In this document: positions 1 to 64,000 of the stretch, piece by piece
Layout: each line of letters starts with the position of its first letter
Numbering within the stretch: position 1 is the first letter of the stretch
Source of the DNA: Ignavibacteria bacterium
GTDB taxonomy: Bacteria; Bacteroidota; Ignavibacteria; SZUA-365
Reading direction: 5' to 3'
Length of the DNA stretch: 64,000 nucleotides
Assembly: GCA_002869275.1 (NCBI GenBank)
Contig: PKTF01000131.1
Coordinates: forward strand, 4,892 to 68,891
The notes under the pieces: generated by a model
The model's input: the letters and a program-made list of their open reading frames with translations, nothing else
What the model was told of the DNA's origin: nothing
Database searches by the model: none
Made by a program: the position numbers and the translations under genes

Positions 1-472
1 CGGGATTGGCATCCTTGTGTTCCACGATCTTGATGATGTTTCCGTTCTCATCACGGATGACGCGGCCATAACCGCCGGGATCTGGAAGGACGGCCGTCAG
101 CACCGTCACCGTCGCACCGGTGGACCGATGTGTTTCCAGGGCGTTCAGCATGGTGTCGCGGCGCGTCAACGGCGCATCGCCCGAGAGAATTACCACGTCG
201 CCCGTGAAATTTTCCAGCGGGGGTTCCGCCATCTGTACGGCGTGACCTGTCCCGAGCTGCTTCTCCTGCACGGCGAACTGTATGCCGGGATCCACCTCCG
301 ACAGGTAATCGATGACGCTCTGTCGCTGATGTCCGACGACGACGATTGTGCGCTCACAGCCGATATCACGAGCGAGTCGGTAAACATGTTCGATCAGTGG
401 TATGCCGCCCAGTGTGTGCATCACCTTCGCCGTGTCGGGATTTTTCATGCGTTTTCCCTGACCGGCTGCCAT
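1..472 (-). CDS. glmU: Bifunctional GlmU (N-acetylglucosamine-1-phosphate uridyltransferase), N-terminal part; C-terminus lies beyond the window start
   Basis: Reverse-complement translation from the ATG at 472 gives MAAGQGKRMKNPDTAKVMHTLGGIPLIEHV...ILSGDAPL, the classic GlmU/nucleotidyltransferase N-terminus (G-x-G-x-R-M motif). The track omits it because the reading frame runs off the window edge. Confidence 0.75.
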   Translation of the reverse strand, partial: MAAGQGKRMKNPDTAKVMHTLGGIPLIEHVYRLARDIGCERTIVVVGHQRQSVIDYLSEVDPGIQFAVQEKQLGTGHAVQMAEPPLENFTGDVVILSGDAPLTRRDTMLNALETHRSTGATVTVLTAVLPDPGGYGRVIRDENGNIIKIVEHKDANP

Positions 473-590
473 GATGACGGCAGCTAAAGAATGTGTGTTC
501 ATGGGTGAGGTACAGAAAGGATGTTCGGTGTGTGCATGTGTGGATGAGGCATGCCCGGACTGAATGGGGACTGACACGTCGTACGGGTGG

Positions 591-947
591 TCACAGGATC
601 TGCTTGATCTTGTTGTGTTCATCGACGAGGATGATCTTAGGCTTATGCCCTGCAACCTCGTCTTCTGCGTACTCGGCGTAGGTGATGATAATGACTTCAT
701 CCCCAACATGTCCGAGCCGGGCTGCCGCACCGTTCAGGCAGATCGTACCTGATCCGGCTTCGCCGCGCAATGCATACGTTTCGAAGCGGTGCCCGTTGTT
801 GACGTTGACAACCTGTACTTTCTCATATTCCAGAATGTCAGCAGTTTCCATCAGCGAACTGTCTATGGTGATGCTTCCTTCATAGTACAGCTCTGCCTGA
901 GTGACGCGGGCCCGATGGACCTTTGACTTGAACATGATGCGCTTCAT
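591..947 (-). CDS. panD: Aspartate 1-decarboxylase
   Basis: 118 aa, [29 protein letters not shown]...NGAAARL, full-length PanD-like; lies immediately downstream of panC. Confidence 0.9.
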
Positions 948-1807
948 GAATCTATCGCCTTCTCTCCGAGAGTCATATTGTCTATCAATCTTGTCTTGCC
1001 GACGCGTGCCGCGATGGCAATGAGAACCCGGCCGGTGATCATTTCGCCCGCCGGTTCGAACGTATCCGGGTGCACGATCGCTGCGTAATCGAGGTCCACG
1101 GCACCCGAGCGCTGCAGTTCGTCGAGCAGAGTGCTTCGCAGCTCGGCGGTCCGGCGCTCACCGTTGTCGTACTTCTGCCTCGCCAATTGCAGGGCATGAG
1201 AAAGCGCCAGGGCCTCGCGACGATCCTGATCCGAAAGATACGTGTTTCTCGAACTCATTGCCAGTCCGTCAGGTTCCCGCCTGATTGGGGCGATGACGAT
1301 GTCGATGCCGAAATGCAGGTCCCGTGTCATCCTCCTGATGATGGCAGCCTGCTGGGCGTCTTTCTGTCCAAAAACCGATAGATGAGGACGGACAATATGA
1401 AATAGTTTTGTCACCACGGTCGTGACGCCTCGAAAATGCGTCGGTCGAGAGGCTCCTTCGAGACTGCTGCCCAGCTGATCGACGTGAACCCAGCTGGCGT
1501 CACCTTCCGGGTACATCTGTGCCGCTTTGGGAGCAAAGACGATATCACAGCCGGTCGATTCAGCCAGGGTGCAATCCCTTTCGAAGTCCCGCGGATAACG
1601 ATCGAGGTCTTCGCCCGCGGCAAATTGTGTCGGATTGACGAAAATGGAGAGCACGACGATGTCGGATGCTCTGCGCGCCAGACGCAGCAGATCGAGATGT
1701 CCTTCATGCAGAAATCCCATCGTGGGCACGAAACCTATACGGCGTCCTCCGGCGCGATGCTCATCGGCAAGGCGCTGCATCTCGTTGATGTCGCTGATGA
1801 TGATCAT
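944..1807 (-). CDS. panC: Pantoate--beta-alanine ligase
   Basis: Conserved PanC core [18 protein letters not shown]...QKDAQQ. The track ORF begins further upstream at 1981, but its first 58 residues are low-complexity (Ser/Ala-rich); I place the start at the internal Met [11 protein letters not shown] (ATG at 1807), 10 nt after the accD stop. Confidence 0.85.
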
Positions 1808-1817
1808 GCCCGGCGGG

Positions 1818-2663
1818 TCAATCGGGTGACATGTGCGTGAGAAGGCGTCCGACGGTATCGCGCATTTCCTGCCGAGGGACGACAAGGTCGAGAAAACCTT
1901 TCTCGAGGAGGAATTCAGAGCGCTGGAAGCCTTCGGGGAGGTCTTTGCCGATGGTCTGCTTGATGACGCGCGGTCCCGCAAAACCGATCAGCGCTCCAGG
2001 TTCGGCGATATTTACGTCACCGAGCATGGCGAAGCTTGCCGTCACGCCGCCTGTGGTCGGATCGAGCATGATGGAGATGTAGGGGAGACCCGCATCGTGC
2101 AGCAGTGCCAGGCGTGCGCTTGTCTTTGCCATCTGCATGAGAGAATACGCGCCTTCCATCATTCTCGCGCCGCCGCTGGACGCAACAACAATCAACGCGC
2201 ATTTCTGTTTGAGCGCGCGGTCAACAGAACGGGCTATTTTTTCACCCACCACCGAACCCATGCTGCCGCCGATGAAGGAAAAATCCATGACGGCGATGGA
2301 AACCGGAGTACCGTGAATCTTTCCCATGCCGCTGCGTATGGCATCTTTCATCCCGGTTTTCTTGATCGTAGCCTCGATGCGCTTGTCGTACGGCTTGGTA
2401 TCGGTAAAAGCGAGAGGGTCGGTCGAATGCATTTTCTTGTCATGCTCCCGAAAACTTCCACTGTCCAGAAGGATGTCGAGATACTGCGCACTGCCGATAC
2501 GGAAGGATGCTCCGCAATGGATACAGGTGTAGAGTGATGCCTCGAGCTGTGTCTGGTGCATCATTTCGCTGCACGCCGGACATTTTACCCATGAGCCGTC
2601 AGCCACTTCGCGTTTCTGAACCGGGGCATCGATGTTGCTTTTACTGCGTTTGAACCATGCCAT
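1818..2663 (-). CDS. accD: Acetyl-CoA carboxylase carboxyltransferase beta subunit
   Basis: N-terminal Zn-ribbon CPACSEMMHQTQL...CIHCG followed by the carboxyltransferase domain (GGSMG, GGARMMEG). Confidence 0.9.
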   Translation of the reverse strand: MAWFKRSKSNIDAPVQKREVADGSWVKCPACSEMMHQTQLEASLYTCIHCGASFRIGSAQYLDILLDSGSFREHDKKMHSTDPLAFTDTKPYDKRIEATIKKTGMKDAIRSGMGKIHGTPVSIAVMDFSFIGGSMGSVVGEKIARSVDRALKQKCALIVVASSGGARMMEGAYSLMQMAKTSARLALLHDAGLPYISIMLDPTTGGVTASFAMLGDVNIAEPGALIGFAGPRVIKQTIGKDLPEGFQRSEFLLEKGFLDLVVPRQEMRDTVGRLLTHMSPD

Positions 2664-2666
2664 TTA

Positions 2667-3377
2667 TCAATCTCCGTCCGTTTCCTTTCGTCTGAACAGT
2701 GTGTGCTTCGCCTGCTTGACTTCGAACTGCTGCACGTACAGCGGTTCGCAGGTGTCGGTGTCCGCGGCTTCTCCACGAGAAAGCATTTCTTCTCCGAGCA
2801 ATGCGATGTACGTGGCATCCGCCGTGATATTCTCGAGCGGCGTCACGTGTTCGCGTTGCGCAACGTCGAGGATATCGGCTGAAGCGTATCCTGCAATGTA
2901 CGCACATTTCTTGATTGCTGCTTCAATTTCCTCCGTGTGCAGGACAGAAACCGGGGAACGGGTAGTCCAGGAGTTCCTCGCGAACTCATAGGCCGCGGCG
3001 TACATCTCATTCTTTCTCGAAGGGAGTAGCACCAGCAGCTCTTCATGCATTTCCACTGAGACCGCACGCGACGCAGCGAAAGCCAGGGAATCGAGTGTTG
3101 GCACCAATGCCAGGGGTATATCGAGCGCCAGTGCCATGCCTTTGGCGACAGCCAGCCCGATTCGGAGTCCGGTGAAGGACCCCGGTCCTGCCGATACCGC
3201 GATTCCTGTCAGGTCGCCGGCGGTGCTTCCATGTTCCTGCAAAATATCACGGCAGAGAGGTGCAAGCAGTTCGTCGTGCGCGTTCGTGGCATCATGGCGC
3301 ATCGAGCGCAGGATACCGCCTTTTTCTACCAGCGCCACACTCAGGGCAGAGGTGGCGGTTTCAATTCCAAGAATCAT
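2667..3377 (-). CDS. tsaB: tRNA threonylcarbamoyladenosine biosynthesis protein TsaB (YeaZ)
   Basis: MILGIETATSALSVAL...GPGSFTGLRIG, the inactive Kae1 paralog signature; overlaps tsaE by 4 nt. Confidence 0.85.
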   Translation of the reverse strand: MILGIETATSALSVALVEKGGILRSMRHDATNAHDELLAPLCRDILQEHGSTAGDLTGIAVSAGPGSFTGLRIGLAVAKGMALALDIPLALVPTLDSLAFAASRAVSVEMHEELLVLLPSRKNEMYAAAYEFARNSWTTRSPVSVLHTEEIEAAIKKCAYIAGYASADILDVAQREHVTPLENITADATYIALLGEEMLSRGEAADTDTCEPLYVQQFEVKQAKHTLFRRKETDGD

Positions 3378-3856
3378 CGGCTTCTCCGAAACAGTTCCTG
3401 CGGTTCGAAGAGGATGGAGTCATCAGCCTCGTTATCAAGCAGCGCGATGGTGATTTCGCGCGAGGAAGGATCGGCGGAGTGCCGAATGGCGACTTCGTAG
3501 CGCGGACAGGGCAGCAGTTTGCGGGCTCGTTCAGCCCATTCGATGAGAATAATGCGCTCTTCACGGAAGAGTTCATGCAGTCCGATCTGCAGCATTTCTT
3601 CCTGTGTCGAAAGTCGGTAGAGGTCGCAGTGTGCGATCGGGCTCGTGCCGCTGTATTCGTTGACGATGGTAAAGGTCGGACTGCTCACCTGATCGGCGCA
3701 CTCGAAATGCTCACAGAGTCCGCGAATGAATGCCGTTTTTCCGGCACCCAGATCGCCGCTCATGGCGACCACCGCTTCGGGCGGCAGGGCCTCACCGAGC
3801 TGCCGTCCTGCCGCGCGTGTCTCTGCTTCGCCGTATGTGTTGAGTTCAAGTCTCAC
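3374..3856 (-). CDS. tsaE: tRNA threonylcarbamoyladenosine biosynthesis ATPase TsaE (YjeE)
   Basis: Walker A GDLGAGKT and conserved SPTFT motif; 160 aa. Confidence 0.85.
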   Translation of the reverse strand: MRLELNTYGEAETRAAGRQLGEALPPEAVVAMSGDLGAGKTAFIRGLCEHFECADQVSSPTFTIVNEYSGTSPIAHCDLYRLSTQEEMLQIGLHELFREERIILIEWAERARKLLPCPRYEVAIRHSADPSSREITIALLDNEADDSILFEPQELFRRSR

Positions 3857-3864
3857 GGGCAGGA

Positions 3865-5427
3865 TCAGACCTTCGATCTCATCGTGATCACCGGCAAGAT
3901 CAGTTCCTCGAGAGACATTCCGCCATGCTGGAAACTGTCTCGATAGTAGGAGAGGTACTTGTTGTACTCCGTCGGATACACGAAGTAATGGTCTTCCTTC
4001 GCGATGATGTAATTCACTGTTACCCCGCGCCGGGGCAGCTTGTACTCTTCAGGATTCTTGATGTACATCGCGTGTTTGCTGTCGGCTTTAACATTGCGCC
4101 CGTATTTGTACCGGAGGTTTGTCGACGTCTCGCGATCTCCGAGCACCTTGCTGCCGCGCATGCAGCGCACACTCCCGTGGTCGGTCGTCACGACGATGGT
4201 GGCGTTGGGGGTCCGCGCGATCTGCTGGAACATGCTGTACAGATGCGAGTGTGTGAACCAGGTATTTGTCAGGGAGCGGTAAGCGGATTCATCCGGAGCG
4301 ATTTCCTTGAGGATGGGAAAGTCGGAACGGCTGTGCGCCAGCATGTCGACAAAATTGACGACGATGGCCGTGAGATGGTTCTTCACGAACGCGGAAATGT
4401 TGCCGACCATCTGTTTCCCGAATTCCGGATCGATGATCTTGATGTATTTCAAGTCATTACGGAGCTTTATGCGGCGGCGTTCGAGCAGCTTTTCGAGGAA
4501 TTCCTTCTCGTGTTTGTTCATCGAATAGTCGTCATCGTCCTTGTTTGCCCAGAGGTCGGGGAAGACACGTTCGATTTCACTCGGGTAGTATCCGCTGAAA
4601 ATGGCATTCCGCGCGTAGGGCGTCGCCGATGGCAGGATGCCCATGTAGAATTCCTTCTCGATGGTGTACAGCCCGCGCAGGTGCTGTTCCATCACGAGCC
4701 ACTGGTCATAGCGCATGCAATCGATGACGAAAAAGAACACCGGACCCTTGGAGTCGAGATGTGGCAGAAGGAAACGGTCCACGACCTGCGGAGAGAGGGT
4801 GACGTCGTCGTCGTCGAGCCAGTCGCGATAATTGCGCTCGACAAATTTGCAGAATTCCTGGTTGCACTCCTTGCGCTGATCGGCCATGGTTTGCTGCAAC
4901 CCGAGCTGTGGATGCTGGTCGAGTTCCAGTTCCCACTCCACCAGCTTTTTGTAAATCTCCACCCACTCATCGAGATCCAGCGGACCCTGCAGCTTCATCG
5001 TGACCTGGTTGAATTCGCGGATATAATCCTGCGCCGTACGGTCGCCGACGATGCGCTTTCCCTGCAAAACCTTTTTCGCGACGAGCAATATCTGGCTGGG
5101 ATTTACCGGTTTGGTGAGGTAATCAGCGATTTTCTCACCGATAGCCTCTTCCATGAGTGCTTCTTCCTCGTTTTTGGTCACCATGACCACCGGTACATTC
5201 GGCCGAACTTCCTTGATCGCGGAGAGCGTTTCGAGTCCCCCCATGCCCGGCATGGATTCATCGAGAAGGATCAGATCGATGCTTTCGCGAGTGACGAAGT
5301 CGAGCGCATCCTCACCGTTCGTGACCGTACTGAGACGGTAGCCTTTCTGTTCGAGATGCATGATGTGCGGACGGAGAAGTTCGACCTCGTCGTCCACCCA
5401 GAGAATATGTCCTTTGTCATCCGCCAT
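3865..5427 (-). CDS. porX: PorX-type response regulator: CheY-like receiver domain fused to a PglZ (alkaline-phosphatase superfamily) domain
   Basis: N-terminus ILWVDDE...LILLDESMPGMGG...VVMVT is a receiver domain with the phospho-acceptor Asp. The C-terminal about 380 aa is PglZ-like (FFFVIDCMRYDQW ... TTDHGS). Same architecture as T9SS regulator PorX. Confidence 0.8.
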   Translation of the reverse strand: MADDKGHILWVDDEVELLRPHIMHLEQKGYRLSTVTNGEDALDFVTRESIDLILLDESMPGMGGLETLSAIKEVRPNVPVVMVTKNEEEALMEEAIGEKIADYLTKPVNPSQILLVAKKVLQGKRIVGDRTAQDYIREFNQVTMKLQGPLDLDEWVEIYKKLVEWELELDQHPQLGLQQTMADQRKECNQEFCKFVERNYRDWLDDDDVTLSPQVVDRFLLPHLDSKGPVFFFVIDCMRYDQWLVMEQHLRGLYTIEKEFYMGILPSATPYARNAIFSGYYPSEIERVFPDLWANKDDDDYSMNKHEKEFLEKLLERRRIKLRNDLKYIKIIDPEFGKQMVGNISAFVKNHLTAIVVNFVDMLAHSRSDFPILKEIAPDESAYRSLTNTWFTHSHLYSMFQQIARTPNATIVVTTDHGSVRCMRGSKVLGDRETSTNLRYKYGRNVKADSKHAMYIKNPEEYKLPRRGVTVNYIIAKEDHYFVYPTEYNKYLSYYRDSFQHGGMSLEELILPVITMRSKV

Positions 5428-5520
5428 TGCGGGGGCCTCGCGTCTTTTCAGTGAATCAGATTCAAGAAAACAACCTACGAAACATCATAGGTGCACGCAA
5501 TACACTAGCGGATACTGCAA

Positions 5521-5627
5521 AGAGGAACGCCGAGTTCCTCAGAGTTTACGCTGAGTTTCTCAGAGTGCTTTCCTGAATTGTCACTCCGCGCTACTCTGAG
5601 TCGACGCTGCGTAACTCTGCGTTCCTC
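5521..5627. promoter_or_regulatory. Long imperfect nested inverted repeat (about 107 nt) in the porX / CNNM divergent intergenic region; candidate structured leader or regulatory palindrome
   Basis: GAGGAACGC (5521-5529) pairs with GCGTTCCTC (5619-5627). Inside that, CAGAGTTTACGC pairs with GCGTAACTCTG (one bulge), and CTCAGAGT with ACTCTGAG. Apical loop about 25 nt. Ends 48 nt upstream of the CNNM start. Confidence 0.4.
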
Positions 5628-5674
5628 TTTTATCTTTCAGTTGCCTTTATCACGCGTATCCGATAGATTCCCGC

Positions 5675-6709
5675 ATGATTCTGCTCATTGTTCTATGTTT
5701 CCTTATCCTTCTTCTGTCCTTTCTCGCATCGAGCATGGAAGCCGCGCTTTTTTCCGTCACACCGATCCAGATCGAACAGATGTGTGATCGCGGACTCACC
5801 GGGGCATCCCGGTTGCGTCGGAACAAAAAGGCGATTCAGGAATCCATCGTCGCCATCGTCATCCTCAACAATCTTTCGAACATCGCCGGGTCCATCCTCG
5901 TCGGAGCGCTGGCCATCGATGTGTTCGATGATGTGTGGGTTGGGGTGTTTTCAGCGGCCCTGACCTTCGCAATCATCGTATTCGGCGAGGTGGTCCCCAA
6001 GACCATTGCCGAGCGGAACGCCGCCGTCTACGCGCGATACACCGCACAGTTCGTTTTCGTCCTTCGCATATTTTTTAAACCGATGATTGTCCTCATCAAC
6101 GTGTTTGCCCGACCTTTTGGCGGACAGGCGGATGTTGAGCATCGATTATCGGAAGAGGAAATAACGATTCTCGCCAGGATGAGCCACCATCACGGAAATA
6201 TACTCGAAACCGAAAATCAGCTCATCCGCCGGGTATTCGAACTCGACGACCTTATGGCCCGCGATATCATGACACCACGGACCGTGGTGTTCGCGCTCCG
6301 CGGCAACGACCGTCTCGACAGCGTAGCCAATGACCTCTACAAGGCGGCGGTGAGCCGAATACCGATTTACGGCGAAGATCTGGACGATATTCTCGGACTT
6401 GCGCATATACGTGAGCTGCTCGCCGGAATGGCGAAAGGCAAGGGACATAAGCTGTTGCGTGATTTTGCGGAGGAGGTGAGCTTCGTGCCTGACACGGCGC
6501 GCCTCAACGTGCTTCTTACGGATTTTCAGAAAAATCGTGAACACCTGTCCATCGTCGTGGACGAACACGGGGGTATGGCGGGCGTGATCACGCTGGAGGA
6601 TATCCTGGAACAACTCGTCGGTGAGATCGTCGACGAACACGACAGCGATGTCGACCTGCGCGTCAAGGCGAGGCTGCTGAAGGAAATGCGGAGAAAAGGG
6701 TTGGAGTGA
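5675..6709 (+). CDS. CNNM/CorC-family divalent-cation transporter (DUF21 transmembrane domain plus CBS pair)
   Basis: Four N-terminal TM helices of DUF21 type, then a CBS pair (LMARDIMTPRTVV ... GVITLEDILEQLVGEI). No C-terminal CorC_HlyC domain apparent. Confidence 0.8.
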   Translation: MILLIVLCFLILLLSFLASSMEAALFSVTPIQIEQMCDRGLTGASRLRRNKKAIQESIVAIVILNNLSNIAGSILVGALAIDVFDDVWVGVFSAALTFAIIVFGEVVPKTIAERNAAVYARYTAQFVFVLRIFFKPMIVLINVFARPFGGQADVEHRLSEEEITILARMSHHHGNILETENQLIRRVFELDDLMARDIMTPRTVVFALRGNDRLDSVANDLYKAAVSRIPIYGEDLDDILGLAHIRELLAGMAKGKGHKLLRDFAEEVSFVPDTARLNVLLTDFQKNREHLSIVVDEHGGMAGVITLEDILEQLVGEIVDEHDSDVDLRVKARLLKEMRRKGLE

Positions 6710-7828
6710 TCAGGGCTCGAATCGGTAAACCAGTCCACCACTGAAAATCAGGTGTTTTGTAAGGCCGGTGCTGGCAAAAAACTGCAGCGGTCCAACATGC
6801 GCCGTGATGCCGAACGTCGCTTTCAGCGCGTCATCACTCAGCGTTACCGGCACCGTCTGTGGATCGATGTCGTAGCCGATTTCGTCCTTGATATTCTGCG
6901 GCAGCGTGAACGTGTAGCTGCCATCCGAGTTGAGAGTTTCGTATGACACGCCCACATACGGTTCAATCATGCCGAATCGCTTGCTCGCGTGGATGTTGAA
7001 TGCGAAAAGATCCGTCTCGGCTTCCAGTTTGGCTTTGGTGAGACCAACTTCATTGTCGATGGTACTGTGCTGGAAACCTGCCTGAACGGCGGCATCGAAA
7101 TAGGGATCGTCGAACCAGTTGGTGAACGCGTGCTTGATCGCGATGCCGAAGAAACTGAAACGCCCCACGTTGACGTCGAACACGACCGGCGGGATGTATC
7201 GCAGGAGCATTTCGCTGTTCCAGAGGGAGCCGATGGTTAGCTGAGGAACTGCGGCCGCAACGTAATTCTGATTTGTACCAGAGGTTAATGCAAGCTGACT
7301 CGGCAGACTCGCGAGCGTCGCGCTGTCGATTCCCTGCACGTTCGCGCTCAAGTATTCTTTAGGGATGACAAATCCACTGCCTTCTCCGCCGAACACCGTT
7401 GCGGTGTTCACTCGTGTCTTAAGGGCTCCGTCAACTTCGGCCTCGCGCAGCTGCGCTTTGAAGTAGTTCAGCTGGAGTACACGGCTCCATTGCTCGAATT
7501 CAGAGATGGGATCATACGGATTGGGGGTGTTGTCAAGCGGAAGCACCGCTTCGAACATGCGCTCCTCATCCACGACGAAGGCCGCCATCGCGCGCAGGGA
7601 AATTTCAAAATAGAATTCGTTGTCGCGAGGGATGTAGGCGTGGTTGTAGAAGGCGTCGTTTGCGCCGACGTTTGATACGATCACCAGCGGACTCATGAAG
7701 CCTTCGGCGTTTGCCTCGAACAGCTCGCGTGAATAGTCTTCGAGCAGAGCCTTCGTGTCAATGTTCACCTGCGCCGAGAGGGGGAGGGGGAAGAGCAGGA
7801 CGAATGCGAGTATCGTGAGAATACGCAT
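6710..7828 (-). CDS. Hypothetical outer-membrane beta-barrel protein with signal peptide
   Basis: Signal peptide MRILTILAFVLLFPLPLSAQ (ATG at 7828). The track start at 7882 would overlap adk by 34 nt, so I prefer the internal start. Alternating hydrophobic beta-strand pattern; no family recognised. Confidence 0.55.
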   Translation of the reverse strand: MRILTILAFVLLFPLPLSAQVNIDTKALLEDYSRELFEANAEGFMSPLVIVSNVGANDAFYNHAYIPRDNEFYFEISLRAMAAFVVDEERMFEAVLPLDNTPNPYDPISEFEQWSRVLQLNYFKAQLREAEVDGALKTRVNTATVFGGEGSGFVIPKEYLSANVQGIDSATLASLPSQLALTSGTNQNYVAAAVPQLTIGSLWNSEMLLRYIPPVVFDVNVGRFSFFGIAIKHAFTNWFDDPYFDAAVQAGFQHSTIDNEVGLTKAKLEAETDLFAFNIHASKRFGMIEPYVGVSYETLNSDGSYTFTLPQNIKDEIGYDIDPQTVPVTLSDDALKATFGITAHVGPLQFFASTGLTKHLIFSGGLVYRFEP

Positions 7829-7848
7829 GCGGACAACACCTATGTTTC

Positions 7849-8403
7849 TCATTTGTGCTTTTCGATGGCCTCGATAATACACCGTGTGATATCCTCGATG
7901 GTTCCGATTCCCTGGATGTCAGTGAGGATACCCTTGGCGCGGTAGTACTCCGCGATGGGCTTGGTCGTATCGCGATAAATCCGTAGTCGTTTACGGATGG
8001 TGCTCTCTTCATCATCGGAGCGCCCGCGCTTACCCAACCGTGAGATGATTTCATCCTCGGTGACGATCATATTGAGCACGGTGTTGAGTTTCGTCCCTTC
8101 GGGAAGCATGTGCTCGAGGGCGTCTGCCTGGGCGGGGGTACGTGGGAAGCCATCCAGCAGAAAACCATCAGCAGTATCCTCTTGCAGCAGCCGTTCGCGC
8201 ACCATGGCGTTGGTGACCATGTCAGGTACTAGTTCACCGGCCTCGGAATAGCGTTTAGCCTCGATGCCGAGTGGTGTGTTGTTACGGATGTTTTCCCGGA
8301 AAATGTCTCCCGTGGAAATGTGCGGTATGTTATAGCGTTTCGATATGAACTGTGCCTGTGTGCCCTTTCCTGCACCTGGGGGGCCAAAGATCAAAATCCG
8401 CAT
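7849..8403 (-). CDS. adk: Adenylate kinase
   Basis: MRILIFGPPGAGKGTQ (P-loop) ... GFLLDGFPRT ... LID region. I place the start at the ATG at 8403, just before the P-loop, rather than the longer track ORF. Confidence 0.9.
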   Translation of the reverse strand: MRILIFGPPGAGKGTQAQFISKRYNIPHISTGDIFRENIRNNTPLGIEAKRYSEAGELVPDMVTNAMVRERLLQEDTADGFLLDGFPRTPAQADALEHMLPEGTKLNTVLNMIVTEDEIISRLGKRGRSDDEESTIRKRLRIYRDTTKPIAEYYRAKGILTDIQGIGTIEDITRCIIEAIEKHK

Positions 8404-8487
8404 ATCGTCCTCGAAGTTGGGTGTTGTCGAATTCAATGCGCATGGAGCGAATGCGTAAAAAGTAAGGAATTTCCTTTCCTGAACAAA

Positions 8488-9585
8488 TCAGATATTGTCC
8501 GTCCTGATTGGTCCGTGTTTCACGGCGAGTTGTCCGCAGGCTGCATCGATGTCACGGCCCGAACTCGAGCGCAGCATCACCGTCACACCCTCTCTGCGCA
8601 GTTTATCTGCAAAGTCTTCGATATGATGCATCGCGGGCGGCGAAAGGTGCAGTGGGGGACCATCTGGGTAGGCGTTCTCGATCGGATGGAAGGGGATGAT
8701 GTTCACTTTGCTGGGAAATCGTCGGGTCAGTTTCACCAGGCGGCGGATATCATCATCCGCATCATTGATGCCATCAAAGAGAATGTATTCGTACGTCACC
8801 GCTCGCCGCGTGCTGCGATAGTAGTATTCCGCGGCATCGATGATCGTCTGCAGTGGATATTTCTTGTTGATCGGCATCAGCCGCGTGCGAACGTCGTCCG
8901 TAGTCGCATGGAGCGATAGGGCGAGCTTGATTTTTCTGCCGTCGTCGGCGAGTTTCCTGATCCCTTCCGCCAGTCCCGCCGTTGACAGCGTAATGTGGCT
9001 CGCCGCGATCGCACCGACGGCTTCGTCGGTCAGGATATCCACGGTACGCAGCACGTTGTCGTAATTCAGCAGCGGTTCACCCATGCCCATGAAGACGAGG
9101 TTTGAAATCCGCTGATCCGATCGGCGCTGCACCTCAGCATACTGACCGAGAATTTCACCCGTGGTAAGATTACGTTTCAGCTTCATCGAGGCCGTCGCGC
9201 AGAACTTGCAGTCGAGCGGACACCCCACCTGCGTGGACACACAGATGGTCAGGCGTTTTGGCTGTCCCTCATCAAGGGACTCGGCAGGAATCAGGACGGT
9301 TTCGACCTTGCGGCCGTCTTCGAGTTCGAAGAGGAATTTCCTCGTGCCGTCGCTGCTTACCTGTTCGGTGCTGCATACGGGACGCGTGATCCGGTACCGG
9401 TGCTGCAGTTCACTGCGCAATTCCTTCGGCAGATTCCTGCACCCGTCGAAGGAGGTCACGCCTTTCGCGTACAACCAGGTGTAGAGTTGGTCCGCGCGGT
9501 AACGCGGAAATCCGGCAGAGATCATCTCCTCCTGCAGCTCCTGACGCGACAGTCCGTAGATATGTTGTGTGTGCTCTGGAATCAT
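8488..9585 (-). CDS. rlmN: 23S rRNA (adenine2503-C2)/tRNA methyltransferase, radical SAM
   Basis: CVSTQVGCPLDCKFCAT (CxxxCxxC radical-SAM cluster) with RlmN-type flanking sequence and a C-terminal Cys. Confidence 0.85.
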   Translation of the reverse strand: MIPEHTQHIYGLSRQELQEEMISAGFPRYRADQLYTWLYAKGVTSFDGCRNLPKELRSELQHRYRITRPVCSTEQVSSDGTRKFLFELEDGRKVETVLIPAESLDEGQPKRLTICVSTQVGCPLDCKFCATASMKLKRNLTTGEILGQYAEVQRRSDQRISNLVFMGMGEPLLNYDNVLRTVDILTDEAVGAIAASHITLSTAGLAEGIRKLADDGRKIKLALSLHATTDDVRTRLMPINKKYPLQTIIDAAEYYYRSTRRAVTYEYILFDGINDADDDIRRLVKLTRRFPSKVNIIPFHPIENAYPDGPPLHLSPPAMHHIEDFADKLRREGVTVMLRSSSGRDIDAACGQLAVKHGPIRTDNI

Positions 9586-9643
9586 ATTCCTCCAACGCTA
9601 ACTTAGGGATTTTCATTCAAATGCGAGAGGGTGGTGGAGTGAC

Positions 9644-10729
9644 TTGTACCACCACACAAGGGGTGCTATTTTGCCTGATCAGGCTGTTTTGCAGAATCAA
9701 GGATTTTGTACTGTGTCAGTTCGTGTATTGCCGGTTCTCTTTATCGTTGCGGGGTTCGCCGTGTGTGGCGGGTACACCTCCGCCAGCGCGCAGAATGCAC
9801 ATATCGTTGAGCGCGCGGACGCGAGGCCTGCCGGAGTCGATGGATCCCAGACGGGAGTATTCGGATCGGTGCCGGTTGCTGTGACCAGCGACGACGATTC
9901 TCTCGACTCGGCGCCGCCATTCGAGGGGTATGATCCGAACGTCTCACACTGGCAGTGGGACCGTGCGGCCATTGTCGGTGGCGTGCTGGGCGCGACAGTG
10001 GTGGGCCTGCATATTTATCAGCGTAACGCCTGGTGGCAGGACCAGCGAACCAGTTTTCATTTCCAGGACGATCCTGACTATGCGTTGAACGTGGACAAAG
10101 CCGGCCATTTCTTTGGAGGCGCCTTTGGCTCGTTTCTCGGCCAGAAGTCGCTCGAATGGTCCGGTGCGTCACGCGAGACGGCCGTCTGGGGCGGATTCGC
10201 CATGGGCGCACTCTTCGAACTGTACGTGGAATTCGAAGACGGTTACGCTCGTGACTGGGGATTCAGTCCGGGCGATGCGTATGCTGATGTGATCGGCGCA
10301 GCCTGGCCGGTGGTCCAGCATTACGTGCCCGCTGCATCTCATCTGCAGCCGAAATTCTCTTATTTCCCGTCGAAGTCGTACCGAGATGGCATCCACAAAG
10401 GCAATGCCATCGATGATTACGAAGGCCAGACCTACTGGATGGGCGTTCACGTGCATGGCCTCCTGCCGCGCTCCTGGCAGGGGTACTGGCCGGAATGGCT
10501 GGGACTGGCCGTCGGGGTGTCGGTACGAAACATGCCGCATTTCGATCAGGAGCACACGACTGCCACGGAAAGGAACCTGATCATCGCCCTCGACTATGAT
10601 ATGACCAAAATCATCCCGGGAGACAGCTGGCTGCTCAACGCGCTGAAAGAGGCACTGAACTACATCCACTTTCCCGCGCCCGCCATTCGTATCTCTCCGA
10701 ATTATATCGCTTACGGACTTTACTTCTAG
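9644..10729 (+). CDS. DUF2279-like predicted lipoprotein (envelope protein of unknown function)
   Basis: Hydrophobic leader with a lipobox-like FAVCGG. Trp/Gly-rich conserved blocks (GHFFGGAFGSF, WGGFAMGALFE) recall DUF2279. The true start may be an internal or alternative codon near VSVRVLPVLFIV. Confidence 0.5.
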   Translation: MYHHTRGAILPDQAVLQNQGFCTVSVRVLPVLFIVAGFAVCGGYTSASAQNAHIVERADARPAGVDGSQTGVFGSVPVAVTSDDDSLDSAPPFEGYDPNVSHWQWDRAAIVGGVLGATVVGLHIYQRNAWWQDQRTSFHFQDDPDYALNVDKAGHFFGGAFGSFLGQKSLEWSGASRETAVWGGFAMGALFELYVEFEDGYARDWGFSPGDAYADVIGAAWPVVQHYVPAASHLQPKFSYFPSKSYRDGIHKGNAIDDYEGQTYWMGVHVHGLLPRSWQGYWPEWLGLAVGVSVRNMPHFDQEHTTATERNLIIALDYDMTKIIPGDSWLLNALKEALNYIHFPAPAIRISPNYIAYGLYF

Positions 10730-10743
10730 AAGGGAAGCAGTAT

Positions 10744-11466
10744 TTGATCAGCGTCGTCATCCCAACTCTCAATGAAGAAAAGCTGCTGCCGCAGATTCTC
10801 GAGCAGTTCCCCAAAGACCTGTGCACTCGACATGAAGTGGAGCTGATCATCAGTGACGGGGGGAGTTCCGATGCGACCGTCGAACTGGCACGCATGCGCG
10901 GCGCAGTAGTCGTCGAGCATGATGCCGAGCACCGCCAGACCATCGCGGAAGGAAGGAACAGGGGTGCGGAGGTGGCCAACGGTGATGTGCTCGTTTTTAT
11001 CAACGCCGACATCCGGATCAACGACACAGACCATTTTCTCAGTGCCTGTGCGTCGATCTTAGGCGGACCTGTCGTCAGTGGTGCTACAGCGGTGGTTCAT
11101 GTGTTTCCTGAGGAGGAGAAACTATCAGACCGTCTGTTTCATCTCTGGCATAATCAGTACGTGCGTTTCCTCAACCTGATCGGGGAAGGCATGGGCCGCG
11201 GCGAATGCCAGGTGATCTCCGCTGACCTCTTCCGACGTATCGGCGGGTATAACGCGGGCATGGTCGCAGGCGAGGATTACGACCTTTTTAGGCGTACACG
11301 TAAGCACGGCCGCATTGTGATGTTGCCCGGAGTGGTGATTTACGAGTCACCGCGGCGTTTTCGGAAGTACGGATATCTGCATATCCTCTGGGGGTGGACG
11401 CGCAACGCGCTCGCCGTCATTTTTCGCAACTCGTCCTCCAGTGAGGAATGGGAGGCCGTACGCTAG
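10744..11466 (+). CDS. Family 2 glycosyltransferase
   Basis: ISVVIPTLNEE ... SDGGSSDAT ... DxD-like NADIRI ... GEDYDLFRR, typical GT2 (GT-A fold). Confidence 0.8.
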   Translation: MISVVIPTLNEEKLLPQILEQFPKDLCTRHEVELIISDGGSSDATVELARMRGAVVVEHDAEHRQTIAEGRNRGAEVANGDVLVFINADIRINDTDHFLSACASILGGPVVSGATAVVHVFPEEEKLSDRLFHLWHNQYVRFLNLIGEGMGRGECQVISADLFRRIGGYNAGMVAGEDYDLFRRTRKHGRIVMLPGVVIYESPRRFRKYGYLHILWGWTRNALAVIFRNSSSSEEWEAVR

Positions 11467-11532
11467 GGACGGTTTTTTCCGGTACCCATACTATCTTGTT
11501 ATTGACGTGTTCTATTCAGATGTACAGGAACA

Positions 11533-12354
11533 ATGATTATGCGAATGCGATTTCTGCTTGCCTTGCTGCTGTTTACCGGCACCGTGTTATTCACCGCCTG
11601 CAGCGATGACGATGACGGCGATGGTCCCGCGGGATCCACCATGGCCCTCATCCCAGCGGGCAATTTCGAGATGGGTGATGCAGCCGCCAGCAATGAGCCG
11701 AACGAGCGTCCCTCTCGCACAGTCTCCCTCAGCCCGTTTTACATGGGTAAGACCGAGGTCTCACAGGAATTGTACCAGAGCGTCATGGGCGAGAATCCGT
11801 CTCACACAAAAGGCGACAGCCGTCCGGTAGAAAACATCACATGGTACGAGGCGCTCGAATTCTGCAACGCCCTCTCGCGTCGCGATGGGTATACGGAAGT
11901 GTACACCGACATTACCGGCAACCTGAACGCCGATTTCACGGCCGATGGCTACCGTCTGCCGACAGAGGCGGAATGGGAGTATGCCTGCCGCGCCGGCACA
12001 TCTACAGCGTATTATACCGGGCCGTCCAAGGCGGATCTCGAAAAAGCCGGATGGTATTCCGGAAACGCCAATGGTACTACTCATGACGTGCGCGGACTGC
12101 AGGCAAACAGCCACGACCTCTACGACATGCACGGCAATGTGTTCGAGTGGTGCTGGGACAGGTATGCCGCGGACTACTACCAGCAGGGAGTGAACAATAA
12201 TCCTCTGGGCCCGGAAAGCGGAGAGGAACGCGTCTGCCGTGGTGGATCGTACTTCGTGTTCGAATACGGCTGCCGGTCGACGTTCCGGTCCATGCTGGCG
12301 CCGCAGTACAAGTCCCGCGATATCGGTATCAGACTGGTACGCAGCGCGCTGTAG
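11533..12354 (+). CDS. Formylglycine-generating-enzyme (SUMF1/FGE) family lipoprotein
   Basis: Lipobox LFTAC. FGE-sulfatase fold motifs NITWYEALEFCNALS, RLPTEAEWEYACRAG, HDLYDMHGNVFEWCWD, RGGSY. Same family as the GldJ/GldK-type lipoproteins but shorter (273 aa). Confidence 0.75.
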   Translation: MIMRMRFLLALLLFTGTVLFTACSDDDDGDGPAGSTMALIPAGNFEMGDAAASNEPNERPSRTVSLSPFYMGKTEVSQELYQSVMGENPSHTKGDSRPVENITWYEALEFCNALSRRDGYTEVYTDITGNLNADFTADGYRLPTEAEWEYACRAGTSTAYYTGPSKADLEKAGWYSGNANGTTHDVRGLQANSHDLYDMHGNVFEWCWDRYAADYYQQGVNNNPLGPESGEERVCRGGSYFVFEYGCRSTFRSMLAPQYKSRDIGIRLVRSAL

Positions 12355-12567
12355 TGCAGCAGGGCCAATTCTCGCTCTGCAGACGAGGAGTGTCCCATTC
12401 CTATTGCCTGCGGAACCATCTTTTACCAGGGGTGGTTGAATTTGTATGTGCAGGCGGTTGGAATGCACATCGAAGCGCATTGATTCACACACAGAGTTTC
12501 ACTACCATTGACAATCGTGCGCGTCATACCTTGATCGGAAATATTACACCTCAGATAGAGCAGCCAT

Positions 12568-14169
12568 ATGTTTAAGCAGAAAATTTCCCTTGCCAGCGTT
12601 TTTGTGCTCCTCCTGTTCAGTATACTGATGGGGACGCAGATTCGTGCGATTTCAGAGGATAACATCTACGAGCAGTTCAACAAGTTCAAGGATGTCCTCA
12701 ATTACACGCAAAAGTATTACGTCGACGACGTCAAGGTTTCGGATCTCGTCACGTCGGCAGTGGAAGGGATGCTCAAATCACTCGATCCTCATTCGGTGTA
12801 CATCAGCCCGAAGCAGCTTGAAAAAGTGCAGGAGGATTTCAAGGGGAGCTTCGAAGGAATCGGTATAGAGTTCCGCATCATCAATGACACGATCAACGTC
12901 GCCAATGTGATCTACGGCGGTCCCAGCGAAAAGGCGGGTCTGCTCTCGGGCGACAAGATCGTCGCAATAGACGATGAATCGGCTGTCAAATTCGAAAACA
13001 GCGACGTGCAGAAACGTCTGCGCGGTGAGAAAGGTACAGAAGTTGTCGTGGGCATCATCCGTTCGGGACTTACCGAACCGATCGCCTTCACGATCATCCG
13101 AGACAAGATCCCGCTCTACAGTGTGACCGCGAGCTTCCTCATGGATGACGGCACCGGTTACATGGCGATCAACCGCTTCTCGTCGACGACCTACGAGGAA
13201 TTTCTTACCGGGCTTCGCGACATGAAGACCAAGGGCATGAAGAAGCTCGTACTCGACCTCCGCGGAAATCCCGGCGGCTATCTCGAGCAGTCCTTCCGCA
13301 TGGCGAATGAATTCCTCAATCGCGGCGAAAAAATCGTGTATACCAAGGGACGCCGCACCGATTTCGATGAGAATTTCGTGGCCACCGGCAGCGGTGAATT
13401 TCAGGACCTACCTCTCATTATCATGCTCAGCAATGGCAGCGCGTCCGCGAGTGAAATCGTGGCGGGTGCCGTGCAGGACCATGACCGTGGTCTCATCGTC
13501 GGTGAAACATCGTTTGGAAAAGGCCTTGTTCAGCGGCAGTTCGAACTCGCCGACGGATCCGCCTTCCGCCTTACGACGGCTCGTTACTACACTCCGAGCG
13601 GACGCATGATACAGCGTGCCTACGACGGTTCGGACGAAGATTACTACCGTGGCGCCTATCTGCGTGATGAAAGCAGCGGTGAGAATATCGATCACAGCGA
13701 GGAAGCCGACAGCACCCGGCCCAAGTACTCGACCGACGCCGGTCGCACCGTGTACGGTGGTGGCGGCATCACGCCGGACTACATCGTCACCTACGAAAAC
13801 CTGAAGCCCTATGCCGCACATATGCGCATTCATATTTTCGAATTCGGCGCATCATACATCAGCAAACACGGAGCCGCGCTCCGGGCCAAGTACGAGAATT
13901 CCGATGCAGCCCAGTTTATCCGTGACTTTGACGTCACCGACGCCATGATGAAGGATTTCATTGCCTTCGGCGAATCCAAGGACGTCAAATTCAACGCCGA
14001 GGAATACGAGGTCGACAACCAGTGGATGCGGGCTTCTCTCAAGGCGCAGATCGGACGAACCCTCTTCGGTAACGAAGGACAGTTCCGTGCCATGCTGGCC
14101 GTCGATCCGCAGTTTGAAAAGGCTATCTCACTCTTTCCGGAAGCAAAGAAAATCGCAGGCCTGCATTAA
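12568..14169 (+). CDS. ctp: Carboxyl-terminal processing protease (S41 family)
   Basis: PDZ domain (GIEFRIINDTINVANVIYGGPSEKAGLLSGDKIVAID), catalytic region LVLDLRGNPGGY ... SASASEI ... GETSFGKG. Confidence 0.85.
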   Translation: MFKQKISLASVFVLLLFSILMGTQIRAISEDNIYEQFNKFKDVLNYTQKYYVDDVKVSDLVTSAVEGMLKSLDPHSVYISPKQLEKVQEDFKGSFEGIGIEFRIINDTINVANVIYGGPSEKAGLLSGDKIVAIDDESAVKFENSDVQKRLRGEKGTEVVVGIIRSGLTEPIAFTIIRDKIPLYSVTASFLMDDGTGYMAINRFSSTTYEEFLTGLRDMKTKGMKKLVLDLRGNPGGYLEQSFRMANEFLNRGEKIVYTKGRRTDFDENFVATGSGEFQDLPLIIMLSNGSASASEIVAGAVQDHDRGLIVGETSFGKGLVQRQFELADGSAFRLTTARYYTPSGRMIQRAYDGSDEDYYRGAYLRDESSGENIDHSEEADSTRPKYSTDAGRTVYGGGGITPDYIVTYENLKPYAAHMRIHIFEFGASYISKHGAALRAKYENSDAAQFIRDFDVTDAMMKDFIAFGESKDVKFNAEEYEVDNQWMRASLKAQIGRTLFGNEGQFRAMLAVDPQFEKAISLFPEAKKIAGLH

Positions 14170-14188
14170 TCCACAGGACGCAAAGCGA

Positions 14189-15061
14189 ATGATATCCCGT
14201 CTGAAACGTGGTTTCGCATGGAACCACGTTTCTTTTTTCTCAGCACTGATACTGCTGCTGTGCGTTACGGTAGCGAGCGCACCGGCACAGCAGGGAGGTT
14301 CCAGGCGTTCCTCTCATTCCTCCGCACCCAACCTCGCCGTATTTCAGAAAGGTGAGGAACTGGTGTACGAAGTGAGTTATCTCGGGATCGAACTGGGGAC
14401 GATCCGCTCCCGAGTTGTTTCCGTGGATTCGACACGTGGAAAGCTGAGAATCGGTCTCGAGGGATTCGTACGCACCTACTCCGGAGTTCCTTTCGTTACA
14501 TTGAACACGCTGTTTCGCAGCGTCCTCGGTGATTCCCTTCAATCCGTGGCATTTCGCAACCGTGAATACATACGCAACGATACGGTGTTCAAGCTCATCG
14601 AATACCGGTATTCAACGCGCGATGACGCCGTCTATATCAGTGAAACGCTCAACGACCGTCCCGGCTGGAAACGCAGTGATACTCTCGACCTGGAAGGAAA
14701 ACTGTGGCAGGATGGTCTGTCATTGTTATTTTATGCGCGGGCTTTTGCACATACACGTGGAACGCACAGGGTGCCTGTGCTCATGTACCGCGATAAGGCG
14801 ACGACCACGATTCGTTTTGGTGTCGAGCGCGAGGACGAGGATATCGATGCCTTCGATGAAGACGTGCGCACCATCAAACTTGAAGGAGAAACCGGATTCA
14901 CGGGAATTTTCGGCCTTACGGGAGGTTTCGAGGGTTGGTTCAGTGATGATGTGGCGGCGGTGCCCATCAGCGCGAAAATGCATGTTCTCATCGGAAGCGT
15001 ACGCATCGAATTGCTGAGGTGGAAGAGACGGCATTGGAAACCGCCGCTCGCTGATGATTAG
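14189..15061 (+). CDS. DUF3108 domain-containing secreted protein
   Basis: The track ORF 13961..15061 has a 76-residue N-terminal extension that overlaps ctp out of frame. The real start is the ATG at 14189 (MISRLKRG...), followed by a signal peptide. EELVYEVSYLGIELG matches the DUF3108 YxxxYxGxxxG signature. Confidence 0.7.
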   Translation: MISRLKRGFAWNHVSFFSALILLLCVTVASAPAQQGGSRRSSHSSAPNLAVFQKGEELVYEVSYLGIELGTIRSRVVSVDSTRGKLRIGLEGFVRTYSGVPFVTLNTLFRSVLGDSLQSVAFRNREYIRNDTVFKLIEYRYSTRDDAVYISETLNDRPGWKRSDTLDLEGKLWQDGLSLLFYARAFAHTRGTHRVPVLMYRDKATTTIRFGVEREDEDIDAFDEDVRTIKLEGETGFTGIFGLTGGFEGWFSDDVAAVPISAKMHVLIGSVRIELLRWKRRHWKPPLADD

Positions 15062-15093
15062 ACGCGAGAAATCACGATTCTTTGAGGAGAGAC

Positions 15094-15666
15094 ATGATTT
15101 ATCCTTACCGGGGAGTGTATCCCCAGATTCATCCCAGCGTGTTCATGACTGATGACGTCATGATTATTGGCGATGTACGCATCGATGAAGATGCCAATCT
15201 CTGGTTCGGCAGCGTGATCCGCGGTGATGTCAATACCGTGGAAATCGGTGCCCGGACGAATATCCAGGACAACTGTACATTGCACGAAACATGGAAAAAG
15301 TACCCGCTCATCATCGGTCCGGATGTAACCGTTGGCCATGGAGCTGTGCTTCATGGATGTACGATTGAAGACAGCAGCCTGATCGGTATGGGCGCCATGG
15401 TGCTCGACCGGGCGGTGGTACACAGCGAGTCGCTGGTCGCCGCCGGCGCCGTGGTGCGTGAAGGATTCGAAGTGCCTGCGGGCACTCTCGCCGCTGGAGT
15501 TCCTGCAAAAATCATCCGGAATCTCACCGATGAGGAGCGCGAACATATCCGTTCCTCCGCGCGCAATTACCTCCATTACGTCGAGGAATATCGCAAGAGC
15601 AAAGACCTCGATCGCGGACTCGATTTTCATTCATATCTCGAATATCAGAAGAGCGGACGTATATGA
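15094..15666 (+). CDS. Gamma-class carbonic anhydrase / hexapeptide-repeat (LbH) family protein
   Basis: Left-handed beta-helix repeats with the conserved His ligands of gamma-CA (NIQDNCTLHE, VTVGHGAVLHGC). Start chosen at MIYPYRG. Overlaps nadC by 4 nt. Confidence 0.8.
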   Translation: MIYPYRGVYPQIHPSVFMTDDVMIIGDVRIDEDANLWFGSVIRGDVNTVEIGARTNIQDNCTLHETWKKYPLIIGPDVTVGHGAVLHGCTIEDSSLIGMGAMVLDRAVVHSESLVAAGAVVREGFEVPAGTLAAGVPAKIIRNLTDEEREHIRSSARNYLHYVEEYRKSKDLDRGLDFHSYLEYQKSGRI

Positions 15667-16535
15667 CCTTGAGTATTCTTCACGACAGTACGATGCTGCA
15701 GCGGATCGAAATGGCGCTGCGCGAAGATGTGGGCACGGGAGACATCACCACGGAATGCACTGTTCCCACCGACCTCGAAGGCGAAGGTGTGTTTCTTGCG
15801 AAAGCCAATGGCGTGCTCTCAGGGCTGGAAGTCGCGGCGACGGTGTTTCATCTTGTGGACCGCGATCTGGTGATCGATGCGCGGGTTACCGATGGCATGC
15901 CTGTTCTCCGCGGTGTGGAGATAGCAGTGGTTCGGGGGAAGCTTGCCTCGATGCTGACGGCCGAGCGGATTGCACTGAATTTTCTGCAGCGCATGTCGGG
16001 CATCGCCACAGCTGCCGCATCCTACGTCAAGCTCATCGAGGGCCTGGACGTCAAGATTCTCGATACGCGAAAAACCGCCCCTTGTCTGCGCGCGTTCGAT
16101 AAACTTGCGGTTGCCCATGGGCGCGGAACCAACCACCGATTCGGTCTCGACGATATGGTGCTCATCAAGGACAATCACATTGCCTCCGCCGGAGGACTGA
16201 AAGAAGCCGTGGAACTGGTAGCTGCCCGATTACCGGCGGAAAGCCGGATCAAGATCGAAGTCGAGGCGGCGGATCTCAACCAGGTGATAGAGGCGCTGGG
16301 CTGCGAACGGGTGCATATCATCATGCTGGACAATTTTACACTGGATGAAATGGCGACAGCTGTCAAACTGATCCGCGGCCGACGCAGCGATGTGCAGATT
16401 GAAGCATCGGGGAATGTGAACGAACAGACCGTCCGCACAATTGCGGAAACCGGCGTCGACATGATCTCGGTCGGGGCGCTGACGCACTCCGTGCATGCGC
16501 TCGATATTTCTTTCAATATCAGCGAACGCAGCTGA
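15663..16535 (+). CDS. nadC: Nicotinate-nucleotide pyrophosphorylase (carboxylating)
   Basis: ALREDVGTGDITT ... ILDTRKTAPCLR ... HRFGLDDMVLIKDNH ... MLDNF are canonical quinolinate phosphoribosyltransferase (QPRTase) motifs. Confidence 0.9.
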   Translation: MTLSILHDSTMLQRIEMALREDVGTGDITTECTVPTDLEGEGVFLAKANGVLSGLEVAATVFHLVDRDLVIDARVTDGMPVLRGVEIAVVRGKLASMLTAERIALNFLQRMSGIATAAASYVKLIEGLDVKILDTRKTAPCLRAFDKLAVAHGRGTNHRFGLDDMVLIKDNHIASAGGLKEAVELVAARLPAESRIKIEVEAADLNQVIEALGCERVHIIMLDNFTLDEMATAVKLIRGRRSDVQIEASGNVNEQTVRTIAETGVDMISVGALTHSVHALDISFNISERS

Positions 16536-17122
16536 TGACTACGGGAGGAAGTGCGGGGCCATATCCCGACGTGAAATTCCTGAGAACGTGTCTTGAGGAA
16601 CATGAGCGGAAAACGGAGTCTCAGCAGGGGTATCGCCGAGCGGCGGTTCTTATACCACTGATTCCGCGTGACGGTGACTGGGATTTGCTCCTCACGCGAC
16701 GCACTTCCGAACTGCCGCATCACCGCGGACAGATCGCGTTCCCGGGAGGGAGTGTCGATGGCGGTGAAAACTGTGAAATGACAGCATTGCGCGAGGCGCA
16801 GGAAGAAGTCGGTCTTGAGTCCGCGCGCGTAAACATTCTCGGATGCCACGACGACATACGGACTCCAACGGGTTTCATCATCTCGCCTGTCATCGGGATT
16901 CTTGACTCGGCTGAAGGCCTGAAAGCGAATCCGTCGGAAGTTGCGCGCATCTTCCATGTACCGCTTTCATTTTTCGCTGATGACGCGAATGCCATTGTGC
17001 AGCGGATTGAGTACGAAGGCCGCGCGCGTGAAGTGCATTTCTATGATTTTGACGGGGAAACCATCTGGGGAGCGACCGCGCTTATGATCCGGAATATGCT
17101 GCGGTTGTTCGAATTGATCTGA
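16535..17122 (+). CDS. nudL: NUDIX hydrolase, CoA pyrophosphatase type
   Basis: NUDIX box GGSVDGGENCEMTALREAQEEVGL and an upstream AAVLIPL block typical of NudL/PCD1. Confidence 0.75.
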   Translation: MTTGGSAGPYPDVKFLRTCLEEHERKTESQQGYRRAAVLIPLIPRDGDWDLLLTRRTSELPHHRGQIAFPGGSVDGGENCEMTALREAQEEVGLESARVNILGCHDDIRTPTGFIISPVIGILDSAEGLKANPSEVARIFHVPLSFFADDANAIVQRIEYEGRAREVHFYDFDGETIWGATALMIRNMLRLFELI

Positions 17123-17194
17123 CCGGCGGGGAATGACGTCGTGAGGTCTTTCTGCCGTTGACCGGCCGCCAGGTTTTAGTTTGAGAACGGACTT

Positions 17195-17226
17195 ATTATA
17201 TACGAAAACCCCTCCGCCGTGGCGGA
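17195..17226. terminator. Bidirectional rho-independent terminator
   Basis: Perfect 10-bp GC-rich stem CCCCTCCGCC / GGCGGAGGGG (17199-17220) flanked by AAAA on the left and TTTT on the right. Lies between the convergent genes nudL (+) and the hypothetical gene at 17271-17732 (-). Confidence 0.7.
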
Positions 17227-17270
17227 GGGGTTTTCTGTCATCAGTCTATGCGTATGTGGATCGTGGATCC

Positions 17271-17732
17271 TCAGAAGGGGTAAACTACCTGTGCGGTATA
17301 AATCGGGCGCTCGGTGCGGTTGTCCCACTTGCGGACCAGCGTCTGGCAGTGGCGCGCGACACGTTCGGAACCGTCAAGCTGTGCCGTCTGGCTGATCGCG
17401 AACCTGCTCATGCGTGAGTCCTTGTATTCATAGAGGGCGAGAGCGGCCAGGATGCGGATACCGGCATCAGATTCGTTTTTCAGCTTATCCATCAGCGGGA
17501 TGATGGCGTAATTGAAGTCGTACTCAGGGTAGGCGCGCTTCAGATCGATCACCAGCTGCACATAGTCGGCCTGAACTTCGGCGGATGCATGCTGCAGACC
17601 TGCGGTCACGTTCGTTTCAATAAGTTCCTGTCGTTCCTGAGAGAGCGGGGGATTCGTTTCCGTTGCGAACAGCGAAGCGGGAACGGCGCAGATGACCAAC
17701 AGTGTCACCAGAGTAATCATTGACTTTTTCAT
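17271..17732 (-). CDS. Hypothetical secreted protein
   Basis: Start placed at MKKSMITLVTLLVICAVPASLFA (signal peptide, ATG at 17732); the longer track ORF extends upstream. No recognisable domain. Confidence 0.5.
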   Translation of the reverse strand: MKKSMITLVTLLVICAVPASLFATETNPPLSQERQELIETNVTAGLQHASAEVQADYVQLVIDLKRAYPEYDFNYAIIPLMDKLKNESDAGIRILAALALYEYKDSRMSRFAISQTAQLDGSERVARHCQTLVRKWDNRTERPIYTAQVVYPF

Positions 17733-18032
17733 AACGGCCTCCATTCGAGATCTATATAAGAATTTTGTGGTTACAACACTTACGTGTACGGCCGCCTGTA
17801 CGCAGAGTTGCACGCGGTTTCAGCATTGATGAGGGATTTATTTTTGCACCGCTTTTTTTATGTCCGAAGTGAAACTTTTTCTGTTTTTTATTGAGGCGGT
17901 CCCGCATCTCCATGTCCGGAAATGTCTGGCAGTGGAAGTACTGCCGACAAAAGCGTAACTTCCTGTGTGGCTGTGTGTCTGTTTCATTGACACACCCTCC
18001 TGGAATCAACCCGGCCTCGAAGTACACGATTC

Positions 18033-21000
18033 ATGAAAAAACACATTCGCTTTTTACGGACCATCCTGATATACGCTGCGGCATTGACCGTTGCGTTCAT
18101 CGTCGGCGAGGCGCAGGCGCAACTCAGCATTAACGGGAGTATTCCCCTCGAGACGCTCGTGCGAAACCATTTCATCGGCGGCGGAGCCCAGGTGAGCAAT
18201 ATCACTTACCAGGGCAACGCTGTAAGCATCGGCTACTTCAACGGTGTACGCTCGAACATCGGGATCGACGAAGGTGTGCTGCTGACCAGCGGCAGCATCT
18301 TCTATGCAATCGGTCCTAATACGATGGACGATATCACCTATCCATCGTTCATGCCGGGCGATCCGGACCTGGCCAACCTCGTACACTTCTTCACGCTGGA
18401 TGCCGCAGTGCTGGAATTTGATTTTGTTCCCTACCAGGACAGCGTGCATTTCGAATACGTGTTCGCATCGGAGGAGTATACCGAGTTCGTGGGTTCGGTC
18501 TACAATGACGTGTTTGCCTTTTTCATCAGCGGACCCGGCATCGTCGGCAAGCAGAATATCGCTCTCATCCCGGGTACGACTACGCCGGTAGCGATCAACT
18601 CGGTGAACCATCTCGAGCAGGTGCAGTATTACATCAATAATTACGGTGGCGCGACAGTTGAGTACGACGGCTTCACAACCGTACTCAAGGCTTCGGCGAA
18701 GGTCATCCCCTGTCAGAGCTATCATCTGAAACTGGCGATCGCCGATGTTTCAGACAACCTGCTCGATTCCGGGGTTTTTCTGAAGTCCGGCAGTTTCGAC
18801 GCCGGAAACCTCTTCGAGGTCGTCGCAATCCAGGATGCTCCAGAAGGAGGATGTGTCCCCGGTATCATCGAAGTTCAGCGTCTGGGGAACGTCGACAATC
18901 CGCTCACTCTGAAGTATTACGTGCAGGGTGATGCCACCAACGGTGATGACTACACGACCATTCCGGACTCGATAACATTTTCTGCCGGACAGTCAGCCAT
19001 CCAGATCCCGATTAATGCTCTCCGCGACTCGGTGAAGGACGGTGGCGAATGGGTCACCATCTACATCGAGGATATCTGCGGAACGGGACTCGTCCGTGAC
19101 TCCATTAAGATCCTCGAGATACCGGATATGGAACTGGAGCTGAGCGGCGATACGGTCATCTGCATCGGCTCTGAAATCACGTTGCGCGCGCAGGTGGCCG
19201 GCGGGAGTAATTTTCTCACACTCGACTGGAACGGGTTGGGAGATTCACCGGAACTGACGATCATACCGCAGATTTCCCGTCCCTTCGCCTTCTCCGTATT
19301 CGATTCCCTCACCGGCTGCCGGTTGACGGATACGGTGCATGTGAAGGTGGAGAAACCGCCTGCTGTCAGCGCCGGACCCGACAAAGTGATCTGTCCGGGA
19401 GGCAGTGCGATTCTCGAAGGAGAGGTCGTCGGTGGAACACCACCGTTTCAGATCGTATGGACTCCCATGACGGCCCTCAGCAATCCGGGCATGCTCATGC
19501 CGGAAGCGTCTCCGTCAACGACGACGACATATATTCTGACAGTGACGAGTGCAACGGGCTGTGTAGCGCGCGACACGGTTGTTGTGCGCGTCTCCGCAGT
19601 TGTGATCGACGCAGGTACTGATACCACGATATGCAATGGATCAGGACTGACCATCGGGGGAGTTGCGGGAGGCGGGGTTCCGCCATACACGTACCAGTGG
19701 GAGCCGGCGGCGGAGGTGGGTAATCCTTCATTGCCGTATACCACCGCAGCTCCGACTGCGACAACGACGTACCGGCTCACCGTGCGCAGCAGCAATAACT
19801 GTATTGCCGTCGACAGTGTGACGATCACCGTTTCTGACATTGCGCTGGATGCCGGTCCGGACCTTCGGCTCTGCGCCGGGGAGGCCAGGGTGATCGGTGA
19901 TACCGCCTGGACCACGCATGCGCCTGTCAGCTATGTCTGGGAACCGGAAGTAGGGCTCGACAGCAGGTTTATCCCGACGCCGACCGCTTCTCCCACCGTG
20001 AGCACGACATACACCGTGGTTGCCACAAATCGTTACGGTTGCGTCATGCGCGATACGGTGTACGTGGAAGTGAACGATCTGGAAATCGATGCCGGCGGAC
20101 CGCATGCCATTTGTCCGGGAGACAGCGTGCAGCTCGCTGCGGCAGTGCTCAGCGGGAGTACTCCCTATGTTTTCCGCTGGGACGCTGCATCGAGCCTCAG
20201 TGCAACGGATATCAACAATCCCTTCGCACGTCCCGCCATGAGCACCTGGTATCGCCTGACCGTGATCGACGGAGCCGGATGCGCGGCCACCGACTCAGTG
20301 CTCGTGACAGTCTGGCCTCTGCCGACCGTGGAAATCACTCCACTCGGTTCACCCGTATTCTGCCTCGGCGACAGCGTTCGACTTGATGCGGGATCGGGAT
20401 TTGCCAGTTATCGCTGGTCGACGGGCGAGACAACGCGCAGCATCACCGTACGTGACCCCGGATGGTACCAGGTCGCCGTCACCTCAGCGGATGGCTGTTC
20501 GGCCGTCTCCGACAGTATGGAAGTCATCGTCAGCGAACGACCCTCGCCTCGGATTACCGGTCCGCTTTCGCTTTGTGAGAATGAGAAAGGCGTGTACTCC
20601 GTGCCTGAGGTTCCGGGCTCCACCTACAACTGGACTGTAACCGGCGGGTTTATCACGGAAGGGCATGGCACTTCCAGTATTACGGTGCTGTTCGAGGACC
20701 CCGGCAGCTATCCCATCAGAATTGAACAGGTGTTCGGTTCGGCGTCCTGCCGTGGCGACACGCTGATTACCGTTACGGTGCATCCGAACCCCGAACCCGT
20801 GATCAGCGCAAACGGACCTCTCGCATTCTGTGAAGGGGAGAGCGTCATGCTGCTTGCACCGGCCGGGTTCGCCCGGTATGAGTGGTCGACCGGCGACAGC
20901 ACGCGTCAGATCACGGTCGTAGGCAGCGGATCGTATTCGGTGCGCGTTGTCAGCGCCGAGGGTTGTGAAGGGGTCTCGCCTCCGGTAGAGGTGACGATTC

Positions 21001-22334
21001 TTCCTCCGCCTGAACCCGTGATCGCCATCCTCACGCCGTTGCCTGTGTGCGACGGCGGAGAGATCATTCTCGGATTGACGGAGTCTTACGCGGCATACGC
21101 GTGGTCGACCGGATCAGACCAGAGCAGCATCGCCGTCACCAGCGCGGGGTACTACCGCGTACATGTCACGAACGATGACGGCTGCTCGGCGTGGTCGGAT
21201 TCAGTGTTTGTTGAATTCGCCCCCTTGCCCGATCCGGAGATTGCGCCAGACGGACCATTGTCGTTCTGCCAGGGCGATTCGGTACGCCTCTTCGCGACCG
21301 AGCTGTTTGTTCGCTACCTCTGGAACACCGGCGATACGACCTCATCGATCGTGGTGCGCAGCAGTGGAGATTATGCGGTTCGCGTCTGGACGGCAGACGG
21401 ATGCGATGGGCTTTCGAACGAGCTGACAGTGACGGTGTACGACCTCCCGCCGCTTCCGGTCATCACACGTGACGGCAGCATCCTGACCTCCACGCCTGCG
21501 GCGGAGTACCAGTGGTACCATGAGATCGACGGACGTTTCATCCGGATTCCCGGAGCGCAGGGTCAGGAGTTCACTGCGGTTTCCAACCGACGATATATCG
21601 TTGAAATCAAGGACAGATATGGCTGCACAGCCATATCCCTGCCGTACCGATGGACTGAGGAGATTCTGGCCACCTCCACGGTTTTGCTTCCTTCGCTCGA
21701 GGCATACCCGGGAGACATCGTGACCATCGATCTGCGTCTGGTGGAACAGCAGTACCTGTCGCTAATGGATGTGCATTCGTTCGAGGCGGAGGTGGCATTC
21801 AATGGCAGTCTCCTGGTTCCGACCGGAAGCACACCGCAGGGCAGACTTGAAAATGGATTTCGCATCATTCCGGTTGAGGGGGAATACGACAGCACCAGGC
21901 AGTTTCTCTCCCGCATGCAATTCCTGGCCACCCTGGGAAATGCCGAGTCGACACCGCTTCTCATCAGGCAGTTCTTCTGGAATCAACCCGATGTGGAGAT
22001 CACAACCATTGCCGGAGAGTTTTCGCTGGGAATCTGTCGTGAAGGCGGCGACAGGCTGTTCGATGCCACGGGGCAGCTCACGCTCGAGCCGAATCACCCC
22101 AATCCGTTCAATGCGATGACGATCATCACATACGAGATCATCGAACGCGGCCACACCGAGCTGTACGTGATGGACATGCTCGGCAGGAGGGTGGCGACGC
22201 TGGTTGCGGGTGAGGTCGAAGCCGGTCGTTACCAGGTTGCCTTCGACGCCGGGAGACTGCCGTCGGGTATGTATATCAGCGTGCTCCATACACCCACGCA
22301 GGTACGCATGCAGCGCATGAAATTGCTCAAATAG
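18033..22334 (+). CDS. Giant T9SS-secreted adhesin-like protein: choice-of-anchor L domain, Cys-containing tandem repeats, type-A C-terminal sorting domain
   Basis: Signal peptide. Residues about 30-260 carry the choice-of-anchor L signature (GDPDLANL...LDAAVLEFDFVP...FEYVFASEEYTEFVGSVYNDVFAFFISGPG). Two families of tandem repeats follow. The C-terminal about 80 aa match the Por-secretion type-A sorting domain (PNPFN...LYVMDMLGRRVATL...SGMYISVL...MKLLK). Confidence 0.85.
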   Translation: MKKHIRFLRTILIYAAALTVAFIVGEAQAQLSINGSIPLETLVRNHFIGGGAQVSNITYQGNAVSIGYFNGVRSNIGIDEGVLLTSGSIFYAIGPNTMDDITYPSFMPGDPDLANLVHFFTLDAAVLEFDFVPYQDSVHFEYVFASEEYTEFVGSVYNDVFAFFISGPGIVGKQNIALIPGTTTPVAINSVNHLEQVQYYINNYGGATVEYDGFTTVLKASAKVIPCQSYHLKLAIADVSDNLLDSGVFLKSGSFDAGNLFEVVAIQDAPEGGCVPGIIEVQRLGNVDNPLTLKYYVQGDATNGDDYTTIPDSITFSAGQSAIQIPINALRDSVKDGGEWVTIYIEDICGTGLVRDSIKILEIPDMELELSGDTVICIGSEITLRAQVAGGSNFLTLDWNGLGDSPELTIIPQISRPFAFSVFDSLTGCRLTDTVHVKVEKPPAVSAGPDKVICPGGSAILEGEVVGGTPPFQIVWTPMTALSNPGMLMPEASPSTTTTYILTVTSATGCVARDTVVVRVSAVVIDAGTDTTICNGSGLTIGGVAGGGVPPYTYQWEPAAEVGNPSLPYTTAAPTATTTYRLTVRSSNNCIAVDSVTITVSDIALDAGPDLRLCAGEARVIGDTAWTTHAPVSYVWEPEVGLDSRFIPTPTASPTVSTTYTVVATNRYGCVMRDTVYVEVNDLEIDAGGPHAICPGDSVQLAAAVLSGSTPYVFRWDAASSLSATDINNPFARPAMSTWYRLTVIDGAGCAATDSVLVTVWPLPTVEITPLGSPVFCLGDSVRLDAGSGFASYRWSTGETTRSITVRDPGWYQVAVTSADGCSAVSDSMEVIVSERPSPRITGPLSLCENEKGVYSVPEVPGSTYNWTVTGGFITEGHGTSSITVLFEDPGSYPIRIEQVFGSASCRGDTLITVTVHPNPEPVISANGPLAFCEGESVMLLAPAGFARYEWSTGDSTRQITVVGSGSYSVRVVSAEGCEGVSPPVEVTILPPPEPVIAILTPLPVCDGGEIILGLTESYAAYAWSTGSDQSSIAVTSAGYYRVHVTNDDGCSAWSDSVFVEFAPLPDPEIAPDGPLSFCQGDSVRLFATELFVRYLWNTGDTTSSIVVRSSGDYAVRVWTADGCDGLSNELTVTVYDLPPLPVITRDGSILTSTPAAEYQWYHEIDGRFIRIPGAQGQEFTAVSNRRYIVEIKDRYGCTAISLPYRWTEEILATSTVLLPSLEAYPGDIVTIDLRLVEQQYLSLMDVHSFEAEVAFNGSLLVPTGSTPQGRLENGFRIIPVEGEYDSTRQFLSRMQFLATLGNAESTPLLIRQFFWNQPDVEITTIAGEFSLGICREGGDRLFDATGQLTLEPNHPNPFNAMTIITYEIIERGHTELYVMDMLGRRVATLVAGEVEAGRYQVAFDAGRLPSGMYISVLHTPTQVRMQRMKLLK
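19150..20320 (+). repeat. Five tandem protein-coding repeats of about 75-80 aa (SprB-repeat-like C-x-G...GG-x-x-P-Y-x-Y-x-W ... TTY-x-LTV ... GC-x-x-D-x-V) inside the adhesin gene
   Basis: Read directly from the translation: ICPGGSAILEGEVVGGTPPFQIVW..., ICNGSGLTIGGVAGGGVPPYTYQWEP..., LCAGEARVIG...VSYVWEP..., ICPGDSVQLAAAVLSGSTPYVFRWDA... Confidence 0.7.
20320..21655 (+). repeat. Six tandem protein-coding repeats of about 72-80 aa (P-x-P-x-I ... FC-x-GDSV-x-L-x-A ... Y-x-WSTG-x-TT-x-SI-x-V ... GC) inside the adhesin gene
   Basis: Examples: FCLGDSVRLDAGSGFASYRWSTGETTRSITV, FCEGESVMLLAPAGFARYEWSTGDSTRQITV, FCQGDSVRLFATELFVRYLWNTGDTTSSIVV. The second and sixth copies are diverged. Confidence 0.7.
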
Positions 22335-22346
22335 TCCTCAGGCAGG

Positions 22347-22808
22347 CTAATCGGCCAGTTTCAGAATCGTGTTGAATTCCTGCCGTGATACGGGCTGCAC
22401 CGACAGACGGCTGCCTTTGCGCAGCAGTTCCATGTCGGCAAGTTTCGACTGCGTCCGGAGAGACTCGAGGGACAGGGGAGTGGCGAACTTTCTTTCAAAA
22501 GCGATATCCACCATGAACCAGCGTGGCGCATCTTCCTTCGCCTTGGGGTCGAATTTGGGGTGGCCCTGTTCGAATTGCGTATGATCCGGATATCCATCCG
22601 CGACCACAACTGCCGTGCCCACGACTGCCGGAGGGTCCGCATTACTGTGATAGAACAGGACGTGGTCACCGGTTTTGATGTCGTCACGCAGCATGTTGCG
22701 GGCCTGATAGTTCCGTACCCCGTCCCAGAATGTGCGACCGTCCCTCTCGAGGTCGTCGATGCTGTACGCCCCGGGTTCACTTTTGAATAACCAGTACTTC
22801 GTGGCCAT
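22347..22808 (-). CDS. EVE (PUA-like) domain protein
   Basis: MATKYWLFKSEPGAYSIDDL ... typical EVE-domain N-terminus. Start placed at the ATG at 22808; the longer track ORF extends upstream. Confidence 0.7.
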   Translation of the reverse strand: MATKYWLFKSEPGAYSIDDLERDGRTFWDGVRNYQARNMLRDDIKTGDHVLFYHSNADPPAVVGTAVVVADGYPDHTQFEQGHPKFDPKAKEDAPRWFMVDIAFERKFATPLSLESLRTQSKLADMELLRKGSRLSVQPVSRQEFNTILKLAD

Positions 22809-23020
22809 GTGCTGACTCCGTCGTTGAATATCTATTTCGAGAAACACAACACACTGTATGCCTCAAGCGTTTCCTCGGCTGGAACAGAGATGCACGCGCG
22901 ATGGTATAATTCTTATGGCCCGGGCGACTTTGTCCTTGATTCCAATGAAGTTGTTTCCGCCTCCCCCTTTGAGTATTTTGCCCTATTAAGTCCGGCAAGA
23001 CTGCCGGAGGAACAAAAAAA

Positions 23021-23644
23021 ATGATTCACGCCCTTATCAGTGACCTCGGCAATGTCCTGCTCCATTTTGACCACCGCATCATCGCGGCGCGTCTGAAGCA
23101 TGATTTTCCCGAAGCACAATGGACGCCTGAGCAGGAACAGAGTTTTTGGACTCTTGTTCGCAATTTCGAATCAGGTGTGGTGGACACAGAGGTGTTTCTC
23201 CGCGAAACGGGCACATTGCTCGGCTCCGATGGTCCGCTGGATGTCGATCACTTCCGCATACTCTGGGGCGATATTTTCTGGTTGAATGACGAGTACCTGT
23301 CTCTGATGCAGGAACTGCGGGATTCGTTGAAGCTCGTGATGCTTTCGAATACGAATCCGCTGCACATCGATTTCGCACGCGAACGATTTCCTGAGGTGTT
23401 CGAGGCCTTTCCCGATACCGTCTACTCTTACGAGATCGGTAGCGGCAAGCCCGATGCCGTCATCTACAGGGCCGCTCTCGAACGTGCGGCCGTCACACCA
23501 GACGAAACGCTCTATTTCGATGATATTTCCGCCTATGTTGAGGCGGCCAACTCCCTCGGTATGCACGGTCATCAATACGTGTCTGTCCAGGGGGTGCGTG
23601 ACGTGCTGCAGATGTACGATGTGCCCGTTACGCTACCGGAGTAA
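23021..23644 (+). CDS. HAD-superfamily hydrolase
   Basis: Motif I ISDLGNVLL (DxG), motif II MLSNT, motif III/IV GSGKPD ... YFDDIS. Confidence 0.7.
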   Translation: MIHALISDLGNVLLHFDHRIIAARLKHDFPEAQWTPEQEQSFWTLVRNFESGVVDTEVFLRETGTLLGSDGPLDVDHFRILWGDIFWLNDEYLSLMQELRDSLKLVMLSNTNPLHIDFARERFPEVFEAFPDTVYSYEIGSGKPDAVIYRAALERAAVTPDETLYFDDISAYVEAANSLGMHGHQYVSVQGVRDVLQMYDVPVTLPE

Positions 23645-23683
23645 CAAAGATTCACTTTGCATCAATTAGCAAGGATTGTGTGC

Positions 23684-24193
23684 ATGAAAAAGTTTGTTGT
23701 ACTGCTCGCAGTGTTCATCAGTATCGGATCTCAGGCGATTGCCCAGGATCTGTCCTCGGTTGACCTGTACCTTCGCGATATCGACGGAGACGAGCATTCG
23801 TTCCAGGACTATCTCGCAGATGTCCGTGACGCCGGCGACAAAGGCGCCGTCATCATCAGCTTCTGGGCCATGTGGTGCGAACCATGTAAACAGGAGATGA
23901 AAGCTCTTGTCAAGACGTATAAGAAATACAAGGACAAGAACCTGCATTATCTCGCCATCAACCTCGATAACCCGCGCAGCCTGGCCAAGGTCAAGGCCTA
24001 TGTAAAGGCTCAGAAACTGCCTTACGATTTCTGGCTTGATCCGAACAGCGAAGTTTTCAAGAAGCTGAACGGTCAGGGCATGCCGTATTCGCTGATCGTC
24101 AATCAGAATGGCGAACTGATTGCGAAACGCACCGGGTACATTGCCGGTGACGAAAAGGAGATCGAGGAAGACATCAAGAAAATCCTGGAGTGA
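23684..24193 (+). CDS. TlpA-like thiol:disulfide oxidoreductase (thioredoxin/redoxin family), secreted
   Basis: Signal peptide MKKFVVLLAVFISIGSQAIA. Active site WAMWCEPCKQE (CxxC). Confidence 0.8.
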   Translation: MKKFVVLLAVFISIGSQAIAQDLSSVDLYLRDIDGDEHSFQDYLADVRDAGDKGAVIISFWAMWCEPCKQEMKALVKTYKKYKDKNLHYLAINLDNPRSLAKVKAYVKAQKLPYDFWLDPNSEVFKKLNGQGMPYSLIVNQNGELIAKRTGYIAGDEKEIEEDIKKILE

Positions 24194-24196
24194 TGC

Positions 24197-25801
24197 ATGA
24201 AACGTCTTGTACTTTTTACAGCGGTGCTGACGATGCTCTGCTCCGCTTCAGCATGGGCGCAGGTACAGTATTCCGTCGGTAATTTCATGCGGTACGGCAA
24301 CGGTGAACAGACCGTCGGGGGCACGCCGCGTGCGAAGGAATACATCGAGAATCAGACCAACGTCCGACTGTTCTGGGATAATTTCACTGTCGGCTTCGAA
24401 TACCTGTATGACGATCCCCCTGAGTTCGGTCCCCGGTTTCAGGGTATTCGCAAACGCTATGTGGAGTTTGCAAAGAAAGGGCTCGAACTCCGCGCCGGTG
24501 ATTTCTATACTCTGTATGGCAAGGGACTCGCGATGAATCTCTTCGAGAATCGCGGGATCAATTACGATACCAGACTTGACGGTATCCGGGGGACATACCG
24601 CAACAGGCATATGAATGCCATTTTCGCAATGGGTACGCTGAAATATTATGACTTGCTCAATTCCGATCGCATCGAGCAGTATTCGGTGAAATCCGGACAT
24701 ATGGAAGTCAGGCCATTTCGTTTCATGCGAATCGGCGGTAGTATCGTCAGTGCGGATGGTGACCTGCCGATGGCGTTCGGGATGGACGAAGTCCATGCCG
24801 ATATCCCTGAATTCATGATGTCGTTACGGGGAATGGGCTTTGACGTCTTCGTGCAGCGTGCATGGAAGCGCTCGAGTATCTACAGTCCGACTGCGGACGG
24901 TGCATTCACCTCCTACGAACGTGATGGTGACGCCTGGTACGGAAGCGTGTCGTACACCGCGGATTTCGGACTCGGCATGACATTCGAATACAAGGATTAC
25001 CGCTTCGATGTTGTCGGTGAAGAAGAGCGTGATCCAAATCGTCCGGGGCGCATGCTGCCGATGCAGAACCCACCCATCGTGCACAAGGAGCATTACTTTA
25101 CTCTGCTCTCGCGTAATCCGCATGTCGTCGATTTTAACGATGAAATCGGTATGCAAATGGACGTGTTTTATTCGGTTTCTCCGAGTATGACGATCAACCT
25201 CAACGGTGCTGTGGCCAGCCGGCATGACGGGTATACATCCAGCAACGGCTTCCTCGTAACCCATGAGAGGGATGTGGAGTTCATGCCGACACTGGATGAG
25301 AAATTCTCACCATTCTACGAGCTGTACGGCGAGGTGGAATGGTATTTCACAGAGCACTCGTATGTGCGCGCAGCAGCCAACCGGCGTTACGATGCACCCT
25401 ACGAGGCCAATCAGGCGCATGAGCAGTCGAGTTGGACGTTCCCCATTCGTATCGAGTACATGCTCGATGATGAGTACAGCATCGGGGCCGCCTTCGAGCA
25501 GCAGTTCTACCACGACTCGTTCCTGGCGAAGCCTGACTATTTTAACGAGTTTGTCTCATTGACATTCGCAAAGGCGGCAGCATGGTCTGCCACGCTGCGT
25601 ATGGAATACACGACGGACGAAGCCGACCAGACCGGAAAGGACTTCTGGCGCAGTGTTGAGCTTGCGTACCGTCTCGGAAATGACCACCTCGCAACGATCA
25701 GTTACGGTACCGAGCGTGGTGGATTGATCTGCACCAGCGGCATCTGCCGCGAGATTCTACCCTTCGATGGAGTGAGGATTTCGCTGCTGTCGCAACTGTG
25801 A
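24197..25801 (+). CDS. Hypothetical outer-membrane beta-barrel protein with a C-terminal CxxxxC motif, probably co-transcribed with the TlpA-like gene (possibly DUF6029-like)
   Basis: Signal peptide MKRLVLFTAVLTMLCSASAWAQ. Aromatic-rich alternating strands. C-terminus ERGGLICTSGICREILPFDGVRISLL. Begins 4 nt after the tlpA-like stop. Confidence 0.55.
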   Translation: MKRLVLFTAVLTMLCSASAWAQVQYSVGNFMRYGNGEQTVGGTPRAKEYIENQTNVRLFWDNFTVGFEYLYDDPPEFGPRFQGIRKRYVEFAKKGLELRAGDFYTLYGKGLAMNLFENRGINYDTRLDGIRGTYRNRHMNAIFAMGTLKYYDLLNSDRIEQYSVKSGHMEVRPFRFMRIGGSIVSADGDLPMAFGMDEVHADIPEFMMSLRGMGFDVFVQRAWKRSSIYSPTADGAFTSYERDGDAWYGSVSYTADFGLGMTFEYKDYRFDVVGEEERDPNRPGRMLPMQNPPIVHKEHYFTLLSRNPHVVDFNDEIGMQMDVFYSVSPSMTINLNGAVASRHDGYTSSNGFLVTHERDVEFMPTLDEKFSPFYELYGEVEWYFTEHSYVRAAANRRYDAPYEANQAHEQSSWTFPIRIEYMLDDEYSIGAAFEQQFYHDSFLAKPDYFNEFVSLTFAKAAAWSATLRMEYTTDEADQTGKDFWRSVELAYRLGNDHLATISYGTERGGLICTSGICREILPFDGVRISLLSQL

Positions 25802-25841
25802 TCAGAATTAATTGAGTATTATCAAGTACGACATCGGTAAT

Positions 25842-25865
25842 GCCGGACGCAACGACGCGTCCGGC
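25842..25865 (+). terminator. Hairpin (possible terminator) downstream of the barrel gene
   Basis: GCCGGACGC aacgac GCGTCCGGC, a 9-bp stem; only a weak T tract follows. Confidence 0.35.
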
Positions 25866-25893
25866 TTCGCCGGATTAGACATATAGAGAAACG

Positions 25894-27477
25894 ATGCAAA
25901 AGGAAATTATTATTAATGCCACTGACGATCTGCAACGAATTGCGATCGTCGAAGATGGCAAGCTTGCCGAACTGTTCATCGAGAGCGAGGAAAAGGAACG
26001 GATGGTCGGCGATATCTATCTTGGCACGGTGGCCAAGGTGATGCCCGGAATACAGGCGTCATTCCTCAACATCGGATTGGGGCAGGACGCGTTCCTCCAC
26101 TTTTCGGATGTTGGCGATGCCTTTCGGGAATACGCTGCACTGACCGGCGACGACGATGTGATTGTAGAGCTGAAGGATGACGACAACGAAGATAACGGCG
26201 AGAAGGAAAAAGAGCAGAAGCGCGGTCGCAGGTACCGTCGGCCGCCATCGCAGGTGCAGCTGGCGAAGGGGCAGGAAATCGTCGTCCAGATCTTCAAGGA
26301 ACCGGTGGGAAACAAGGGCGTCCGCGTGACAACCGAAGTGGCTCTGCCCGGACGGTTTCTCGTACTGATGCCCTTCGACAATAAAATCGGCGTTTCGCGA
26401 AAGATCCAGAACTTCAAAGAGAAACGACGTCTGCGCCGGCTTGTGCGTTCGATTCTGCCCACGGGTTTCGGTGTCATTATCCGTACCGTGGCGGAAGGCA
26501 AAGCCGAGGATATACTTCGTGCGGACCTTGAAGGACTGATACAGTCCTGGCGTGAAATCGAGCGGAACATGCGCAAGTCGCGTCCGCCGGCGCAGCTGTA
26601 CAAGGACATGAATACTTCATCCAGCACGATGCGTGATCTGTTTTCAGAAGATGTACGCCGTGTCGCCGTTGATTCCCGAAAAATGTACCGGGAAATTCGT
26701 GGCTATCTGAACCTGGTGGCGCCGCACAAAGTGGACGTGCTCGAGCTGCACAACGATCGCGTTCCCATCTATGACAAGTACGAGATTGAAAAACAGATCC
26801 AGCAGTCGATGAGCCGACGGGTCTGGCTGAAGAGCGGTGGCTATCTGATCATCGAGCACACTGAGGCAATGAAAGTCATCGATGTGAACAGTGGGCGCTA
26901 TGCTGCGAAACGCGAACAGGAACTGAATTCCTTCCGCACAAACTCCGAAGCAGCACGTGAGATTGCCCGGCAGATTCGTTTGCGGGACCTGGGTGGAATT
27001 ATCGTCATCGATTATATCGACATGGACTCCGAGGAGAACAAGCGTAAGCTCTATGACGAGATGCGGCGTGAGATGCGGCGTGACCGGGCCAAGTATACAA
27101 TTCTGCCACTGACGGATTTCGGGCTCATGCAGATCACACGGCAGCGTATTCGCGATAGCGTTCAGATGTCGGTAAGCGACAGCTGTCCCACATGCCAGGG
27201 TACCGGTCGTGTGCTGTCGAAGACCTCGCTGTTGACGCAGATCGAACGCTGGATGCGCCGCTTTAGAATACAGAGCAAGGATCTTCGGCTCACGCTGGAG
27301 GTACATCCTACCATGGCGCAGTATCTCACCGACGGGACGATTTCACACATCTCCCGTATGATGCTCAAATATTTTGTCCGTGTGAAGGTGGTCTCTGACC
27401 ATACGCTCGCGGTGGATGAGTTCCGTATGATTTCACGTCGTCGGAACAAGGATATCACCAAGGAGTACGGTCTGTGA
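25894..27477 (+). CDS. rng: Ribonuclease G/E family endoribonuclease
   Basis: S1 domain (GDIYLGTVAKVMPGIQASFLNIG), catalytic region VIDVNSG ... GGIIVIDYIDM, Zn-link CPTCQGTG. Confidence 0.85.
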   Translation: MQKEIIINATDDLQRIAIVEDGKLAELFIESEEKERMVGDIYLGTVAKVMPGIQASFLNIGLGQDAFLHFSDVGDAFREYAALTGDDDVIVELKDDDNEDNGEKEKEQKRGRRYRRPPSQVQLAKGQEIVVQIFKEPVGNKGVRVTTEVALPGRFLVLMPFDNKIGVSRKIQNFKEKRRLRRLVRSILPTGFGVIIRTVAEGKAEDILRADLEGLIQSWREIERNMRKSRPPAQLYKDMNTSSSTMRDLFSEDVRRVAVDSRKMYREIRGYLNLVAPHKVDVLELHNDRVPIYDKYEIEKQIQQSMSRRVWLKSGGYLIIEHTEAMKVIDVNSGRYAAKREQELNSFRTNSEAAREIARQIRLRDLGGIIVIDYIDMDSEENKRKLYDEMRREMRRDRAKYTILPLTDFGLMQITRQRIRDSVQMSVSDSCPTCQGTGRVLSKTSLLTQIERWMRRFRIQSKDLRLTLEVHPTMAQYLTDGTISHISRMMLKYFVRVKVVSDHTLAVDEFRMISRRRNKDITKEYGL

Positions 27478-27546
27478 CCATCCCAGGATTTCCAGCAGGG
27501 GACGCGGCTGTAACTTGCTGAAAACAAAGGCTTTCCGGATGACAAG

Positions 27547-27573
27547 GCCGGTGGATTTCCACCGGCTTTTTTT
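27547..27573 (+). terminator. Rho-independent terminator after rng
   Basis: GCCGGTGG attt CCACCGGC followed by TTTTTTT. Confidence 0.7.
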
Positions 27574-27642
27574 GTATATTTCAATGATAGCGACTCTTCA
27601 ATTATTCCGCACCACACAACGCGTTTTGCATCGGAGGACTTC

Positions 27643-28770
27643 ATGAAATTTACCGCAGTGAGCAGCGATCTGCACAAGGCGCTTTCGAAGATCATCAGCG
27701 TCGTTCCGTCGAAATCGACACTGCCCGTGTTGGAGAACATTCTGTTCGAACTCACCGGCAATGACCTTCGACTCACCGCCAGCGATCTCGAAATATCCAT
27801 GGCGGTCAGCATGCAGGTAGAGGGTGAAGCCGACGGCAAGGTGGCCGTGCCGGCCAAGAAACTGAATGAAACGCTGCGTGCCCTCACAACGAGAGATATG
27901 ACCTTCACTGCGGATGATGCCTCAAACCGTATTACGCTGAAAACCGATCAGGGCGAGTACAAGATGGCGGGAGAGAGCGCCTCAAATTTCCCGGAGGCCG
28001 AGGCGGTGCAGGAAGAATTTTCTCTGCAGCTCGATCCGGACCTTCTGCGAGGTATTATCGCGCGCACAGTGTACGCGGTCAGCACAGACGATTTGCGTCC
28101 TTCGATGATGGGTGTGCTGTTTCAGTGGAAGGGCGAAGAGTTTTTCGCTGTCGCAACCGATGGACATCGACTCGTACGAATCAAACACGCCGGCGTGCTG
28201 GCAGAGGCGAATACAGAAGGGAACCGCGATGTCATCATCCCCGCAAAGGCCCTGAATATTGTTTCAAAGTCCCTCGGTGACGGTGAAGTCAATGTTGTTT
28301 TTGGTCGCACGAACGTCCGCTTCACGTTCGGTGAGATGTCGCTGCTCAGTCGCATTATCGACGAGCGCTATCCGAACTATGAAAGCGTCATTCCGCTGGA
28401 CAACGACAAGCAGCTCACCGTCAGCCGGCTTGCGCTGATCTCTGCAGTGCAGCGCTGTTCCATCTTTTCCAATGCCATTACCAATCAGATTCGTTTCTCC
28501 GTGAGCAAGGAAGAGCTGCGTGTTTCTGCGGAAGACGTCGATTTCGGCGGGGAAGCCCGCGAGGCCGTGCCGGGAGCGTTCTCGGCTGACGATGACCTCG
28601 AGATCGGATTCAATGCACGATACGTCAATGAAGCACTGCAGCATCTGTCCTCCGAAGAAGTGGATTTCTATTTCAGCGCACCGACCCGGGCCGGGCTGAT
28701 TCAACCCAAAGAGCAGAAAGATGACCTGGAGATCCTCATGCTGGTCATGCCTCTTCGTCTCAACGCCTGA
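27643..28770 (+). CDS. dnaN: DNA polymerase III beta sliding clamp
   Basis: 375 aa, three-domain clamp; MKFTAVSSDLHKALSKI ... conserved C-terminal MPLRL. Confidence 0.9.
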   Translation: MKFTAVSSDLHKALSKIISVVPSKSTLPVLENILFELTGNDLRLTASDLEISMAVSMQVEGEADGKVAVPAKKLNETLRALTTRDMTFTADDASNRITLKTDQGEYKMAGESASNFPEAEAVQEEFSLQLDPDLLRGIIARTVYAVSTDDLRPSMMGVLFQWKGEEFFAVATDGHRLVRIKHAGVLAEANTEGNRDVIIPAKALNIVSKSLGDGEVNVVFGRTNVRFTFGEMSLLSRIIDERYPNYESVIPLDNDKQLTVSRLALISAVQRCSIFSNAITNQIRFSVSKEELRVSAEDVDFGGEAREAVPGAFSADDDLEIGFNARYVNEALQHLSSEEVDFYFSAPTRAGLIQPKEQKDDLEILMLVMPLRLNA

Positions 28771-28772
28771 TC

Positions 28773-29909
28773 ATGATTCTGAACCGTCTGCGTATTTCCC
28801 AGCTTCGCAATCACGGACACACTGACATTACGTGTCCTGATGGGACGCTTCTCCTGCTGGGTGAAAACGGAGCCGGAAAGACGACAGTCCTTGAAGCCAT
28901 TGCCATGCTGTGCACTTCGCGAAGTTTTGTCACGCGGCAGGACAAGGGTATCCTGCAGGCAAACACCGACTTCTTCCGTCTTGAAGGCAGCTTCACGGCT
29001 GCGGGCGGCACGAAGCGTGAAGTCACGCTTGCATACAGCATCGATCCAGCGAAAAAGCAGATCGAACTGGATCACTCGCCGTTGAACAGCGCCTCGGATC
29101 TCATCGGACAATTTCCCGTTGTTGCGCTCTCGCCACAGCACCGTCCGATCACCGCCGGGGGACCGGGCGAGCGACGCAGCTTCATTGATTTCATCATCTC
29201 CCAGGTACACCATGCCTACCTGATGGACCTGATTGACTACAGGCGCACCCTGCGGCAGCGCAACGCGCTGCTCTCTGAGTCTGGCAGGAGTCCCGACGAC
29301 ATCAGGCATACAATCGAGGCGTGGGATCAGTCCCTGGCCGCGACGGCGATCAGGATCCTGAATCGGCGCGTGCGTTTCATCGATGAATTCACACCGTATT
29401 TTCAGGATGCGATGCACGGGGTGATCGGTGACCGTGAGATCGTGGCGCTCACATATCGCAGCTCTGTGGAAATCGATCCGGCTGCGGAGGATGCTGTGCC
29501 ACGATATCTCGAAGCGCTCCGGAAGCGATTCATGCAGGATGTCCGACGCGGTACAACGTCACTCGGACCACACCGCGACGACATGGAAATCCTTCTCAAT
29601 GGACTCGACGTGCGAGCCCAGGCTTCGCAGGGACAGCATAAATCTGTGCTTATCTCGCTCAAACTAGGCGAGTATCGCTTTCTCGATTCACATCTCGACG
29701 AAGCCCCGATCCTGCTTCTCGATGATGTGTTCAGCGAGCTCGATGACGATCGTCTCGAGCGCGTCCTGAAGCTAGTGCAGGGTCTTGGTCAGACGTTCAT
29801 CACAACTGCGAATACGAATACGCTTCGTTTCTTTTCACGGGACGACAGTGACAATCTCACATTGCGTATTGATGAGGGTGTCGTTAGCGATCTCGCGGAG
29901 GTTGCATGA
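28773..29909 (+). CDS. recF: DNA replication and repair protein RecF
   Basis: Walker A GENGAGKTT, ABC-signature-like LSQGQHKSVLISL, Walker B LLLDDVFSELD. Confidence 0.9.
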   Translation: MILNRLRISQLRNHGHTDITCPDGTLLLLGENGAGKTTVLEAIAMLCTSRSFVTRQDKGILQANTDFFRLEGSFTAAGGTKREVTLAYSIDPAKKQIELDHSPLNSASDLIGQFPVVALSPQHRPITAGGPGERRSFIDFIISQVHHAYLMDLIDYRRTLRQRNALLSESGRSPDDIRHTIEAWDQSLAATAIRILNRRVRFIDEFTPYFQDAMHGVIGDREIVALTYRSSVEIDPAAEDAVPRYLEALRKRFMQDVRRGTTSLGPHRDDMEILLNGLDVRAQASQGQHKSVLISLKLGEYRFLDSHLDEAPILLLDDVFSELDDDRLERVLKLVQGLGQTFITTANTNTLRFFSRDDSDNLTLRIDEGVVSDLAEVA

Positions 29910-30199
29910 CACCGCACTGGGGAACGACCCGTTTCGGTGCTGCGTTGCGGGATGCGCTGCGCAGGCAGGGGATCGAACGTTCCGTGCGAGAACAGGATGT
30001 TCTTGTACGGTGGGACGAAATCGTAGGTCTCGCGATCGCTCGACAGGCGCGTCCCTTGCGACTCCATCACGGTGTGCTCTGGATTACGGTTCAGGATGCT
30101 GCGTGGAGACAGGAGCTCAGTTTAATGCGCCTTGAACTGGTCGAGAAAATCAATGCGGCGGTGCAGGACGAGGTCGTGAAGGAGATTCGGCTGCGATGA
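29906..30199 (+). CDS. DUF721 (DciA-like) protein
   Basis: 97 aa; WDEIVG...AR...G.LWI.V.DAAW.QELS conserved DUF721 core. Canonical position directly after recF; 4-nt overlaps with both neighbours. Confidence 0.75.
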   Translation: MTPHWGTTRFGAALRDALRRQGIERSVREQDVLVRWDEIVGLAIARQARPLRLHHGVLWITVQDAAWRQELSLMRLELVEKINAAVQDEVVKEIRLR

Positions 30200-31590
30200 C
30201 AGGAACTGCGCCGAACACAACGGCCGAACAGCCGACGATCGCCGCGGTGGCGACACCTCCTGGAACGGGCGGCATCGCCGTGATCCGTGTTTCGGGCGAC
30301 CAGGCGATCTCCGTGGCTTCGCGGGTGTTCGTCGGCACCGATATCGAAACTGTTGACTCGCACACCGCACACCACGGCAGGATCCAGGACGCTGCCGGAG
30401 ATGTCATCGACGATGTACTGCTGACAGTGTTTCATGCTCCTCGATCCTACACAGGAGAGAACAGTGTCGAGATCAGCTGTCATGGTGGAGCGATTATCGC
30501 TCAGAGCGTCCTCAGGCGTCTTCTCGAAGTCGGTGCCGTACACGCGGAAGCGGGCGAGTACACTCGTCGAGCTTTCCTGAACGGTAAAATGGACCTGTCG
30601 CAGGCCGAAGCCGTTGCAGACCTGATCCATGCGCAATCAGAGGAAGCGAGACGCGCATCGGTGGATCAACTGGAAGGTGTACTGAGTGCCTACATCGGAG
30701 AAGTGCGCGAGAGTCTGATGAACGCCGCATCCATGATGGAACTCAGTCTCGATTTCGTGGAAGAGGATGTGAGTTTTCTCTCCGCGGCAGAACTCACAGC
30801 ATCGATCGCTGATGCCGCGCAACGCATAGAGCAGGCGCTTTCGACATACGCTAGCGGTCGTCTCATCCGTGACGGCGTGCGTGTTGCACTGCTCGGTCCT
30901 CCAAATGTCGGCAAATCCAGCCTGCTCAACCGGCTGCTCAGCAGGCAGCGCGCCATTGTCACGGACATTCCGGGAACAACGCGCGATTACCTGGAAGAAC
31001 AAGTGCTGCTGCAGGGTGAATACTTCCGTCTCATCGATACGGCAGGACTTCGCGACAGCAGCGACAGTATTGAACTCGAAGGGATGGCGATCAGTCGTCG
31101 CATCATGCAGGAAGCGGATATCGTTTGCCTGCTCAGCGATGCGCGCGAGGGCGTGGCGGCTGGAACCGGTATGCGGCTTCGCCTGGAGAGCAGCATCGAG
31201 GAATTGCCATTGCTCACCGTGTTTAACAAGGCCGACCTTGTCAGCGACGAAGAGTGCGACGCGCTGTCCCGGGAAGGCGAAGTGATCTCGGCACTTGATG
31301 GCGATGGCATCGACAGTCTGAAAAATACGCTGGTCGCCCGTGCGCGCAGCATGCGCGGCGCATCGGAAAAAGGAATGGTGCTCGTGACAAACGCACGGCA
31401 TGCCGAATGTCTGCGACGTGCGCTCGCCGCACTCGTTAACGCGAAGCAGGCAGGAGAGCGAGGGCAGACCGAAGAGTTTCTCGCATACGAAGTCCGGCAA
31501 GCCATAGACGCCCTCAGTGAAATCATCGGCGAAGTGACCACGGAGGACCTCCTCAACAGCATTTTCGCACGATTCTGCATTGGAAAGTAA
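30196..31590 (+). CDS. mnmE: tRNA modification GTPase MnmE (TrmE)
   Basis: N-terminal tetrahydrofolate-binding domain ([20 protein letters not shown]), G-domain [12 protein letters not shown] ... DTAG ... NKAD, C-terminal CIGK. Confidence 0.9.
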
Positions 31591-31603
31591 TTCTATCACA
31601 TAA

Positions 31604-33595
<1,992 letters not shown>

Positions 33596-33609
33596 CAATT
33601 GAGGATATC

Positions 33610-34947
33610 ATGCTGATTCGCTTTTCCCTTTTTTCGCTGCTGCTTACCGCACTGATTGTGTTGTGTGCCAACGCACAGCCACGTGGAGGGGGAGGCGTTC
33701 CTCAATACGGCAATCATCTCTATGCGGAGGTGCTGCAGTTCCCTTCGGATTCGGCAGGAGCCACGCGTGTGGATGCCTTCGTGCGTGTCGCCTACGATTA
33801 TGTGATCTTTGCTAAATCTGGAAATGTCCATCCGGATTCATTGTACGTCGCCGGGCTGGAAGTAAGTATCGACATGCAGCATGATGGGATGACCATGCAT
33901 TCGGTAAATCATTCTGCGGCTGTGTACACCGGCGATTATCAATCGACTACACTGCGAGATCGGTATCTCCTCCTGCGTCAAACGTTTTATCTTCAGCCCG
34001 ATCAGTACGAAGCGGTGATCACCGTATCGGACCAGGGATCGACGCGTAATCGAATACTGCGGCGTTCTATTCATGCTGTCGATCTCTCAAAGACTGGTAC
34101 GCGAATTGGCCTTCCGATCTCCATGCAGAGCATGGAGGGGTCCACAGACGGAACCTACTCCATCTACGGATTCGGTGGGACCTTGCCGTTTGCATCCGGC
34201 ACTATTCTCGGTGTCCCCGTGCCGGAATCCTGGCAGGGCGAATGGTCGGTGCGGTTGCTCCCTCTCGACGAAGATGGAGATCCGGATGGCGAAGTAGTGT
34301 TTGACGAAACGCTTCAGCCTGTTGAGGAACTGCAGAACACGTATCCGATGGCGTTGTCTGGCCTGGTCCCTGATTTTCGCTGCATGCCGGGCGCTTCGAC
34401 TGAGGGCAGTATCGTCGTCCTGTCACTGCCCATCGCTCGACATGATGTCGGCCGGTATCGTCTCACGGTGCGGTCTGTCGGCTCGGAAAAATCCGACTCC
34501 GTCACACTGGATACGCGGATCTACTGGCGCGGCATGCCTTATTCGCTGCGTGATATCGAGTTCGCCATCGATGCGATGCGTTACATCCTGACGCTGCAGG
34601 AATACGACCGCATGCGCAGCGGGAGTGAACGCGAAATGCATATTCGCTTCCGTCGTTACTGGAAGGAAGAGGACCCTACCCCTGAAACTGAGTACAATGA
34701 GCGGATGGTCGAGTACTTCCGGCGCGTCGATGCGGCGGTGGACCGTTTCCAGACCCTGTACGAGCGCAACGGCGCCATGACCGACCGGGGGAAGATCTAT
34801 ATCCTTTTTGGTCCACCAGAGGAAACACAGCGTGTTCTCAACAGCGATGATCCGGCGGAGGAGATCTGGTCTTACCCCTCATTGAATAAAACCTTTCGTT
34901 TCATCGATCGAAACAGAAACGGAGATCTCAGACTCTATGAAGAATAA
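33610..34947 (+). CDS. GWxTD domain-containing secreted protein
   Basis: Signal peptide. C-terminal NGAMTDRGKIYILFGPPEETQRV ... EIWSY matches the GWxTD signature block (Trp replaced by Ala here). Confidence 0.65.
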   Translation: MLIRFSLFSLLLTALIVLCANAQPRGGGGVPQYGNHLYAEVLQFPSDSAGATRVDAFVRVAYDYVIFAKSGNVHPDSLYVAGLEVSIDMQHDGMTMHSVNHSAAVYTGDYQSTTLRDRYLLLRQTFYLQPDQYEAVITVSDQGSTRNRILRRSIHAVDLSKTGTRIGLPISMQSMEGSTDGTYSIYGFGGTLPFASGTILGVPVPESWQGEWSVRLLPLDEDGDPDGEVVFDETLQPVEELQNTYPMALSGLVPDFRCMPGASTEGSIVVLSLPIARHDVGRYRLTVRSVGSEKSDSVTLDTRIYWRGMPYSLRDIEFAIDAMRYILTLQEYDRMRSGSEREMHIRFRRYWKEEDPTPETEYNERMVEYFRRVDAAVDRFQTLYERNGAMTDRGKIYILFGPPEETQRVLNSDDPAEEIWSYPSLNKTFRFIDRNRNGDLRLYEE

Positions 34948-35944
34948 CAGGGAACTGCCCGTCATTGCCATTTCCATCGGAGATGTGAACGGCATCGGAC
35001 CGGAAGTGACGCTCAAATCCTTTTTGCGTTCCGACCTGTTCGACATGTGCCGTCCTGTCGTGTATGGTCCCGGCGGCGTCGTCGAGTATTACAACGCCCA
35101 GCTGGGTCTGCAGCTCGATGTCAATCTCTGTGCATCGGAGAATGACGCGCGTGAAGGCAGCATCAATGTGATTTCCGTTGAGGGCAGCTTTGAGGCAAGT
35201 GCCATCGGCGCGCCGTCCGCCGAGTCGGGTCGTGGCAGTATTCTCGCGATAGAAGCTGCTTTCGCAGCCGCGCTGTCCGGCCAGGCATCCGCCATGGTGA
35301 CAGCGCCCATCTCAAAGGAAGCGATCGCCCTCGCCGGCAGCCCGTTTCACGGTCATACAGACATGCTGGCATCACTCTGCAAAGCAGAGCACGACGGACT
35401 GATGATCCTCAGCAGCAATACGATGAACGTGGGACTGGTGACCGTTCACGTTCCGCTGCGCGAGGTGGCGGATCTCATCAGCAGGGAGCAGGTGCTTGAC
35501 ACGATTCGACGCGGGTATCACGCCATGGTGCAGGATTTTGGTATTTCGGAACCACGTATCGCTGTGCTCGGACTCAATCCGCATGGCGGTGACGGCGGTG
35601 TGCTGGGTGATGAAGATGAGAAGCATGTTCTTCCTGCCGTCGAGGATGCTCAGGCCGAAGGGTGGCTGGTCGATGGTCCATTTCCGGCGGACGGATTCTT
35701 TTCCGCGCACACAAAGCAGATGTACGACCTGATCATCGCCATGTATCATGACCAGGGACTCGTACCGTTCAAAATGCAGGCCAAGGGGCGTGGCGTCAAT
35801 GTGACCGCCGGGCTGCCCATCGTCCGAACTTCGCCGGATCACGGTACAGCGTACAATATCGCCTCACATGGACTGGCGAGTCCGGAGAGCATGAAGGAGG
35901 CCGTACATTTTGCCCATACCATCGCTTTGAATAGATTGTCGTAA
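34937..35944 (+). CDS. pdxA: 4-hydroxythreonine-4-phosphate dehydrogenase
   Basis: IAISIGDVNGIGPE ... GHTDML ... NPHGGDGG ... YHDQGL ... TSPDHGTAYNIA; canonical PdxA. Confidence 0.9.
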   Translation: MKNNRELPVIAISIGDVNGIGPEVTLKSFLRSDLFDMCRPVVYGPGGVVEYYNAQLGLQLDVNLCASENDAREGSINVISVEGSFEASAIGAPSAESGRGSILAIEAAFAAALSGQASAMVTAPISKEAIALAGSPFHGHTDMLASLCKAEHDGLMILSSNTMNVGLVTVHVPLREVADLISREQVLDTIRRGYHAMVQDFGISEPRIAVLGLNPHGGDGGVLGDEDEKHVLPAVEDAQAEGWLVDGPFPADGFFSAHTKQMYDLIIAMYHDQGLVPFKMQAKGRGVNVTAGLPIVRTSPDHGTAYNIASHGLASPESMKEAVHFAHTIALNRLS

Positions 35945-35968
35945 ACCCATTCGCAGGAGACGCGTTCG

Positions 35969-36625
35969 ATGATCGAATTTCACAATGTCCGTCTGAGTTT
36001 TGGCAATCAGGACATCTTCGATCGCGCCAACCTGATGATAGCGGAAGGGGAGTTCGTTTACGTCATCGGTGAGACGGGGATCGGCAAGAGCAGTTTTCTC
36101 CGCTTGCTGTACATGGATACAATCCCAACTTTCGGCCGGGTTCGCATCGGCGGCTATGACTCGTCGAGCATCACAAAGCATCAAATCCCGTTTCTCAGGC
36201 GTACCATCGGAATCGTGTTTCAGGACTACAGACTGCTCGAAGACCGGAGCGTCTTCGAGAATGTGGCTTTCGCCCTGCACGTGACCGGGGCGCGACGGCA
36301 GGTCATCGCATCGAAAGTGCATCGGCTGCTGACGGAGGTGGGGCTTTCCTCGAAGGAGTTTGCCATGCCGGATGATCTTTCCGGTGGTGAAAAACAACGC
36401 GTGGCAATCGCGCGTGCGCTGGTAAATGATCCGGTAATTCTGCTCGCGGACGAACCCACCGGGAATCTTGACCCAACCGCGTCGCGAGACATCCTGACCA
36501 TCTTCGATCGCGTGAACAAGCGCGGGACGGCGGTGATCATGGCGACACACGATTACAGTCTGCTCGCTCAGCGACCCGGACGCGTGATCAAAATTCAGAA
36601 CCGAAACTTCTACGATGTCGTCTGA
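35969..36625 (+). CDS. ftsE: Cell-division ABC transporter ATP-binding protein FtsE
   Basis: 218 aa; Walker A GETGIGKSS, signature LSGGEKQRVAIARAL, Walker B LLADEPTGNLD. No ftsX follows. Confidence 0.8.
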   Translation: MIEFHNVRLSFGNQDIFDRANLMIAEGEFVYVIGETGIGKSSFLRLLYMDTIPTFGRVRIGGYDSSSITKHQIPFLRRTIGIVFQDYRLLEDRSVFENVAFALHVTGARRQVIASKVHRLLTEVGLSSKEFAMPDDLSGGEKQRVAIARALVNDPVILLADEPTGNLDPTASRDILTIFDRVNKRGTAVIMATHDYSLLAQRPGRVIKIQNRNFYDVV

Positions 36626-36658
36626 TACGATTAGCAGTTTCGAAAACGGGCACATCTC

Positions 36659-38395
36659 TTGAGCGCTGAACTCTCCATACATCAGCTTCAGATCGCAGAC
36701 ACGGAGTTCATCGTCTGTGACGTCGAAACCACGGGACTGAGTCCGGACCGTAACCGCCTGACAGAAATCGCGCTGCTGCGTATGCGTGGAAATCAGGTTG
36801 TCGAGCGTTTCGACTCGCTGGTGAATCCCCGGCAGTTCATCCCACCTGAAGTACAGCGACTCACCGGCATTTCCAACGAAATGGTGTACACGGCACCTGA
36901 CGTCGAAGAAGTGATGCCGAAGGTGAAGGACTTCATTGGCGAGGCGGTGTTCGTGGGGCACAACGTACGCTTCGACAGGTCGTTCGTGGACGCGACGCTG
37001 GCACGCTGCTGCATGAAGGCACTGCAGGGACCAAGTCTCTGTACTGCGCGTCTCGCCCGCCGTCTCATACCGAACAAGGGGAAGAAGAACCTCGGTGCTA
37101 TTGCACGTCATTTCAACATCCGCATCCGCGGACGCCATCGCGCAACGGGGGATGCCGAGGCGACAGCGCGCATCCTGACACATTTCCTCACCATTCTCGA
37201 AGAGGAATTCGATATCCACGAAGCGGGGGAGCTGCTCAGTTTCCAGAACCGACAGATCTATCGCATCACCGGCGCCCCAAAATACTTCACGCGTCTGCAG
37301 AGCAATCTTTCAGAACTGCCACACGCCGCTGGTGTCTACTTCTTTCACGATAAACGTGGCGACATTCTGTACATCGGAAAGGCGCGCGATCTGAAGGAGC
37401 GCGTGTCATCATATTTTTACCACAACATCGGCCATACCGAGAAAATCAGGCGGCTTGTCCGCGGTGTGCATGGCATCACCTGGAAAACGACGGAGACGGA
37501 GCTCTCGGCACTGCTCACGGAATCGCGTCTGATCAAGCAGCATCAGCCGTCATACAACACGCAGCTCAAACGCTACCGCAAATACCCTTTCATTCGCATC
37601 GATATGCAGGACGACTGGCCCACCATCGGCTGGTGCTACGATCTTGTGGACGACGGTGCTGAATACTTCGGGCCTTTCCGGTCACGTTTTGCGGTCGAGG
37701 AGGCGCTCGACGGCATCAACAAACTGTTCATGCTTCGTGAATGTGAAGGCACACTCCACCCTGATCCGAAGAACACTCCCTGCCTCTATCACGATATCAA
37801 GCGCTGTGGTGCGCCATGTGCCGCACTCACCAGCGGTGAAGAATACCGGCGTGAAGTCGATGACATCGTTCTGTTTCTGCAGGGTGAGCAAGACAGTGTG
37901 CTGGACCGGCTGCGTCTGCGCATGGAGAAGAGAGCGGAGCAGCTCTACTTTGAGGGCGCTGCTGTTCTGCGCGATCGCATAGAAGCCGTGGAAAAAATCA
38001 TTCGCCAGCAGCAGCTGATGGTCCATTCGGTTCGTCGGCAGAATCTGGTCATCATCACACTGGCCCGTCGCAGCAACGTAGAAGTTCACCTGATCAAGGC
38101 CGGCATGCTTGCAGCGCAGTTCCTTGTGGACCAAAAAGGTTTCTCCCGTGATCAGCTGTTCAGAAGTCTCGAGGACGTGTTTTCCTCACGGCAGGCGGAA
38201 CTGTTCACCGGCCGACAGGAAGACATCGATGAAATGCGCATTATCGCCAGCTGGTGTCTGAACCGCCGTGCCGATTCCCGAATCCTTGACGTGCTTGACG
38301 ACGTGACGATAGAGGAGCTCACAGGCGTGGTTTCGGATGCCATCCTGCACCAGGATGAGGAATTACACACCGGTCAGGCGATGAACGAACAATAA
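36659..38395 (+). CDS. DnaQ-family 3'-5' exonuclease fused to a GIY-YIG (UvrC/Cho-like) nuclease domain
   Basis: Exo I FIVCDVETTGL, Exo II FVGHNVRFDRSF, Exo III HRATGDAEAT. Then GIY-YIG: GVYFFHDKRGDILYIGKARDLKERVSSYF ... and a UvrC-like region. Confidence 0.8.
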   Translation: MSAELSIHQLQIADTEFIVCDVETTGLSPDRNRLTEIALLRMRGNQVVERFDSLVNPRQFIPPEVQRLTGISNEMVYTAPDVEEVMPKVKDFIGEAVFVGHNVRFDRSFVDATLARCCMKALQGPSLCTARLARRLIPNKGKKNLGAIARHFNIRIRGRHRATGDAEATARILTHFLTILEEEFDIHEAGELLSFQNRQIYRITGAPKYFTRLQSNLSELPHAAGVYFFHDKRGDILYIGKARDLKERVSSYFYHNIGHTEKIRRLVRGVHGITWKTTETELSALLTESRLIKQHQPSYNTQLKRYRKYPFIRIDMQDDWPTIGWCYDLVDDGAEYFGPFRSRFAVEEALDGINKLFMLRECEGTLHPDPKNTPCLYHDIKRCGAPCAALTSGEEYRREVDDIVLFLQGEQDSVLDRLRLRMEKRAEQLYFEGAAVLRDRIEAVEKIIRQQQLMVHSVRRQNLVIITLARRSNVEVHLIKAGMLAAQFLVDQKGFSRDQLFRSLEDVFSSRQAELFTGRQEDIDEMRIIASWCLNRRADSRILDVLDDVTIEELTGVVSDAILHQDEELHTGQAMNEQ

Positions 38396-38421
38396 AAAAG
38401 GGAGGCCGGACCGGCCTCCCA
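38395..38421 (-). terminator. Rho-independent terminator for the minus-strand Omp85-like gene
   Basis: GGGAGGCCGG a CCGGCCTCCC hairpin; on the minus strand it is followed by TTTTTT (AAAAAA at 38395-38400 on plus). Confidence 0.65.
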
Positions 38422-38446
38422 ACAATTGTCGATACGCTTTCCGCGT

Positions 38447-40054
38447 TTAAAAGGGGCGAGAGAATCGCAGGACAAGGCTGGGGGATTCGGAGCGGTCGAG
38501 GCGCCATGCCGCACCGATACGGAAGTTTCCGTCTTCACTGCCCAGCGCAACACCGATATCACTTTTCCAGTTATTGAATACTGCGTCGTCGGTCATCGCA
38601 ACATCGAGTGCGCCGTTCGTCACGTCTCGTGCGGTGAGCGGCATCGCTCCGTTGGTCGATCCGGCGTTGGCGAAGAAGATGATGTTCGTGCTGCGGAGTA
38701 CATTCTTTGCCCAGCCGCGGGCTTCATGGACCAGAGTACTGCGGATGATGAGTTCTGCACTGAGAAGCATTACGTGGCTGCCCGCGAATTCCTTGTAACG
38801 GTAGCCAGGCAGGGTACCTGGTCCGCCGAGCTCGAACGCGCGCTGCTGCGGAATGAGTCCGTCACTGAAGCCGCCCCTGAACCGAGTATTGAAATTGAAA
38901 TGCGAACCCAGCGGCTGATACCGGCGAATATCGGCAATCAACTGTGTGAATTCGAAGTCGCCGGCGGCAAACCCACCTGCCATTTCGTACTGCAGCTGTG
39001 CCTCCCAGCCATCCGTCCTGGTGTCGAGACTGGCAAGAGTGGTGAGCCCGGCAGACAGCACGACACTGTTCACGTTGCCGTCGTTGATGTGCGGGTTCGG
39101 ACGGAAGACCTTGTCTCCACCGAAGATCGACCAGTTGGTGGCACGATTCATATTCCCGTAGGTATCGTGTACGTAGGCCGCACTTGCACGGATGTTCAGT
39201 TCGTCCTCTCCGCGATAGTACCACGCCGCCGTGACATTGAAGCCGCGGCGCTCGAAATAGTCGAGGAAATCTTCACGCGCAAGGATAGATGTGATGGTGT
39301 TTTCGTCACGATCGAACGACCACTGATCTTTGGAGTCGGTAAAGCTGTAGCCCTCACCGCTGATCTCGATGATCATATCCTTGAGGTAGAAGGGGATGCC
39401 GAGGCCCAGGCTGTAGCGCCAGGTGTGGTTCGCGAAGCCGTACCCCAGTGAGGCGGTGCTCACGATACGCGGTTTACTGTGCCAGTACAGGCGCTTCGGT
39501 TGCGCGAAACCGAGGTAGAGTCCCTCGACGCGATTATACCTGAGAAAGGATTCCTGCAGGCGCGTGGTGACGGGGAACATCCACGGGAAATTCCCGGGAT
39601 ACTTCTTGAAAAAGTTTTCCTCGAAATTGAATTGGTCTCCTTCAGTGTCATCACTCTGCCACCATGACCATTCGTCATCTTCTTCTTCCCAGCCTTCTTC
39701 CCATTGTTCCCATTCCTCTTCGTCATCCGCCCATTCATCTCCACCGGCGGCAGAGGGATTCACCTGATACTCGAGTGCTTCGAGACGCGCCTCCGCTTTC
39801 GAGATGCGCTGTTCGAGCGTTTCGATTGTACTCTGCTTTTCAGCGTCCGATACGTCACTGTTTTTCAGACGTGTCATTTCCGCTTTGAGGCGGTCCAGCT
39901 CTTCGGTCAGTTTTTTCTGTTCAAGTTGAATTTTCTCGAGTGCTCGCAGACTGTCATCCATGACGGGATCAGTCTGGCTCCAGGCGTATTGCGAGAACAC
40001 GGGGAGGGCGAGCATCAGGATGAGGCATATGCGTAATGTGGCACCAGCTTTCAT
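38447..40054 (-). CDS. Omp85/BamA-like outer-membrane barrel protein with N-terminal coiled coil and acidic Trp-rich segment
   Basis: Signal peptide. Coiled-coil heptads (LEKIQLEQKKLTEELDRLKAEMTRLK ... EARLEALEYQV). Acidic Trp-rich run EWADDEEEWEQWEEGWEEEDDEWSWWQSDD. C-terminal barrel with the RAFELGGPGTLPGYRY motif and terminal Phe. Confidence 0.6.
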   Translation of the reverse strand: MKAGATLRICLILMLALPVFSQYAWSQTDPVMDDSLRALEKIQLEQKKLTEELDRLKAEMTRLKNSDVSDAEKQSTIETLEQRISKAEARLEALEYQVNPSAAGGDEWADDEEEWEQWEEGWEEEDDEWSWWQSDDTEGDQFNFEENFFKKYPGNFPWMFPVTTRLQESFLRYNRVEGLYLGFAQPKRLYWHSKPRIVSTASLGYGFANHTWRYSLGLGIPFYLKDMIIEISGEGYSFTDSKDQWSFDRDENTITSILAREDFLDYFERRGFNVTAAWYYRGEDELNIRASAAYVHDTYGNMNRATNWSIFGGDKVFRPNPHINDGNVNSVVLSAGLTTLASLDTRTDGWEAQLQYEMAGGFAAGDFEFTQLIADIRRYQPLGSHFNFNTRFRGGFSDGLIPQQRAFELGGPGTLPGYRYKEFAGSHVMLLSAELIIRSTLVHEARGWAKNVLRSTNIIFFANAGSTNGAMPLTARDVTNGALDVAMTDDAVFNNWKSDIGVALGSEDGNFRIGAAWRLDRSESPSLVLRFSRPF

Positions 40055-40130
40055 GAAATACTCTCGAACAAATTGATAAATGAACTAAGCTCGTATACGC
40101 AGAAGAGGCGAAAATGTTCGCTGGATAGCG

Positions 40131-40163
40131 GAAAAAGAAGAGGGGCAGCAACTGCCCCTCTTC
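40131..40163 (-). terminator. Rho-independent terminator after the paralogous secreted-protein pair (minus strand)
   Basis: Perfect 12-bp stem GAAGAGGGGCAG caa CTGCCCCTCTTC; the minus strand reads hairpin then TTTTTC. Confidence 0.7.
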
Positions 40164-40179
40164 GGTCCAATATGCTGAT

Positions 40180-40989
40180 TCAGGGCATGAGGGTGATCTT
40201 CCGGACGGAATTCTCCGTCACGGGCACGCGCATGTTGTTGGACGGGAACATGTACACCTGGTCGGTGTTGATCTCGGCTTCCATGTTGACGAGAACCCCG
40301 TTCTCCACTGCGAGATAGGCTTTCGCCTTCACTTCGATCGTCCCGGAAATCATCATCTCATTGTCGCCGCGAACGAGCTTTCCTTCCAGATCACTCTCTG
40401 TGGTGATCGTCACTTCATAGCTCTGGATGCCTTCGACTTCCTTCTCGCCAGTGACGGCGTAGGAACGTTCGTACTCGATAATGGTCTGACTTTCACCCGA
40501 TCCGCTCGTATCTACACCGTTGACTTCCCAGCTGGATCCGGTGGAGAGCTGATCCTTCTCAATTGTGGGGAAGAAATTGAGCATGCTGCGAAGGATACCT
40601 GCAGATTCGTCGTCGTACGCGTTGATCGACGTATCGACGTCGATGACATCTCCCTTGTGGTCGATTTCGAACTGGACGCTTTTTCCGCCGACGTCGGCTC
40701 CACGGGTCTGTGATCCTTCCGGGGTTTCGGCGATGATCAATGCGTTGTTCACCGTCAACTGCAGCCGCTGGTGGCCGTTCTCCAGCGGTTCAATGGAAGT
40801 GAGAACCGTGCTGATGGTTGTCTCGGAATTGATACTGATGCTCCGTCCCTGGACTTCCTGGATTCGCATGCTTGTTCCTTCGACCAGGTAATTGTATTCC
40901 TGTCCCTGGTCATAGCGGTATGTCGCTTCCTGTGCGCTGAGTCCTGCAGCGATGAGTAACAGTACAATCGTGGTAATGGTTGTACGCAT
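40180..40989 (-). CDS. Hypothetical secreted protein, distant paralog of the upstream gene
   Basis: Signal peptide MRTTITTIVLLLIAAGLSAQ. Shares a diverged C-terminal module with the upstream protein (S-x-WE..., EY-x-R-x-Y-x-V-x-GE-x-x-V-x-G, ...ISGT...ENG-x-LV). Confidence 0.5.
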   Translation of the reverse strand: MRTTITTIVLLLIAAGLSAQEATYRYDQGQEYNYLVEGTSMRIQEVQGRSISINSETTISTVLTSIEPLENGHQRLQLTVNNALIIAETPEGSQTRGADVGGKSVQFEIDHKGDVIDVDTSINAYDDESAGILRSMLNFFPTIEKDQLSTGSSWEVNGVDTSGSGESQTIIEYERSYAVTGEKEVEGIQSYEVTITTESDLEGKLVRGDNEMMISGTIEVKAKAYLAVENGVLVNMEAEINTDQVYMFPSNNMRVPVTENSVRKITLMP

Positions 40990-41007
40990 TAAATTCTCCG
41001 GTTGTCG

Positions 41008-41907
41008 TTATTGAGAAATACGTTCCAATGTCGTTTTTGTGCTGACGGATGTCGGGATGACACTTGTCTGCGCGCCGAAGACGGCCCGCATCGATTCACG
41101 GCTCGTCGTGACGTCTACTTTTACCGGCAGGGCGTTTTCCTTGGCGATGTACATTTCGCCGGTACTGATGGTTTCATCTTCGGTGTATTCTTCGAGACGA
41201 TCGAATAGAATCTGTTCTTCCATCGTCGTTATGCTTTCCCATCTGATCCACCAGCACTCTGTTCCGTCCACAGTCTCTTCGCCGGCGACCGTGTATTCGG
41301 TGCTTCCAGCCAGATAGCGGATCCCGCGGCCCTTTCCGAACTGGGGGAGAGTCTTGTTCGGCTGCAGTGTGTCTGCGCGCGAATCTTTCCAGCTCATCCC
41401 GAGCGCGATCGGTCGGTCAGGGAGAACAGGCAGGATGGCGGCCCGCTGAGCGAATATCGCATCGGTGGCCCCGGGGCCCAGCAACTTCTCAGCCTCGAGC
41501 GGTTTCAGGGGCTGTGTTGCCTCGACACGGCCTTCAGTGGATTGTCGCACCTGTACAGGCTTTCGCGTCAGAAGATTCTGCATCAGTCGATTCTGACGTT
41601 GGATGCGCGGATCCTCGCTGTTTTCGTCTACAATCGCGGTATCCTGTACCGTGATGTAGGTGATGGCGTCCGCGGTTGTGTTCTCTGCGGTGATCGTGAA
41701 ATAGCGCGTCACCTGTCGGTCGATTTCCGTACTGCGACCGTCATTGCTCTGCGCAAGTGCGCTGGTTTGCTCGACCTGCTTGTATTTGAGAGCGAGGCCT
41801 GTGGGCAAATCGTACTTCAGCAGCACCGACTGGGCGCTGACAGTGACAGACGTGATCAGGAAACACACGGGAAGAATAAAGGAGAGTCTCATCAGCCTCG
41901 CAACCAT
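41008..41907 (-). CDS. Hypothetical secreted protein, distant paralog of the downstream gene
   Basis: The track ORF starts at 41997; the signal peptide begins at MVARLMRLSFILPVCFLITSVTVSAQS (ATG at 41907; alternative start 41892). C-terminal block TEYTVAGEETVDGTECWWIRW...ISTGEMYIAKENALPV aligns with the 40180-40989 protein. Confidence 0.5.
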   Translation of the reverse strand: MVARLMRLSFILPVCFLITSVTVSAQSVLLKYDLPTGLALKYKQVEQTSALAQSNDGRSTEIDRQVTRYFTITAENTTADAITYITVQDTAIVDENSEDPRIQRQNRLMQNLLTRKPVQVRQSTEGRVEATQPLKPLEAEKLLGPGATDAIFAQRAAILPVLPDRPIALGMSWKDSRADTLQPNKTLPQFGKGRGIRYLAGSTEYTVAGEETVDGTECWWIRWESITTMEEQILFDRLEEYTEDETISTGEMYIAKENALPVKVDVTTSRESMRAVFGAQTSVIPTSVSTKTTLERISQ

Positions 41908-42061
41908 ACTGAATACAATCGAACAACCTCTAAAATACGAAAGAAAGATCTGCTGACACAGGGAGAAATGCAGCACTGCGGACGGAGGCGCGTCCATGCT
42001 CTTTCTTACAGCATCCGGCCATGAAATGTTTCACGTAATCCGCTGAAATGCCTCGGTAATC

Positions 42062-43789
42062 CTATTCAGCCGTGTATATCAGCTCACCGCCGTGCCAGGT
42101 CTCACGCACCGTTGTCTCGAGAAATTCCTCCTCCGGCACTGTGAGGAGGTCTCGCGAGAGGATGACAAAATCGGCCCAGCTCCTCTCGGAGAGGACACCG
42201 ACGGAGGTTTGCATACCGGCTGCCTGTGCCGCCCAACTGGTAAACGCACGTACGGCATGTTCACGAGACATGCGCTGCGAGCCGTACCATCCTTCCGACC
42301 AGCGGTCGCGTTCTTCCGGATGTAACGGATCCACCTGAAAATGCTCCTCGATGTCTTTCGCAGAGGCCGGACGGCCCAGCGCGTCCTTTCGAAAGGCCGC
42401 CGCATGAATTCCCGCCAGGGGATCGGGGCGTTCGACGGGGAAATCGCTGCCTCCCGGGATATACGTGCCTGTGCCGATGAGTCGGGCCCAGGCGTAGGCA
42501 TTTCGTACGCGAATCGCTCCGAGACGTGCCTCCGCCCAGTACATGTCGCTCGTACAATGCGTCGGCTGCATGGAAGGAAGCACTCCGAGTGCGGCGAAGC
42601 GGGGAATATCGATATCCGAAATCACTTGCGCATGTTCCACGCGCAGAGGATAGGGTGGAGAAGCGTTCTGTTCGAGGGCCCGGGCATAACCGTTGAGCAC
42701 TCTTCGCACCGCGGCGTCACCGATTGCGTGGACGCAGACCTGCATTCCAGCCTCGACTGCGCGTGCTGCTTCGAAGGCAATAGTGTCTTCGTCAATGATA
42801 GGAATGCCTGAATTCCCGGGATCGTCGCTGTATGGTTCCAGCATCCATGCTCCGCGCGAACCCAGTGCACCATCGGCGTACAGCTTGAGGCCGGCGACCG
42901 TAAGCTGTTGGTTCCCATAGGATTGCCGTCCTGCTTTCAAGTATTGTTCCCAGGTGTCACCGCGACCATCGATGTATGCGACGATGCGAAAGGGAAACTT
43001 TCCTTCATCAATAAGCGAGCGCACGGCTTCGATGTCTTCAGCGTCCATACCCATGTCATGCATTCCTGTCATTCCGACAGCAATGCAGCGATCTATCGCT
43101 GCCTGATAGCCGACTTTCAGTTCCTCCCGGGTGGGAGGGGGAATATGAGCGCGGACCAGTTCGATGGCATTATCGAGGAGAATTCCTGTTGGTGAGCCAT
43201 CTTCAAGGCGGACAATACGTCCTCCTTCGGGATCGGGAGTATCCGCAGTGATGCCGCTGAGCTCGAGCGCGAGGGAGTTCACCCACGCGGCATGACCATC
43301 AATGCGGCTCAGAAACACAGGATGCGCCGTTGTCGCCCTGTCCAGATCATTGTTATTCGGAAAGGTTTTTTCCGGCCAGTCGTTTTGATCCCAGCCTCGT
43401 CCGCGGATCCACTGATTCTGTGCGGTATTCGCGGCGCGCGCGCTCAGCATGCTGATGATTGCTTCCTTGTCCCCGGTGCCGTGCACCGCGAGGATCACGG
43501 CTTCCTCACCCAGGCCGTACAGATGCGCATGCGCATCGATGAGTCCCGGATACACAAATGCTCCCTGGAGATCGATCTGCTCCTCTGCCGACCATGCGGC
43601 GAGGATGGCCTCATCCGAGCCGAGGGCGCAGATGCGTCCCTCACGCACCGCCATGGCGGAATGTATGCTGCTGTACTCATCCATCGATTGGATGGCACCG
43701 TTGAAGAAAATGCGATCGCAATTGTCCTTGGGGGCACACATGGTCATGAAGAATCCCGTTAGTGCGATAATAGTGATATGAATTCTCAT
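42062..43789 (-). CDS. Amidohydrolase-family metallo-dependent hydrolase (YtcJ-like), secreted or lipoprotein
   Basis: PGLIDAHAHL metal-binding HxH, later VHAIGD and a C-terminal D-containing motif typical of the amidohydrolase_3 family; hydrophobic N-terminus. Confidence 0.75.
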   Translation of the reverse strand: MRIHITIIALTGFFMTMCAPKDNCDRIFFNGAIQSMDEYSSIHSAMAVREGRICALGSDEAILAAWSAEEQIDLQGAFVYPGLIDAHAHLYGLGEEAVILAVHGTGDKEAIISMLSARAANTAQNQWIRGRGWDQNDWPEKTFPNNNDLDRATTAHPVFLSRIDGHAAWVNSLALELSGITADTPDPEGGRIVRLEDGSPTGILLDNAIELVRAHIPPPTREELKVGYQAAIDRCIAVGMTGMHDMGMDAEDIEAVRSLIDEGKFPFRIVAYIDGRGDTWEQYLKAGRQSYGNQQLTVAGLKLYADGALGSRGAWMLEPYSDDPGNSGIPIIDEDTIAFEAARAVEAGMQVCVHAIGDAAVRRVLNGYARALEQNASPPYPLRVEHAQVISDIDIPRFAALGVLPSMQPTHCTSDMYWAEARLGAIRVRNAYAWARLIGTGTYIPGGSDFPVERPDPLAGIHAAAFRKDALGRPASAKDIEEHFQVDPLHPEERDRWSEGWYGSQRMSREHAVRAFTSWAAQAAGMQTSVGVLSERSWADFVILSRDLLTVPEEEFLETTVRETWHGGELIYTAE

Positions 43790-43965
43790 GAAATCAAAAA
43801 ATGCTGGTGATGAAGTAACCCAATATACGAAAGCTGTGTCATACTCGTGACGCCCATTTCCCGCATGCGACCTTTTGGCTTGACTCGCCGGTCATATGAC
43901 GCTATTATTGAGTTGATTTACAGTAATGAATCATGACATACATCGTTTGCACCGCAGGTACACTC

Positions 43966-46900
43966 ATGCCTTCATCCTTACGCTTTTCTTTCGTGGTATT
44001 TCTCATTCTGATGCTGCTCGCCCCATTGAGCGGACAGGCGCAGTATTTCGGCAAGAACAAGGTGCAGTACACGGATTTTGAATGGTACTACATTCAATCG
44101 CAGCATTTCGACGTGTATTACTCCAACGACGGGTACGATCTCGCTGCGTTCACGGCCAAGGCTGCTGAGGAAGCCCTTATCAGTATTCAGAAAACACTGA
44201 ATTTTCAGATCAGTGCGCGTATTCCGTTCATCGTCTACAACTCGCACAATGATTTTCAGCAGACCAACGTCGTGGGATCGTATCTGGAAGAAGGCATCGG
44301 TGGAGTGACGGAGCTGTTCAAGAACCGGGTCATCATTCCGTTCGAGGGTAATTACAGCCAGTTTCGGCATGTGATACATCATGAGCTGGTTCACGCCGTC
44401 ATCAACGAGATGTTCTATGGCGGTTCGCTGCAGGCGGCCGTGACCAACCGTATCCAGTTGATACTGCCGCTGTGGATGAATGAGGGACTTGCGGAATATG
44501 AGGCGCTCGGCGGGTGGGATACCGATTCCGACATGTTCATTCGCGATGCCGCGACGAGCAACTACCTGCCTCCGATTCCCTACCTCTACGGCTATTTCGC
44601 ATACCGTGGTGGACAGTCCGTGTGGTGGTACATCTCGCAGACCTACGGTGAACAGAAGGTGGGAGAGGTGATCAACAGCATCCGGTCTTCCCGGGGCATC
44701 GACAAGGGATTGAAGAAGTCCCTCGGTCTGACCCTCGAAGAACTTTCCGAACGCTGGCTGAGAGAGCAGAAACGCATTTATTATCCGGACGTTGCGACGC
44801 GAGAATCTCCGGTGGATTTTGCGAAACGGCTGACCGATCACAAGAAGTCGGGAAGTTTTTACAATACCAGTCCGGCCATTTCGCCCTCGGGCGACCGCGT
44901 GGCTTTCATTTCGAACCGGGATGATTTTTTCTCGGTGTATGTCATGTCAGCGATCGACGGTGGATCGGTTCGCAAGCTGATAGAAGGAACGAATACCAAC
45001 GATTTCGAGGAACTGCATCTGCTGACGCCCGGATTGTCGTGGTCGCCCGATGGAAAGTACATCGCGATTGCTTCGAAGGCCGGTGCCAATGACGCCATCA
45101 GTATCGTGGATGCCGAAAGCGGCGACTATGAGGTGCTGCCGGTATCGAAGGACGGAATATTTTCAGTGCAATGGTCACCCGATGGACGCAGCCTCGCATA
45201 CGTGGGGAATACCGTCGCGCAATCGGACATCTGGGTGTACGACCTGGAAAGCAAGTCCACGGTGAAAATGACAAACGATGTGTTTTCCGACGCTGATCCC
45301 ATATGGTCGCCAGACAGCAAGTCCATCTATTTCACCTCCGACCGCAAGGCGTTCCTCCGTCCCGAAGATATCCCCGAAGGCTTCGATATTTTCGACCATG
45401 ATTATTCTCAGATGGACCTGTATTCCCTGGACGTGGAGTCGGGAGAAATCACCCGGATCACCAATACTCCGAAAGCCAGCGAATCGAATCCCCTCGCAGC
45501 CCGAGATGGAAAGCGTCTCATGTTCATCTCAGACCGGAACGGTATCAAGAACCTGTTCGTGCACGATCTTGAAAGCGGCAGGGAATACCCCATCACCAAT
45601 TCGCTGTCGGGTGTGTACCAGGCATCGATCTCCGCCGATGGAAACAAACTCGTGTTTTCATCCATGTACGAAGCAGGGTTCGACATCTTTCTCATGAAGT
45701 CTCCGTTCGAGGACGAAGCCGTCGTCGATCTGCTGCCGACGCTGTATGTCGAACAGCAACTGGAATCCCTGGAGATGCCGCTACCCGCCGGGGGTGAGCT
45801 TGCCAGTACATCGTCGGTGGGCCTCGACGGTTCGGCGGATCCGACCGAGTCGCTGCAGCACAGCGATGAGGTTGTCGTCCAGCTCGGAGCTCAGGAAACT
45901 GGCGTCGCCGATAGCACCGGCCGGCCATCGAGAACAGGCGACCGTATGCTTTTCGGCAGCGATCTCGGAGGTTCGCGTGAGAACGCCAGAGCGCAGGCTT
46001 TTTCGCTGCAGAACTTCGTCAACGAGGAAGGCGATTTCGTCATCAACAAATACAAGCTGAGCTTCTCGGCGGATCTGGTCTACGGCAACGCAGGGTACAG
46101 TACGTTCTACGGCGTGCTCGGGACGACGCAGATGGCGTTCAGCGACATGCTCGGGAACCATCAGATCCTTTTCCTCACCAACCTGATCGGTGATCTGAAA
46201 AACAGTGATTACGCGCTCGGGTATTATTATCTGCCCGACCGGATTGACTGGGGTATCAACGGCTTCCACAGCGCACGTTTCCTCCTGGCTTACACCGGCG
46301 GACTGTACGAGGACCTCGTGCGATATCGGCAGTTCGGCTTCGGGCTATCCGCAGCGTATCCATTCGACAAGTTCAATCGTATCGAAGGATCGCTGACATG
46401 GATGAGCCTCTCGCAGGAGAATCTCGATCGCCCGGATCTTCCCATCAGTGAATTTTCCGTGATCGTGCCCAACGTGGGGTACGTGCATGACAATACGCTC
46501 TGGGGGATGTGGTCGCCTGTCCGTGGATCGCGCTACGAGATGCGCGCTTTTGGCAGTCCGGGAATCGGCAGCAGGCCGCTTTCGTTTTTCTCCCTGACTT
46601 TCGATTACAGAAAGTACTATAAGTTCTGGGGAGATTTCTCCATCGTTCTGCGCGGTTCTGGCGGCGGCAGTTTCGGACGCAATCCGCAGCGCTTCTTCAT
46701 CGGCGGTACCGAAAACTGGATCAACCGCACGTTCGAAAATGGTCGCATTCCCATCGACAGTGAAGAGGACTTCGCGTTCCTGACAGCGGCGCTGCCGCTG
46801 CGCGGTTATAACTACAACGCGCGTCTTGCAAGCCGTTACGGACTCGGCAACGCTGAGATCCGTTTCCCGGTCGTCAAGTATTTCCTCGGCGGCGTGCTTC

Positions 46901-47154
46901 CATACATCCTGCAGACGGTCAACGGCGCAATCTTCCTCGACGTGGGAACGGCCTTTGACGAAATCGATGCATACCGTGCGTTTACCCGAGATGAAAACGG
47001 TAACCTGATGAACCAGGACCTGCTGATCGGTACCGGTATCGGAGCGAGGATGTGGTTCCTCGGCTTCCCGCTGAAATTCGATGTGGGTTGGTCTTACAAC
47101 GGAGCCGGCTTCTCGACGCCCATCTATTATTTCTCGCTGGGCGCGGATTTCTGA
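43966..47154 (+). CDS. Mosaic outer-membrane protein: HExxH metallopeptidase-like module, PD40/TolB-like beta-propeller repeats, C-terminal Omp85/BamA-like barrel
   Basis: Signal peptide MPSSLRFSFVVFLILMLLAPLSGQAQ; the track ORF starts 33 nt earlier. HVIHHELVHAV zincin motif. Repeated SPDG/SPSGD blocks (SWSPDGKYIAI, QWSPDGRSLAYV, IWSPDSKSIYFTSDR). C-terminal LRGY ... GIGARMWFLGFPLKFDVGW ... SLGADF barrel signature. Confidence 0.65.
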   Translation: MPSSLRFSFVVFLILMLLAPLSGQAQYFGKNKVQYTDFEWYYIQSQHFDVYYSNDGYDLAAFTAKAAEEALISIQKTLNFQISARIPFIVYNSHNDFQQTNVVGSYLEEGIGGVTELFKNRVIIPFEGNYSQFRHVIHHELVHAVINEMFYGGSLQAAVTNRIQLILPLWMNEGLAEYEALGGWDTDSDMFIRDAATSNYLPPIPYLYGYFAYRGGQSVWWYISQTYGEQKVGEVINSIRSSRGIDKGLKKSLGLTLEELSERWLREQKRIYYPDVATRESPVDFAKRLTDHKKSGSFYNTSPAISPSGDRVAFISNRDDFFSVYVMSAIDGGSVRKLIEGTNTNDFEELHLLTPGLSWSPDGKYIAIASKAGANDAISIVDAESGDYEVLPVSKDGIFSVQWSPDGRSLAYVGNTVAQSDIWVYDLESKSTVKMTNDVFSDADPIWSPDSKSIYFTSDRKAFLRPEDIPEGFDIFDHDYSQMDLYSLDVESGEITRITNTPKASESNPLAARDGKRLMFISDRNGIKNLFVHDLESGREYPITNSLSGVYQASISADGNKLVFSSMYEAGFDIFLMKSPFEDEAVVDLLPTLYVEQQLESLEMPLPAGGELASTSSVGLDGSADPTESLQHSDEVVVQLGAQETGVADSTGRPSRTGDRMLFGSDLGGSRENARAQAFSLQNFVNEEGDFVINKYKLSFSADLVYGNAGYSTFYGVLGTTQMAFSDMLGNHQILFLTNLIGDLKNSDYALGYYYLPDRIDWGINGFHSARFLLAYTGGLYEDLVRYRQFGFGLSAAYPFDKFNRIEGSLTWMSLSQENLDRPDLPISEFSVIVPNVGYVHDNTLWGMWSPVRGSRYEMRAFGSPGIGSRPLSFFSLTFDYRKYYKFWGDFSIVLRGSGGGSFGRNPQRFFIGGTENWINRTFENGRIPIDSEEDFAFLTAALPLRGYNYNARLASRYGLGNAEIRFPVVKYFLGGVLPYILQTVNGAIFLDVGTAFDEIDAYRAFTRDENGNLMNQDLLIGTGIGARMWFLGFPLKFDVGWSYNGAGFSTPIYYFSLGADF

Positions 47155-47175
47155 TATTCCCGAGGTTGTCATTCA

Positions 47176-47213
47176 TCGCCCTGTTTACGAAGTTGACAGG
47201 GCGATTTTTTTTT
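47176..47213 (+). terminator. Rho-independent terminator between the mosaic outer-membrane-protein gene and asd
   Basis: CGCCCTGT ...loop... ACAGGGCG followed by ATTTTTTTTTATT. Confidence 0.65.
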
Positions 47214-47224
47214 ATTGGAGCACC

Positions 47225-48238
47225 ATGGATACCTATACAATTGCCGTCGTCGGAGCTAGCGGACTCGTAGGAAGGAAAATGCTGCAGGTTCTCGAAGAAC
47301 GGGATTTCCCCGTCAAGGACCTCCGGCTCCTGACCTCCGCACGTTCCGCCGGGATCGAGCTGACTTTTCGCGGGAAGTCGTATCGGACGGAAGAAGTTTC
47401 CGCACGCGCCTTCGCGGACGTGGATATAGCGTTGTTCTCTGCAGGGAGTGATGCGAGCAGGCAATGGGCTCCGGTCGCCGTGAACGCCGGCGCGGTGGTG
47501 ATTGACAACAGCAGCGCGTATCGCATGACCGATGGCGTGCCGCTCATCGTGCCTGAAGTCAATTCCGGCGACCTCCCTGATGCCGGGCCCCGTATCATCG
47601 CGAATCCCAACTGTTCCACGATTCAGATGGTCGTAGCGCTCAAGCCCCTGCACGACCGCTATGGTCTGCACAGGGTAGTCGTGACAACCTATCAGTCCGT
47701 CAGCGGGGCGGGGAAGCGTGGTGTCGATCAGCTGCAGGCTGAGCTCGACGGAGGAGTCGCGGAGAATCCTGCTTTTCCGCATCCTATCGTGGAGAATGCG
47801 ATTCCACACATTGCCGCTTTCAATGAGAGCGGGTTCACCGTCGAAGAGGAAAAAATGATCAACGAGACACGGAAAATACTCGGTGACGCGCAGTTGAACG
47901 TTTCACCGACCTGCGTCCGCATTCCTGTGCGTTCCAGCCACAGCGAGGCCCTGCATATCGAGATGCGCTCCTCCTTCGAACTCGAAGACGTGCGATCCAT
48001 GCTCTCCGCCTTTCCAGGTATTACCGTGATAGACAACCCCGCCCGTATGGAGTATCCACTGGCGCGGAATGCGGCGGAGAAGGACGACGTATTCGTCGGC
48101 CGTCTTCGGAGAGATCCTTCGGTGGAACATGGGCTCATCATGTGGGTGGTCTCTGACTCGCTTCGCAAGGGGGCTGCAACGAACGCGGTACAGATCGCTG
48201 AGTTATGGCTGTCGCTTCTCCCCAGCACAGGGAAATAG
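47225..48238 (+). CDS. asd: Aspartate-semialdehyde dehydrogenase
   Basis: IAVVGASGLVGRKMLQVL (NAD(P) binding); active-site Cys in IIANPNCSTI; conserved His near the C-terminus. Start at the ATG at 47225 (the track ORF is N-terminally extended). Confidence 0.9.
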   Translation: MDTYTIAVVGASGLVGRKMLQVLEERDFPVKDLRLLTSARSAGIELTFRGKSYRTEEVSARAFADVDIALFSAGSDASRQWAPVAVNAGAVVIDNSSAYRMTDGVPLIVPEVNSGDLPDAGPRIIANPNCSTIQMVVALKPLHDRYGLHRVVVTTYQSVSGAGKRGVDQLQAELDGGVAENPAFPHPIVENAIPHIAAFNESGFTVEEEKMINETRKILGDAQLNVSPTCVRIPVRSSHSEALHIEMRSSFELEDVRSMLSAFPGITVIDNPARMEYPLARNAAEKDDVFVGRLRRDPSVEHGLIMWVVSDSLRKGAATNAVQIAELWLSLLPSTGK

Positions 48239-48351
48239 TCTCCGCGATGCGTGAGCAGCGACCGACAGCACGTACCTTCCGGAAGCGGAAGGAACGATCT
48301 GTTTCCACGGGATGTTCGACCTGTATGCTCTATCTTTGACAAGGGAGTCTG

Positions 48352-48696
48352 TTGTCTGTCGTTAAATCCATAATGCGTTTCAGGAAGGGAATCGGACTGA
48401 TTGTGGGCACGTCGTACCTCGTACTGACAATCCTCGTTGCATTCCATGTCCATTCACCGCTATCCGCGAACGCCACGGAATACTGCAATCCGCATGCGCA
48501 TGAGGGGCACGCGATGCATGCGGAAGGATACTGTCCGCTCGCCCAGTATGCCGCGCAGGCGTTCCTTGCTCTGCCAGGCAGCGCAGGGGAGGACACGAGA
48601 GACGATCAGGGCTCGACGCAGTTTACCCACCCACCTGCACATCGCTGCACCTCGTGCATCGGCGCGAACGATTCACGCGGTCCCCCTCTGACATAA
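48352..48696 (+). CDS. Small His/Cys-rich single-pass membrane protein (putative metal-binding, DUF2946-like by architecture)
   Basis: One TM helix (GLIVGTSYLVLTILVAF), then HVHSP...YCNPHAHEGHAMHAEGYCPL. Weak coding evidence; the start may be the internal Met at MRFRKG. Confidence 0.35.
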   Translation: MSVVKSIMRFRKGIGLIVGTSYLVLTILVAFHVHSPLSANATEYCNPHAHEGHAMHAEGYCPLAQYAAQAFLALPGSAGEDTRDDQGSTQFTHPPAHRCTSCIGANDSRGPPLT

Positions 48697-48777
48697 TCAT
48701 ATCCATGAAGTAACCCGCGGAGACCTACGGCGGGATTATTGGTTTCTTTTACAGTCATTGTAATGAAAGGTTTGATT

Positions 48778-49230
48778 ATGCGCAGCGTACAGTTTTTCAT
48801 GGTGTTGTTAGTAGCAGTCGTGCTTGTGACCGGTTGCGATGAAGACGATCCGGTGGCACCGCAGGAAGAGCATTTCGAGGCAATCGGCGTGGTGTTATCC
48901 ACCTCCGGGATTCAGCTTGTATCCATCCTGCGTGGTGTCACTGACGACACCCTGCACGCGGAAGTCGGGACAACCGGCGACCACATCACTGTCTCTTTCT
49001 TCAACGAGGATGAGCAGGTCGTCAGTGCTCCCGAGGACACCGAAAAAACGTTGGGATGGGAAATCGCAAATCCTGAGCTGCTCGAAGTACATCAGGATGA
49101 GGGGCATGACGGAGAATTCGAGTTTCACTTTCGCGGACTCAAATCCGGGGAGACGACGATCGAGTTGTTCATCATGCATGCGGGACACTCCGACTTCCGC
49201 TCCGGCCCGATTCCTGTCGTGGTGAAGTAG
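48778..49230 (+). CDS. Hypothetical His/acid-rich lipoprotein
   Basis: Lipobox VVLVTGC. Acidic, His-containing blocks (HFEAIG, GDHITVSFFNEDEQ, HQDEGHDGEFEFHF, IMHAGHSDF). Confidence 0.5.
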   Translation: MRSVQFFMVLLVAVVLVTGCDEDDPVAPQEEHFEAIGVVLSTSGIQLVSILRGVTDDTLHAEVGTTGDHITVSFFNEDEQVVSAPEDTEKTLGWEIANPELLEVHQDEGHDGEFEFHFRGLKSGETTIELFIMHAGHSDFRSGPIPVVVK

Positions 49231-49321
49231 CATCATGTCCACGACGGTTCGGAACTGCTTCCGCCACACGCCCCTGTTGCCATCCACGGGACAACGGTAT
49301 CCATTTGCGTTCCCGGGCGGG

Positions 49322-51550
49322 ATGCGGAAGAGGGTAGTGAGAGTGTTGGCAATACTGCTGTTTCTCGTCTCGAGTGACGCGACCGCGCAGCAGGGAACGG
49401 TACGAGGTGCAACGGTCGACGCTGAGAGCGGGATCGCGGTCCCCGCCGCGTACCTGTTTCTTCATCCTGCCGGACAGCCCGGAGCGGGCCGTGATCTATC
49501 CAGCGCAGAGGACGGAAGTTTCGCTTTCCAGAAGCTCTCCGCAGGGAGATACGTGCTGCAGGTCAGCCGCGCGGGATACAACACTTCCATGATGGAATTG
49601 GATGTGGGCGAAAAGGAGGAGAGCAATGTCCTGCTGTATCTGCAGCCGCATGTATATCAGACTGAACCCGTGGTCGTGACGGGGACGCATATGCATTCTC
49701 GCGTCGAAAACGTTGACGAAATCTCTCATGTGCTGCGGGGTAAGGAGCTGGATCGTGAGCTCGGATTGACACTCGCAGCGACTCTGAAGAATGAGACCGG
49801 CATCGCGATGCGAACCATGGGACCGGCTCCAGCCCGTCCGGTCATCCGCGGACTGGGCGGAGACCGCGTCCACTTGAGTGAAGATGGGAACAAGACCACG
49901 GACTTATCGGCTTCTTCGCCTGATCACGCCGTGACCATAGAACCATTTGCCGTGGAGCGGATCGAGGTGCTGCGCGGGCCGAAAGTTCTCATGCAGTCCC
50001 CGGTTACGATCGGAGGGGTGGTCAACGTTGTGCGCCACGAGATTCCGCAGGATATGCATGGCAATATCATCGGAACAATGGGGATGTACGGTGAGACGGC
50101 GAACGGTGGATTGCTCGGCGCTGCCACGGCTGAGATCCCTGTGCACCAGTTCATGACCCGTGGTGAATTCAGTCACCGGCAGACCGGTGACCTCCGCACG
50201 CCCGAAGGAGTGCTGTCGAATTCCGACAGCCGGACGACAAGTCTTTCCTTCGGCGGCAGCTACATCGACCGTGACAGCTATGCTGGAGCAGCCTATCGCC
50301 ACTTCGACCTGGAGTACGGAATTCCCGGCGGTTTCGTCGGCGCGCATCCAGACGGCGTGACCATCGCTCTCGAGCGCCGACAGGTTAATGCGCGCGCCGC
50401 ACTGGTGTTCGACGCAACACTCGTCCATGACGTGACCCTCCAGCTGAGCCGGGCGTATTACCGGCACAAGGAGTTTGAAGCGACGGGGGCGATCGGCTCC
50501 GAGTTCAGCATCGTGAGTTATCCCGGTCGTATAGCGCTCAGCCACCATTCTCTTGGTCCGTTCACCGAAGGAAGCGCAGGGGTGAACTTCGAGTACCGCG
50601 ATTTCAATGTGGGCGGGTTTGTGTTTACTTCACCGAGCACATCGTTGAATGTCGCTCCCTACGTGTACGAACGCTGGGCCGCCGGTCCTTTCAGTCTGGA
50701 GGCGGCGCTGCGATACAACCATGATGTCATTACACCACTGCGGGAAAACCCTGATGCCCGCACCGGCCATATCCGACAGCGAACCTTCCATACCTGGTCC
50801 GCTTCCACAACACTGTTGTTCGAACTGACCGACATTGTGCATATCGGAATGAACCTCAGCCGTTCCAGCCGGGTGCCGACGATTGAGGAGTTGTTCTCCG
50901 AAGGACCGCATCTCGCAGCGTACTCTTACGAAGTGGGTAATCCCGACCTCGAGGCTGAGCACGGGTACGGGAGCGAACTGTTTCTCTACCACAGATTCAG
51001 CCGGCTGTATTTCAACATCAACTTTTTCAGGAATCAGATGTATTCGTATATCCTCCCGCGCAATACCGGGGAGGTCAATTACGCGACATTTCTTCCGATC
51101 TATGCCACGACGGGGGTTGATGCATTGATCTATGGTGCGGAGGCGCAGGCTGAATTGCTCGTGACAGAAAAACTGTCACTCAACGCTGCGCTGAGTTTCA
51201 GCCGCGGGTCGTTTACCGGAAGTGGAGAGGCGCTGCCGCAGATTCCGCCCATGAAGGGACGTCTGGGAGTGAGCTGGAAGGAAAAGGCCTGGCGAATCGG
51301 AGCGGAGAGCGAGTTCGCTGCGCGGCAGGATCGTGTGGACGAATTCGAAGAGGAAACAGCGGGCTATGCTATCGTAAGCGGGTACGTGCAGTATTCGTTC
51401 ACCACGCAGGGACAGGTGCACAATATTTCCGTTACAGCTGAAAATCTGTTTGACCAGCCGTATCGGAATCATCTGTCACGCGTGAAGGTTATTCTGCCCG
51501 AGGCTGGGAGAAATCTCCGACTGACGTACAAGCTGCATTTCCAGCTGTAG
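49322..51550 (+). CDS. TonB-dependent outer-membrane receptor with N-terminal carboxypeptidase-regulatory-like domain
   Basis: Signal peptide MRKRVVRVLAILLFLVSSDATAQ. CarbopepD_reg-like block (GTVRG...DAESG...A.V...SDENGNF-like), plug domain, 22-strand barrel ending LTYKLHFQL. TonB-box-like region near EPVVVTGT. Confidence 0.75.
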   Translation: MRKRVVRVLAILLFLVSSDATAQQGTVRGATVDAESGIAVPAAYLFLHPAGQPGAGRDLSSAEDGSFAFQKLSAGRYVLQVSRAGYNTSMMELDVGEKEESNVLLYLQPHVYQTEPVVVTGTHMHSRVENVDEISHVLRGKELDRELGLTLAATLKNETGIAMRTMGPAPARPVIRGLGGDRVHLSEDGNKTTDLSASSPDHAVTIEPFAVERIEVLRGPKVLMQSPVTIGGVVNVVRHEIPQDMHGNIIGTMGMYGETANGGLLGAATAEIPVHQFMTRGEFSHRQTGDLRTPEGVLSNSDSRTTSLSFGGSYIDRDSYAGAAYRHFDLEYGIPGGFVGAHPDGVTIALERRQVNARAALVFDATLVHDVTLQLSRAYYRHKEFEATGAIGSEFSIVSYPGRIALSHHSLGPFTEGSAGVNFEYRDFNVGGFVFTSPSTSLNVAPYVYERWAAGPFSLEAALRYNHDVITPLRENPDARTGHIRQRTFHTWSASTTLLFELTDIVHIGMNLSRSSRVPTIEELFSEGPHLAAYSYEVGNPDLEAEHGYGSELFLYHRFSRLYFNINFFRNQMYSYILPRNTGEVNYATFLPIYATTGVDALIYGAEAQAELLVTEKLSLNAALSFSRGSFTGSGEALPQIPPMKGRLGVSWKEKAWRIGAESEFAARQDRVDEFEEETAGYAIVSGYVQYSFTTQGQVHNISVTAENLFDQPYRNHLSRVKVILPEAGRNLRLTYKLHFQL

Positions 51551-51551
51551 A

Positions 51552-54224
51552 TCAGAAGGCGAAGCCCGCGGAAACGTCCACTCGCATTCCATCGCGGGAG
51601 TTGCCGAGTGACGCGCTGATCGTGAAGTCACGTGATACAGGGGCGAGCCAGAGCCCCGCTCCGTATGTCGCATGCCACTGATCTGATTCCTCATCCTCAA
51701 GATAAACGCGCCCGCTTTCGGCGAATGCCAGTATTCCGAGTTCGGATGGGATGATCCAACGCACGTTCGCGAGAAAGCCCCTCCATTCCGCACCGCCATA
51801 AACTGCGGCGTCTCCGGCATAGCGGTTGAGGTCGTATCCCCTGGCGGATTCGATTCCACCGAGAAATGCGGATTCGAAAAAGGGATAATTGCCGCGGTTA
51901 TACTGGCCACCTGCGCGGAGTGCCAGTGTCCAGTCCGTCAGCAGCCTGGCCGAAAGGTAGGTCCGTAGATCGGCGTCAAACGTCTCAAAACGGGAAATGA
52001 GATCAAACAGCTCGGGATAGTGACGAGCTCCGAGACTGAGGTAATATCCGGATGTCGGCCATGTCGCGCTGCTGCGTTGATCGATGGTCAGATCGAGTCC
52101 GACACTCCCGAGTATCATCGGATCGTATCCGTAGGGTTGAATCGTCATGAGATACAGGGCTTCATCATCGGTGTCATTACGGACATGCCGCAGGGAAATG
52201 TCGGTGGAGAGGGTAACCGTCTCACTCAGAAACAGGTGGAGCGCAGAATTCAGGTAGATCTGACTTTGTTTGACGGTATACTCATAGCCCGGATCCTCGA
52301 GCTTGACCGAGTGATTTCCGGCTCCGAAATAGTGCAGGACCTTGAAGTCGGAGAAGCCGGCGGTGAGCGTCACGCTGTGTCTCCGCAGCAATGCCCTCGT
52401 ATCCAGGTTGAATTCCACTTCTCCCAGCAGGCTGGTCGGGGCGAATCCGCCTGTCAGACTCATCCGGTACGCATAGGGATCGCATTTGAAGCCGTACCGA
52501 GTGTATACGGGGCCGCCTCCCAGCAGGATGCCGAGATCGCCGTTGTATGCGCCCGAGATTCCAGGAAGCAGGTCCCACCCCCAGTCGCGCAGGTCAGGTT
52601 CATAGATCTGCTGCGGCGTTTCGGGACTGGGATATTCATTTCTGTCAACAGCGGTTGATGCTCCGCTTGTAATCGCTGTGCGCTTCCCATGATCGTAGAA
52701 ATACGTTTTTGTCTCCGCGCTGGGGATAAACGGGAGGAGTCCCCACAGGCAGCCGTGGACCACGGAGCTGTCGATCAGTCGGTCGCGTCCCGAACCGCCG
52801 AGAACGCGGATGGTCGGACCGTAATCGCTTTCACCGCGCAGAATCGCCACATCGTCGCCGCCTTCCAGATATATCCTGATTTCGTTCGTTTCATCTGCCA
52901 GGTAAACGCGTTCGTGAAAGGGCGGCAGTTCCGGATCCTCCATTGATCGTCCGGCGACGGCGACGCTGCCGTCCGGTCTGCGCATGATCTCCACGAGCTC
53001 ATCTTCCTTGCTGCCGTGAATGTTCACTTCTCGGGCCAGTTCCTCGTAAAAAACACGCACAGCCTCCGGGAGTTTGTCCCGCCGGTTGAGAAGGGTGGAG
53101 AGCAGATGATCGCTTTCCTCACCATGCAGCGCAGCCGGAAGCCTGTTCACGGCATCCGCCAGCAGGTCGTCGGTGAGTACCGACTGCACATGCAGTGCCA
53201 GCGAATCGTACGCGCCACGTGAGAGGGCCGGGAGGTACCGACGATCGAGGTGTCGTCCACTGTAGGTGAGGTATTTGATGCCGGGATAGTCGTTGTCGCA
53301 GCTTTCGATTTGAGGTACCACCACGGTTGACAGCCACGGGATCAGTCCGTCGTACCGGCAGAAGGCCTGGTCGCGGTCTCGCGGAATGGGGTGCCACCAC
53401 CTGATGCCATCCTTTTCGAAGCGCGCCCAGCGCCACTGATCGGTGTGTCGGTCCCAGTCTCCCATGAACATGTCGACGATGCGCGCTTTCAGGTATTCCC
53501 GGGCATCGACCCTCTCGTCGGTGTTTTTTTCCAGTTTTTCGAACATCGTGAATGTTCCCACGACTTTGTCCGATCCACCGAAACCATCGTCGCTGTCCTC
53601 ACGTTCGTCCGGATGCACTTCGAGCATACCCAGGAGACCCGCGAAGGAGGCGCGGAATTCCCCCAGTTCAGGGCTATCGGGCAGAATGACGACCGTGGGC
53701 GCGGCATTGAGCGTTCCCGTGCTTTCAAGTATCGGACTGGCAACGAGTGCCCCGAACGGATTTGCCGTGCTGATCAGATCCTGCATGATATCTGATACGA
53801 ACGTGTTCCTCAGATTTTCTTCCAGGATCTTGGAAGGATCCTTATTCAGCGAACGGAACTTGTACTCGAGTCCGTCCGCTGCTTTGAAACGCAGTGATCT
53901 GGTCTGGAACCCGCCGCCTTTACGGTATGCCCGGAGTCCGCCTGCAAATGCGGAGAGGTCGATAACGGGTACGCGGATGGGGATGGTCCAGTGTGCTCTC
54001 CAGAGGTCGCCGAAAAACAATCGGTGCAGCGTCCCGGCAGCGTATTCCTCTCCGGGAATGACCATACGCCACTCCATGACGTCCACGTCGGGATTGGTCT
54101 GTTCTGGTCGGGTTTCCTGCTGAGCGATCAGAGACGGGTGTCCGACAATGACAATGGCACACAGGATCGGTATGACCTGGCTGAGCAGCTTTCGAAAGCG
54201 ATCCAACGCCTGAGAACTCTGCAT
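51552..54224 (-). CDS. Omp85/BamA-like outer-membrane barrel protein with large unknown N-terminal domain
   Basis: Signal peptide. About 500-aa N-terminal region with Trp/His-rich blocks (MGDWDRHTDQWRWARFEKDGIRWWHPIPRDRD). C-terminal barrel FLGGIESARGYDLNRYAGD ... VDVSAGFAF. Confidence 0.6.
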   Translation of the reverse strand: MQSSQALDRFRKLLSQVIPILCAIVIVGHPSLIAQQETRPEQTNPDVDVMEWRMVIPGEEYAAGTLHRLFFGDLWRAHWTIPIRVPVIDLSAFAGGLRAYRKGGGFQTRSLRFKAADGLEYKFRSLNKDPSKILEENLRNTFVSDIMQDLISTANPFGALVASPILESTGTLNAAPTVVILPDSPELGEFRASFAGLLGMLEVHPDEREDSDDGFGGSDKVVGTFTMFEKLEKNTDERVDAREYLKARIVDMFMGDWDRHTDQWRWARFEKDGIRWWHPIPRDRDQAFCRYDGLIPWLSTVVVPQIESCDNDYPGIKYLTYSGRHLDRRYLPALSRGAYDSLALHVQSVLTDDLLADAVNRLPAALHGEESDHLLSTLLNRRDKLPEAVRVFYEELAREVNIHGSKEDELVEIMRRPDGSVAVAGRSMEDPELPPFHERVYLADETNEIRIYLEGGDDVAILRGESDYGPTIRVLGGSGRDRLIDSSVVHGCLWGLLPFIPSAETKTYFYDHGKRTAITSGASTAVDRNEYPSPETPQQIYEPDLRDWGWDLLPGISGAYNGDLGILLGGGPVYTRYGFKCDPYAYRMSLTGGFAPTSLLGEVEFNLDTRALLRRHSVTLTAGFSDFKVLHYFGAGNHSVKLEDPGYEYTVKQSQIYLNSALHLFLSETVTLSTDISLRHVRNDTDDEALYLMTIQPYGYDPMILGSVGLDLTIDQRSSATWPTSGYYLSLGARHYPELFDLISRFETFDADLRTYLSARLLTDWTLALRAGGQYNRGNYPFFESAFLGGIESARGYDLNRYAGDAAVYGGAEWRGFLANVRWIIPSELGILAFAESGRVYLEDEESDQWHATYGAGLWLAPVSRDFTISASLGNSRDGMRVDVSAGFAF

Positions 54225-54363
54225 GGGGGGGAGCCGTATCTACATGTCACATGAATTGCTTCAATATACAATGAAAATGGAATATCATGTTTTCCCATGC
54301 AAGCATGTGTATCCTCCAGTCTTGTTCTGTATCAGGCAGAAAGTCTATTTTTCACCTGTGACT

Positions 54364-55233
54364 ATGTATAACCTCCACTCGATACGACCTGCCGGCAATG
54401 CCGCCGCCGTGCTCCTGCCAGTCCTGTTGTTCACCGCGATTGTTCTTCCCCTTTTTGTGAGCGGATCCTTCGCTCAGGAGGCGGAGGAACGGGGGATGGA
54501 CGACATCATCATTGATGACGTCATCATCCTCGGAGAGGATGGACTCGGGTACCTGCTCGCACCGTTGAGTTTCTCCGGAAGCGACTGGGCACTGACAGGC
54601 GGACTGCTCGGAGGCGGCGGGCTGCTCTTTGCACTGGATGAAGACATCCAGGCAATACCGAGACGAAACCAGAACGAGGACGTGTTGGACGTCACCCGGA
54701 CATTGAACTGGGGGGGACATCTGCCGAGCGTGGAAATCGGGACGGGCTTCGTCTACCTCACCGGACTGCTCTCGGGAAATGAGGAAATCCGCGTCACGGG
54801 GCGCATGCTCGCACAGACGCTGATTTATTCGGGATCGGTGTATCTCGTTCTGCGCAGGCTTGTCGGACGGAGCCGACCGGAGGTGCGGGAGAGTGCGTAT
54901 GATTTCGGCTTTCTCCGTTCCGGGGATCAGCATTACTCGTTTCCCTCGGGGCATACCGTCGTGGCCGTCTCATGGGCCACGGTGCTTGCGGGACGCTTCG
55001 ACCACTGGGCGGCTTCCTTGCTCCTGTATTCGGCAGCCGGCGCGGTGGGACTGGCACGTATCTACCAGGACTTTCACTGGGCATCCGATGTTTTTACCGG
55101 AGCACTCATAGGATTTTCGGCAGGCATGTTTGTACGCCGGCAGGAAGAGCGCCGCCAGGCGCAGACAGGGGAAACGTCGTCCTGGTCGCTGCTGCCGACG
55201 GGAAACGGATTATCGCTCATTATTCGCCTATAG
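54364..55233 (+). CDS. PAP2-family (type 2 phosphatidic-acid phosphatase) membrane phosphatase
   Basis: KLVGRSRP ... PSGHT ... SRxxxxxHWASD are the three PAP2 motifs. Start chosen at the ATG at 54364 to avoid an out-of-frame overlap with the upstream gene. Confidence 0.7.
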   Translation: MYNLHSIRPAGNAAAVLLPVLLFTAIVLPLFVSGSFAQEAEERGMDDIIIDDVIILGEDGLGYLLAPLSFSGSDWALTGGLLGGGGLLFALDEDIQAIPRRNQNEDVLDVTRTLNWGGHLPSVEIGTGFVYLTGLLSGNEEIRVTGRMLAQTLIYSGSVYLVLRRLVGRSRPEVRESAYDFGFLRSGDQHYSFPSGHTVVAVSWATVLAGRFDHWAASLLLYSAAGAVGLARIYQDFHWASDVFTGALIGFSAGMFVRRQEERRQAQTGETSSWSLLPTGNGLSLIIRL

Positions 55234-55245
55234 AACGGAGCAACA

Positions 55246-55740
55246 ATGAAGACGCTGTATATCGTCCGCCATGCGAAGTCCAGCTGGAAGCATGATAACC
55301 TGACAGATTTCGAGCGGCCGCTCAACAAACGCGGTCACGGTGATGCACCGATGATGGGACGAATTCTGGCTGAACGCGGAACGACGATCGGACTGCTCCG
55401 CAGCAGTCCGGCAAACCGCGCGCTGACCACCGCACGCATGCTGGCGCAGGAGCTGGACTTTCCGCTCGATTCCATCGAAACCGACGAAGGCATGTACGGT
55501 GCCAGTCACCGGCAGCTGTTTGAAACCGTGCGCAGCTTCCCGGATGAGGTTGCTCAGGCGATGATCGTCGGACACAATCCGGGATCACAGCTGTTCGCAG
55601 AGTACCTGACGGATTTTCCTGAAAGCAACCTGCCGACCTGCGGTATTGTCTGCATTGACTTCGAATGCGAACAGTGGGAGAATATCCAGCCCGGCAGCGG
55701 GACGCTCCGTTTCTACGAATATCCCCGACGTCACAAATGA
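55246..55740 (+). CDS. sixA: Histidine-phosphatase family protein (SixA-like phosphohistidine phosphatase)
   Basis: LYIVRHAKS (RHG-type catalytic His) and a second His in MIVGHNPG. Confidence 0.75.
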   Translation: MKTLYIVRHAKSSWKHDNLTDFERPLNKRGHGDAPMMGRILAERGTTIGLLRSSPANRALTTARMLAQELDFPLDSIETDEGMYGASHRQLFETVRSFPDEVAQAMIVGHNPGSQLFAEYLTDFPESNLPTCGIVCIDFECEQWENIQPGSGTLRFYEYPRRHK

Positions 55741-55753
55741 TCACCGAGATACC

Positions 55754-57817
55754 ATGAGCGTTATGAACGAGAGTTCCCCGTTTTTTGACCGTGAATTGAG
55801 CTGGGTGGCCTTTAACGGGCGCGTACTGCAGGAAGCTGCCGCACCTTCGGTTCCGCTATACGAGCGGCTGAAGTTTCTCGCGATATACTCATCCAACCTC
55901 GATGAGTTTTTCCGTGTGCGCGTCGCCGGCATTCGCAGCCTCATGTCTCTGAAAAAGAGCAAACGTGAGAAACTCGCCCTTGACCCCGCGGAATTGCTCC
56001 AACGTATTTACCAGGCCGTCGACCGGCAGCAGGAAGAGTTCGGTCGGATTTTCAGAGAGCTGTTACAGGAACTCGAAGCACACGGGGTGATGCTGATCAG
56101 GGAAGAAGAGGCGCTTTCAGAGAAGCAGATGATCTTTCTCCGGGAGTACTTTCGCGAAAAAATTTCCGCGTTCATCGAGAGTGAAATCCTTGATGATGAG
56201 GACAGTGCTTTTCTTCGGAACAGGGCGCTGTACTTTACCGTCGCGCTTCGCCACCTGAAGGATGAAGACAGGCAGGAGGTCGGAATGGTGACAATTCCTT
56301 CCGACGCCTGTTCGCGTTTTATCGAGCTGCCCGCGCCGGAAGGGGAACACCACATCATATTTCTCGACGACGCGGTGCGGTTCAACCTCGTGAGCCTGTT
56401 TCCGGACCACGATGTTGTCGGGGCGTATGCCATCAAGCTCAATCGCGATGCCGATCTGCACATCGAGGACGAGTTCGCCGGTGATCTCGTCAAGAAAATA
56501 CACCAGGCGCTGCAGCGCCGGGAGACGGGCGTCCCCGCCCGTTTCCTCTACGATCCGGCGATGCCTGCCGACCTGCTTACTTCCGTGCGCAAGCGCTTCG
56601 GGTTGAAGAAGGAAGATCTGTTCCCGGGCGGGCGCTATCATAACTTCCATGATTTCTTCGGGTTCCCGAATCCCCTGGGTGCGGTCGTCAGGGATGAAGA
56701 ACTGCCCGCGCTCGGGTACCCCCCGTTCGATGCGGCGGAAAGCATGTTTGATGCCGTCGCCGAGCGCAGTCATCTCCTGCATTTTCCGTACATGCGCTAC
56801 GGACCGGTGGTACGCTTTCTCGAAGAGGCCGCGTCGGACGCGCACGTCGAGCAGATATCCATCACGCTCTACCGTGTGGCCTCCCACTCCGCGATCGCGG
56901 AAGCCCTCATCGCGGCGGCGGAGAGCGGAAAAAAGGTCAATGTCTTCATGGAAATCAAGGCCCGTTTCGATGAAGAAGCGAACATCTACTGGTCGGAAAA
57001 AATGAAGGAAGCGGGCGTCAACGTCATGTACAGTTTCCCGGGACTGAAGGTGCACGCGAAACTGTACCACATTGTCCGCCGCGAGTCCGGAAAAAAGCGC
57101 GGGTATGCATTTCTGGGTACGGGGAATTTCAACGAGAAGACGGCGGGATTGTACTGCGACCACGGGTACTTCACCGCAAGTCCGGAAGTCCTCAAGGAGG
57201 TCGCGGCCGTATTCGCCATCCTTGCGAAACGAAAGGTCGGATACGAATTCAGCACGCTGCTAGTTGCACAGTTCAACCTTCGGCGTGAATTCAACCGCCT
57301 CATCGATCGCGAGATCGAACATGCGAAGGCCGGCCGCCAGGCGTCGATCATCATGAAGATGAACAGTCTCGAGGATCCGAAGATCATACGGAGGCTGTAC
57401 CGCGCGTCTCAGGCAGGTGTACGTATCACCCTTATCATCCGCGGCATCTGCTGCCTCGTTCCCGGAGTCCCCGGCATCAGTGAGACCATTGTGGTCCGCA
57501 GCATCGTTGACCGCTATCTCGAGCATGCCCGGGTCTATGTTTTCGGGAACGATGGTGATGAAGAAGTGTGGCTCGCCTCGGCGGACATGATGCGCAGGAA
57601 CCTCAACAGGCGGATCGAAGTGGCCTTCCCGGTGCGGGAAGCGGACCTGCGCGCAGAGATCCTCGAAATCATCCGGCTGCAACTGGCCGACAACTCCAAG
57701 GCACGAAGCATCGACAGCGCGCAGATGAACACGTTCATCCGGGACGATTCCGGAACGACCGTGCGGGCGCAGGTCGATACCTGGCGCTTTTTGCATGATT
57801 TTCACAGAGACGCCTGA
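55754..57817 (+). CDS. ppk1: Polyphosphate kinase 1
   Basis: FFDRELSWVAFNGRVLQEA ... LDEFF; two phospholipase-D-like HKD-type domains (VHAKL ... GTGNFN). Start at the ATG at 55754 (the track ORF is N-terminally extended). Confidence 0.9.
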   Translation: MSVMNESSPFFDRELSWVAFNGRVLQEAAAPSVPLYERLKFLAIYSSNLDEFFRVRVAGIRSLMSLKKSKREKLALDPAELLQRIYQAVDRQQEEFGRIFRELLQELEAHGVMLIREEEALSEKQMIFLREYFREKISAFIESEILDDEDSAFLRNRALYFTVALRHLKDEDRQEVGMVTIPSDACSRFIELPAPEGEHHIIFLDDAVRFNLVSLFPDHDVVGAYAIKLNRDADLHIEDEFAGDLVKKIHQALQRRETGVPARFLYDPAMPADLLTSVRKRFGLKKEDLFPGGRYHNFHDFFGFPNPLGAVVRDEELPALGYPPFDAAESMFDAVAERSHLLHFPYMRYGPVVRFLEEAASDAHVEQISITLYRVASHSAIAEALIAAAESGKKVNVFMEIKARFDEEANIYWSEKMKEAGVNVMYSFPGLKVHAKLYHIVRRESGKKRGYAFLGTGNFNEKTAGLYCDHGYFTASPEVLKEVAAVFAILAKRKVGYEFSTLLVAQFNLRREFNRLIDREIEHAKAGRQASIIMKMNSLEDPKIIRRLYRASQAGVRITLIIRGICCLVPGVPGISETIVVRSIVDRYLEHARVYVFGNDGDEEVWLASADMMRRNLNRRIEVAFPVREADLRAEILEIIRLQLADNSKARSIDSAQMNTFIRDDSGTTVRAQVDTWRFLHDFHRDA

Positions 57818-57838
57818 GGCCATGCTGCCTGTGCTGCA

Positions 57839-59155
57839 TTGAATCCCAGCAGGCGATACCCTATTTTCCATCATTCCACGGACACTATCCATGTGGTGCA
57901 CATGACGGACAACAGTACAACCATCACCGACAGGGCCTCAAGTTTCGTACAGAGGCACTTCGCGGAGCATCATGATGAGGCGTTGACCTATCACAACATC
58001 GCGCATACCATGGAGGTTGTCGATGCCGCTGCACGTATCGGAGAAGCCTGTGGATTGACCGGTGCCGATCTCGAGGTCGTCATACTGGCTGCGTGGTTCC
58101 ACGATGTCGGTATCACAGAGGTGTACCTCAATCATGAAGATCGAAGTGTCGAGATTGCTGAACGCTTTCTGCGGGAGCATGATTATCATCCTGAAAACAT
58201 CAGAGCGGTTTCGCGCTGTATCATGGTGACCTCCGTGCATGTGCATCCGAGCACCCTGCAGGAAGAGGTGATCTGCGACGCGGATCTCGAGCATCTGGGC
58301 CGAAAGACGTTCTGGAAACGCGCGGAACTGCTGCGCCATGAGTGGGAGGTCAAACTCGGCAAGGTCTTTTCGGACCTCGATTGGCTGCGCAGCCAGCAGC
58401 GCTTCCTTCAGGAGTTTTCGTTTTACACAGAGGAAGCGAAAACCGCACGACTGCGGAGGTTGGAGAAGAACAGGGCAAAAGTCGATCAGGTACTGGAATC
58501 TCTCGAGAAAGGTGGCACCATGGCTGAAGCGATAGAACGCATTGATGGAAAGAAAGACGGTAAAGGGAAGAACAAGGTCAAGACCGATTTTATGGGACGA
58601 GGGGACCGTGGCGTTGAAACCATGTTCCGTACGACATCCAGGAACCACGTTACCTTCAGTTCGATGGTCGACAGCAAAGCGAATATCATGCTGAGTATCA
58701 ACGCCCTTGTGATATCGGTCGTCATCAGCGTTCTGTTTCGAAAGCTGGATACGAATCCCTACATGGCTATTCCGACCTTCCTGTTCCTCGGAGTCTGTCT
58801 TACCACCATCGTGTTTGCCGTACTCGCGTCACGTCCGAAAGTGTCTTCCGGGACGTTCACACGGGAGGATATAGAAAACAAGGCTGTGAACCTGCTGTTC
58901 TTCGGGAATTTCTACAACGTCTCTGTCGATGATTTCGAATGGGGCATGCAGGAAATGCTCAAGGACAAGGACTACCTGTACGGGAGCATGATACGGGATT
59001 TCTACTACCTGGGCCAGGTACTCGGCAAAAAGTACCGCTACCTGAGAATTTCCTACAACGTCTTCATGTACGGCTTCGTCGCATCCATCCTGCTCTACGT
59101 CATCATGTTCATGGTTTTTGCGAACCAGCCCATCGACCTTGTCCCTTTTGAATGA
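57839..59155 (+). CDS. HD-domain phosphohydrolase fused to a C-terminal Pycsar-effector-like (DUF5706-type) transmembrane domain
   Basis: HD motifs YHNIAHTMEV ... AAWFHDVG ... ICDADLEHLG; Lys-rich linker; three or four predicted TM helices (NIMLSINALVISVVISVLF, YMAIPTFLFLGVCLTTIVFAVLA, VFMYGFVASILLYVIMFMVF). An alternative start is the Met at 57902. Confidence 0.65.
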   Translation: MNPSRRYPIFHHSTDTIHVVHMTDNSTTITDRASSFVQRHFAEHHDEALTYHNIAHTMEVVDAAARIGEACGLTGADLEVVILAAWFHDVGITEVYLNHEDRSVEIAERFLREHDYHPENIRAVSRCIMVTSVHVHPSTLQEEVICDADLEHLGRKTFWKRAELLRHEWEVKLGKVFSDLDWLRSQQRFLQEFSFYTEEAKTARLRRLEKNRAKVDQVLESLEKGGTMAEAIERIDGKKDGKGKNKVKTDFMGRGDRGVETMFRTTSRNHVTFSSMVDSKANIMLSINALVISVVISVLFRKLDTNPYMAIPTFLFLGVCLTTIVFAVLASRPKVSSGTFTREDIENKAVNLLFFGNFYNVSVDDFEWGMQEMLKDKDYLYGSMIRDFYYLGQVLGKKYRYLRISYNVFMYGFVASILLYVIMFMVFANQPIDLVPFE

Positions 59156-59255
59156 AGAATTGTAAGCCAGAAGGCTGACGAGGGTGCTGAGAATATCAGT
59201 TTATGGACTGATATAGCGGCATGTAATATCAGCGTACAGACTGATACGGACATAG

Positions 59256-59316
59256 AAAAATCAGGCCGCGGCCTGATGATTTGATCGATCCGCCCCCGGT
59301 TTTCATGCCGGGGGCG
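59256..59316 (-). terminator. Tandem hairpins terminating the convergent HD-domain gene and the NHL-repeat lipoprotein gene
   Basis: TCAGGCCGCGGCCTGA palindrome (59261-59276) with AAAAA on its plus-strand 5' side, which reads TTTTT after the hairpin on the minus strand. Second hairpin CGCCCCCGG ttttcatg CCGGGGGCG (59291-59316). Confidence 0.55.
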
Positions 59317-59329
59317 TTGCCATTTCAGA

Positions 59330-60406
59330 TCAATCGAGTTCCGTCGAGAGGACGAAACGCAGTATCCTGTTGTTTCCCGTGTCGGCGATGTACAATGTGC
59401 GGTCGAAGTATGCGACGCCTTCGGGCTCATCAAACTGTTCCTTTCCTCCGAAAGCCTGTGTGATGAAGCCGGAGGAGGTGAAGCGGAACAGGCTGTCCAG
59501 TCCCGCGTCGATAACGAAAATATTTCCCGCGTCGTCGGCGGTAATGTCTTCAGGGCGGTCAAAGAGACTGACGCGCAGCAAATCGAGGTCGCCGTCCCTC
59601 GCCGGACTGTAGAACGATTCCCATTGCGTGATATCACCGGTGGTGCGCTGAGTAATCCACTGTGCACGGAACAGCGATTTCTCACCTTTCTGTGTGAAGA
59701 GAAAATCACTGGAGTACGGAGAGATGGTCGATATGCTGGTCGGGACGGTCATCGTTGCGAGGCCGGTACCGTCGATACTGAGGCCGGGCCATTCCACGCG
59801 CGGCCGCAGCTCGTCTTCTCTGTTGAACAGCATGACAGCGTCGTCGGGATCGACGAGGCTGCTGTTGTTCGGTCCGGTCCGCGTCACATAATAACTGTTG
59901 TCACCGAGAACGGTGACGCCCGTGAATCTCCGGTCGGGATTCAGGGCATCGAAGTAGACGCGTTCCACGCGGGCGCCGGCGATGCTGTGTCCGGCATCGA
60001 CGAGATGGACGCGGTATATCGCACCGAATGTCGCCTGTCTGCCGCCGATCGTCGTATCGAATTCGCCGCAGACCAGAAGGTCGAGACGGTAGTCCTGGGA
60101 AATTGCCGTCGGACGGAGTATCTCCGATGAGCTTCCGATCACCGTTCCGGCAACGTCGAGCATGGTCACACGATGCGCCCCGCGTTCAGCGACATAAATG
60201 AACGGCTCAAAACCGAGATGGACGTCAGCCGGTTCCTCGAAACCTGTCCAGATCGGCTGCTGCAGGACATAGGAGGTGTCGCCGTAGCTGTTCGGAGGCG
60301 CAGTCGTACCGAGATCGGAGGCATCGAAGGTGTCTCCGCATGCACTCGCCAGCAGTGCTGTCAGGGCGATCAAAAGGGGGAACGTGTATTTCGTCTTGTG
60401 TACCAT
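59330..60406 (-). CDS. NHL-repeat beta-propeller lipoprotein
   Basis: Lipobox LLASAC; repeated NHL-type blocks (GNIFVIDAGLDSLFRF, PEGVAYFDRTLYIADTGNNRILRF). Confidence 0.65.
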   Translation of the reverse strand: MVHKTKYTFPLLIALTALLASACGDTFDASDLGTTAPPNSYGDTSYVLQQPIWTGFEEPADVHLGFEPFIYVAERGAHRVTMLDVAGTVIGSSSEILRPTAISQDYRLDLLVCGEFDTTIGGRQATFGAIYRVHLVDAGHSIAGARVERVYFDALNPDRRFTGVTVLGDNSYYVTRTGPNNSSLVDPDDAVMLFNREDELRPRVEWPGLSIDGTGLATMTVPTSISTISPYSSDFLFTQKGEKSLFRAQWITQRTTGDITQWESFYSPARDGDLDLLRVSLFDRPEDITADDAGNIFVIDAGLDSLFRFTSSGFITQAFGGKEQFDEPEGVAYFDRTLYIADTGNNRILRFVLSTELD

Positions 60407-60409
60407 GTG

Positions 60410-61411
60410 TCATAGTCCCAGGCGTAGGGTAATACGATGAACGCCGCCAAGGCGTCCGAATTCAGCGTACGCGTAATCCACGCCGCCGCGTCCGAAACCG
60501 ATCGGGGCGTTGATGCCCGCACCGGCAGTCAGTCCTTCTTCGTCGACGTTCAGCTTGTATCCGGCGCGTACAAAGAAGAGTTCGTTCCAGGCATACTCCG
60601 CACCGACGGATACGTTTTCGCTGTTGTCGTTCGGATGGTTGAGCTGAATGGACGTCGTCAGCCGGTTGTAGTCATCCTCATAGGGCTCGAAGGCGAATCC
60701 GATACGGAACATCGTTGGAGGAGAAAACTCCTGGAAGGAAGAAACCTCTTCCCCGCGCGGGAGGTCGACGGTGCCTTCGGGAGCCACGTTGTTTCCAAAA
60801 TTTGAAACGGTGACCGAAAACCGTGTGCTCCCGAGTCCGGTCCAGTAATACGTCCCCAGGTCGATCATGACCGCGCGCGTTTTCAGCACGTCAATGGTTT
60901 CCTCCACGTATCGTACTGTGGCACCGAAGGAAAACTGTGCGGTGAGCTGCCGCGCGTAAGAGAGTCCGATCCCGATGTCGCCGTAGCTGAAATAGCGGCC
61001 GGTTCCGAGCGGCTGTGTCTCGGTGCGCACTTCCATGTCCTCGGTATGCAGAGCGGTGAAGGAAAGTCCGACCGCGTCTGATTCCGACAGGCGGTAGATA
61101 CCCGCAACGAATTCGTGCTGCAGGTCCACCACCCAGTTCGTATGCGAAAACATCGCTTCGTGTCCCGCACACTGGACCATACCGGCGGGATTGTAATGGA
61201 GCGAGGACGCATCATCGGCGACGGCTATGAACGCTTCGGCCATGCCGACTGCTCGTGCGCCTGTCCCGATCTTGAGGAACTGCAGGGAGGAAATGCCCGC
61301 GCGCTGTCCGCCGAGAAGCGGTATCAGCTGCGCCTGGGAGGATGAAATGAGAGTCAGCAGCAGCAGTGCCGTTGCGGATATTCGCAGAAATGTGGTCATA
61401 ACATGTTTCAT
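60410..61411 (-). CDS. PorV/PorQ-family T9SS-associated outer-membrane protein
   Basis: Signal peptide, then FLKIGTGARAVGMAEAFIAVADDASSLHYNPAGM, which matches the conserved N-terminal block of the PorV/PorQ (FadL-like) family; 333 aa. Confidence 0.6.
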   Translation of the reverse strand: MKHVMTTFLRISATALLLLTLISSSQAQLIPLLGGQRAGISSLQFLKIGTGARAVGMAEAFIAVADDASSLHYNPAGMVQCAGHEAMFSHTNWVVDLQHEFVAGIYRLSESDAVGLSFTALHTEDMEVRTETQPLGTGRYFSYGDIGIGLSYARQLTAQFSFGATVRYVEETIDVLKTRAVMIDLGTYYWTGLGSTRFSVTVSNFGNNVAPEGTVDLPRGEEVSSFQEFSPPTMFRIGFAFEPYEDDYNRLTTSIQLNHPNDNSENVSVGAEYAWNELFFVRAGYKLNVDEEGLTAGAGINAPIGFGRGGVDYAYAEFGRLGGVHRITLRLGL

Positions 61412-64000
61412 AGCGTCACCGATACTCCTGCGCGGATATTGCGCGGCGCGAGGTAACGTGCTGGGTTGTAGGGGTACGGATTCAGCGGCGCCTGGAGGTC
61501 GGGATACAGCGGGTCGTTGTATCCTCCAGGTGTGGGATCGCCGTATTCATAGGCACGGCCGGTGATGGGATTGATAATCGCGGCATTCTCGTTTCCGAGA
61601 AGATTCGTGACTTCAATGAGTATGCCGAGATCGATTCCGCCGATGTTGAGATGCTTTTCGATGTTCACGTCGAGGTAGAACCAGTCTTCACCGATTTCAC
61701 CGTAAATGTTGTCCCGGTCGCGGTTGTAAATGGGCCTTCCCGTGTTCGGATCAATGCCGACCAGGAGCTGCGGGGTGTAGCGCTTGCCGGACTGGAAGAA
61801 CGCACGCAGGTACATGTTCAGGTCCTCGAGCAGTCCGATGCCGAGCAGACCTTCTCCGGGCGGCACGTAGAAACTCGCACTGAGCGATGCCTGCAGAGGC
61901 CGATCCCAGATCAGATAGTTCTCCTTGATCGATTCCTCGAGATCTCCACGCTGCACGAGCGCTCCTTCGTCGGGTGAGGAACTCTTGCCCGTCGCGATAC
62001 TGTAGGCGAAGCTTGCCGTACCGCGGAACCAGCGCCCGATACGCTTTTTATACTCCAGTTCCACGCCGCGCGTACGCGCATAGTCCTGGTTGATATAGGT
62101 CACGAAGGAACCGCCGGAGAAGCGCGAGCTCGCGATCGTCGCGGATTTCGTGCTGACGTAATCGAAAATGTCTTTGTAGTACGCGGTCAGTGTGAGTACG
62201 TCATCCTCGGTGAACTGGTTGCGCAGACCGAGCTCATACGCCACAGTGGTTTCAGGATCGAGGTCCGGGTTTCCGAATTTCTGGAACGTCGATTTCGCGC
62301 TGACCGGATTGAGTTTCGCGTACACGAACTGCGGGCGCGGCCTCTTCGTAAAATGTCCGTACGAGAAGAACAGCGTCTGGTTATCGGAGATCGGATGGGA
62401 GATACCAAGCCGGGGACTCAACCGCGCCTTGAAACGTCGATCAAACAGTCCGAAAGTGTTGTCCATATACGAGTCGCGGACGTCGTCGGGAATCGTGATC
62501 ACCTCGGGATTGTTCACGGCGTCGTCTACGAATTTACCCGGCATCCACCAGTCCAGCCGCAATCCGAAATTCAGGATCATGCCGCTGAAATTCACGTTGT
62601 CCTGCGCGTACATGGCCCCGTAGGCCGGGTGGACGGTGTAGATATCGTTGTTGAGCCCCAGTTCGCCGAGCCACGGTTTGTAGATGTCGACCACCTGCAT
62701 CTCACCCCAGGTCGCGTCGAGACCTGCCTTGAACTTGCTGCGCTCTGAAAGGTTGCTCGTGAAATCCGCCTTGAAGGTATAGTTCACGACATGGTGGTCG
62801 TGCCAGGTGAAGCCGTTTCCGGTATCCCAGAAGCCGTCACCCGGAATCACACCGACGTAGTCTGTCTCCTGGTTGTAGTACTCGACAGGGAAGGTGATCA
62901 GGTCCTTGGGTTCCTGGTACTGGGTCCAGTCCTTGCCGTTCGCATCGGCGCGCAGATTTGTGTGAAAGCGGCTCAGCTTCAGCTCGTAGAACGAATTGCT
63001 GTTGATGGTGTGCGTCCAGCTGAGCGTATGGAAAATCGTGTTGTGCGTATAGGTATTCGCCGCATCGAGGATATTCTGGAACTCGTATTGATACCCCGGA
63101 CTCGGTTCGACATACTCGAGATTCGTCTGCAGGGACTGCGAGTTCTGGTTGATGCTGACGGACTGGTTATACGAGTACCGCAGTTTTTTCGTGGGCGAAA
63201 AAGCCCAGGTGACTTTTCCGAGCCAGAACCAGTTGTTGTCCTGTTTCGGCGCGAAGCGCGTCCCGCCGAACGTGCTCGAGTACAGCTGGTTTGCCACGAC
63301 CTCGCGATAATCGCCTGTCGGCTGACCGTCGCGAATGATCGGTGTCAGGCGGGTGAATCCGTCAGTGAAGCCGGCGTAGAAATTGCCGAAGAGCGACAGC
63401 GTGCCGGGGAGGTCGATTCCCATTGCCGGCAGCAGGTAGCTGGTGATGGGTTCGGGTCCGCCCATTGACGCTTCGGTGATATCGGTGTTCCAGTTTGAGC
63501 GCGTGTCGCTGTTCACCCCGAGGTTGTCACGTTTATGTGCCAGATAGAGCGAGTACCTCTCGGTGGCATCCTTTGTGGTGACATTGACCACGCCCGAGGT
63601 TGCCTGTCCGTACTCGGCGTTGAAGCCGCCGGTGATGACTTCCAGTTCCTGAATGGATGCAGCGCTGAGCTGGAGGCCGAACCCTGTTCCCGAGAGAGGA
63701 TCCTGTACCGAGATTCCGTCGAGCAGAAACGCGTTTTCATACGCGCGTCCGCCGCGTATGTGAATACCCTCGTCGGATTTCACGACGCCGGTCTGCTGCG
63801 CAACCACATCCGTGACGTTCTCGATGACCGCCACTTCGATATCCTCGGCGGTGACGGTGCGTGAACTCGCCGTTTCCTCGATATCCATGAGCGGTTTCTG
63901 TCCGATGATGACGACGGCCTCGTCCATCGTGAGGATGGTCTCTTCCATCTCGAAATTGAGAGTCAGTTTCTGGCCTGCTTTTACTTCTACACCGGTTTTC
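61408..64000 (-). CDS. TonB-dependent receptor-like outer-membrane protein; N-terminus beyond the window end
   Basis: Plug-domain motifs IHIRGGRAYENAFLLDGISVQDP ... ITGGFNAEYGQATSGVVNVTTK. Long barrel with a C-terminal NIRAGVSVTL. The frame is open upstream to the window edge. Confidence 0.7.
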   Translation of the reverse strand, partial: KTGVEVKAGQKLTLNFEMEETILTMDEAVVIIGQKPLMDIEETASSRTVTAEDIEVAVIENVTDVVAQQTGVVKSDEGIHIRGGRAYENAFLLDGISVQDPLSGTGFGLQLSAASIQELEVITGGFNAEYGQATSGVVNVTTKDATERYSLYLAHKRDNLGVNSDTRSNWNTDITEASMGGPEPITSYLLPAMGIDLPGTLSLFGNFYAGFTDGFTRLTPIIRDGQPTGDYREVVANQLYSSTFGGTRFAPKQDNNWFWLGKVTWAFSPTKKLRYSYNQSVSINQNSQSLQTNLEYVEPSPGYQYEFQNILDAANTYTHNTIFHTLSWTHTINSNSFYELKLSRFHTNLRADANGKDWTQYQEPKDLITFPVEYYNQETDYVGVIPGDGFWDTGNGFTWHDHHVVNYTFKADFTSNLSERSKFKAGLDATWGEMQVVDIYKPWLGELGLNNDIYTVHPAYGAMYAQDNVNFSGMILNFGLRLDWWMPGKFVDDAVNNPEVITIPDDVRDSYMDNTFGLFDRRFKARLSPRLGISHPISDNQTLFFSYGHFTKRPRPQFVYAKLNPVSAKSTFQKFGNPDLDPETTVAYELGLRNQFTEDDVLTLTAYYKDIFDYVSTKSATIASSRFSGGSFVTYINQDYARTRGVELEYKKRIGRWFRGTASFAYSIATGKSSSPDEGALVQRGDLEESIKENYLIWDRPLQASLSASFYVPPGEGLLGIGLLEDLNMYLRAFFQSGKRYTPQLLVGIDPNTGRPIYNRDRDNIYGEIGEDWFYLDVNIEKHLNIGGIDLGILIEVTNLLGNENAAIINPITGRAYEYGDPTPGGYNDPLYPDLQAPLNPYPYNPARYLAPRNIRAGVSVTL

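Follow-up and report, generated by a model that had tools for sequence, protein, structure and literature searches.

A predicted T9SS cargo protein with a choice-of-anchor L head, an Ig-like repeat stalk of fixed length and a cohesin-fold module in an uncultured Bacteroidota lineage

The window analysed here, a 64-kb stretch of DNA from an Ignavibacteria bacterium, carries at positions 18033..22334 of the forward strand a gene for a protein of 1433 amino acids (aa). The open reading frame, stop codon included, starts with ATG, and no longer frame was found in the region. The ORF listing, the translation and an identical database protein (P0001) show that the gene predicted at this place by a preliminary description is real. 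By eye, we recognise a putative Sec signal peptide at aa 1–29 (18033..18119), which begins with MKKHIRFLR, continues with a hydrophobic core and ends in AQA directly before a Gln. It is followed on the same strand by a choice-of-anchor L head with a beta jelly-roll (aa 30–257, 18120..18803), a Calx-beta domain (aa 258–364, 18804..19124), repeat family A with the Ig_7-type repeats R1–R5 of 77–81 aa (aa 365–762, 19125..20318) and repeat family B with R6–R11 (aa 763–1204, 20319..21644). Directly before the sorting domain we find a cohesin-fold module (aa 1205–1335, 21645..22037) and a flexible linker REGGDRLFDATGQ (aa 1336–1348, 22038..22076), delimited by low pLDDT and orthologue conservation. 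A T9SS type A C-terminal sorting domain, PNPFN ... MKLLK, completes the protein (aa 1349–1433, 22077..22331). The four parts named in the preliminary description are all present, but about 240 aa had been omitted, namely the Calx-beta domain and the cohesin-fold module. The two checks by which that description was to stand or fall, a match to the sorting-domain HMM and recovery of the repeats by self-alignment, both gave positive results. The structure models of the protein reach a pLDDT of 87.6 and 86.8. Scans of the whole window for tRNA genes and Rfam families returned no matches.

The head matches the NCBIfam model choice_anch_L (NF038133) over aa 42–255, which covers model positions 2–219 of 219, with 255.2 bits (E 4e-76; cut-off 27 bits), as expected from the initial assignment. 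Additionally, matches to PF26766 (Choice_anch_L) are precomputed for P0001 and for orthologues. The adjoining aa 258–364 pass the gathering score of Calx-beta (PF03160) and have the Calx-beta fold. With a mean identity of 71 % among orthologues the head is the best conserved part of the protein. A search of the head sequence against solved structures found no homologue, and a literature search on choice-of-anchor L found nothing specific. A GH16-like catalytic motif considered for the head was rejected, because the sequence EFDFVP has no second Glu.

Pairwise Smith–Waterman self-alignment recovers the repeats with shuffle z-scores of 14–40 and, together with HMMs built from the repeats, bears out the two Cys-containing tandem families proposed before; self-BLAST of the whole protein gave the identity match only. 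Family A comprises R1 (aa 365–441), R2 (442–521), R3 (522–601), R4 (602–681) and R5 (682–762), with z-scores of 14–28 among R2–R5 and of 6–17 for R1. The family A HMM scores 95–101 bits on R2–R5 and 22 bits on R1, which is divergent and was not part of the training set. Family B shows z-scores of 20–40, and its strong members are the 73-aa PKD/Ig-like repeats R6 (aa 763–835), R8 (921–993), R9 (994–1066) and R10 (1067–1139). R7 (aa 836–920, 20538..20792, forward strand) is a distinct PKD_6-type domain, and R11 (aa 1140–1204, 21450..21644, forward strand) is a degenerate domain with the single Cys C1198, modelled as a beta-sandwich with a pLDDT of about 90. The claim of a Cys pair in each repeat is correct for R1–R10, where the pair is invariant or nearly so in 21 orthologues, but not for R11. 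Similarly, the repeats had been called Ig-like or SprB-like, and only the former stands. Indeed, Ig_7 (PF19081) gives 45.6 bits on the whole protein (cut-off 27.3) and PKD_6 (PF19408) 40–45 bits on R7 (cut-off 25), whereas the SprB repeat (PF13573, cut-off 28) scores 16.6 bits on the whole protein and 19.8 bits on R3 alone. When single repeats are scanned against Pfam, R7 alone passes; R1–R6 and R8–R10 stay under every cut-off, and the R11 region gives only a weak match to Ig_7 (E 0.062).

The module at aa 1205–1335 has the nine-strand jelly roll of the cohesin fold, and no model in our local Pfam and NCBIfam copies covers it. An exhaustive profile search finds the module in at least 1735 protein clusters; these come from metagenome-assembled genomes of Ignavibacteria-like bacteria and Bacteroidota. 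Run through a word-indexed homologue search, the cohesin-like profile gave 2 matches, a count that reflects the sensitivity limit of the index and not the rarity of the module. In 81 of the 84 best matches the module ends 92–101 residues before the C-terminus. Together with the conserved CREGGxRLFD linker and the type A sorting domain it makes up a cassette of some 230 aa. The best module-bearing proteins have unrelated heads; examples are NHL propellers and DUF7948 combined with SBBP repeats. The module is distributed as a cassette, and stalk, module and sorting domain are reused together by related bacteria under different heads. We also considered free-standing anchored cohesins of 240–300 aa, made of module and sorting domain only, and rejected this idea for the four short proteins that we read. 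Three of them start inside an Ig repeat without a signal peptide, which indicates contig-end fragments, and the fourth (P0132) likewise starts without a recognisable signal peptide. A literature search on cohesins in connection with T9SS had no specific result.

TIGR04183 confirms the type A sorting domain claimed earlier: it matches aa 1356–1428 with 26.7 bits, a thin margin over the cut-off of 23. The score for Pfam Por_Secre_tail (PF18962) is 20.7 bits and lies below the gathering score of 27; precomputed matches to this family exist for the orthologues P0010 and P0024 (the latter marked 'faint'), and the cassette relatives P0127, P0128, P0131 and P0140 pass it on their own scores. The domain has the same beta-sandwich fold as T9SS sorting domains of solved structure, and the five NCBIfam matches with E up to 0.1 do not include a type B sorting model. 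In the linker before it the pLDDT drops below 50 (model residues 197–206), the mean orthologue identity is 68 %, and G1338, G1339, R1341 and L1342 are invariant. This putative PorU sortase site is probably where the protein is processed. At the N-terminal end, Q30 is invariant in 21 orthologues, and its position after AQA fits the Bacteroidetes Q-rule (PMC5837995). The window additionally encodes an equivalog of PorX, the response regulator of T9SS (729 bits, cut-off 300); of the core T9SS genes sprA, porV, porU and gldKLMN, none occurs in these 64 kb. We regard export via T9SS as very probable.

Upstream of the gene lies a divergent intergenic region with the 5' leader, 300 nt in length (17733..18032). 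Its lower boundary follows from the orthologues of the upstream gene, which are called at 153 aa and place the start of that gene at 17732. The region was described as AT-richer, which is the case (GC 0.47 vs 0.54–0.61), and the TATTTTTG box was found at its reported position 17839–17846, 187 nt upstream of the ATG. The promoter role suggested for this box fared less clearly. Of seven orthologous loci, three keep the TAnnTTTG box as GGATTTATTTTTGC and four lack it, and the window contains fewer copies of the motif than expected by chance (5 found vs 11.8 expected). The 5' leader RNA folds marginally more stably than shuffled sequences (z −2.18). Judged from the sequence, the box is a plausible, yet unproven, candidate promoter element.

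The databases hold, next to the identical P0001, 25 full-length orthologues of 1412–1473 aa, and all relatives derive from metagenome-assembled genomes. Scanning genome contigs with the single protein gave one true orthologue (L001) and 15 other loci that are Ig-repeat matches only. The position of the gene among housekeeping genes is conserved, with the same neighbours retained in five loci (L001, L017, L019, L021 and L022). The gene is under purifying selection with a dN/dS of 0.068 overall, and this selection is strongest in the head (0.013). The cohesin-fold module is the least constrained part (dN/dS 0.10, 49 % identity). We note that the value of the head is unusual for an adhesin tip facing variable targets and could indicate an enzymatic or housekeeping role in the envelope.

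Taken together, the protein is an ordinary predicted T9SS cargo, an adhesin-like fibre of modest interest in a few details, whose domain architecture and family memberships follow directly from the matches given above. We consider it likely that it forms a fibre on the cell surface (or outside the cell) and serves, most likely, in adhesion or binding. The route that we infer begins with Sec export, after which signal peptidase I would cut behind AQA29 and expose Gln30, which is probably cyclised to pyroglutamate according to the Q-rule (PMC5837995, PMC10653852). The protein would then fold in the periplasm, probably with one disulfide in each of ten Ig/PKD-like domains, and T9SS would recognise the type A C-terminal domain and carry the protein across the outer membrane. 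By analogy with type A cargo of Porphyromonas gingivalis, a PorU-type sortase would remove the sorting domain within the linker, and the new C-terminus would be attached to anionic lipopolysaccharide (for the type A mechanism in general see PMC4804311, PMC9143113 and PMC12618676). The mature rod would consist of the cohesin-fold module, 11 Ig-like domains and the Calx-beta domain, with a length of roughly 50 nm as estimated from typical domain sizes. It may keep the highly conserved jelly-roll head at a constant distance from the cell, and there the head could bind a conserved ligand.

Tandem Ig-like repeats, together with the fact that distant relatives with the same head span about 1300 to 2400 aa, could suggest an adhesin whose repeats expand, contract or recombine among strains, and variation and recombination of the repeat number had indeed been suggested for this gene. 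The orthologues speak strongly against it. In all 20 compared (47–79 % identity) the repeat number is the same, and so are the domain lengths (R2–R4 80, R5 81, R6 73, R7 85, R8–R10 73 and R11 65 aa); R1 is the sole stalk repeat that changes, by two residues (77–79 aa). Furthermore, the protein aligns with its 79 % orthologue without a gap across 1433 residues. At the DNA level, Tandem Repeats Finder and a repeat finder detected only two matches of 21–33 nt with 73–81 % identity. Since the longest DNA repeat between the repeats has 33 nt and is only 73 % identical, a substrate for recombination is missing, and the repeats, at about 30–45 % identity in protein, must be ancient. A fixed stalk length is thus a property of the orthologue family, the earlier suggestion does not hold, and we regard a strain-variable adhesin as highly improbable. 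The fold of the module raises the question whether it is a true cohesin that recruits dockerin-like partners, so that the protein would act as a scaffold, anchored through T9SS, on which a surface complex assembles. Pfam Cohesin (PF00963) is matched by two of 15 orthologue slices (best E 0.0094), but the protein of the window gives no match at E up to 10, and the module profile is not significantly similar to the solved cohesins 1g1k and 2vn5 (E 0.75–1). A crude regular-expression search of the 64-kb window found no dockerin-like paired calcium-loop motif. In addition, the module is under the weakest constraint within the protein, and its rigid coupling to the sorting domain would equally fit a structural or secretion spacer like the IgSF domain of RgpB (PMC4804311). 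A cohesin function in the strict sense is on this evidence improbable. We advance only tentatively, and hold to be rather unlikely, the idea that the module is a separate, so far unmodelled kind of domain that accompanies type A sorting domains and has its own function; it might dock partner proteins at the cell surface, or this lineage might need it for secretion or anchoring.

Different in kind is the possibility that the head is an enzyme, a glycan-active jelly-roll like that of GH16 glucanases or PL7 alginate lyases, tethered to the surface on the stalk. We judge this to be quite unlikely. A further question concerns the fate of the protein after removal of the sorting domain, because some type A cargoes are released and not anchored, which makes the surface attachment uncertain. 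T9SS effectors go either to the medium or to the cell surface (PMC10202324, PMC12618676), and sequence features do not separate the two fates, so that the protein could also end up in the medium or the biofilm matrix without a covalent link to the cell. The best-studied type A cargoes of P. gingivalis are, however, anchored to anionic lipopolysaccharide (PMC9143113, PMC4804311), and a stalk of fixed length is most sensible when one end is fixed to the cell. We regard release as rather unlikely and favour the fibre that stays attached to its cell.

Six orthologues from Bacteroidota metagenome-assembled genomes (P0007, P0008, P0009, P0013, P0014 and P0024) are named by NCBI 'choice-of-anchor L domain-containing protein' or 'T9SS type A sorting domain-containing protein'. 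They share the full architecture and the gene neighbourhood (1431–1449 aa, 48–60 % identity), and the protein of the window is another orthologue of this family without a difference in kind. Choice-of-anchor L proteins with a type B C-terminus (CHU_C, PF13585) are found in Bacteroidia/Flavobacteriia (for example P0036, P0047 and P0068) and are annotated 'gliding motility-associated C-terminal domain'. They resemble our protein in having the head (PF26766/NF038133) followed by Ig_7- or PKD-type repeats, with 30–33 % identity over about 80 % of the query. They differ in the sorting domain, which is of type B and works with shuttle proteins of the PorP/SprF type (PMC9143113, PMC12618676), and in their lengths of 1300 to 2400 aa; judged by query coverage only, those listed show no match over the C-terminal ~16–20 % of the query, which holds the module and the type A cassette. 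P. gingivalis RgpB shares with our protein a Sec signal peptide (in our protein a putative one), the C-terminal beta-sandwich sorting domain and a beta-sandwich domain directly upstream of it, and PorU processing and anionic lipopolysaccharide anchoring of such cargo are the model mechanism (PMC4804311). RgpB, however, is a protease, has no repeat stalk and is about 700 aa long, and its pre-sorting domain is an Ig-fold instead of a cohesin-type nine-strand jelly roll. Cohesins from cellulosomes and from other contexts (for example 6kgc, 2vn5, 1ohz, 2xdh) have no significant sequence similarity to the module, which is joined to a T9SS sorting domain instead of SLH or sortase anchors and has no known dockerin partner. 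Finally, fibrillar adhesins such as Flavobacterium SprB and RemA or those of the LapA type also combine a long beta-sandwich repeat stalk with a distal functional domain and one anchored end. SprB carries a type B sorting domain and is much larger, and its repeat family does not accept our protein (19.8 bits vs 28), which has only 1433 aa and a strictly fixed length.

Little depends on this single gene, which is one more T9SS cargo of an NCBI-named family in an uncultured bacterium. For the annotation of T9SS cargo in Ignavibacteria-like lineages, a domain model of the cohesin-fold module would be an improvement. The choice-of-anchor L head, which is conserved like a housekeeping enzyme and has no close solved structure, would be a sensible choice for structural and binding work. 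More generally, tandem Ig-repeat surface proteins are habitually taken to vary in copy number, and this family is a clear exception. The stalk length is frozen over deep divergence, which argues that the length itself is functional. If the module does have its own role, then this role and the strictly fixed stalk of 11 domains would together mark the family as a display system, a "molecular ruler", and not as an ordinary adhesin.

The open reading frame at 18033-22334 (+), which in the ORF listing and translation is by far the longest of the region, starts with ATG and encodes a protein of 1433 aa, for which the sequence databases hold an identical entry (P0001) and 25 full-length orthologues. 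The head (aa 30-257) matches the choice-of-anchor L model NF038133 over its full length (NCBIfam; 255 bits, cut-off 27, aa 42-255), and the C-terminus is recognised by the model for type A sorting domains of the T9SS, TIGR04183 (NCBIfam; 26.7 bits, cut-off 23, aa 1356-1428), confirming both assignments of the preliminary description. Pfam Por_Secre_tail stayed below its cut-off in this protein (20.7 vs 27), while Ig_7 (45.6 bits), PKD_6 (40.1 bits) and Calx-beta (27.9 bits, cut-off 27) passed. The main annotation thus stands, and neither outcome that the preliminary description had named as refuting it was seen, but two domains, Calx-beta and a cohesin-fold module (aa 1205-1335), had been overlooked. 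A putative signal peptide ends at AQA|Q and Q30 is invariant in 21 orthologues, consistent with the Bacteroidetes Q-rule (PMC5837995, PMC10653852). The protein adds one more member to a family that is known and already has a name.

Eleven candidate units, R1-R11, aligned locally in pairs and compared with shuffled controls, fall into two repeat families. The core of family A, R2-R5 (aa 442-762; 80, 80, 80 and 81 aa), reached z 14-28, and that of family B, the 73-aa units R6, R8, R9 and R10, z 20-40. R1 (aa 365-441) is a divergent member of family A, R11 (aa 1140-1204) is degenerate with a single Cys, and R7 (aa 836-920) is a distinct PKD_6-type domain (45 bits scanned alone), the only repeat that, scanned singly, reaches a Pfam gathering score. 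Repeat HMMs built from the strong units in 20 orthologues detected R1, which had been left out of training, at 22 bits, and R7 and R11 weakly (6.2 and 4.6 bits); faint matches across the families show that A and B are related. R1-R10 keep their Cys pair with little or no variation in 21 orthologues. Since self-alignment recovers two families, the earlier "5 plus 6" was a fair summary, and Ig-like was the correct description; SprB-like was wrong, as Pfam SprB reached 16.6 bits against a cut-off of 28.

A copy-number-variable adhesin, with the strain-variable repeat number proposed earlier, is contradicted by the orthologue comparison. Although identities of the orthologues P0002-P0026 lie between 48 % and 79 %, all of them measure 1412-1473 aa, and the 79 % orthologue aligns without a gap over all 1433 residues. 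Across 20 orthologues the head spans 230 aa (two exceptions, 232 and 238), Calx-beta 107 aa (one exception, 106), R1 77-79 aa, R2-R4 80 aa each, R5 81 aa, R6 73 aa, R7 85 aa, R8-R10 73 aa each, R11 65 aa and the sorting domain 87 aa. DNA repeat searches found no DNA-level repeats left in the gene. Averaged over pairs, the head is 71 % identical, with 87 of its 228 columns invariant; linker and sorting domain reach 66-68 %, the repeats of the stalk 42-58 % and the cohesin-fold module 49 %. A comparison with the 79 % orthologue gives dN/dS of 0.068 for the whole protein, 0.013 for the head and 0.10 for the module, rough values because dS is saturated.

The neighbours of the gene are unchanged in five other loci. 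Downstream, the syntenic loci carry genes for an EVE-domain protein, a HAD hydrolase, a TlpA-like thioredoxin, DUF6029, RNase G and DnaN. Upstream and divergent lies a gene for a 153-aa protein (17271-17732, -) with an apparent signal peptide and no Pfam or NCBIfam match. This pairing is retained in all five syntenic loci, including two with different genes further upstream, where the loci diverge (S41 peptidase, nadC and NUDIX genes in three, VWA-domain genes in two), and a functional tie between the two proteins is possible. Fixed lengths and kept synteny together indicate a vertically inherited core gene with frozen architecture. Two genes downstream of the target in syntenic loci, 23657-24193 (+) encodes a TlpA/ResA-like periplasmic thiol-disulfide oxidoreductase, and in a distant Ignavibacteria-labelled orthologue locus (L020) a 431-aa thioredoxin-like gene (10341-11636) follows directly. 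For a protein with 25 Cys such neighbours are suggestive, but these genes are common and this may be coincidence. Further downstream, dnaN (27643-28770, +) and gyrB (31616-33595, +) lie close together, so the window may adjoin the chromosomal replication origin; the cumulative GC skew rises steadily over 14-27 kb.

If the ATG yielding the 153-aa product called in orthologues is taken as the start of the upstream gene, the intergenic region measures 300 nt (17733-18032); it is AT-richer, as first described (GC 0.47 vs 0.54-0.61 in the flanks). The box TATTTTTG, likened earlier to the Bacteroidota -7 element, does lie at 17839-17846, 187 nt 5' of the target ATG; its role as a putative promoter element is plausible but unproven. 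The block GGATTTATTTTTGC is kept in two orthologous loci, those of the 79 % and the 57 % orthologue, and TAnnTTTG is absent upstream of the target gene in the four other loci. This consensus, the classical Bacteroidota -7 and perhaps not that of this lineage, is rarer than chance in the 64-kb window (5 copies vs 11.8 expected from shuffles), with only 2 correctly oriented copies upstream of a gene (17839, 48331). No clear sigma-70-type promoter or terminator was seen in the upstream region. Non-coding blocks in the 5' leader (17934-17963 and 17870-17885, +) are conserved. One of them is an inverted repeat, GGAAGT-N18-ACTTCC, shared with the 79 % orthologue. In the 57 % orthologue, too, the downstream block AAAAxCGTAACTT, but no more than that, can be recognised (AAAAGCGTAACTTCC in the window, AAAAACGTAACTTTCC in the syntenic locus L021). 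A second conserved leader block reads AACTTTTTxTG. The fold of the whole leader is only a little more stable than that of shuffled versions (z -2.18), and no Rfam family matched.

Two AlphaFold models were built from orthologue alignments, one of aa 28-365 (pLDDT 87.6, pTM 0.81) and one of aa 1140-1433 (pLDDT 86.8), the latter with a low-confidence 10-residue stretch (aa 1336-1345) between cohesin-fold module and sorting domain. Sequence comparison supports the cohesin assignment only faintly: the Pfam cohesin search gave no match in the target protein at E up to 10 and matched 2 of 15 orthologue slices (best E 0.0094), and the module profile scored E 0.75-1 against solved cohesins. An exhaustive HMMER profile search with the module returned 1735 clusters with E-values of 1e-3 or less, 830 of them of 1e-10 or less. 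A word-indexed search with the same 136-position profile returned 2 matches and missed known orthologues, so its negatives on short divergent domains are not evidence of rarity.

In 81 of the 84 best matches, 92-101 residues (median 94) separate the module end from the C-terminus. Module-bearing proteins measure about 250 to 2400 aa; most of those below 400 aa seem to be contig-end fragments (of four read, three begin within an Ig repeat). The longer ones have unrelated N-terminal parts, for example DUF7948 plus SBBP propeller repeats, or NHL/SGL propellers, and terminate in Por_Secre_tail; none of those looked up has a Pfam model over the module. Ten were looked up, and the four named examples are called "T9SS type A sorting domain-containing protein" or "hypothetical protein" and stem from MAGs labelled Ignavibacteria or Bacteroidota. 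An R11-type domain directly precedes the module in all four host proteins read. Module, conserved linker (aa 1336-1348, CREGGxRLFD) and type A sorting domain (aa 1349-1433) thus make up a cassette that is reused in this group of bacteria. Distant choice-of-anchor L relatives, in contrast, bear a type B (CHU_C) sorting domain, and this variety is in keeping with the family name.

At 3865-5427 (-) lies the gene of a 520-aa response regulator that carries a PglZ domain and is a PorX equivalog (NF052313, 729 bits, cut-off 300). It supports the presence of a T9SS and shows that the organism has at least part of the regulatory apparatus of this system; the 64-kb window holds no core T9SS machinery genes. 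It is rich in outer-membrane proteins, with two Omp85-family proteins, one weakly matching DUF5686 below cut-off, and two TonB-dependent receptors (38447-40054, -; 51552-54224, -; 49235-51550, +; 61408-63948, -). A 1073-aa protein with Peptidase_MA_2 and TolB-like PD40 beta-propeller repeats (43933-47154, +) lacks a T9SS-type tail in a crude motif check.

We infer that the target protein would be exported by Sec, cleaved by signal peptidase I and folded in the periplasm with one disulfide for each Ig-like domain. The T9SS would then transport the protein, recognising it by its type A sorting domain, and a PorU-type sortase would cut this domain off within the linker. The product would be attached to anionic lipopolysaccharide, as for P. 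gingivalis cargo (PMC4804311, PMC9143113), or else released into the medium, an alternative fate of T9SS cargo (PMC10202324); the sequence does not tell the two apart. Counting about 4 nm for each beta-sandwich domain, we estimate that the mature protein would be a rod of ~50 nm, which would display the conserved jelly-roll head to a putative ligand. That the head is instead an enzyme is possible, if weakly supported. A true cohesin-dockerin scaffold is likewise possible, but only the fold points to it.

The modest interest lies in the frozen stalk length and in the enzyme-like conservation of a head without assigned function. Of modest interest, too, is the cohesin-fold family, which is large, without a model in Pfam or NCBIfam and tied to type A sorting domains.

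Follow-up and report, generated by a model that had tools for sequence, protein, structure and literature searches.

What kind of proteins are encoded by two short, adjacent genes that lie, in a genome of the Ignavibacteria, between the gene for an exported amidohydrolase and the gene for an Omp85-family outer-membrane barrel? The pair, called A and B here, is on the minus strand of a 64,000-nucleotide (nt) stretch of DNA that was analysed as a whole and is referred to below as the window. Our comparisons show that A and B are homologous from end to end, and sequence profiles place both in a large, catalogued superfamily, DUF6263, whose members elsewhere are encoded beside exported peptidases.

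A tandem pair of full-length paralogues

Gene A (41907..41008, minus strand) encodes an exported protein of 299 amino acids (aa), a divergent member of the DUF6263 superfamily. Its start corresponds to Met31 of a longer open reading frame that begins at 41997, and the start at 41907 agrees with the orthologs. Gene B (40989..40180, minus strand) encodes an exported, full-length paralogue of 269 aa. Each protein carries a type-I signal peptide, spanning residues 1–25 in A, with cleavage between VSA and Q, and residues 1–19 in B, with cleavage between LSA and Q; mature B is very acidic, with a net charge of -23. The preliminary description of two signal-peptide genes, 18 nt apart and closed by a strong terminator, is borne out in each respect. 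The spacer (41007..40990, minus strand) is exactly 18 nt long and holds a GGAG (40999..40996) located 6 nt ahead of the B start codon, and the tight spacing, kept at 17–19 nt between the called genes of four relatives (L001, L002, L003 and L005), suggests co-translation. An intrinsic terminator-like hairpin (40130..40163, minus strand), with a 12-bp stem containing 8 G–C pairs, a 3-nt loop and a following TTTTT, lies 17 nt past the B stop, at 40163..40137, and closes the A–B unit ahead of the Omp85 gene. Of 15 orthologous loci, 8 have a comparable hairpin with a T-run no more than about 30 nt past the B stop, and the stem sequences differ. Since the gaps flanking A–B are 154 nt on the amidohydrolase side and 125 nt on the Omp85 side, and since the pair has its own terminator, it is not strictly co-transcribed with either neighbour; with its short spacer, its own ribosome-binding site and its own terminator, it would be expressed from one bicistronic unit. 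A search of Rfam over 37500..44500 gave no match.

The C-terminal halves of A and B had been described as diverged copies of one module, and BLASTP does align the quoted region. The similarity is significant: compared alone, the C-terminal halves give a Smith–Waterman z of 5.8, with 1 of 1,000 shuffles scoring as high, and a profile–profile E-value of 5e-11. The accompanying statement that the N-terminal halves are unrelated does not hold, as BLASTP, shuffled-sequence tests, hhalign and AlphaFold models all show homology over the whole length. BLASTP aligns residues 11–265 of A with residues 5–237 of B (E = 4e-5, 260 columns), the mature proteins score z = 7.0 with none of 1,000 shuffles reaching the score, and in hhalign the two ortholog alignments match at 98.5% probability (E = 1.8e-15, 239 columns), or with E = 1.9e-12 when signal peptides are removed. 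Taken alone, the N-terminal halves align weakly but in register (95 columns, E = 0.0014), and the crossed controls give 0.25–0.42. Strands and helices follow the same order in the two AlphaFold models. A and B are therefore full-length homologues and not proteins that merely share a C-terminal module. No internal repeat was found when the N-terminal half of A was compared with its C-terminal half (E = 0.076).

The two proteins form separate ortholog groups that have been retained as a tandem pair. The pair is conserved beyond this genome, in 17 of 17 orthologous loci (L001–L017) and also in L084–L088, at ortholog identities of 45–54% for A and 37–48% for B; orthologs of the neighbouring Omp85 protein, amidohydrolase and protease are 56–89% identical. 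As part of the overall explanation that we favour, and with the same even confidence that we attach to it, A and B would have arisen by an old tandem duplication within the DUF6263 superfamily. Tandem duplications have also arisen independently elsewhere in the family, in L057 and in an Armatimonadota locus (L018).

Superfamily membership and predicted fold

The family had been regarded as unannotated, which is correct in that neither A nor B has an above-threshold match in Pfam or NCBIfam, and incorrect in that both are remote members of the catalogued, uncharacterized DUF6263 (PF19777). The PF19777 model, with a gathering score of 26.7 bits, does not match A or B even at E ≤ 1. However, hhalign of the ortholog alignments against the canonical family gives 99.9% probability over 269 columns for each protein, with E = 6.9e-33 for A and E = 6e-34 for B. 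PF19777 is matched by 18 of 50 sampled superfamily members (best E = 3e-10), and one canonical relative (P0071) is listed with it. Furthermore, canonical members resemble A and B in length (about 270–300 aa), in a signal peptide that ends in Q and in a single-domain layout. On the evidence of these profiles, A and B are a sub-threshold, divergent branch of the DUF6263 superfamily and not an orphan family. A word-indexed protein search recovered few relatives, 12 for A and 6 for B, and a 50-sequence alignment as query added little; the size of the superfamily, 738 representative clusters at 50% identity (E ≤ 1e-3), comes from an exhaustive profile search instead. Our literature search returned no publication on DUF6263 and no recorded function.

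Other database comparisons point to no different family. The names that Pfam and NCBIfam suggest for A (DUF6925) and for B (TPS, adhes_NPXG) are sub-threshold and at chance level. PADLOC and PHROGs, searched for anti-phage defence and phage proteins, gave no match at E ≤ 0.01, and the family profile, when run against PDB sequences, found a single chance-level match (E = 0.14). The invariant or nearly invariant positions of the family are Y32, Y42, G57, G126, G170, W173, D179, C218 and G259, and because these residues are mostly structural (glycine, tryptophan, tyrosine, one aspartate and one cysteine), no binding site is evident from them. A role as a metallochaperone for binuclear hydrolases was dropped, as the family has no conserved cluster of His, Cys or Asp.

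AlphaFold models both proteins with good confidence (pLDDT 87.0 and pTM 0.78 for A; 86.4 and 0.79 for B) and predicts for both the same single domain, an antiparallel barrel of 11–12 strands around short hydrophobic helices, with tight turns of 2–5 residues at both ends. The solved structures nearest in shape are the N-terminal barrels of large lipid transfer proteins, namely lipovitellin (1LSH), vitellogenin (9ENR), ApoB-100 (9BD1) and the protein MTP (8EOJ), which count as similar in fold by the test applied and are 8–13% identical to A and B. This likeness is one of predicted models, with no match to the Pfam family Vitellogenin_N. The eukaryotic barrels are one domain within proteins of 800–4,500 residues, whereas A and B are stand-alone, single-domain and bacterial. 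A Foldseek search of the PDB returned porins at TM-scores of about 0.2 and was uninformative. The superfamily, which numbers 738 or more clusters at 50% identity, gains a confidently predicted fold of the vitellogenin/ApoB/MTP N-terminal type.

A barrel made beside an Omp85 gene could be a membrane protein, and several features argue against this for A and B. An aromatic C-terminal residue (F, W or Y) is found in 1 of 161 family members; A ends in ERISQ and B in ITLMP. The two outer-membrane barrels of the window both end in F and have F+W+Y contents of 13.6% and 18.4%, compared with 6–7% in A and B. The top fold matches of A and B are soluble barrels. We infer that A and B are soluble and not embedded in a membrane.

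Gene neighbourhoods in the window and in relatives

The amidohydrolase gene upstream and the Omp85-like gene downstream, which had been named as companions of the pair, are both confirmed by Pfam and both are conserved neighbours. The Amidohydro_3 metallohydrolase (42062..43789, minus strand; 575 aa) is exported and matches PF07969 with 380.9 bits; its gene lies 154 nt upstream of A, and Cys18 in its signal peptide makes it possibly a lipoprotein. The Omp85-family barrel protein (38447..40054, minus strand; 535 aa) matches PF01103 over residues 237–505 at 50.7 bits (cut-off 24), has a weak match to DUF5686 and ends in RFSRPF. It has no detectable POTRA domain. At its N-terminus, a signal peptide is followed by a coiled coil and by a Trp-rich, acidic stretch with a conserved EWSWW; in Pfam, residues 26–120 give coiled-coil-type matches only. 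It does not score as BamA or TamA (for BamA, TIGR03303 gives 21.5 bits where the cut-off is 297, and there is no match to POTRA), and a PDB sequence search with it gave nothing useful.

Divergent from these genes, on the plus strand, lies the gene for an exported protein of 1,073 aa (43933..47154) with a Peptidase_MA_2 domain and PD40/Tricorn-type propellers, whose orthologs match Tricorn_N and Tricorn_2nd. Its C-terminal 380 aa contain 18.4% F+W+Y, end in SLGADF and align weakly with the Omp85 barrel in hhalign (E = 0.002). A PDB sequence search with this aromatic-rich domain gave nothing useful, and from its composition and similarity it is probably an outer-membrane barrel.

In the A/B clade, Amidohydro_3 is encoded upstream of A in 14 of the 17 loci L001–L017 and also in L084–L088. 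The Omp85 gene follows A–B wherever an orthologous locus extends far enough to show it, and the gene for the 1,073-aa protease is a conserved neighbour in 12 of the 17. The conserved order reaches well beyond the module, to asd on one side and to uvrC-like, ABC ATPase, pdxA and GWxTD genes on the other, so part of the adjacency may be inherited order and not function. As the Omp85 gene sits in this longer conserved block, which includes housekeeping genes, its adjacency gives moderate support for a functional link.

The canonical family has a different setting. We examined 58 metagenome loci found with a single peptide pattern, TGQQNMT[IM], a sample that may over-represent one lineage. An exported Peptidase_M28 is encoded directly upstream of the canonical DUF6263 gene in 31 of 34 loci and an aminopeptidase P (AMP_N/M24) directly downstream in 22 of 41, in both cases on the same strand; in one locus (L023) the called genes are separated by 13 nt and by 1 nt. 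These M28 and M24 enzymes carry signal peptides or lipoboxes. Canonical DUF6263 genes are typically flanked by M28 and M24, whereas the pair here is flanked by the amidohydrolase and Omp85 genes. The co-occurrence with Omp85-like genes in relatives that had been proposed as a check is found within the A/B clade, but no Omp85 gene was found beside canonical members in L018–L083. The two settings are tied together by one relative, L084, which carries both in the order Amidohydro_3–M28–A–B–M24–Omp85. For the wider family, it is the exported peptidases and not Omp85 that form the informative association; the link to Omp85 is weaker and particular to the A/B clade. DUF6263 thereby gains a near-constant set of genomic partners, the exported M28 and M24 aminopeptidases, and a diverged, duplicated A/B branch tied to the amidohydrolase and to a POTRA-less Omp85 protein. 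For the window itself the practical gain is modest, in that two ‘hypothetical proteins’ can now be labelled a DUF6263-like paralogue pair.

Possible roles of A and B

The explanation that we favour, with confidence that is evenly balanced, is that A and B are co-expressed, non-catalytic partners of exported metallohydrolases in an extracytoplasmic module. Because the canonical relatives nearly always sit between the genes for two exported aminopeptidases, a role as helper subunits of a peptide-degrading envelope module is probable. The earlier label of envelope module is fair, although ‘extracytoplasmic hydrolase or peptide-degradation module’ fits better, and the module is probably not a new kind of system. 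A and B would act together, as a heterodimer or pair, and most likely as binding or adaptor subunits. In the wider family their partners would be the exported M28 aminopeptidase and the exported aminopeptidase P. No M28 or M24 homologue is encoded anywhere in the 64-kb window, and with both absent from this cluster the partner of A and B here, if there is one, can only be guessed at; the exported Amidohydro_3 enzyme is one candidate, and the Peptidase_MA/propeller protease with its barrel anchor is a possible second. A and B may dock or organize these enzymes, or may retain the peptides on which the enzymes act, and would do so either within the periplasm or on the inner side of the outer membrane. 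In the A/B clade, the Omp85 protein, which lacks POTRA domains and has a coiled coil in its N-terminus, may take part. Together, the predicted fold, the genomic partners and the A/B branch offer a testable hypothesis of how Bacteroidota and Ignavibacteria-like bacteria organize peptide breakdown outside the cytoplasm, and they suggest what one class of POTRA-less Omp85 proteins may do.

A second explanation also builds on the association with hydrolases. Co-operonic small barrel inhibitors of secreted bacterial peptidases include the potempins, the staphostatins and Inh/AprI, and A and B could likewise be cognate inhibitors, or ‘safety catches’, of the co-encoded exported hydrolases that shield periplasmic proteins. 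They are small exported barrels encoded tightly beside exported peptidases, and they evolve faster than their neighbours, as the ortholog identities given above show. We consider this role unlikely, if not negligibly so.

Slightly more doubtful is a role as LolA-like periplasmic carriers, which would use a hydrophobic cavity to take lipids, lipopeptides or the acyl anchors of the neighbouring lipoprotein hydrolases across the periplasm. The preliminary question of whether the fold is LolA-like or lipocalin-like was directed to the right structural neighbourhood, but the LolA-fold proteins (LolA, LolA3, RseB/MucB, LppX/LprF, LmcA and BDI_3050) score lower than closed barrels. A and B are larger than these proteins, have no lol context and share no sequence family with them; the Pfam families of LolA, LolB and LppX do not match A or B at E ≤ 1.

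Alternatively, A and B could be clients or partners of the Omp85 protein, either exported to the surface as in two-partner secretion or acting as periplasmic accessory factors. A–B and Omp85 stay together even in loci where the flank to one side, left or right, is altered (L001, L003 and L005), and residues 206–245 of B match the TPS domain with 16.8 bits and TIGR01901 with 23.5 bits. Both matches, however, fall short of the cut-offs (33.5 for PF05860 and 29.1 for TIGR01901) and span some 40 residues of barrel strand; A has no TPS match, and A and B are predicted barrels rather than beta-helices. On the side of the putative transporter, POTRA domains are missing and the ShlB family (PF03865) scores 15.9 against a cut-off of 22.7 bits. 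Between B and the Omp85 gene lies a terminator and, in L084, an M24 gene; for canonical members in L018–L083, no Omp85 neighbour was found. Two-partner secretion in the TpsA/TpsB sense, which the locus recalls through exported protein genes next to an Omp85-family gene and the weak TPS-motif match in B, is rejected, as all of its defining features that were tested fail. The broader idea of an Omp85 client is improbable.

It is more improbable again that the neighbourhood carries no functional message, with A and B being periplasmic proteins of unrelated function whose position reflects inherited gene order. This is consistent with the housekeeping genes in the synteny of the A/B clade and with the pair having its own terminator and flanking gaps. 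Against it, the M28–DUF6263–M24 order recurs, with junctions of 1–13 nt, in members that are 32–45% identical to the query, both contexts are united in L084, and A–B–Omp85 survives at least three flank rearrangements. Least credible of all is that the two proteins are embedded in the outer membrane as 12-strand channels, for peptides for example, assembled by the Omp85 protein and feeding periplasmic peptidases: beside the missing C-terminal aromatic beta-signal and the match to soluble barrels, their aromatic content is half that of the window’s outer-membrane barrels, B is strongly negatively charged, and the barrels have short turns at either end and hydrophobic helices inside.

The reading of A and B as partners of exported hydrolases can be extended to a more specific arrangement, about as doubtful as the LolA-like carrier. 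An A–B heterodimeric barrel adaptor would dock metallohydrolases, the amidohydrolase here and M28 and aminopeptidase P in relatives, on the coiled-coil and acidic Trp-rich N-terminus of the POTRA-less Omp85 protein and, with the Peptidase_MA/Tricorn-like protease, would form a ‘peptidasome’ tethered to the outer membrane. If this were true, DUF6263 would be the first bacterial family on a barrel fold that is otherwise known from the N-terminal part of eukaryotic vitellogenin, ApoB and MTP, and the POTRA-less Omp85 protein would serve as an anchor and not as an insertase. POTRA-less (‘noNterm’) Omp85 proteins were described as a class by Heinz and Lithgow in 2014 (PMC4104836) and in Leptospira (PMC11358297), with a role described as unknown and possibly in membrane protein biogenesis (PMC4104836, PMC11358297). 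The window’s protein resembles this class in domain content, having an Omp85 barrel with no detectable POTRA domain. It differs from the class in that its N-terminus is not bare and carries about 130 residues of coiled coil and acidic Trp-rich segment that are conserved in its orthologs.

Exported paralogous proteins A and B

Genes A and B lie in tandem on the minus strand, at 41907..41008 and 40989..40180, and encode proteins of 299 and 269 amino acids (aa), each with a type-I signal peptide consisting of a basic N-terminus, a hydrophobic core and the site VSA↓Q (A) or LSA↓Q (B). Exactly 18 nt lie between 41008 and 40989, with a GGAG 6 nt ahead of the B start codon, and a terminator hairpin follows 17 nt past the B stop codon (40163..40137, minus strand; 12-bp stem with 8 G–C pairs, then TTTTT). 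On the same strand, an Amidohydro_3 metallohydrolase gene is located upstream (42062..43789; 380.9 bits; 154-nt gap to A) and an Omp85-family gene downstream (38447..40054; PF01103 at 50.7 bits, cut-off 24), the 125-nt gap after B containing the terminator. The preliminary description of a tandem exported pair, closed by a terminator and set between these two neighbours, is borne out. The start of A at 41907 corresponds to Met31 of a longer open reading frame (ORF) beginning at 41997. The public record ('MAG: hypothetical protein C0600_05505 [Ignavibacteria bacterium]') has 329 aa; because all orthologs of A begin at 41907 in the ortholog alignment, the public start (locus tag C0600_05505) is probably mis-called, 30 codons too early. 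The annotated extra codons (41908..41997, minus strand) precede the signal peptide.

A and B had been described as sharing a C-terminal module, with unrelated N-terminal halves. The C-terminal similarity is real: the stretches originally quoted are those aligned by BLASTP, and the C-halves alone reach z = 5.8 by Smith–Waterman, with signal peptides removed, and E = 5e-11 by hhalign of the ortholog alignments (11 sequences for A, 7 for B). The second half of the claim is wrong. BLASTP aligns nearly the whole of both proteins (A 11–265 with B 5–237; 21% identity, E = 4e-5), Smith–Waterman without signal peptides yields z = 7.0 with 0 of 1,000 shuffles as high, and hhalign spans 239 columns at 98.5% probability (E = 1.8e-15), or 217 columns without signal peptides (E = 1.9e-12). 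The N-halves alone align in register over 95 columns (hhalign E = 0.0014; crossed N-half versus C-half controls, E = 0.25 and 0.42), with a Smith–Waterman z of 2.35, a score reached by 31 of 1,000 shuffles. Because each protein aligns end to end with the canonical, non-A/B members of the DUF6263 superfamily (hhalign over 269 columns; E = 6.9e-33 for A, 6e-34 for B) and the AlphaFold models of A and B have an identical succession of strands and helices, the two are full-length paralogues whose N-halves have diverged further.

Superfamily membership and predicted fold

For A, a word-indexed protein search returned 12 relatives, and for B 6, none of them named. An exhaustive profile search with the combined A+B alignment against 1.84 billion cluster representatives found 738 clusters at E ≤ 1e-3, 293 at E ≤ 1e-10 and 44 at E ≤ 1e-30; nearly all of the 150 superfamily matches listed are approximately 260–315 aa long. 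Scored with separate A and B profiles, the matches listed form clear A orthologs, clear B orthologs and a large third group (approximately 277–285 aa) with equal scores for both profiles (50–98 bits). The uncharacterised Pfam family DUF6263 (PF19777) is matched by 18 of 50 sampled superfamily members (best E = 3e-10) and, even at E ≤ 1, by neither A nor B, which places these proteins, on sequence similarity, within the DUF6263 superfamily as two divergent branches, members by homology that fall below Pfam's own threshold. The family had been thought unannotated; this holds for A and B themselves, and not for their relatives, which belong to a catalogued family. No paper naming 'DUF6263' or 'PF19777' was found in the literature searched. 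Relative to catalogued DUF6263, the A/B pair is duplicated, diverged and set in a different gene context.

In the AlphaFold models of A (pLDDT 87.0, pTM 0.78) and B (pLDDT 86.4, pTM 0.79), both of them confident, the chain starts with three long strands and ends with six; between these, approximately 55 residues form two short strands together with two or three short helices. The turns linking the strands are 2–5 residues long. These predicted models resemble, in structure only (8–13% identity), the N-terminal barrel of vitellogenin, ApoB and MTP, with paired fold-comparison scores of 13.2 and 16.4 for lipovitellin (1LSH), 12.7 and 15.1 for vitellogenin, 11.4 and 15.5 for ApoB-100, and 11.7 and 13.4 for MTP. 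In vitellogenin, ApoB and MTP this barrel is distinct from the lipid cavity, so lipid binding by A and B is not to be inferred from the resemblance. We hold the statements on the identity and fold of A and B with high confidence.

Gene neighbourhoods

Across 17 A/B-clade loci from genomes and metagenomes (A 45–70% identical), A and B are adjacent in every case, as they also are in L084–L088, which carry more distant A orthologs; the pair is conserved outside this genome. Of the 17, 14 have an Amidohydro_3 gene ahead of A, 16 (all loci reaching far enough) have the Omp85 gene after B, and 12 have a divergent Peptidase_MA/PD40 gene upstream; in the window, the last encodes a 1073-aa Peptidase_MA_2 and PD40-propeller protein (43933..47154, plus strand). 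Three exceptions with the same protein, from one lineage (L005, L006 and L015), have both flanks replaced and keep A–B–Omp85 together, and L085–L088 contain the same five-gene block as the window. The A–B spacing is conserved at 17–19 nt in orthologous loci. A hairpin and T-run follow B in 8 of 15 of these (L001, L002, L003, L005, L008, L011, L012 and L013) with unrelated stem sequences, which argues that termination, or a stable 3′ end, after A–B is itself conserved. Judged from these signals, A–B looks like its own transcription unit, which calls for caution in reading function from its neighbours.

Co-occurrence with Omp85 holds in the A/B clade and was not seen in the wider family: scanning metagenomes for the conserved peptide TGQQNMT[IM] gave 58 canonical loci (32–100% identical to the query), and no Omp85 or Amidohydro_3 homologue was detected in them. 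Three canonical members examined individually each directly adjoin peptidase genes. A Peptidase_M28 (M28) gene lies 35 nt upstream of the DUF6263 gene in L022, an AMP_N gene 34 nt downstream in L021, and L023–L025 have the order M28 (with PA domain), DUF6263, AMP_N/Peptidase_M24 (M24; aminopeptidase P), separated by 13 nt and 1 nt. Among canonical loci with at least 450 nt of flank, 31 of 34 have an M28 homologue immediately upstream in the same orientation, and 22 of 41 have an M24 homologue immediately downstream. Both neighbour proteins carry signal peptides, and therefore act outside the cytoplasm; several also contain a lipobox-like Cys.

Both contexts meet in L084 (3–7596; JGI 3300005096, Ga0072503_117581), where Amidohydro_3, M28, A-like (297 aa), B-like (270 aa), AMP_N/M24 (462 aa) and Omp85/DUF5686 (635 aa) genes follow one another on one strand. 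No M28 or M24 homologue occurs anywhere in the 64-kb window, and the simplest reading of its cluster is an L084-type arrangement minus the two aminopeptidase genes, lost or relocated. Tandem duplication recurs independently within the family: L057 (111–2583) has M28, two canonical-type copies and then M24, and in L018 (6051–7897; Armatimonadota contig, GCA_041890195.1) two distant members lie side by side, with no peptidase or Omp85 gene among the called neighbours. In one sublineage (L073, 982–3547; L069, 3639–4427) a CHU_C (type IX secretion signal) protein gene and a PorP/SprF gene replace the downstream M24, and in L035 a CarboxypepD_reg-domain protein gene follows; the family's downstream side is thus not tied to aminopeptidase P alone.

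A proposed accessory role and its alternatives

A and B are genuine paralogues, exported and conserved as a pair, and are genomically linked to the exported binuclear metallohydrolases M28, M24 and Amidohydro_3. We propose that both would be soluble in the periplasm, produced in matched quantities from a single bicistronic mRNA, and would act as a pair; as non-catalytic partners they may dock or organise the hydrolases, or hold their substrates. Taken as a whole, this reading has an even chance of being right. Bonds preceding proline generally resist M28 aminopeptidases, and it is this very obstacle that aminopeptidase P removes, so a protein encoded between them is well placed to couple both. 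More speculatively, the POTRA-less Omp85 of the A/B clade, with its coiled coil and acidic Trp-rich ...EWSWW... segment, could be an outer-membrane anchor, and the barrel-anchored Peptidase_MA/Tricorn-like protease an upstream endopeptidase. The C-terminal approximately 380 aa of this 1073-aa protein (~46012..47151, plus strand) have no Pfam match, contain 18.4% F+W+Y, end in ...SLGADF and weakly match the part of the neighbouring Omp85 barrel with the GG...PGY.Y motif (hhalign E = 0.002, 98 columns); from its sequence, the Peptidase_MA_2/PD40/Tricorn-propeller protein appears to be a fusion of a protease with a barrel of the outer membrane, possibly of Omp85 type. Both the link to peptidases and the fold are useful leads, short of the surprise of a new system.

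Predicted cleavage exposes an N-terminal Gln in A (41830..41835, minus strand) and B (40930..40935, minus strand), and, of 161 family members, 124 carry [ASG]Q where it would be expected. The pattern agrees with the Bacteroidetes Q-rule (pyroglutamate capping), for which Ignavibacterium album has a Q-value of 77% (PMC5837995). Such a cap would shield A/B-family proteins from the co-encoded aminopeptidases.

It is unlikely that A and B are cognate inhibitors of the neighbouring peptidases: they evolve faster and fit the pattern of a small barrel beside an exported peptidase, but a single protein between two unrelated exopeptidases fits poorly. Somewhat less likely again are LolA-like carriers; the suggestion of a LolA-like or lipocalin-like fold was right as to the neighbourhood of the fold, but scores against LolA-like proteins are lower and a lol context is absent. 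We also consider improbable an arrangement like two-partner secretion, with A and B serving Omp85 as clients or partners, since each defining feature tested fails. No POTRA domain was found in the window's Omp85-family protein, whose residues ~30–140 (~39635..39965, minus strand) form a coiled coil and then an acidic, Trp-rich stretch of low complexity (GGDEWADDEEEWEQWEEGWEEEDDEWSWW). The coiled coil and EWSWW motif recur in 5 of 6 aligned orthologs; the L084 ortholog is 100 residues longer, with a bactofilin-like insert in their place. The window's protein resembles 'noNterm' Omp85 proteins, a POTRA-less class with no assigned role (PMC4104836; PMC11358297), except for its own coiled-coil N-terminus.

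There is a slim chance that A and B have no functional link to their neighbours and merely inherited their gene order. Conserved order in the A/B clade reaches housekeeping genes (asd on one side; uvrC-like, ABC ATPase, pdxA and GWxTD on the other), so adjacency alone is only moderate evidence of function. Within this block, a 578-aa ORF (36659..38395, plus strand) that converges on the Omp85 gene keeps its place beside it across the clade; in L002, L085 and L086 its orthologs show RNase_T exonuclease, GIY-YIG and UvrC_M domains.

An outer-membrane channel is very unlikely. The membrane-barrel possibility was checked for the family because the fold search gave outer-membrane matches, but A and B have no beta-signal and their composition is wrong: only 1 of 161 family members has an aromatic C-terminal residue, whereas the window's Omp85 barrel and protease C-terminal domain both end in F, and F+W+Y make up 6–7% in the family versus 13.6% and 18.4%, respectively. 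B carries a net charge of −23 once mature. The models have short turns at both barrel ends and hydrophobic internal helices, for example AGILRSMLNFFP (B) and DAIFAQRAAILPVLP (A). Together, these features suggest that the A/B family consists of soluble barrels with a filled hydrophobic interior.

Follow-up and report, generated by a model that had tools for sequence, protein, structure and literature searches.

Introduction

A gene carried by the forward strand of a 64,000-nucleotide stretch of DNA from an Ignavibacteria bacterium (the window, i.e., the whole stretch that was analysed) raises the question of what could be the function of a protein in which a zinc peptidase, a β-propeller and an outer-membrane β-barrel are assembled in one and the same polypeptide chain. 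The initial annotation of the sequence had described a single polypeptide of 1060 residues and regarded it as an uncommon mosaic. The feature is real as a whole, and the association of the three parts in one chain was confirmed, with a length of 1062 residues in the list of open reading frames. As for its interpretation, the identity of the domains was supported whereas the rarity of the mosaic was not. The product of the open reading frame 43966..47154 (+), 1062 residues long, corresponds to the public protein P0001 with 100% identity.

Organization of the gene and of the polypeptide chain

The gene and the modules it encodes are distributed along the window as follows:

43966..47154, + strand: complete gene, 1062 residues plus stop (basis: list of open reading frames)
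43966..44040, + strand: predicted Sec signal peptide, residues 1-25, MPSSLRFSFVVFLILMLLAPLSGQA followed by QY, read from the sequence
44047..44835, + strand: gluzincin metallopeptidase module, residues 28-290, Pfam Peptidase_MA_2
44380..44394, + strand: HExxH zinc-binding and catalytic motif, H139, E140 and H143
44482..44496, + strand: E173-G-L-A-E177 in the context W-x-N-E-G-L-A-E-Y, with E173 as the presumed third zinc ligand
44836..45720, + strand: six-bladed PD40/TolB-type β-propeller, residues ~291-585
45721..46020, + strand: low-complexity linker, predicted to be disordered, residues ~586-685
46021..47151, + strand: Omp85-type 16-strand outer-membrane β-barrel devoid of POTRA, residues ~686-1062
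46798..46809, + strand: loop-6 lid-lock motif L945-R946-G947-Y948
46933..46947, + strand: FxDxG motif (F990, D992, G994) in the 13th predicted barrel strand
47122..47151, + strand: C-terminal β-signal-like last strand ...YYFSLGADF, with an aromatic end

The cleavage site of the signal peptide was placed by eye and not computed. As read from the sequence, this peptide (residues 1-25) is devoid of a lipobox cysteine. Its region is poorly conserved (0.32), and the conserved stretch begins with F28-G29-K-N-K-V-Q-Y in the alignment of the homologs. An alternative ATG occurs upstream at position 43933 and would add 11 residues. Around the gene, the scan for promoters and terminators gave results no better than those of shuffled sequences.

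The peptidase module

The HExxH sequence noticed beforehand in the segment HVIHHELVHAV is borne out as a zincin motif. Its residues H139, E140 and H143 are invariant among 49 homologs and near-invariant in a divergent set of 110 sequences extending down to 29% identity (110/110, 109/110 and 109/110, respectively). All motif counts given for the divergent set were read from alignment columns, which replaced a rigid regular-expression counting that yielded misleadingly low numbers. Gluzincins are characterized by an ExxxD/E pattern located downstream of HExxH. The glutamic acid residue previously pointed out in NEGLAEYE as a possible third ligand, E173, is kept in 109 of the 110 sequences, together with W170 (109/110), G174 (110/110) and E177 (110/110). 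From the gluzincin pattern, the W-x-N-E-G context and the fold, E173 is presumed to be the third zinc ligand and E177 the ligand-orienting acid.

Sequence searches of the PDB, performed with profiles of the N-terminal part and of the whole family, retrieved only TolB and other propellers and no relative of the peptidase or of the barrel, and fold comparison was therefore used. The N-terminal module, for which a zincin fold had to be verified, displays a thermolysin-like catalytic fold and, with its HExxH motif and downstream Glu residue, corresponds to the gluzincins (clan MA, HExxH+E). Its best structural matches include M9 collagenases and the M30 lugdulysin. Identity to the MEROPS gluzincins of families M9, M30 and M1 (collagenases, lugdulysin/hyicolysin, and aminopeptidase N/ERAP1/tricorn factor F3) reaches only 10-17%, and placement of the module in one of these three families is not possible. 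Owing to the lack of a solved relative detectable by sequence, the substrate specificity is not transferable from a known enzyme. The M1 aminopeptidases are recognized by a GxMEN exopeptidase motif, an HExxH-X18-E spacing, and a β-domain and a helical domain flanking the catalytic domain on its N- and C-terminal side, respectively. The M1 assignment was rejected for the present module of ~260 residues, which shows GG(V/F)TE instead of GxMEN, 29 residues between HExxH and E173, and no M1 flanking domains.

According to the conservation among homologs, constraint is strongest on the peptidase and weaker on the propeller. With its active-site residues intact, the gluzincin module is predicted from its sequence to be, most likely, catalytically competent.

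The propeller, the linker and the barrel

At least four TolB/PD40-type blades had been anticipated in the middle of the chain, where a six-bladed TolB-like propeller was effectively found; for residues ~354-575, TolB is the top match by sequence as well as by structure. The linker that follows has a pLDDT below 50 for residues 604-678 in the AF2 model, a length of 18-188 residues (median 83) among the homologs, and a conservation of 0.28 in close homologs and 0.05 in divergent ones. This predicted disordered segment precedes the barrel at the place where canonical BamA, TamA and TpsB would carry their POTRA domains. POTRA gave no Pfam match in the target and does not appear among the top families of 45 homologs, so the protein is placed in a non-POTRA Omp85 subfamily.

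The C-terminal ~350 residues, ending with SLGADF, had been considered as an Omp85-type barrel, in agreement with the AF2 model analysed by DSSP and Foldseek. Sixteen long strands, as assigned by DSSP to this predicted and not solved structure, fall within residues 700-1058, strands 11 and 12 being connected by a long loop, and the comparison of the predicted barrel with BamA gives a Foldseek E ~1e-10 over 408-445 columns. Among the Pfam domains expected along the chain, Peptidase_MA_2 and PD40 were found, whereas PF01103 has no match at E<=1 in the window protein, which lies below the Pfam threshold for Omp85. PF01103 is nevertheless matched by 18 of the 45 full-length homologs (best E 9.6e-14) and by many proteins of the precomputed homolog list. 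The NCBIfam BamA model did not match the target.

The Omp85 lid-lock is defined by the (L/M)RG(W/Y) motif of loop L6 and the FxDxG motif of strand β13 (PMC11358297); for membership of the superfamily, the loop-6 motif was considered in the broader form (L/M/V/I)RG(F/Y/W). Both are present, as L945-R-G-Y948 and F990-x-D992-x-G994, the latter falling in the model strand 985-997. Residues R946 and G947 (106/110 and 105/110 in the divergent set), as well as F990, D992 and G994 (107/110, 106/110 and 99/110), are all invariant in the 49 homologs. The last strand is conserved across the homologs, and an F, Y or W residue occupies the final alignment column in 100 of the 110 sequences. The 16-strand barrel fold, the L6 and β13 lid-lock motifs and the C-terminal aromatic residue are common to BamA/TamA and to the present protein, but BamA/TamA possess POTRA domains that are missing here.

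Family membership and distribution

The 'WD40-like Omp85' subfamily was defined in 2014 by Heinz & Lithgow, who described PF07676 repeats ahead of a PF01103 barrel in the absence of POTRA, with TolB (2w8b/2ivz) and BamA/TamA (4k3b/4c00) as templates and, in Table S3, an 'aminopeptidase' template column comprising 1z5h, 4kxd, 3qnf, 4fgm and 4ar1 (PMC4104836). Rhodothermus marinus and Salinibacter ruber were listed as carriers, and the members listed include D0MEQ5 and Q2RZZ9 (PMC4104836). The window protein contains a PD40/WD40-like propeller, which precedes the barrel and resembles TolB most closely in structure, and an aminopeptidase/collagenase-like module at its extreme N-terminus. The three parts, their order and their templates are all alike, no architectural difference is apparent, and the protein belongs to this subfamily on the basis of identical architecture and templates. 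In the main text of the 2014 study the propeller alone is considered, under the description of a 'BamA-BamB fusion', whereas the peptidase is confined to the supplementary column (PMC4104836); we argue that this published description is incomplete.

The mosaic, formerly regarded as uncommon, was thus already catalogued in 2014, when ~60 sequences were available compared to thousands of full-length homologs now. Relatives occur in at least 582 species genomes, so that the fusion is widespread and not rare. The peptidase module accounts for ~1,200 clusters (50% identity), mostly inside proteins of ~1,000-1,100 residues. Representatives of 574-845 residues, in which the sequence stops where the propeller meets the linker, also occur and are candidates for complete genes devoid of a barrel. 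The architecture, already published, abundant and present in databases, is of low novelty, and the interest of the protein lies little in discovery and rather in a sharpened functional question for a known subfamily. Papers from 2024 still term the subfamily uncharacterised (PMC11116518, PMC11358297), and no experiments on it were found in the literature searched. The names given to the homologs in databases are inconsistent, e.g., 'Tol biopolymer transport component', 'DPP IV N-terminal domain protein', 'BamA/TamA family protein' or 'peptidase MA family metallohydrolase'.

PlpD and the patatin-like Omp85 proteins similarly associate an N-terminal hydrolase and an Omp85 barrel in one chain, the barrel serving as scaffold of the enzyme (PMC11116518). 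However, PlpD consists of a patatin phospholipase, one POTRA and a short helical linker, whereas the present protein consists of a zinc peptidase and a propeller, without POTRA, and a long disordered linker. Membership of the type Vd/patatin-like Omp85 group was rejected, Pfam giving neither a patatin nor a POTRA match in the target or in the leading families of the 45 homologs.

Gene neighbourhood

The three neighbouring Omp85-like barrels are, judging from their sequences, distant paralogs only. Tandem duplication was discarded, one pair sharing 25% identity (E 8.5e-5) and the other pairs nothing significant. Ignavibacteria-type loci have in common rnr on the upstream side and prs, L25 and pth on the downstream side, while loci of the window's own lineage share a block made of Omp85, two hypotheticals and amidohydrolase, together with asd. 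Since the shared neighbours are all housekeeping and the sets differ between lineages, no functional partner emerged, and the comparison of neighbours across lineages revealed no conserved operon partner hinting at the substrate. In 54 of 80 Ignavibacteria-type loci, the same strand encodes a large conserved protein at a distance of 2.2 kb upstream, which does not resemble the 1433-residue protein of the window. Its identification as TamB was not retained, in view of the lack of a Pfam match and of an NCBIfam TamB match (E 1e-5, 23.5 bits for a cutoff of 825) that is only a hint. A probable type IX secretion cargo, with a sub-threshold Por_Secre_tail match, occurs near the gene.

Possible functions

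The identity of the domains, the integrity of the active-site residues and the membership of the family are directly observed. Beyond these, the protein is probably an ortholog of the WD40-like Omp85 subfamily acting as an outer-membrane-tethered, likely periplasmic peptidase-propeller devoted to envelope proteolysis. Following Sec export, it would insert into the outer membrane through its C-terminal 16-strand Omp85 barrel, which retains the loop-6/β13 lid-lock typical of BamA, TamA and FhaC. The flexible linker of variable length would tether the peptidase and propeller unit, most likely in the periplasm, where the gluzincin (HExxH plus E173) may pack beside the six-bladed TolB-like propeller. 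By analogy with S9 peptidases and tricorn, the propeller would probably bind or filter the substrate. The proteolysis of unfolded proteins or peptides at the inner face of the outer membrane would be the likely job of such an assembly, and the processing or quality control of envelope proteins its likely purpose. As counterpoints to the periplasmic location, the absence of POTRA leaves no marker of the periplasmic side, and the predicted disordered linker of 18-188 residues would have sufficient length to thread a barrel.

According to the original type Vd model, the Omp85 barrel would instead export its own N-terminal passenger, and a protease tethered or released outside the cell would participate in nutrient acquisition. 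The long, unconserved and predicted disordered linker between passenger and barrel, the missing POTRA domain, and the structural resemblance of the peptidase to secreted enzymes such as M9 collagenases and M30 lugdulysin, which are among its best matches, are consistent with this export. Heinz & Lithgow envisaged it as possible for their 'Metallo' Omp85 subfamily, whose members bear an enzyme, from a comparison with the patatin-like Omp85 proteins (PMC4104836). Such export seems unlikely here, however, the type Vd precedent having been overturned by the experiments of Hanson et al. 2024, which located the enzyme domain of PlpD in the periplasm, and post-folding export via a 16-strand barrel being deemed energetically unfavourable (PMC11116518). 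The conserved lid-lock motifs also imply a closed barrel lumen. In addition, TolB-type propellers sit in the periplasm, and surface enzymes of Bacteroidota are usually delivered by type IX secretion, a probable cargo of which (the sub-threshold match mentioned above) lies nearby.

A BamA-BamB-type fusion insertase, in which the propeller would serve as a docking platform and the zincin-like module as a binding or chaperone domain instead of a protease (Heinz & Lithgow 2014), is an interpretation in print (PMC4104836) and is in line with the insertase/translocase motifs and BamA-like fold kept by the barrel, as well as with the large upstream protein of the 54/80 Ignavibacteria-type loci with its faint TamB match. 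Its improbability results from the gluzincin catalytic residues, kept in 109-110 of the 110 sequences in the most constrained module, a degree of constraint not expected from a purely structural domain, from the propeller, six-bladed like that of TolB and not eight-bladed like BamB (PMC11358297), and from the score of the TamB hint, far from its cutoff and devoid of Pfam support. Insertase and protease roles are not mutually exclusive. Homologs bear source names like 'biopolymer transporter Tol', and TolB ranks first for the propeller region, from which the protein could be regarded as TolB, or as a 'Tol biopolymer transport' component, within the Tol-Pal system. This is very unlikely, as the 137.2 bits obtained with the NCBIfam TolB equivalog TIGR02800 fall short of its cutoff (343.15) and the alignments span only the propeller half of TolB (residues ~174-383), so that its N-terminal domain is absent here. 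Moreover, nothing in TolB corresponds to the peptidase and the barrel with which the propeller is combined here, and neither tol nor pal genes are adjacent to the gene.

Returning to the periplasmic peptidase-propeller, the strong constraint on the peptidase, its essentially invariant catalytic residues and the preserved lid-lock make an active membrane-tethered protease a hypothesis to test. It is possible, if doubtful, that the peptidase-propeller and the Omp85 barrel constitute a single-chain outer-membrane processing machine, working either by gate-fed trimming or by a POTRA-less, type Vd-like export of the enzyme. Either version, if true, would represent a new function of the Omp85 scaffold across much of the Ignavibacteriota, Rhodothermia-type Bacteroidota and other phyla. 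For trimming, the lateral gate would engage nascent or stalled β-barrel substrates, which the tethered gluzincin would trim or destroy, so that the quality-control partnership of BAM with BepA/DegP would have here a covalent counterpart. BepA is an M48 metalloprotease with a TPR domain, acting at the BAM complex in outer-membrane protein quality control. The resemblance would be a functional analogy only, that of a periplasmic HExxH protease which a repeat domain brings to an Omp85 machine, since BepA belongs to a different peptidase family, has a different repeat fold and is a separate soluble protein, in contrast to the fusion found here.

Architecture and distribution

The 1062-aa protein considered here, which joins a peptidase module, a PD40/TolB-type propeller, a linker and an Omp85-type barrel in a single chain, is a new ortholog of the catalogued and widespread WD40-like Omp85 subfamily. 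The Omp85/TpsB superfamily has been divided into ten subfamilies (Heinz & Lithgow 2014, PMC4104836), of which one, the 'WD40-like' or 'WD40-Omp85' group, has PF01103 C-terminal to PD40 repeats and a propeller closest to that of TolB, an arrangement read by its authors as reminiscent of a BamA-BamB fusion (PMC4104836). For this subfamily, Table S3 of the same paper contains a column 'best aminopeptidase hit' (98.7-99.4% confidence; templates 1z5h (factor F3), 4kxd, 3qnf (ERAP1), 4fgm and 4ar1 (collagenase)), with proteins from Rhodothermus, Salinibacter, Caldithrix, Chloroherpeton, Cloacimonas and Myxococcales; our fold comparison of the peptidase independently gave essentially the same templates. 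The group was summarized in 2024 as Omp85s with 'divergent WD40 and peptidase domains' (PMC11358297), and a second paper of 2024 places it among subfamilies that 'have not been well characterized' (PMC11116518). No experimental work on the subfamily was found in the literature searched. The observation and the domain calls of the initial annotation are correct; the rarity it attributed to an architecture already published and abundant is not.

Of 8,000 candidates scored in a whole-protein search, at least 5,285 reached E<=1e-5; the top 120 are all 917-1106 aa long and share the domain set of the target. When one genome was scanned for each species, at least 582 relatives were confirmed, which among the matches listed come mostly from Ignavibacteriota, Bacteroidota and Kryptonia-type genomes. 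An exhaustive search of 1.84 billion representatives with a peptidase-module profile reached E<=1e-30 in 1,210 clusters (50% identity). Judging from these thousands of homologs of the same architecture, the number of species genomes and the number of module clusters, the fusion is old, stable and abundant, which contradicts its description as an uncommon mosaic.

In 109 of the best 150 clusters, the representative has 900 aa or more and carries the module at residues ~20-300. Most of the shorter ones break off at arbitrary positions in the domain order and appear to be fragments. For eight of them, 574-845 aa long (P0139, P0155, P0141, P0138, P0179, P0184, P0199 and P0169), the alignment with the target stops at aa ~571-632, at the propeller end or in the linker; these may consist of peptidase and propeller without a barrel, or have a different C-terminal part. 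In P0147 (519 aa), the peptidase seems to be joined to the barrel end without a propeller.

Gene start and probable signal peptide

43933..47154, + strand: target ORF at full length (ORF listing of the window)

The ATG at 43966, taken as the start in the initial annotation, is internal to this ORF and yields the 1062-aa product, identical to P0001, a protein in public metagenome data. The N-terminus MPSSLRFSFVVFLILMLLAPLSGQA, read by eye as cleaved before QYFGKNKVQY, looks like a Sec-type signal peptide devoid of a lipobox cysteine, and in the homolog alignment conservation across the family starts directly after it.

The peptidase module

Peptidase_MA_2 matches the target at aa 66-264 (Pfam, E 5.2e-13, 49.7 bits vs a gathering score of 32.4) and was matched in 45/45 homologs scanned. 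The HExxH region, for which a failure to align to zincin folds had been named as the refuting outcome, is thus upheld as zincin-like. Across 49 homologs (52-100% identity), no variation is seen at H138, H139, E140, H143, E173, G174 or E177. When 109 much more distant full-length representatives are taken together with the target (n=110, 29-49% identity), H139, G174 and E177 occur in all 110 sequences, and E140, H143, W170, E173 and Y213 in 109 each. In gluzincins, the third zinc ligand is the Glu of W-x-N-E-G and an acid four residues further on orients a His ligand, a pattern that E173 and E177 fit; the Glu of NEGLAEYE, proposed earlier as a possible third ligand, would correspond to E173. 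The gluzincin is the most constrained part of the chain, both in its catalytic residues and in overall sequence. What is added here, from sequence conservation, is support for the peptidase as an intact, strongly constrained enzyme.

A profile search of the PDB found no solved relative of the module by sequence. M1 aminopeptidases possess a GxMEN motif and 18 residues between HExxH and the Glu; membership of this family was rejected, the target having GG(V/F)TE in place of GxMEN, a spacing of 29 residues and none of the M1 flanking domains.

44299-44313, + strand (target gene): GG(V/F)TE loop, aa 112-116 (alignment-column counts)

This loop, 23 residues upstream of HExxH, occupies the position of GxMEN in M1 enzymes. 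It is almost invariant (G113 109/110, T115 104/110, E116 107/110), lies inside a low-confidence AlphaFold segment (pLDDT below 50, aa 105-118) and may be a substrate-end-recognition element.

The linker and the barrel

The low-complexity linker (residues ~586-685) is predicted to be disordered (pLDDT below 50 over aa 604-678 of the AF2 model); its conservation is 0.28 among close homologs and 0.05 among distant ones, and in the family it is anywhere between 18 and 188 aa long. Pfam gave no Omp85 match in the target itself; PF01103 was matched by 18/45 homologs (best E 9.6e-14). DSSP applied to the model delineates 16 long strands from aa 700 to 1058, a long loop separating strands 11 and 12, so that the C-terminal barrel called initially, to be abandoned had it not shown 16 strands, is sustained by the prediction. 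Foldseek aligned it with BamA of many BAM structures over 408-445 columns (E ~1e-10). Omp85 barrels are marked by two lid-lock motifs, (L/M)RG(W/Y) on loop 6 and FxDxG on beta13 (PMC11358297), which in the target read L945-R-G-Y948 and, on the 13th predicted strand, F990-L-D-V-G994. Residues R946, G947, F990, D992 and G994 do not vary among close homologs and are kept in 99-107 of 110 distant ones, and the final alignment column is aromatic in 100/110 sequences. No POTRA domain was detected by Pfam in the target or the homologs scanned, nor in the target model. The target is an exported protein whose Omp85 barrel retains its gating motifs.

Proposed location and function

Since the N-termini of Omp85 barrels begin on the periplasmic side and TolB-type propellers are periplasmic, the peptidase-propeller unit is probably kept in the periplasm, tethered beneath the outer membrane. 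PlpD, the one enzyme-Omp85 fusion tested, points in the same direction, its enzyme being periplasmic (PMC11116518). Display of the unit at the cell surface is considered unlikely. If it works as in S9 peptidases and tricorn, the propeller would serve to bind substrates or to filter them, plausibly unfolded envelope proteins or peptides. The barrel may be an anchor alone or may engage substrates as well. A non-catalytic assembly factor would make use of the gated barrel and leave aside the constrained catalytic residues, and appears similarly improbable. A TolB-like role would account for the propeller only and is very unlikely. Neither of the two neighbour sets described below points to a substrate or partner.

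Genomic neighbourhood

The window comes from an ordinary part of the chromosome of a Bacteroidota-type organism and contains gyrB, mnmE, pdxA, RNase G, a Ctp protease, ppk and TonB-dependent receptors.

38450-40054, - strand: 535-aa Omp85-type barrel (PF01103 E 2.6e-13)
40183-40989, - strand: 269-aa protein (ORF)
41011-41997, - strand: 329-aa protein (ORF)
Beside the target, divergent: Amidohydro_3 gene (Pfam)
47081-48238, + strand: longest asd ORF, downstream of the target

The first 74 bases of the longest asd ORF lie within the target gene; conservation of asd begins at an ATG near 47225 (MDTYTIAVVGASG), leaving a gap of ~70 bp. As this gap contains no terminator-like site, co-transcription of both genes is possible; a promoter/terminator scan around the target gene remained at background level. 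The block of 535-aa barrel, two hypotheticals, amidohydrolase, target and asd is common to loci L001-L004, with target orthologs of 58-75% identity. Most Ignavibacteria-type loci (among L004-L080) instead have RNase R directly upstream of the family gene on the same strand (median 19 bp, 57 loci) and, further upstream, a protein that reaches 1200 aa or more (54 loci); upstream examples are L029:3868-5964 and L056:32-3637. On the downstream side come a 222-aa lipoprotein-like ORF, prs, L25 and pth. The large upstream protein has no Pfam match and only a faint TamB match (NF047952, E 1e-5, 23.5 bits vs a cutoff of 825).

Other envelope proteins of the window

51555-54224, - strand: 890-aa Omp85-family protein (PF01103 E 2.7e-14; ShlB E 5e-5)
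54223-55230, + strand: PAP2 phosphatase gene, divergent, abutting the 890-aa Omp85 gene
18033-22331, + strand: 1433-aa protein with Ig-like, PKD and Calx-beta domains (domain search)
24197-25798, + strand: DUF6029 protein (E 1e-35, full-length match)
33610-34944, + strand: GWxTD-domain protein (E 2.7e-13)

Of the three Omp85-like barrels recognized initially, the two others match PF01103. Their relationship to the target, and that between the two, is only distant. The 535-aa barrel also shows a partial, sub-threshold DUF5686 match. The adjoining 269-aa protein has a weak, sub-threshold adhes_NPXG (two-partner-secretion) match (E 4e-5, 23.5 bits vs a cutoff of 29.1) and the 329-aa protein no domain match; the barrel and an adjoining protein could form a small TpsB/TpsA-like pair. 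In the 890-aa protein, the ~640 N-terminal residues gave no Pfam match, and POTRA was not detected. The 1433-aa protein ends with a sub-threshold type IX C-terminal sorting domain (Por_Secre_tail E 5e-4) and is probably a type IX secretion cargo, a match which suggests that the organism puts surface proteins out by this route. The DUF6029 and GWxTD proteins are likewise of envelope type.

Follow-up and report, generated by a model that had tools for sequence, protein, structure and literature searches.

An HD phosphohydrolase fused to a Pycsar-effector-type membrane domain at the end of a ppk1 gene string in an Ignavibacteria bacterium

Pycsar effectors respond to cCMP or cUMP, and to our knowledge the PycTM fold has so far been understood only as the suicide effector of cyclic-pyrimidine immunity. 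PgpH-type proteins are 7TM-HD membrane phosphodiesterases that hydrolyse c-di-AMP. Known PycTM proteins are standalone, about 160 aa long and encoded in two-gene defence operons, and they have been described as disrupting membranes on cNMP binding (PMC11224242). Among characterised HD enzymes, YpgQ of B. subtilis and YedJ of E. coli are (d)NTP pyrophosphohydrolases that depend on Mn and share all four ligands with the protein described here, and the plant cGMP phosphodiesterase AtCN-PDE1 belongs with them among its nearest characterised relatives (PMC8177086, PMC6692503). Their mononuclear ligand pattern, H..HD..D, has been described, and YpgQ and SpoT are both listed as diphosphatases (PMC8177086). 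Polyphosphate operons are known to include SixA alongside PPX and CHAD (PMC12995831, PMC10892726, PMC10734472), and SixA is typically found next to PPK and PPX (PMC12995831).

We analysed a 64,000-nt window (the whole stretch of DNA studied) of contig PKTF01000131.1 from Ignavibacteria bacterium GCA_002869275.1. It holds an open reading frame at 57839..59155 on the forward strand, 438 aa long when counted from a TTG, with a probable ATG start further in (Table 1). The 417-aa product from this ATG matches GenBank protein C0600_05560 end to end at 100% identity; that protein comes from a metagenome-assembled genome labelled 'Ignavibacteria bacterium'. A separate look-up by exact sequence returned no record. 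In a relative at 81% identity the gene is likewise called at 417 aa and begins 84 nt after ppk1. The initial annotation had described an HD phosphohydrolase fused to a Pycsar-effector-like membrane domain. This was confirmed, as both PF01966 and PF18967 scored above their cut-offs. The architecture of the gene, referred to here as HD-PycTM, is thus an HD phosphohydrolase, a charged linker and a PycTM domain with three transmembrane (TM) helices.

Table 1. Features of the HD-PycTM gene and its surroundings (window positions; residues in 417-aa numbering)
Feature	Positions	Strand	Basis or remark
Omp85-like outer-membrane protein, 890 aa	51552..54224	-	Divergent; Pfam Omp85; the family's commonest conserved neighbour
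PAP2 phosphatase, integral-membrane	54223..55233	+	Pfam PAP2, E 2.6e-19; probable first gene of string
SixA-like histidine phosphatase (His_Phos_1)	55246..55740	+	Pfam, E 1.5e-8
ppk1 (polyphosphate kinase 1)	55754..57817	+	Four PPK Pfam domains, E 1e-69 to 1e-34
HD-PycTM gene, 417 aa + stop	57902..59155	+	ATG 57902 is the probable start; frame open upstream to TTG 57839
Cytoplasmic HD phosphohydrolase domain, residues ~8-200	57923..58501	+	Pfam HD, conservation, AF2 pLDDT ~98
K/E-rich charged linker of variable length, residues ~201-235	58502..58606	+	Composition, low pLDDT
PF18967 (PycTM) module	58607..59152	+	Pre-TM amphipathic helix, TM1, TM2, ~70-aa cytoplasmic insert, TM3
TM1, residues 259-283	58676..58750	+	Hydropathy; AF2 helix 235-281
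TM2, residues 286-313	58757..58840	+	Hydropathy; AF2 helix 286-310
TM3, residues 383-412	59048..59137	+	Hydropathy; AF2 helix 356-406; C-terminus predicted periplasmic
G+C-rich hairpin	59260..59277	.	Between convergent HD-PycTM and NHL genes; likely terminator region

PF01966 recognised the HD domain at residues 54-122 of the 438-aa numbering (E 2e-5; score 25.3 bits, cut-off 22). Its H...HD...D motif is complete, as had been noticed from the sequence: among 64 diverse relatives, H31 and D126 are kept in 64/64, D68 in 61/64, and H35 and H67 in 57/64 each (417-aa numbering). Beyond these metal ligands, H78-E79 and E147 are also conserved. The nearest structures are 2pq7, 2pjq, 3djb, 3dto, YpgQ (5dqw) and YedJ (3gw7). 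YpgQ, YedJ and AtCN-PDE1 gave the best matches in both sequence and fold and share the ligand pattern, but they are soluble, single-domain proteins, whereas the HD domain here is fused to a membrane module and only ~20% identical to them. The match to YpgQ and YedJ is a remote one (profile E 5e-8 to 1e-6; Foldseek E 2e-3), and because the similarity is so remote (E ~1e-7, ~20% identity), the substrate of these enzymes is not transferable to the HD domain. The domain is a mononuclear-type phosphohydrolase of the YpgQ/YedJ structural kind. Foldseek also matched the HD-like C-domain of PPX/GppA, but weakly and without significance (E 0.1-1).

The linker (alignment residues 196-236) contains 26% K+R, compared with 12.7% for the whole protein, and varies between 24 and 55 aa across the 64 relatives; AF2 pLDDT is low at residues 223-232. 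The idea of a polybasic polyphosphate binder was weakened by the composition of this segment, which is K/E-rich and has a median net charge of only +3. AF2 models of the PycTM module reached pLDDT values of 91 and 87, and the whole-protein pTM was modest, at 0.63. The long flexible linker and this pTM fit a simple membrane tether equally well as allosteric coupling of the two domains.

Assignment of the C-terminal domain to PF18967/DUF5706 held with a score far above threshold (E 2.3e-35; score 121.6 bits, cut-off 27.2), the match running over positions 1-107 of the 107-position profile (residues 301-412 in the 438-aa numbering), and the C-terminal domains of relatives matched in 36/36 cases. 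The likeness to Pycsar PycTM and CBASS '2TM' effectors covers the C-terminal 182 aa and the whole PF18967 profile (E 2e-35). The PADLOC PycTM and CBASS '2TM effector' models aligned to residues ~270-427 (438-aa numbering; E 4e-16 to 5e-5), with positions 18-156 of 160 covered in the PycTM models; in both kinds of model, ~140 of 160 positions were matched, from the pre-TM helix through TM1, TM2, the insert and TM3. A PDB sequence search with the PycTM-domain profile returned nothing meaningful. Of the '3-4 TM helices' originally proposed, hydropathy and AF2 helices bear out three and not a fourth. The pre-TM amphipathic helix carries the motifs RGxETMF and ADxKAN, and the conserved ~70-aa insert between TM2 and TM3 carries TRP, NLLFFGNF, D366, G371 and K377-Y378; D257, K259, N330, G335 and K377 are invariant or nearly so. 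We count the topology among the features that rest on data, with the N-terminus inside and the C-terminus predicted to be outside. In one relative, P0264, a secreted-type propeller is fused straight after TM3. The PgpH-type proteins follow the same overall design, in which a multi-helix membrane module is joined to an HD nucleotide hydrolase and serves housekeeping signalling, but the domain order is opposite (the HD domain is N-terminal here), there are three rather than seven TM helices, and we found no sequence relationship. The yeast VTC polyphosphate polymerase/channel (Vtc1/3/4 TM domains) is also among the closest known systems, and comparison with the Vtc1 TM domain of the VTC/DUF202-type polyphosphate channel gave no sequence or profile similarity.

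The proposed gene order, in which HD-PycTM directly follows a SixA-like gene and ppk1 while PAP2 lies upstream, agrees with the coordinates and Pfam matches. HD-PycTM is the last gene of a co-directional PAP2-sixA-ppk1-HD-PycTM string with gaps of 12, 13 and 84 nt, the last of which would be 21 nt with the TTG start, and there is no terminator-like site between ppk1 and HD-PycTM. The ppk1 frame opens at 55646 and its likely start is 55754 or 55763; the gene call in a relative is 684 aa. The histidine phosphatase scored 48.5 bits against TIGR00249 (sixA), under the cut-off of 74.5, and is called 'SixA-like' only. An Rfam search of 53500-60500 for RNA elements and attenuators gave no match, and a sigma-70 promoter scan, using a model that may not fit this phylum, gave nothing above shuffles. 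As in canonical polyphosphate operons (ppk, ppx, sixA, CHAD), ppk1 and the SixA-like gene are adjacent, here co-directional with HD-PycTM. By contrast, there is no PPX/GppA here, HD-PycTM, PAP2 and the Omp85-like gene being present instead, and HD-PycTM takes the slot that PPX occupies in the canonical operons. A phmmer search found no PPX/GppA either in the window or in the 97 related loci, ~1.2 Mb in all; the query was E. coli PPX, its sequence checked against 1u6z. The other genes of the window are of housekeeping type, and no defence or mobile-element genes lie near HD-PycTM.

The fusion is not peculiar to this genome and belongs to a huge family. A homologue search returned >4085 matches, all ~400-425 aa long with HD and PF18967 domains, and a Flavobacteriaceae member used as query returned 7755 matches; a search of sequences clustered at 50% identity gave 610 clusters with E<=1e-30. 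Members have a uniform architecture and are present singly at each locus; they come from Ignavibacteria, Flavobacteriaceae, Cytophagales and Chlorobiota-labelled genomes. Relatives at 60-81% identity have the same gene order around HD-PycTM, and these identity levels are like those of the adjoining genes, as expected of vertical inheritance. Synteny with core genes is kept across families and classes; the conserved neighbourhood is seen, for example, in Flavivirga eckloniae (CP025791.1) and on pFA2 of Fulvitalea axinellae. When the PycTM domain was searched against plasmids with tblastn, it gathered only three more HD fusions, on Cytophagales megaplasmids, and no canonical Pycsar effectors. 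In the reading that we prefer below, HD-PycTM would be a fixed part of the core genome in Bacteroidota, Ignavibacteriota and Chlorobiota-type bacteria. Members already carry the database labels 'Pycsar system effector family protein', 'DUF5706' and 'HD domain-containing protein'. A literature search by domain and family names returned no paper on the family; a search on SLATT with HD domains gave irrelevant matches only, and one on Omp85 with metallophosphoesterase gave nothing useful.

We counted neighbours over 98 loci, 42 of which are well flanked (5 kb or more to either side). The gene for an Omp85-like outer-membrane protein, which often also carries a metallophosphoesterase domain, was present in 50/98 loci, PPK1 in 30, an SdiA-regulated/phytase-like propeller in 29, a SixA-like phosphatase in 28 and PAP2 in 18. 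Of the 30 loci with PPK1, 29 have it within ~1.2 kb of HD-PycTM, and this proximity is kept in at least four gene orders and two deep clades; chance alone would place a single-copy gene no more than 10 kb away in roughly 0.5% of loci. The linkage to ppk1 on which the initial annotation depended therefore recurs in relatives. The most general partner is not ppk1, the Omp85-like gene being commoner and the SixA-like gene about as frequent. At least one of Omp85-like, PPK1 or SixA was found in 34/42 well-flanked loci, whereas 7/42, and one whole clade, have none of the conserved neighbours. The propeller is joined to HD-PycTM in the triple fusion of P0264, a Rosetta-stone type of link seen on a single contig.

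The likeness to Pycsar and CBASS effectors raises the question of whether HD-PycTM acts in abortive infection, with a cyclase elsewhere in the genome and the HD domain as a second toxic or regulatory activity. The PF18967 and PADLOC matches and the NCBI name of relatives would fit such an effector, as would the few relatives with an adjacent class III cyclase. Membrane-anchored class III cyclases of two subfamilies lie within 0-2.6 kb in five independent loci, immediately downstream on the same strand in two of them, although the HD-PycTM proteins encoded there share only 36-53% identity; overall the cyclase linkage is seen in ~7% of loci. The Flavobacteriaceae partner has a borderline GAF domain. 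Because some relatives adjoin a membrane-anchored class III cyclase, a link to cyclic nucleotides is not to be dismissed for the family. We do not take the PADLOC PycC matches of these enzymes as evidence of pyrimidine cyclases, since the matches reflect only generic class III similarity. In the 64-kb window, no class III cyclase was found by tblastn with a neighbouring cyclase or with an HMM of eight neighbouring cyclases (E<=10), which agrees with the initial annotation. A cyclic-nucleotide model thus has cyclase linkage in a small minority of loci and none in this window. The view that this is 'not a Pycsar operon' also stood, as both a PycC-type cyclase neighbour and a defence-island or mobile, patchy context are absent here. 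Unlike Pycsar effectors, HD-PycTM has an N-terminal HD enzyme and no adjacent cyclase, and it is single-copy, vertically inherited and set amid housekeeping, polyphosphate and envelope genes. An immune role is also hard to reconcile with core-gene synteny across families and classes, a uniform architecture over >600 clusters at 50% identity and the lack of defence or mobile-element genes nearby, and even the cyclase pairs sit in the conserved Omp85-like/propeller neighbourhood, not in a defence island. We regard this as the least probable of the readings considered here.

Two readings reduce the PycTM domain to an anchor. In one, which we consider unlikely, HD-PycTM stands in for PPX: the HD domain, anchored to the membrane, would either degrade polyphosphate as an exo- or endo-polyphosphatase or control it by hydrolysing (p)ppGpp, as a partner of PPK1 and the SixA-like phosphatase, and PycTM would serve only for anchoring and oligomerisation, placing the enzyme where PPK1 makes polyphosphate. 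This agrees with the position directly after the sixA-like gene and ppk1 without an intervening terminator, the short distance to PPK1 in nearly all loci with both, the association of SixA with polyphosphate operons (PMC12995831) and the cleavage of phosphoanhydrides by HD enzymes such as the diphosphatases YpgQ and SpoT (PMC8177086). The lysine-rich linker and the absence of PPX/GppA from all 98 loci point the same way, as do the PPX/GppA C-domain matches, although these matches are non-significant and the PPX result covers these loci. However, we know of no HD-domain polyphosphatase, ppk1 is not near in two-thirds of the well-flanked loci, and conservation of the cytoplasmic PycTM motifs is stronger than mere anchoring would require. 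More doubtful still is a house-cleaning enzyme, a nucleotide pyrophosphohydrolase like YpgQ and YedJ but tethered to the membrane, with PycTM as a passive anchor and a neighbourhood of no functional meaning. In its favour, YpgQ and YedJ are closer than any other solved and characterised proteins (PMC8177086, PMC6692503), the linker is flexible as suits a tether, and one clade and several loci lack conserved neighbours. Yet soluble YpgQ and YedJ do without a membrane domain, the linkage has outlasted repeated rearrangements across three deep clades, the propeller partner is fused to HD-PycTM in P0264, and the polar PycTM residues listed above are near-invariant.

Our preferred reading, which we hold tentatively, is that HD-PycTM is a non-immune, housekeeping, nucleotide-responsive inner-membrane module that carries its own hydrolase and acts in polyphosphate and phosphate-envelope homeostasis. 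The architecture, topology, housekeeping status and gene linkage of this module rest on data, and we infer its ligand, HD substrate and output as follows. By analogy with Pycsar effectors of the same architecture, the PycTM module would bind a nucleotide-type signal at its conserved cytoplasmic face. The motifs ADxKAN, FFG[NH]F and KY are conserved both in the HD-PycTM family and in standalone homologues carried by phages, pointing to a common functional site, and the YpgQ/YedJ and AtCN-PDE1 relationship of the HD domain, the nearby class III cyclases and the borderline GAF domain also favour a nucleotide link. The tethered HD domain may hydrolyse that same ligand, either a nucleoside polyphosphate or a cyclic mononucleotide that a membrane-anchored class III cyclase would make; activation would therefore be transient and not lethal. 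The state of PycTM would be passed to envelope partners (the periplasmic phytase-like propeller and the Omp85-like/metallophosphoesterase outer-membrane protein) and also to the polyphosphate machinery of PPK1 and the SixA-like phosphatase, and the output would be a tuning of phosphate and polyphosphate handling.

Thousands of HD-PycTM proteins of FCB bacteria have already been labelled 'Pycsar system effector' by annotation pipelines. If the largest and most conserved branch of PycTM proteins is housekeeping, has an HD hydrolase of its own and is tied to ppk1, sixA-like genes and envelope phosphoesterases, counting lone PycTM domains risks inflating the number of defence systems in Bacteroidota-type genomes, and the family would offer a non-lethal, genetically tractable setting for learning the PycTM ligand and its action on membranes. 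It would also point to a part still missing from the picture of polyphosphate control in this phylum, whose ppk1 clusters lack ppx, and would add another immune effector of common ancestry with a core cellular module. A bolder reading, which we think a long shot, makes HD-PycTM the inner-membrane part of an unrecognised trans-envelope phosphate/polyphosphate system of FCB bacteria. In such a system, PPK1, reset by the SixA-like phosphatase, would make polyphosphate at the membrane; a PycTM oligomer would form a nucleotide-gated conduit, in a layout resembling that of VTC, which the HD domain controls or trims; and the path would be completed by the periplasmic phytase-like propeller and the outer-membrane metallophosphoesterase/Omp85-like protein. 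Pycsar effectors and phage-borne PycTM genes would then be stripped-down derivatives of a housekeeping gate.

The initial annotation had read the frame at 57839–59155 as an HD phosphohydrolase fused to a Pycsar-effector-like membrane domain, and Pfam confirmed both halves of this protein, HD-PycTM: PF01966 (HD) matched at E 2e-5 (25.3 bits, cut-off 22) and PF18967 (PycTM, 'Pycsar effector protein') matched over its whole profile at E 2.3e-35 (121.6 bits, cut-off 27.2). The last ~155 residues also matched the PADLOC PycTM and CBASS '2TM effector' models (E 4e-16 to 5e-5), and the sole addition from NCBIfam was a sub-threshold HDIG match. The 417-aa product, used here for residue numbers, is identical to the GenBank protein of a MAG labelled 'Ignavibacteria bacterium', and gene calling in a relative at 81% identity sets the start on the corresponding ATG, likewise 84 nt past ppk1. 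As had been described, the gene follows those for PAP2, a SixA-like phosphatase and PPK1, with gaps of 12, 13 and 84 nt, and neither tblastn nor an HMM of neighbouring cyclases (E≤10) found a class III cyclase in the window. No terminator-like site was seen upstream of HD-PycTM, Rfam gave no match over 53500–60500, and a G+C-rich hairpin separates the gene from a convergent NHL-repeat gene. The longest ppk1 frame has a TTG start (window 55646–55754) and shares 95 nt with the end of the SixA-like gene; judging by relatives and by gene calls, the start lies at ~55754–55763, leaving a gap of 13–22 nt.

Across 64 relatives picked from 50%-identity clusters (alignment A1), H31, D126 and E147 were invariant, and H35 (57/64), H67 (57/64), D68 (61/64), H78 (56/64) and E79 (59/64) were conserved in most, confirming a complete HD motif. 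This ligand set has the mononuclear H..HD..D pattern described for YpgQ (H29, H58, D59 and D124; PMC8177086). The (near-)invariant PycTM residues are D257, K259 and A260 (ADxKAN, directly ahead of TM1), P291, T310-R311-P312, N330 and F333-F334-G335-N336-F337 (NLLFFGNF), Y360, D366, G371, K377-Y378 and G391. AF2 modelled the whole protein as all-helical (mean pLDDT 91.3, pTM 0.63), with the HD domain at ~residues 8–200 (pLDDT ~98), a low-confidence linker, a pre-TM helix continuous with TM1 (235–281), TM2 (286–310), a cytoplasmic insert (311–355) and a long helix (356–406) whose end is TM3; the C-terminal domain modelled alone took the same fold (pLDDT 86.8). Of the three or four TM helices proposed earlier, three stood (259–283, 286–313 and 383–412 by hydropathy) and a fourth did not. 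The linker (24–55 aa, median net charge +3) is K/E-rich, with 26% K+R versus 12.7% overall.

We read the topology as N-terminus in and C-terminus out, because the N-terminal enzyme lacks a signal peptide, K/R residues cluster ahead of TM1 and between TM2 and TM3, and, in the relative P0264, TM3 is directly followed by a β-propeller that other loci encode on its own, with an N-terminus resembling a signal peptide. P0264 is an HD-PycTM-propeller triple fusion whose SdiA-regulated/phytase-like propeller has no signal peptide; seen on one 8.8-kb contig only, it physically ties the membrane module to its periplasmic neighbour.

By profile, the best solved relatives of the HD half were 2pq7, 3djb, 3gw7 (E. 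coli YedJ) and 3dto (E 5e-8 to 1e-6), single-domain HD proteins that are uncharacterised or little characterised, and Foldseek further matched 2pjq and YpgQ of B. subtilis (5dqw). Both YpgQ and YedJ are pyrophosphohydrolases that depend on Mn and cleave (d)NTPs, and their plant orthologue, AtCN-PDE1, acts as a cGMP phosphodiesterase (PMC6692503, PMC8177086); this remote kinship (~20% identity) suggests that the HD half may act on nucleotides. No solved relative of the PycTM half was found by sequence, and Pfam scans gave no DUF202 signal in it. A kinship of this half with VTC, prompted by the ppk1 context, is treated here as a non-specific resemblance (hhalign probability against Vtc1 0.1, with the Vtc1 query validated against 8i6v).

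The window protein as query returned over 4085 homologues. The top 120 were all 394–434 aa, with HD and PF18967 in nearly all. Among 50%-identity representatives there were 5009 matches at E≤1e-3 and 610 at E≤1e-30, and almost all of the 150 representative matches listed were full length (385–430 aa). A Flavobacteriaceae query retrieved 7755 proteins at E≤1e-20, including named isolates (Mariniflexile, Flavivirga, Gaetbulibacter, Algibacter and others), and the gene also occurs in Cytophagales (Flexithrix, Fulvitalea, Persicobacter, Chondrinema), Ignavibacteriales, Melioribacteraceae and Chlorobiota-labelled MAGs. Each locus has a single copy. Relatives at 60–81% identity share a syntenic block (Omp85-like, PAP2, SixA-like, PPK1, HD-PycTM, NHL, PorV-like, TonB receptor) in which HD-PycTM diverges at about the rate of its neighbours, and the other window genes examined (36.6–64 kb) are housekeeping (asd, amidohydrolase, TonB-dependent receptors, peptidases). 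The uniform large family, single copy, synteny, neighbour-like divergence and housekeeping surroundings mark HD-PycTM as an ancient core gene passed on vertically, not a mobile defence gene. NCBI names its relatives 'Pycsar system effector family protein', 'DUF5706 domain-containing protein' or 'HD domain-containing protein'. Databases already show this architecture, and HD-PycTM is not a new kind of element; the pipeline name 'Pycsar effector' is misleading, and a literature search found no published account of the family, of its housekeeping character or of its conserved gene context.

HD-PycTM is linked to polyphosphate and envelope phosphoesterase genes. We compared 98 loci (the window, 13 GTDB species genomes, 80 metagenome loci at 38–49% identity and 4 exact-sequence look-ups), clustering all ORFs without prior assumptions and refining the counts with HMMs; 42 loci were well flanked (≥5 kb on both sides), and 34 of these had at least one of Omp85-like, PPK1 and SixA-like.

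Genes recurring around HD-PycTM (number of loci)
Neighbour	≤10 kb (of 98)	≤300 bp	Well flanked (of 42)
Omp85-like outer-membrane protein, 850–1245 aa	50	20	28
PPK1	30	14	14
SdiA-regulated/phytase-like β-propeller	29	16	16
SixA-like phosphatase	28	19	16
~790-aa protein, borderline GAF match	23	15	13
PAP2	18	1	11
~238-aa protein	10	9	5
Class III cyclases	8	2	6

PPK1 was found on the same strand, either upstream or downstream after SixA, and on the opposite strand, either upstream (divergent) or downstream (convergent). By chance, roughly 0.5% of loci are expected to have a given single-copy gene within 10 kb; with at least four arrangements, the ppk1 link that the initial annotation had asked to be checked in relatives is therefore real, and it is one facet of a wider conserved neighbourhood. 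Clustering by HD-PycTM identity gave four groups: the Ignavibacteria-like group of the window (SixA-like with or without PPK1, PAP2, Omp85-like), a Cytophagales-like group (propeller and Omp85-like upstream; PPK1 without SixA in 11 loci), a probable Flavobacteriaceae group (Omp85-like upstream, the ~790-aa gene downstream) and a small group with no conserved neighbours. SixA is known to belong to polyphosphate operons beside PPX and CHAD (PMC12995831; also PMC10892726, PMC10734472), yet an E. coli PPX query, validated against 1u6z and able to pick up distant PPX chains in PDB, found no PPX/GppA homologue in any of the 98 loci; HD-PycTM therefore fills the slot held elsewhere by PPX.

The commonest neighbour, the Omp85-like gene, is often divergent and immediately upstream of HD-PycTM, and no PDB relative of its product was found by sequence. 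Pfam matches nothing in the N-terminal ~640 aa, but this part carries a motif (GDWDRHxDQWRWA ... PxPRDRDQAF) conserved from Ignavibacteria-like genomes to Flavobacteriaceae, and long forms (~1230 aa) carry an extra N-terminal metallophosphoesterase (Metallophos) domain. The ~790-aa protein, which in the Flavobacteriaceae-like group is encoded convergently a short way after HD-PycTM, has no confident domain (GAF 22.0 bits, cut-off 22.4; a weak YeeD match is on record). The lipoprotein-like ~238-aa protein, convergent and immediately downstream in 10 loci, has weak GW/SH3-like matches only.

Coordinates of the features discussed (L-numbers are related loci compared with the window)
Feature	Locus	Position	Strand	Remark
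HD-PycTM	window	57839..59155	+	probable start ATG 57902, 417 aa
PAP2	window	54223–55233	+	upstream, co-directional
SixA-like (His_Phos_1)	window	55246–55740	+	upstream, co-directional
ppk1	window	near 55754–57817	+	directly upstream, co-directional; probable start
Hairpin	window	59260–59277
Omp85-like	window	51552–54224	-
Omp85-like	L053	6211–9909	-
Omp85-like	L181	2972–6676	-
~790-aa protein	L053	11222–13612	-
~790-aa protein	L060	11215–13584	-
~790-aa protein	L181	12957–15329	-
~238-aa protein	L022	11252–11965	-	also 9 more Ignavibacteria-like loci
Cyclase	L095	4514–5614	+	24 bp downstream, same strand
Cyclase	Fulvitalea axinellae pFA2 (L098)	9799–11007	+	262 bp downstream, same strand
Cyclase	L049	11137–12519	-	abuts HD-PycTM, convergent
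Cyclase	L025	13244–14500	-	2 kb from HD-PycTM
Cyclase	L016 (also L017)	13834–14883	-	2.6 kb from HD-PycTM
P0264	L100	57–2012	+	triple fusion
Phage PF18967-like	L134	5956–6621	+	among L102–L180
Phage PF18967-like	L118	1057–1647	+	among L102–L180
578-aa protein	window	36659–38395	+
535-aa protein	window	38447–40054	-

At five independent loci, a multi-TM class III cyclase (PF00211) lies 0–2.6 kb from HD-PycTM. These cyclases form two subfamilies that share homology along the entire protein, TM region included, and match PADLOC PycC models at the generic class III level only; the HD-PycTM proteins beside them are only 36–53% identical to one another. The association is a minority one (~7% of loci), yet a chance origin is unlikely, and it suggests that a cyclic mononucleotide can feed into the HD-PycTM module.

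Scanning IMG/VR with a PycTM-domain alignment gave 150 loci, and the 80 retained encode standalone proteins of 193–240 aa, with no HD domain or cyclase within 6 kb. These phage genes lie directly upstream of the large-terminase gene in a conserved gene order; a secreted 371-aa protein is encoded upstream of them. PF18967 thus occurs in three settings at least: defence effectors linked to a cyclase, phage standalone proteins and the HD-fused housekeeping branch. The phage and HD-fused proteins share ADxKANIMI, [FY]FG[NH]F and KY motifs, and the conserved cytoplasmic motifs common to all three settings argue for one shared functional site, most simply for ligand binding or gating.

Our main model, held tentatively and at somewhat less than an even chance, is that HD-PycTM is a non-lethal, self-resetting PycTM device. 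A nucleotide signal would bind the membrane module on its cytoplasmic side and be hydrolysed by the tethered HD domain; the state of the module would be coupled to partners in the periplasm and outer membrane as well as to PPK1 and the SixA-like phosphatase, and this coupling would tune phosphate and polyphosphate handling. A protein in the PPX slot might instead be a membrane-anchored PPX surrogate or a (p)ppGpp hydrolase, in which PycTM would be no more than an anchor; the matches of the HD half to the HD-like C-domain of PPX/GppA were weak (Foldseek E 0.1–1, not significant), the PycTM motifs are conserved, and we regard this as unlikely, although both it and the main model fit the data.

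A tethered house-cleaning NTP pyrophosphohydrolase would fit the YpgQ and YedJ kinship and leave the recurrent neighbours without meaning, which seems to us distinctly improbable. A nucleotide-gated trans-envelope phosphate/polyphosphate conduit, by analogy with the layout of VTC, would be a long shot. The cyclase/HD-PycTM pairs sit within the Omp85-like/propeller/PPK1 neighbourhood, not in defence islands, and a true abortive-infection effector served by a distal cyclase is the least probable reading; the remaining probability goes to something else. The results recast a supposed immune effector fold as part of the core envelope/polyphosphate machinery across a whole superphylum, and HD-PycTM offers a tractable way to learn what the PycTM module does.

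Elsewhere in the window, the 578-aa protein combines RNase_T (DnaQ-like exonuclease), GIY-YIG and UVR domains. The 535-aa protein is a second, shorter member of the Omp85 superfamily, ~12 kb upstream of the first, with a weak DUF5686 match and a weak score with the Omp85-like HMM too.
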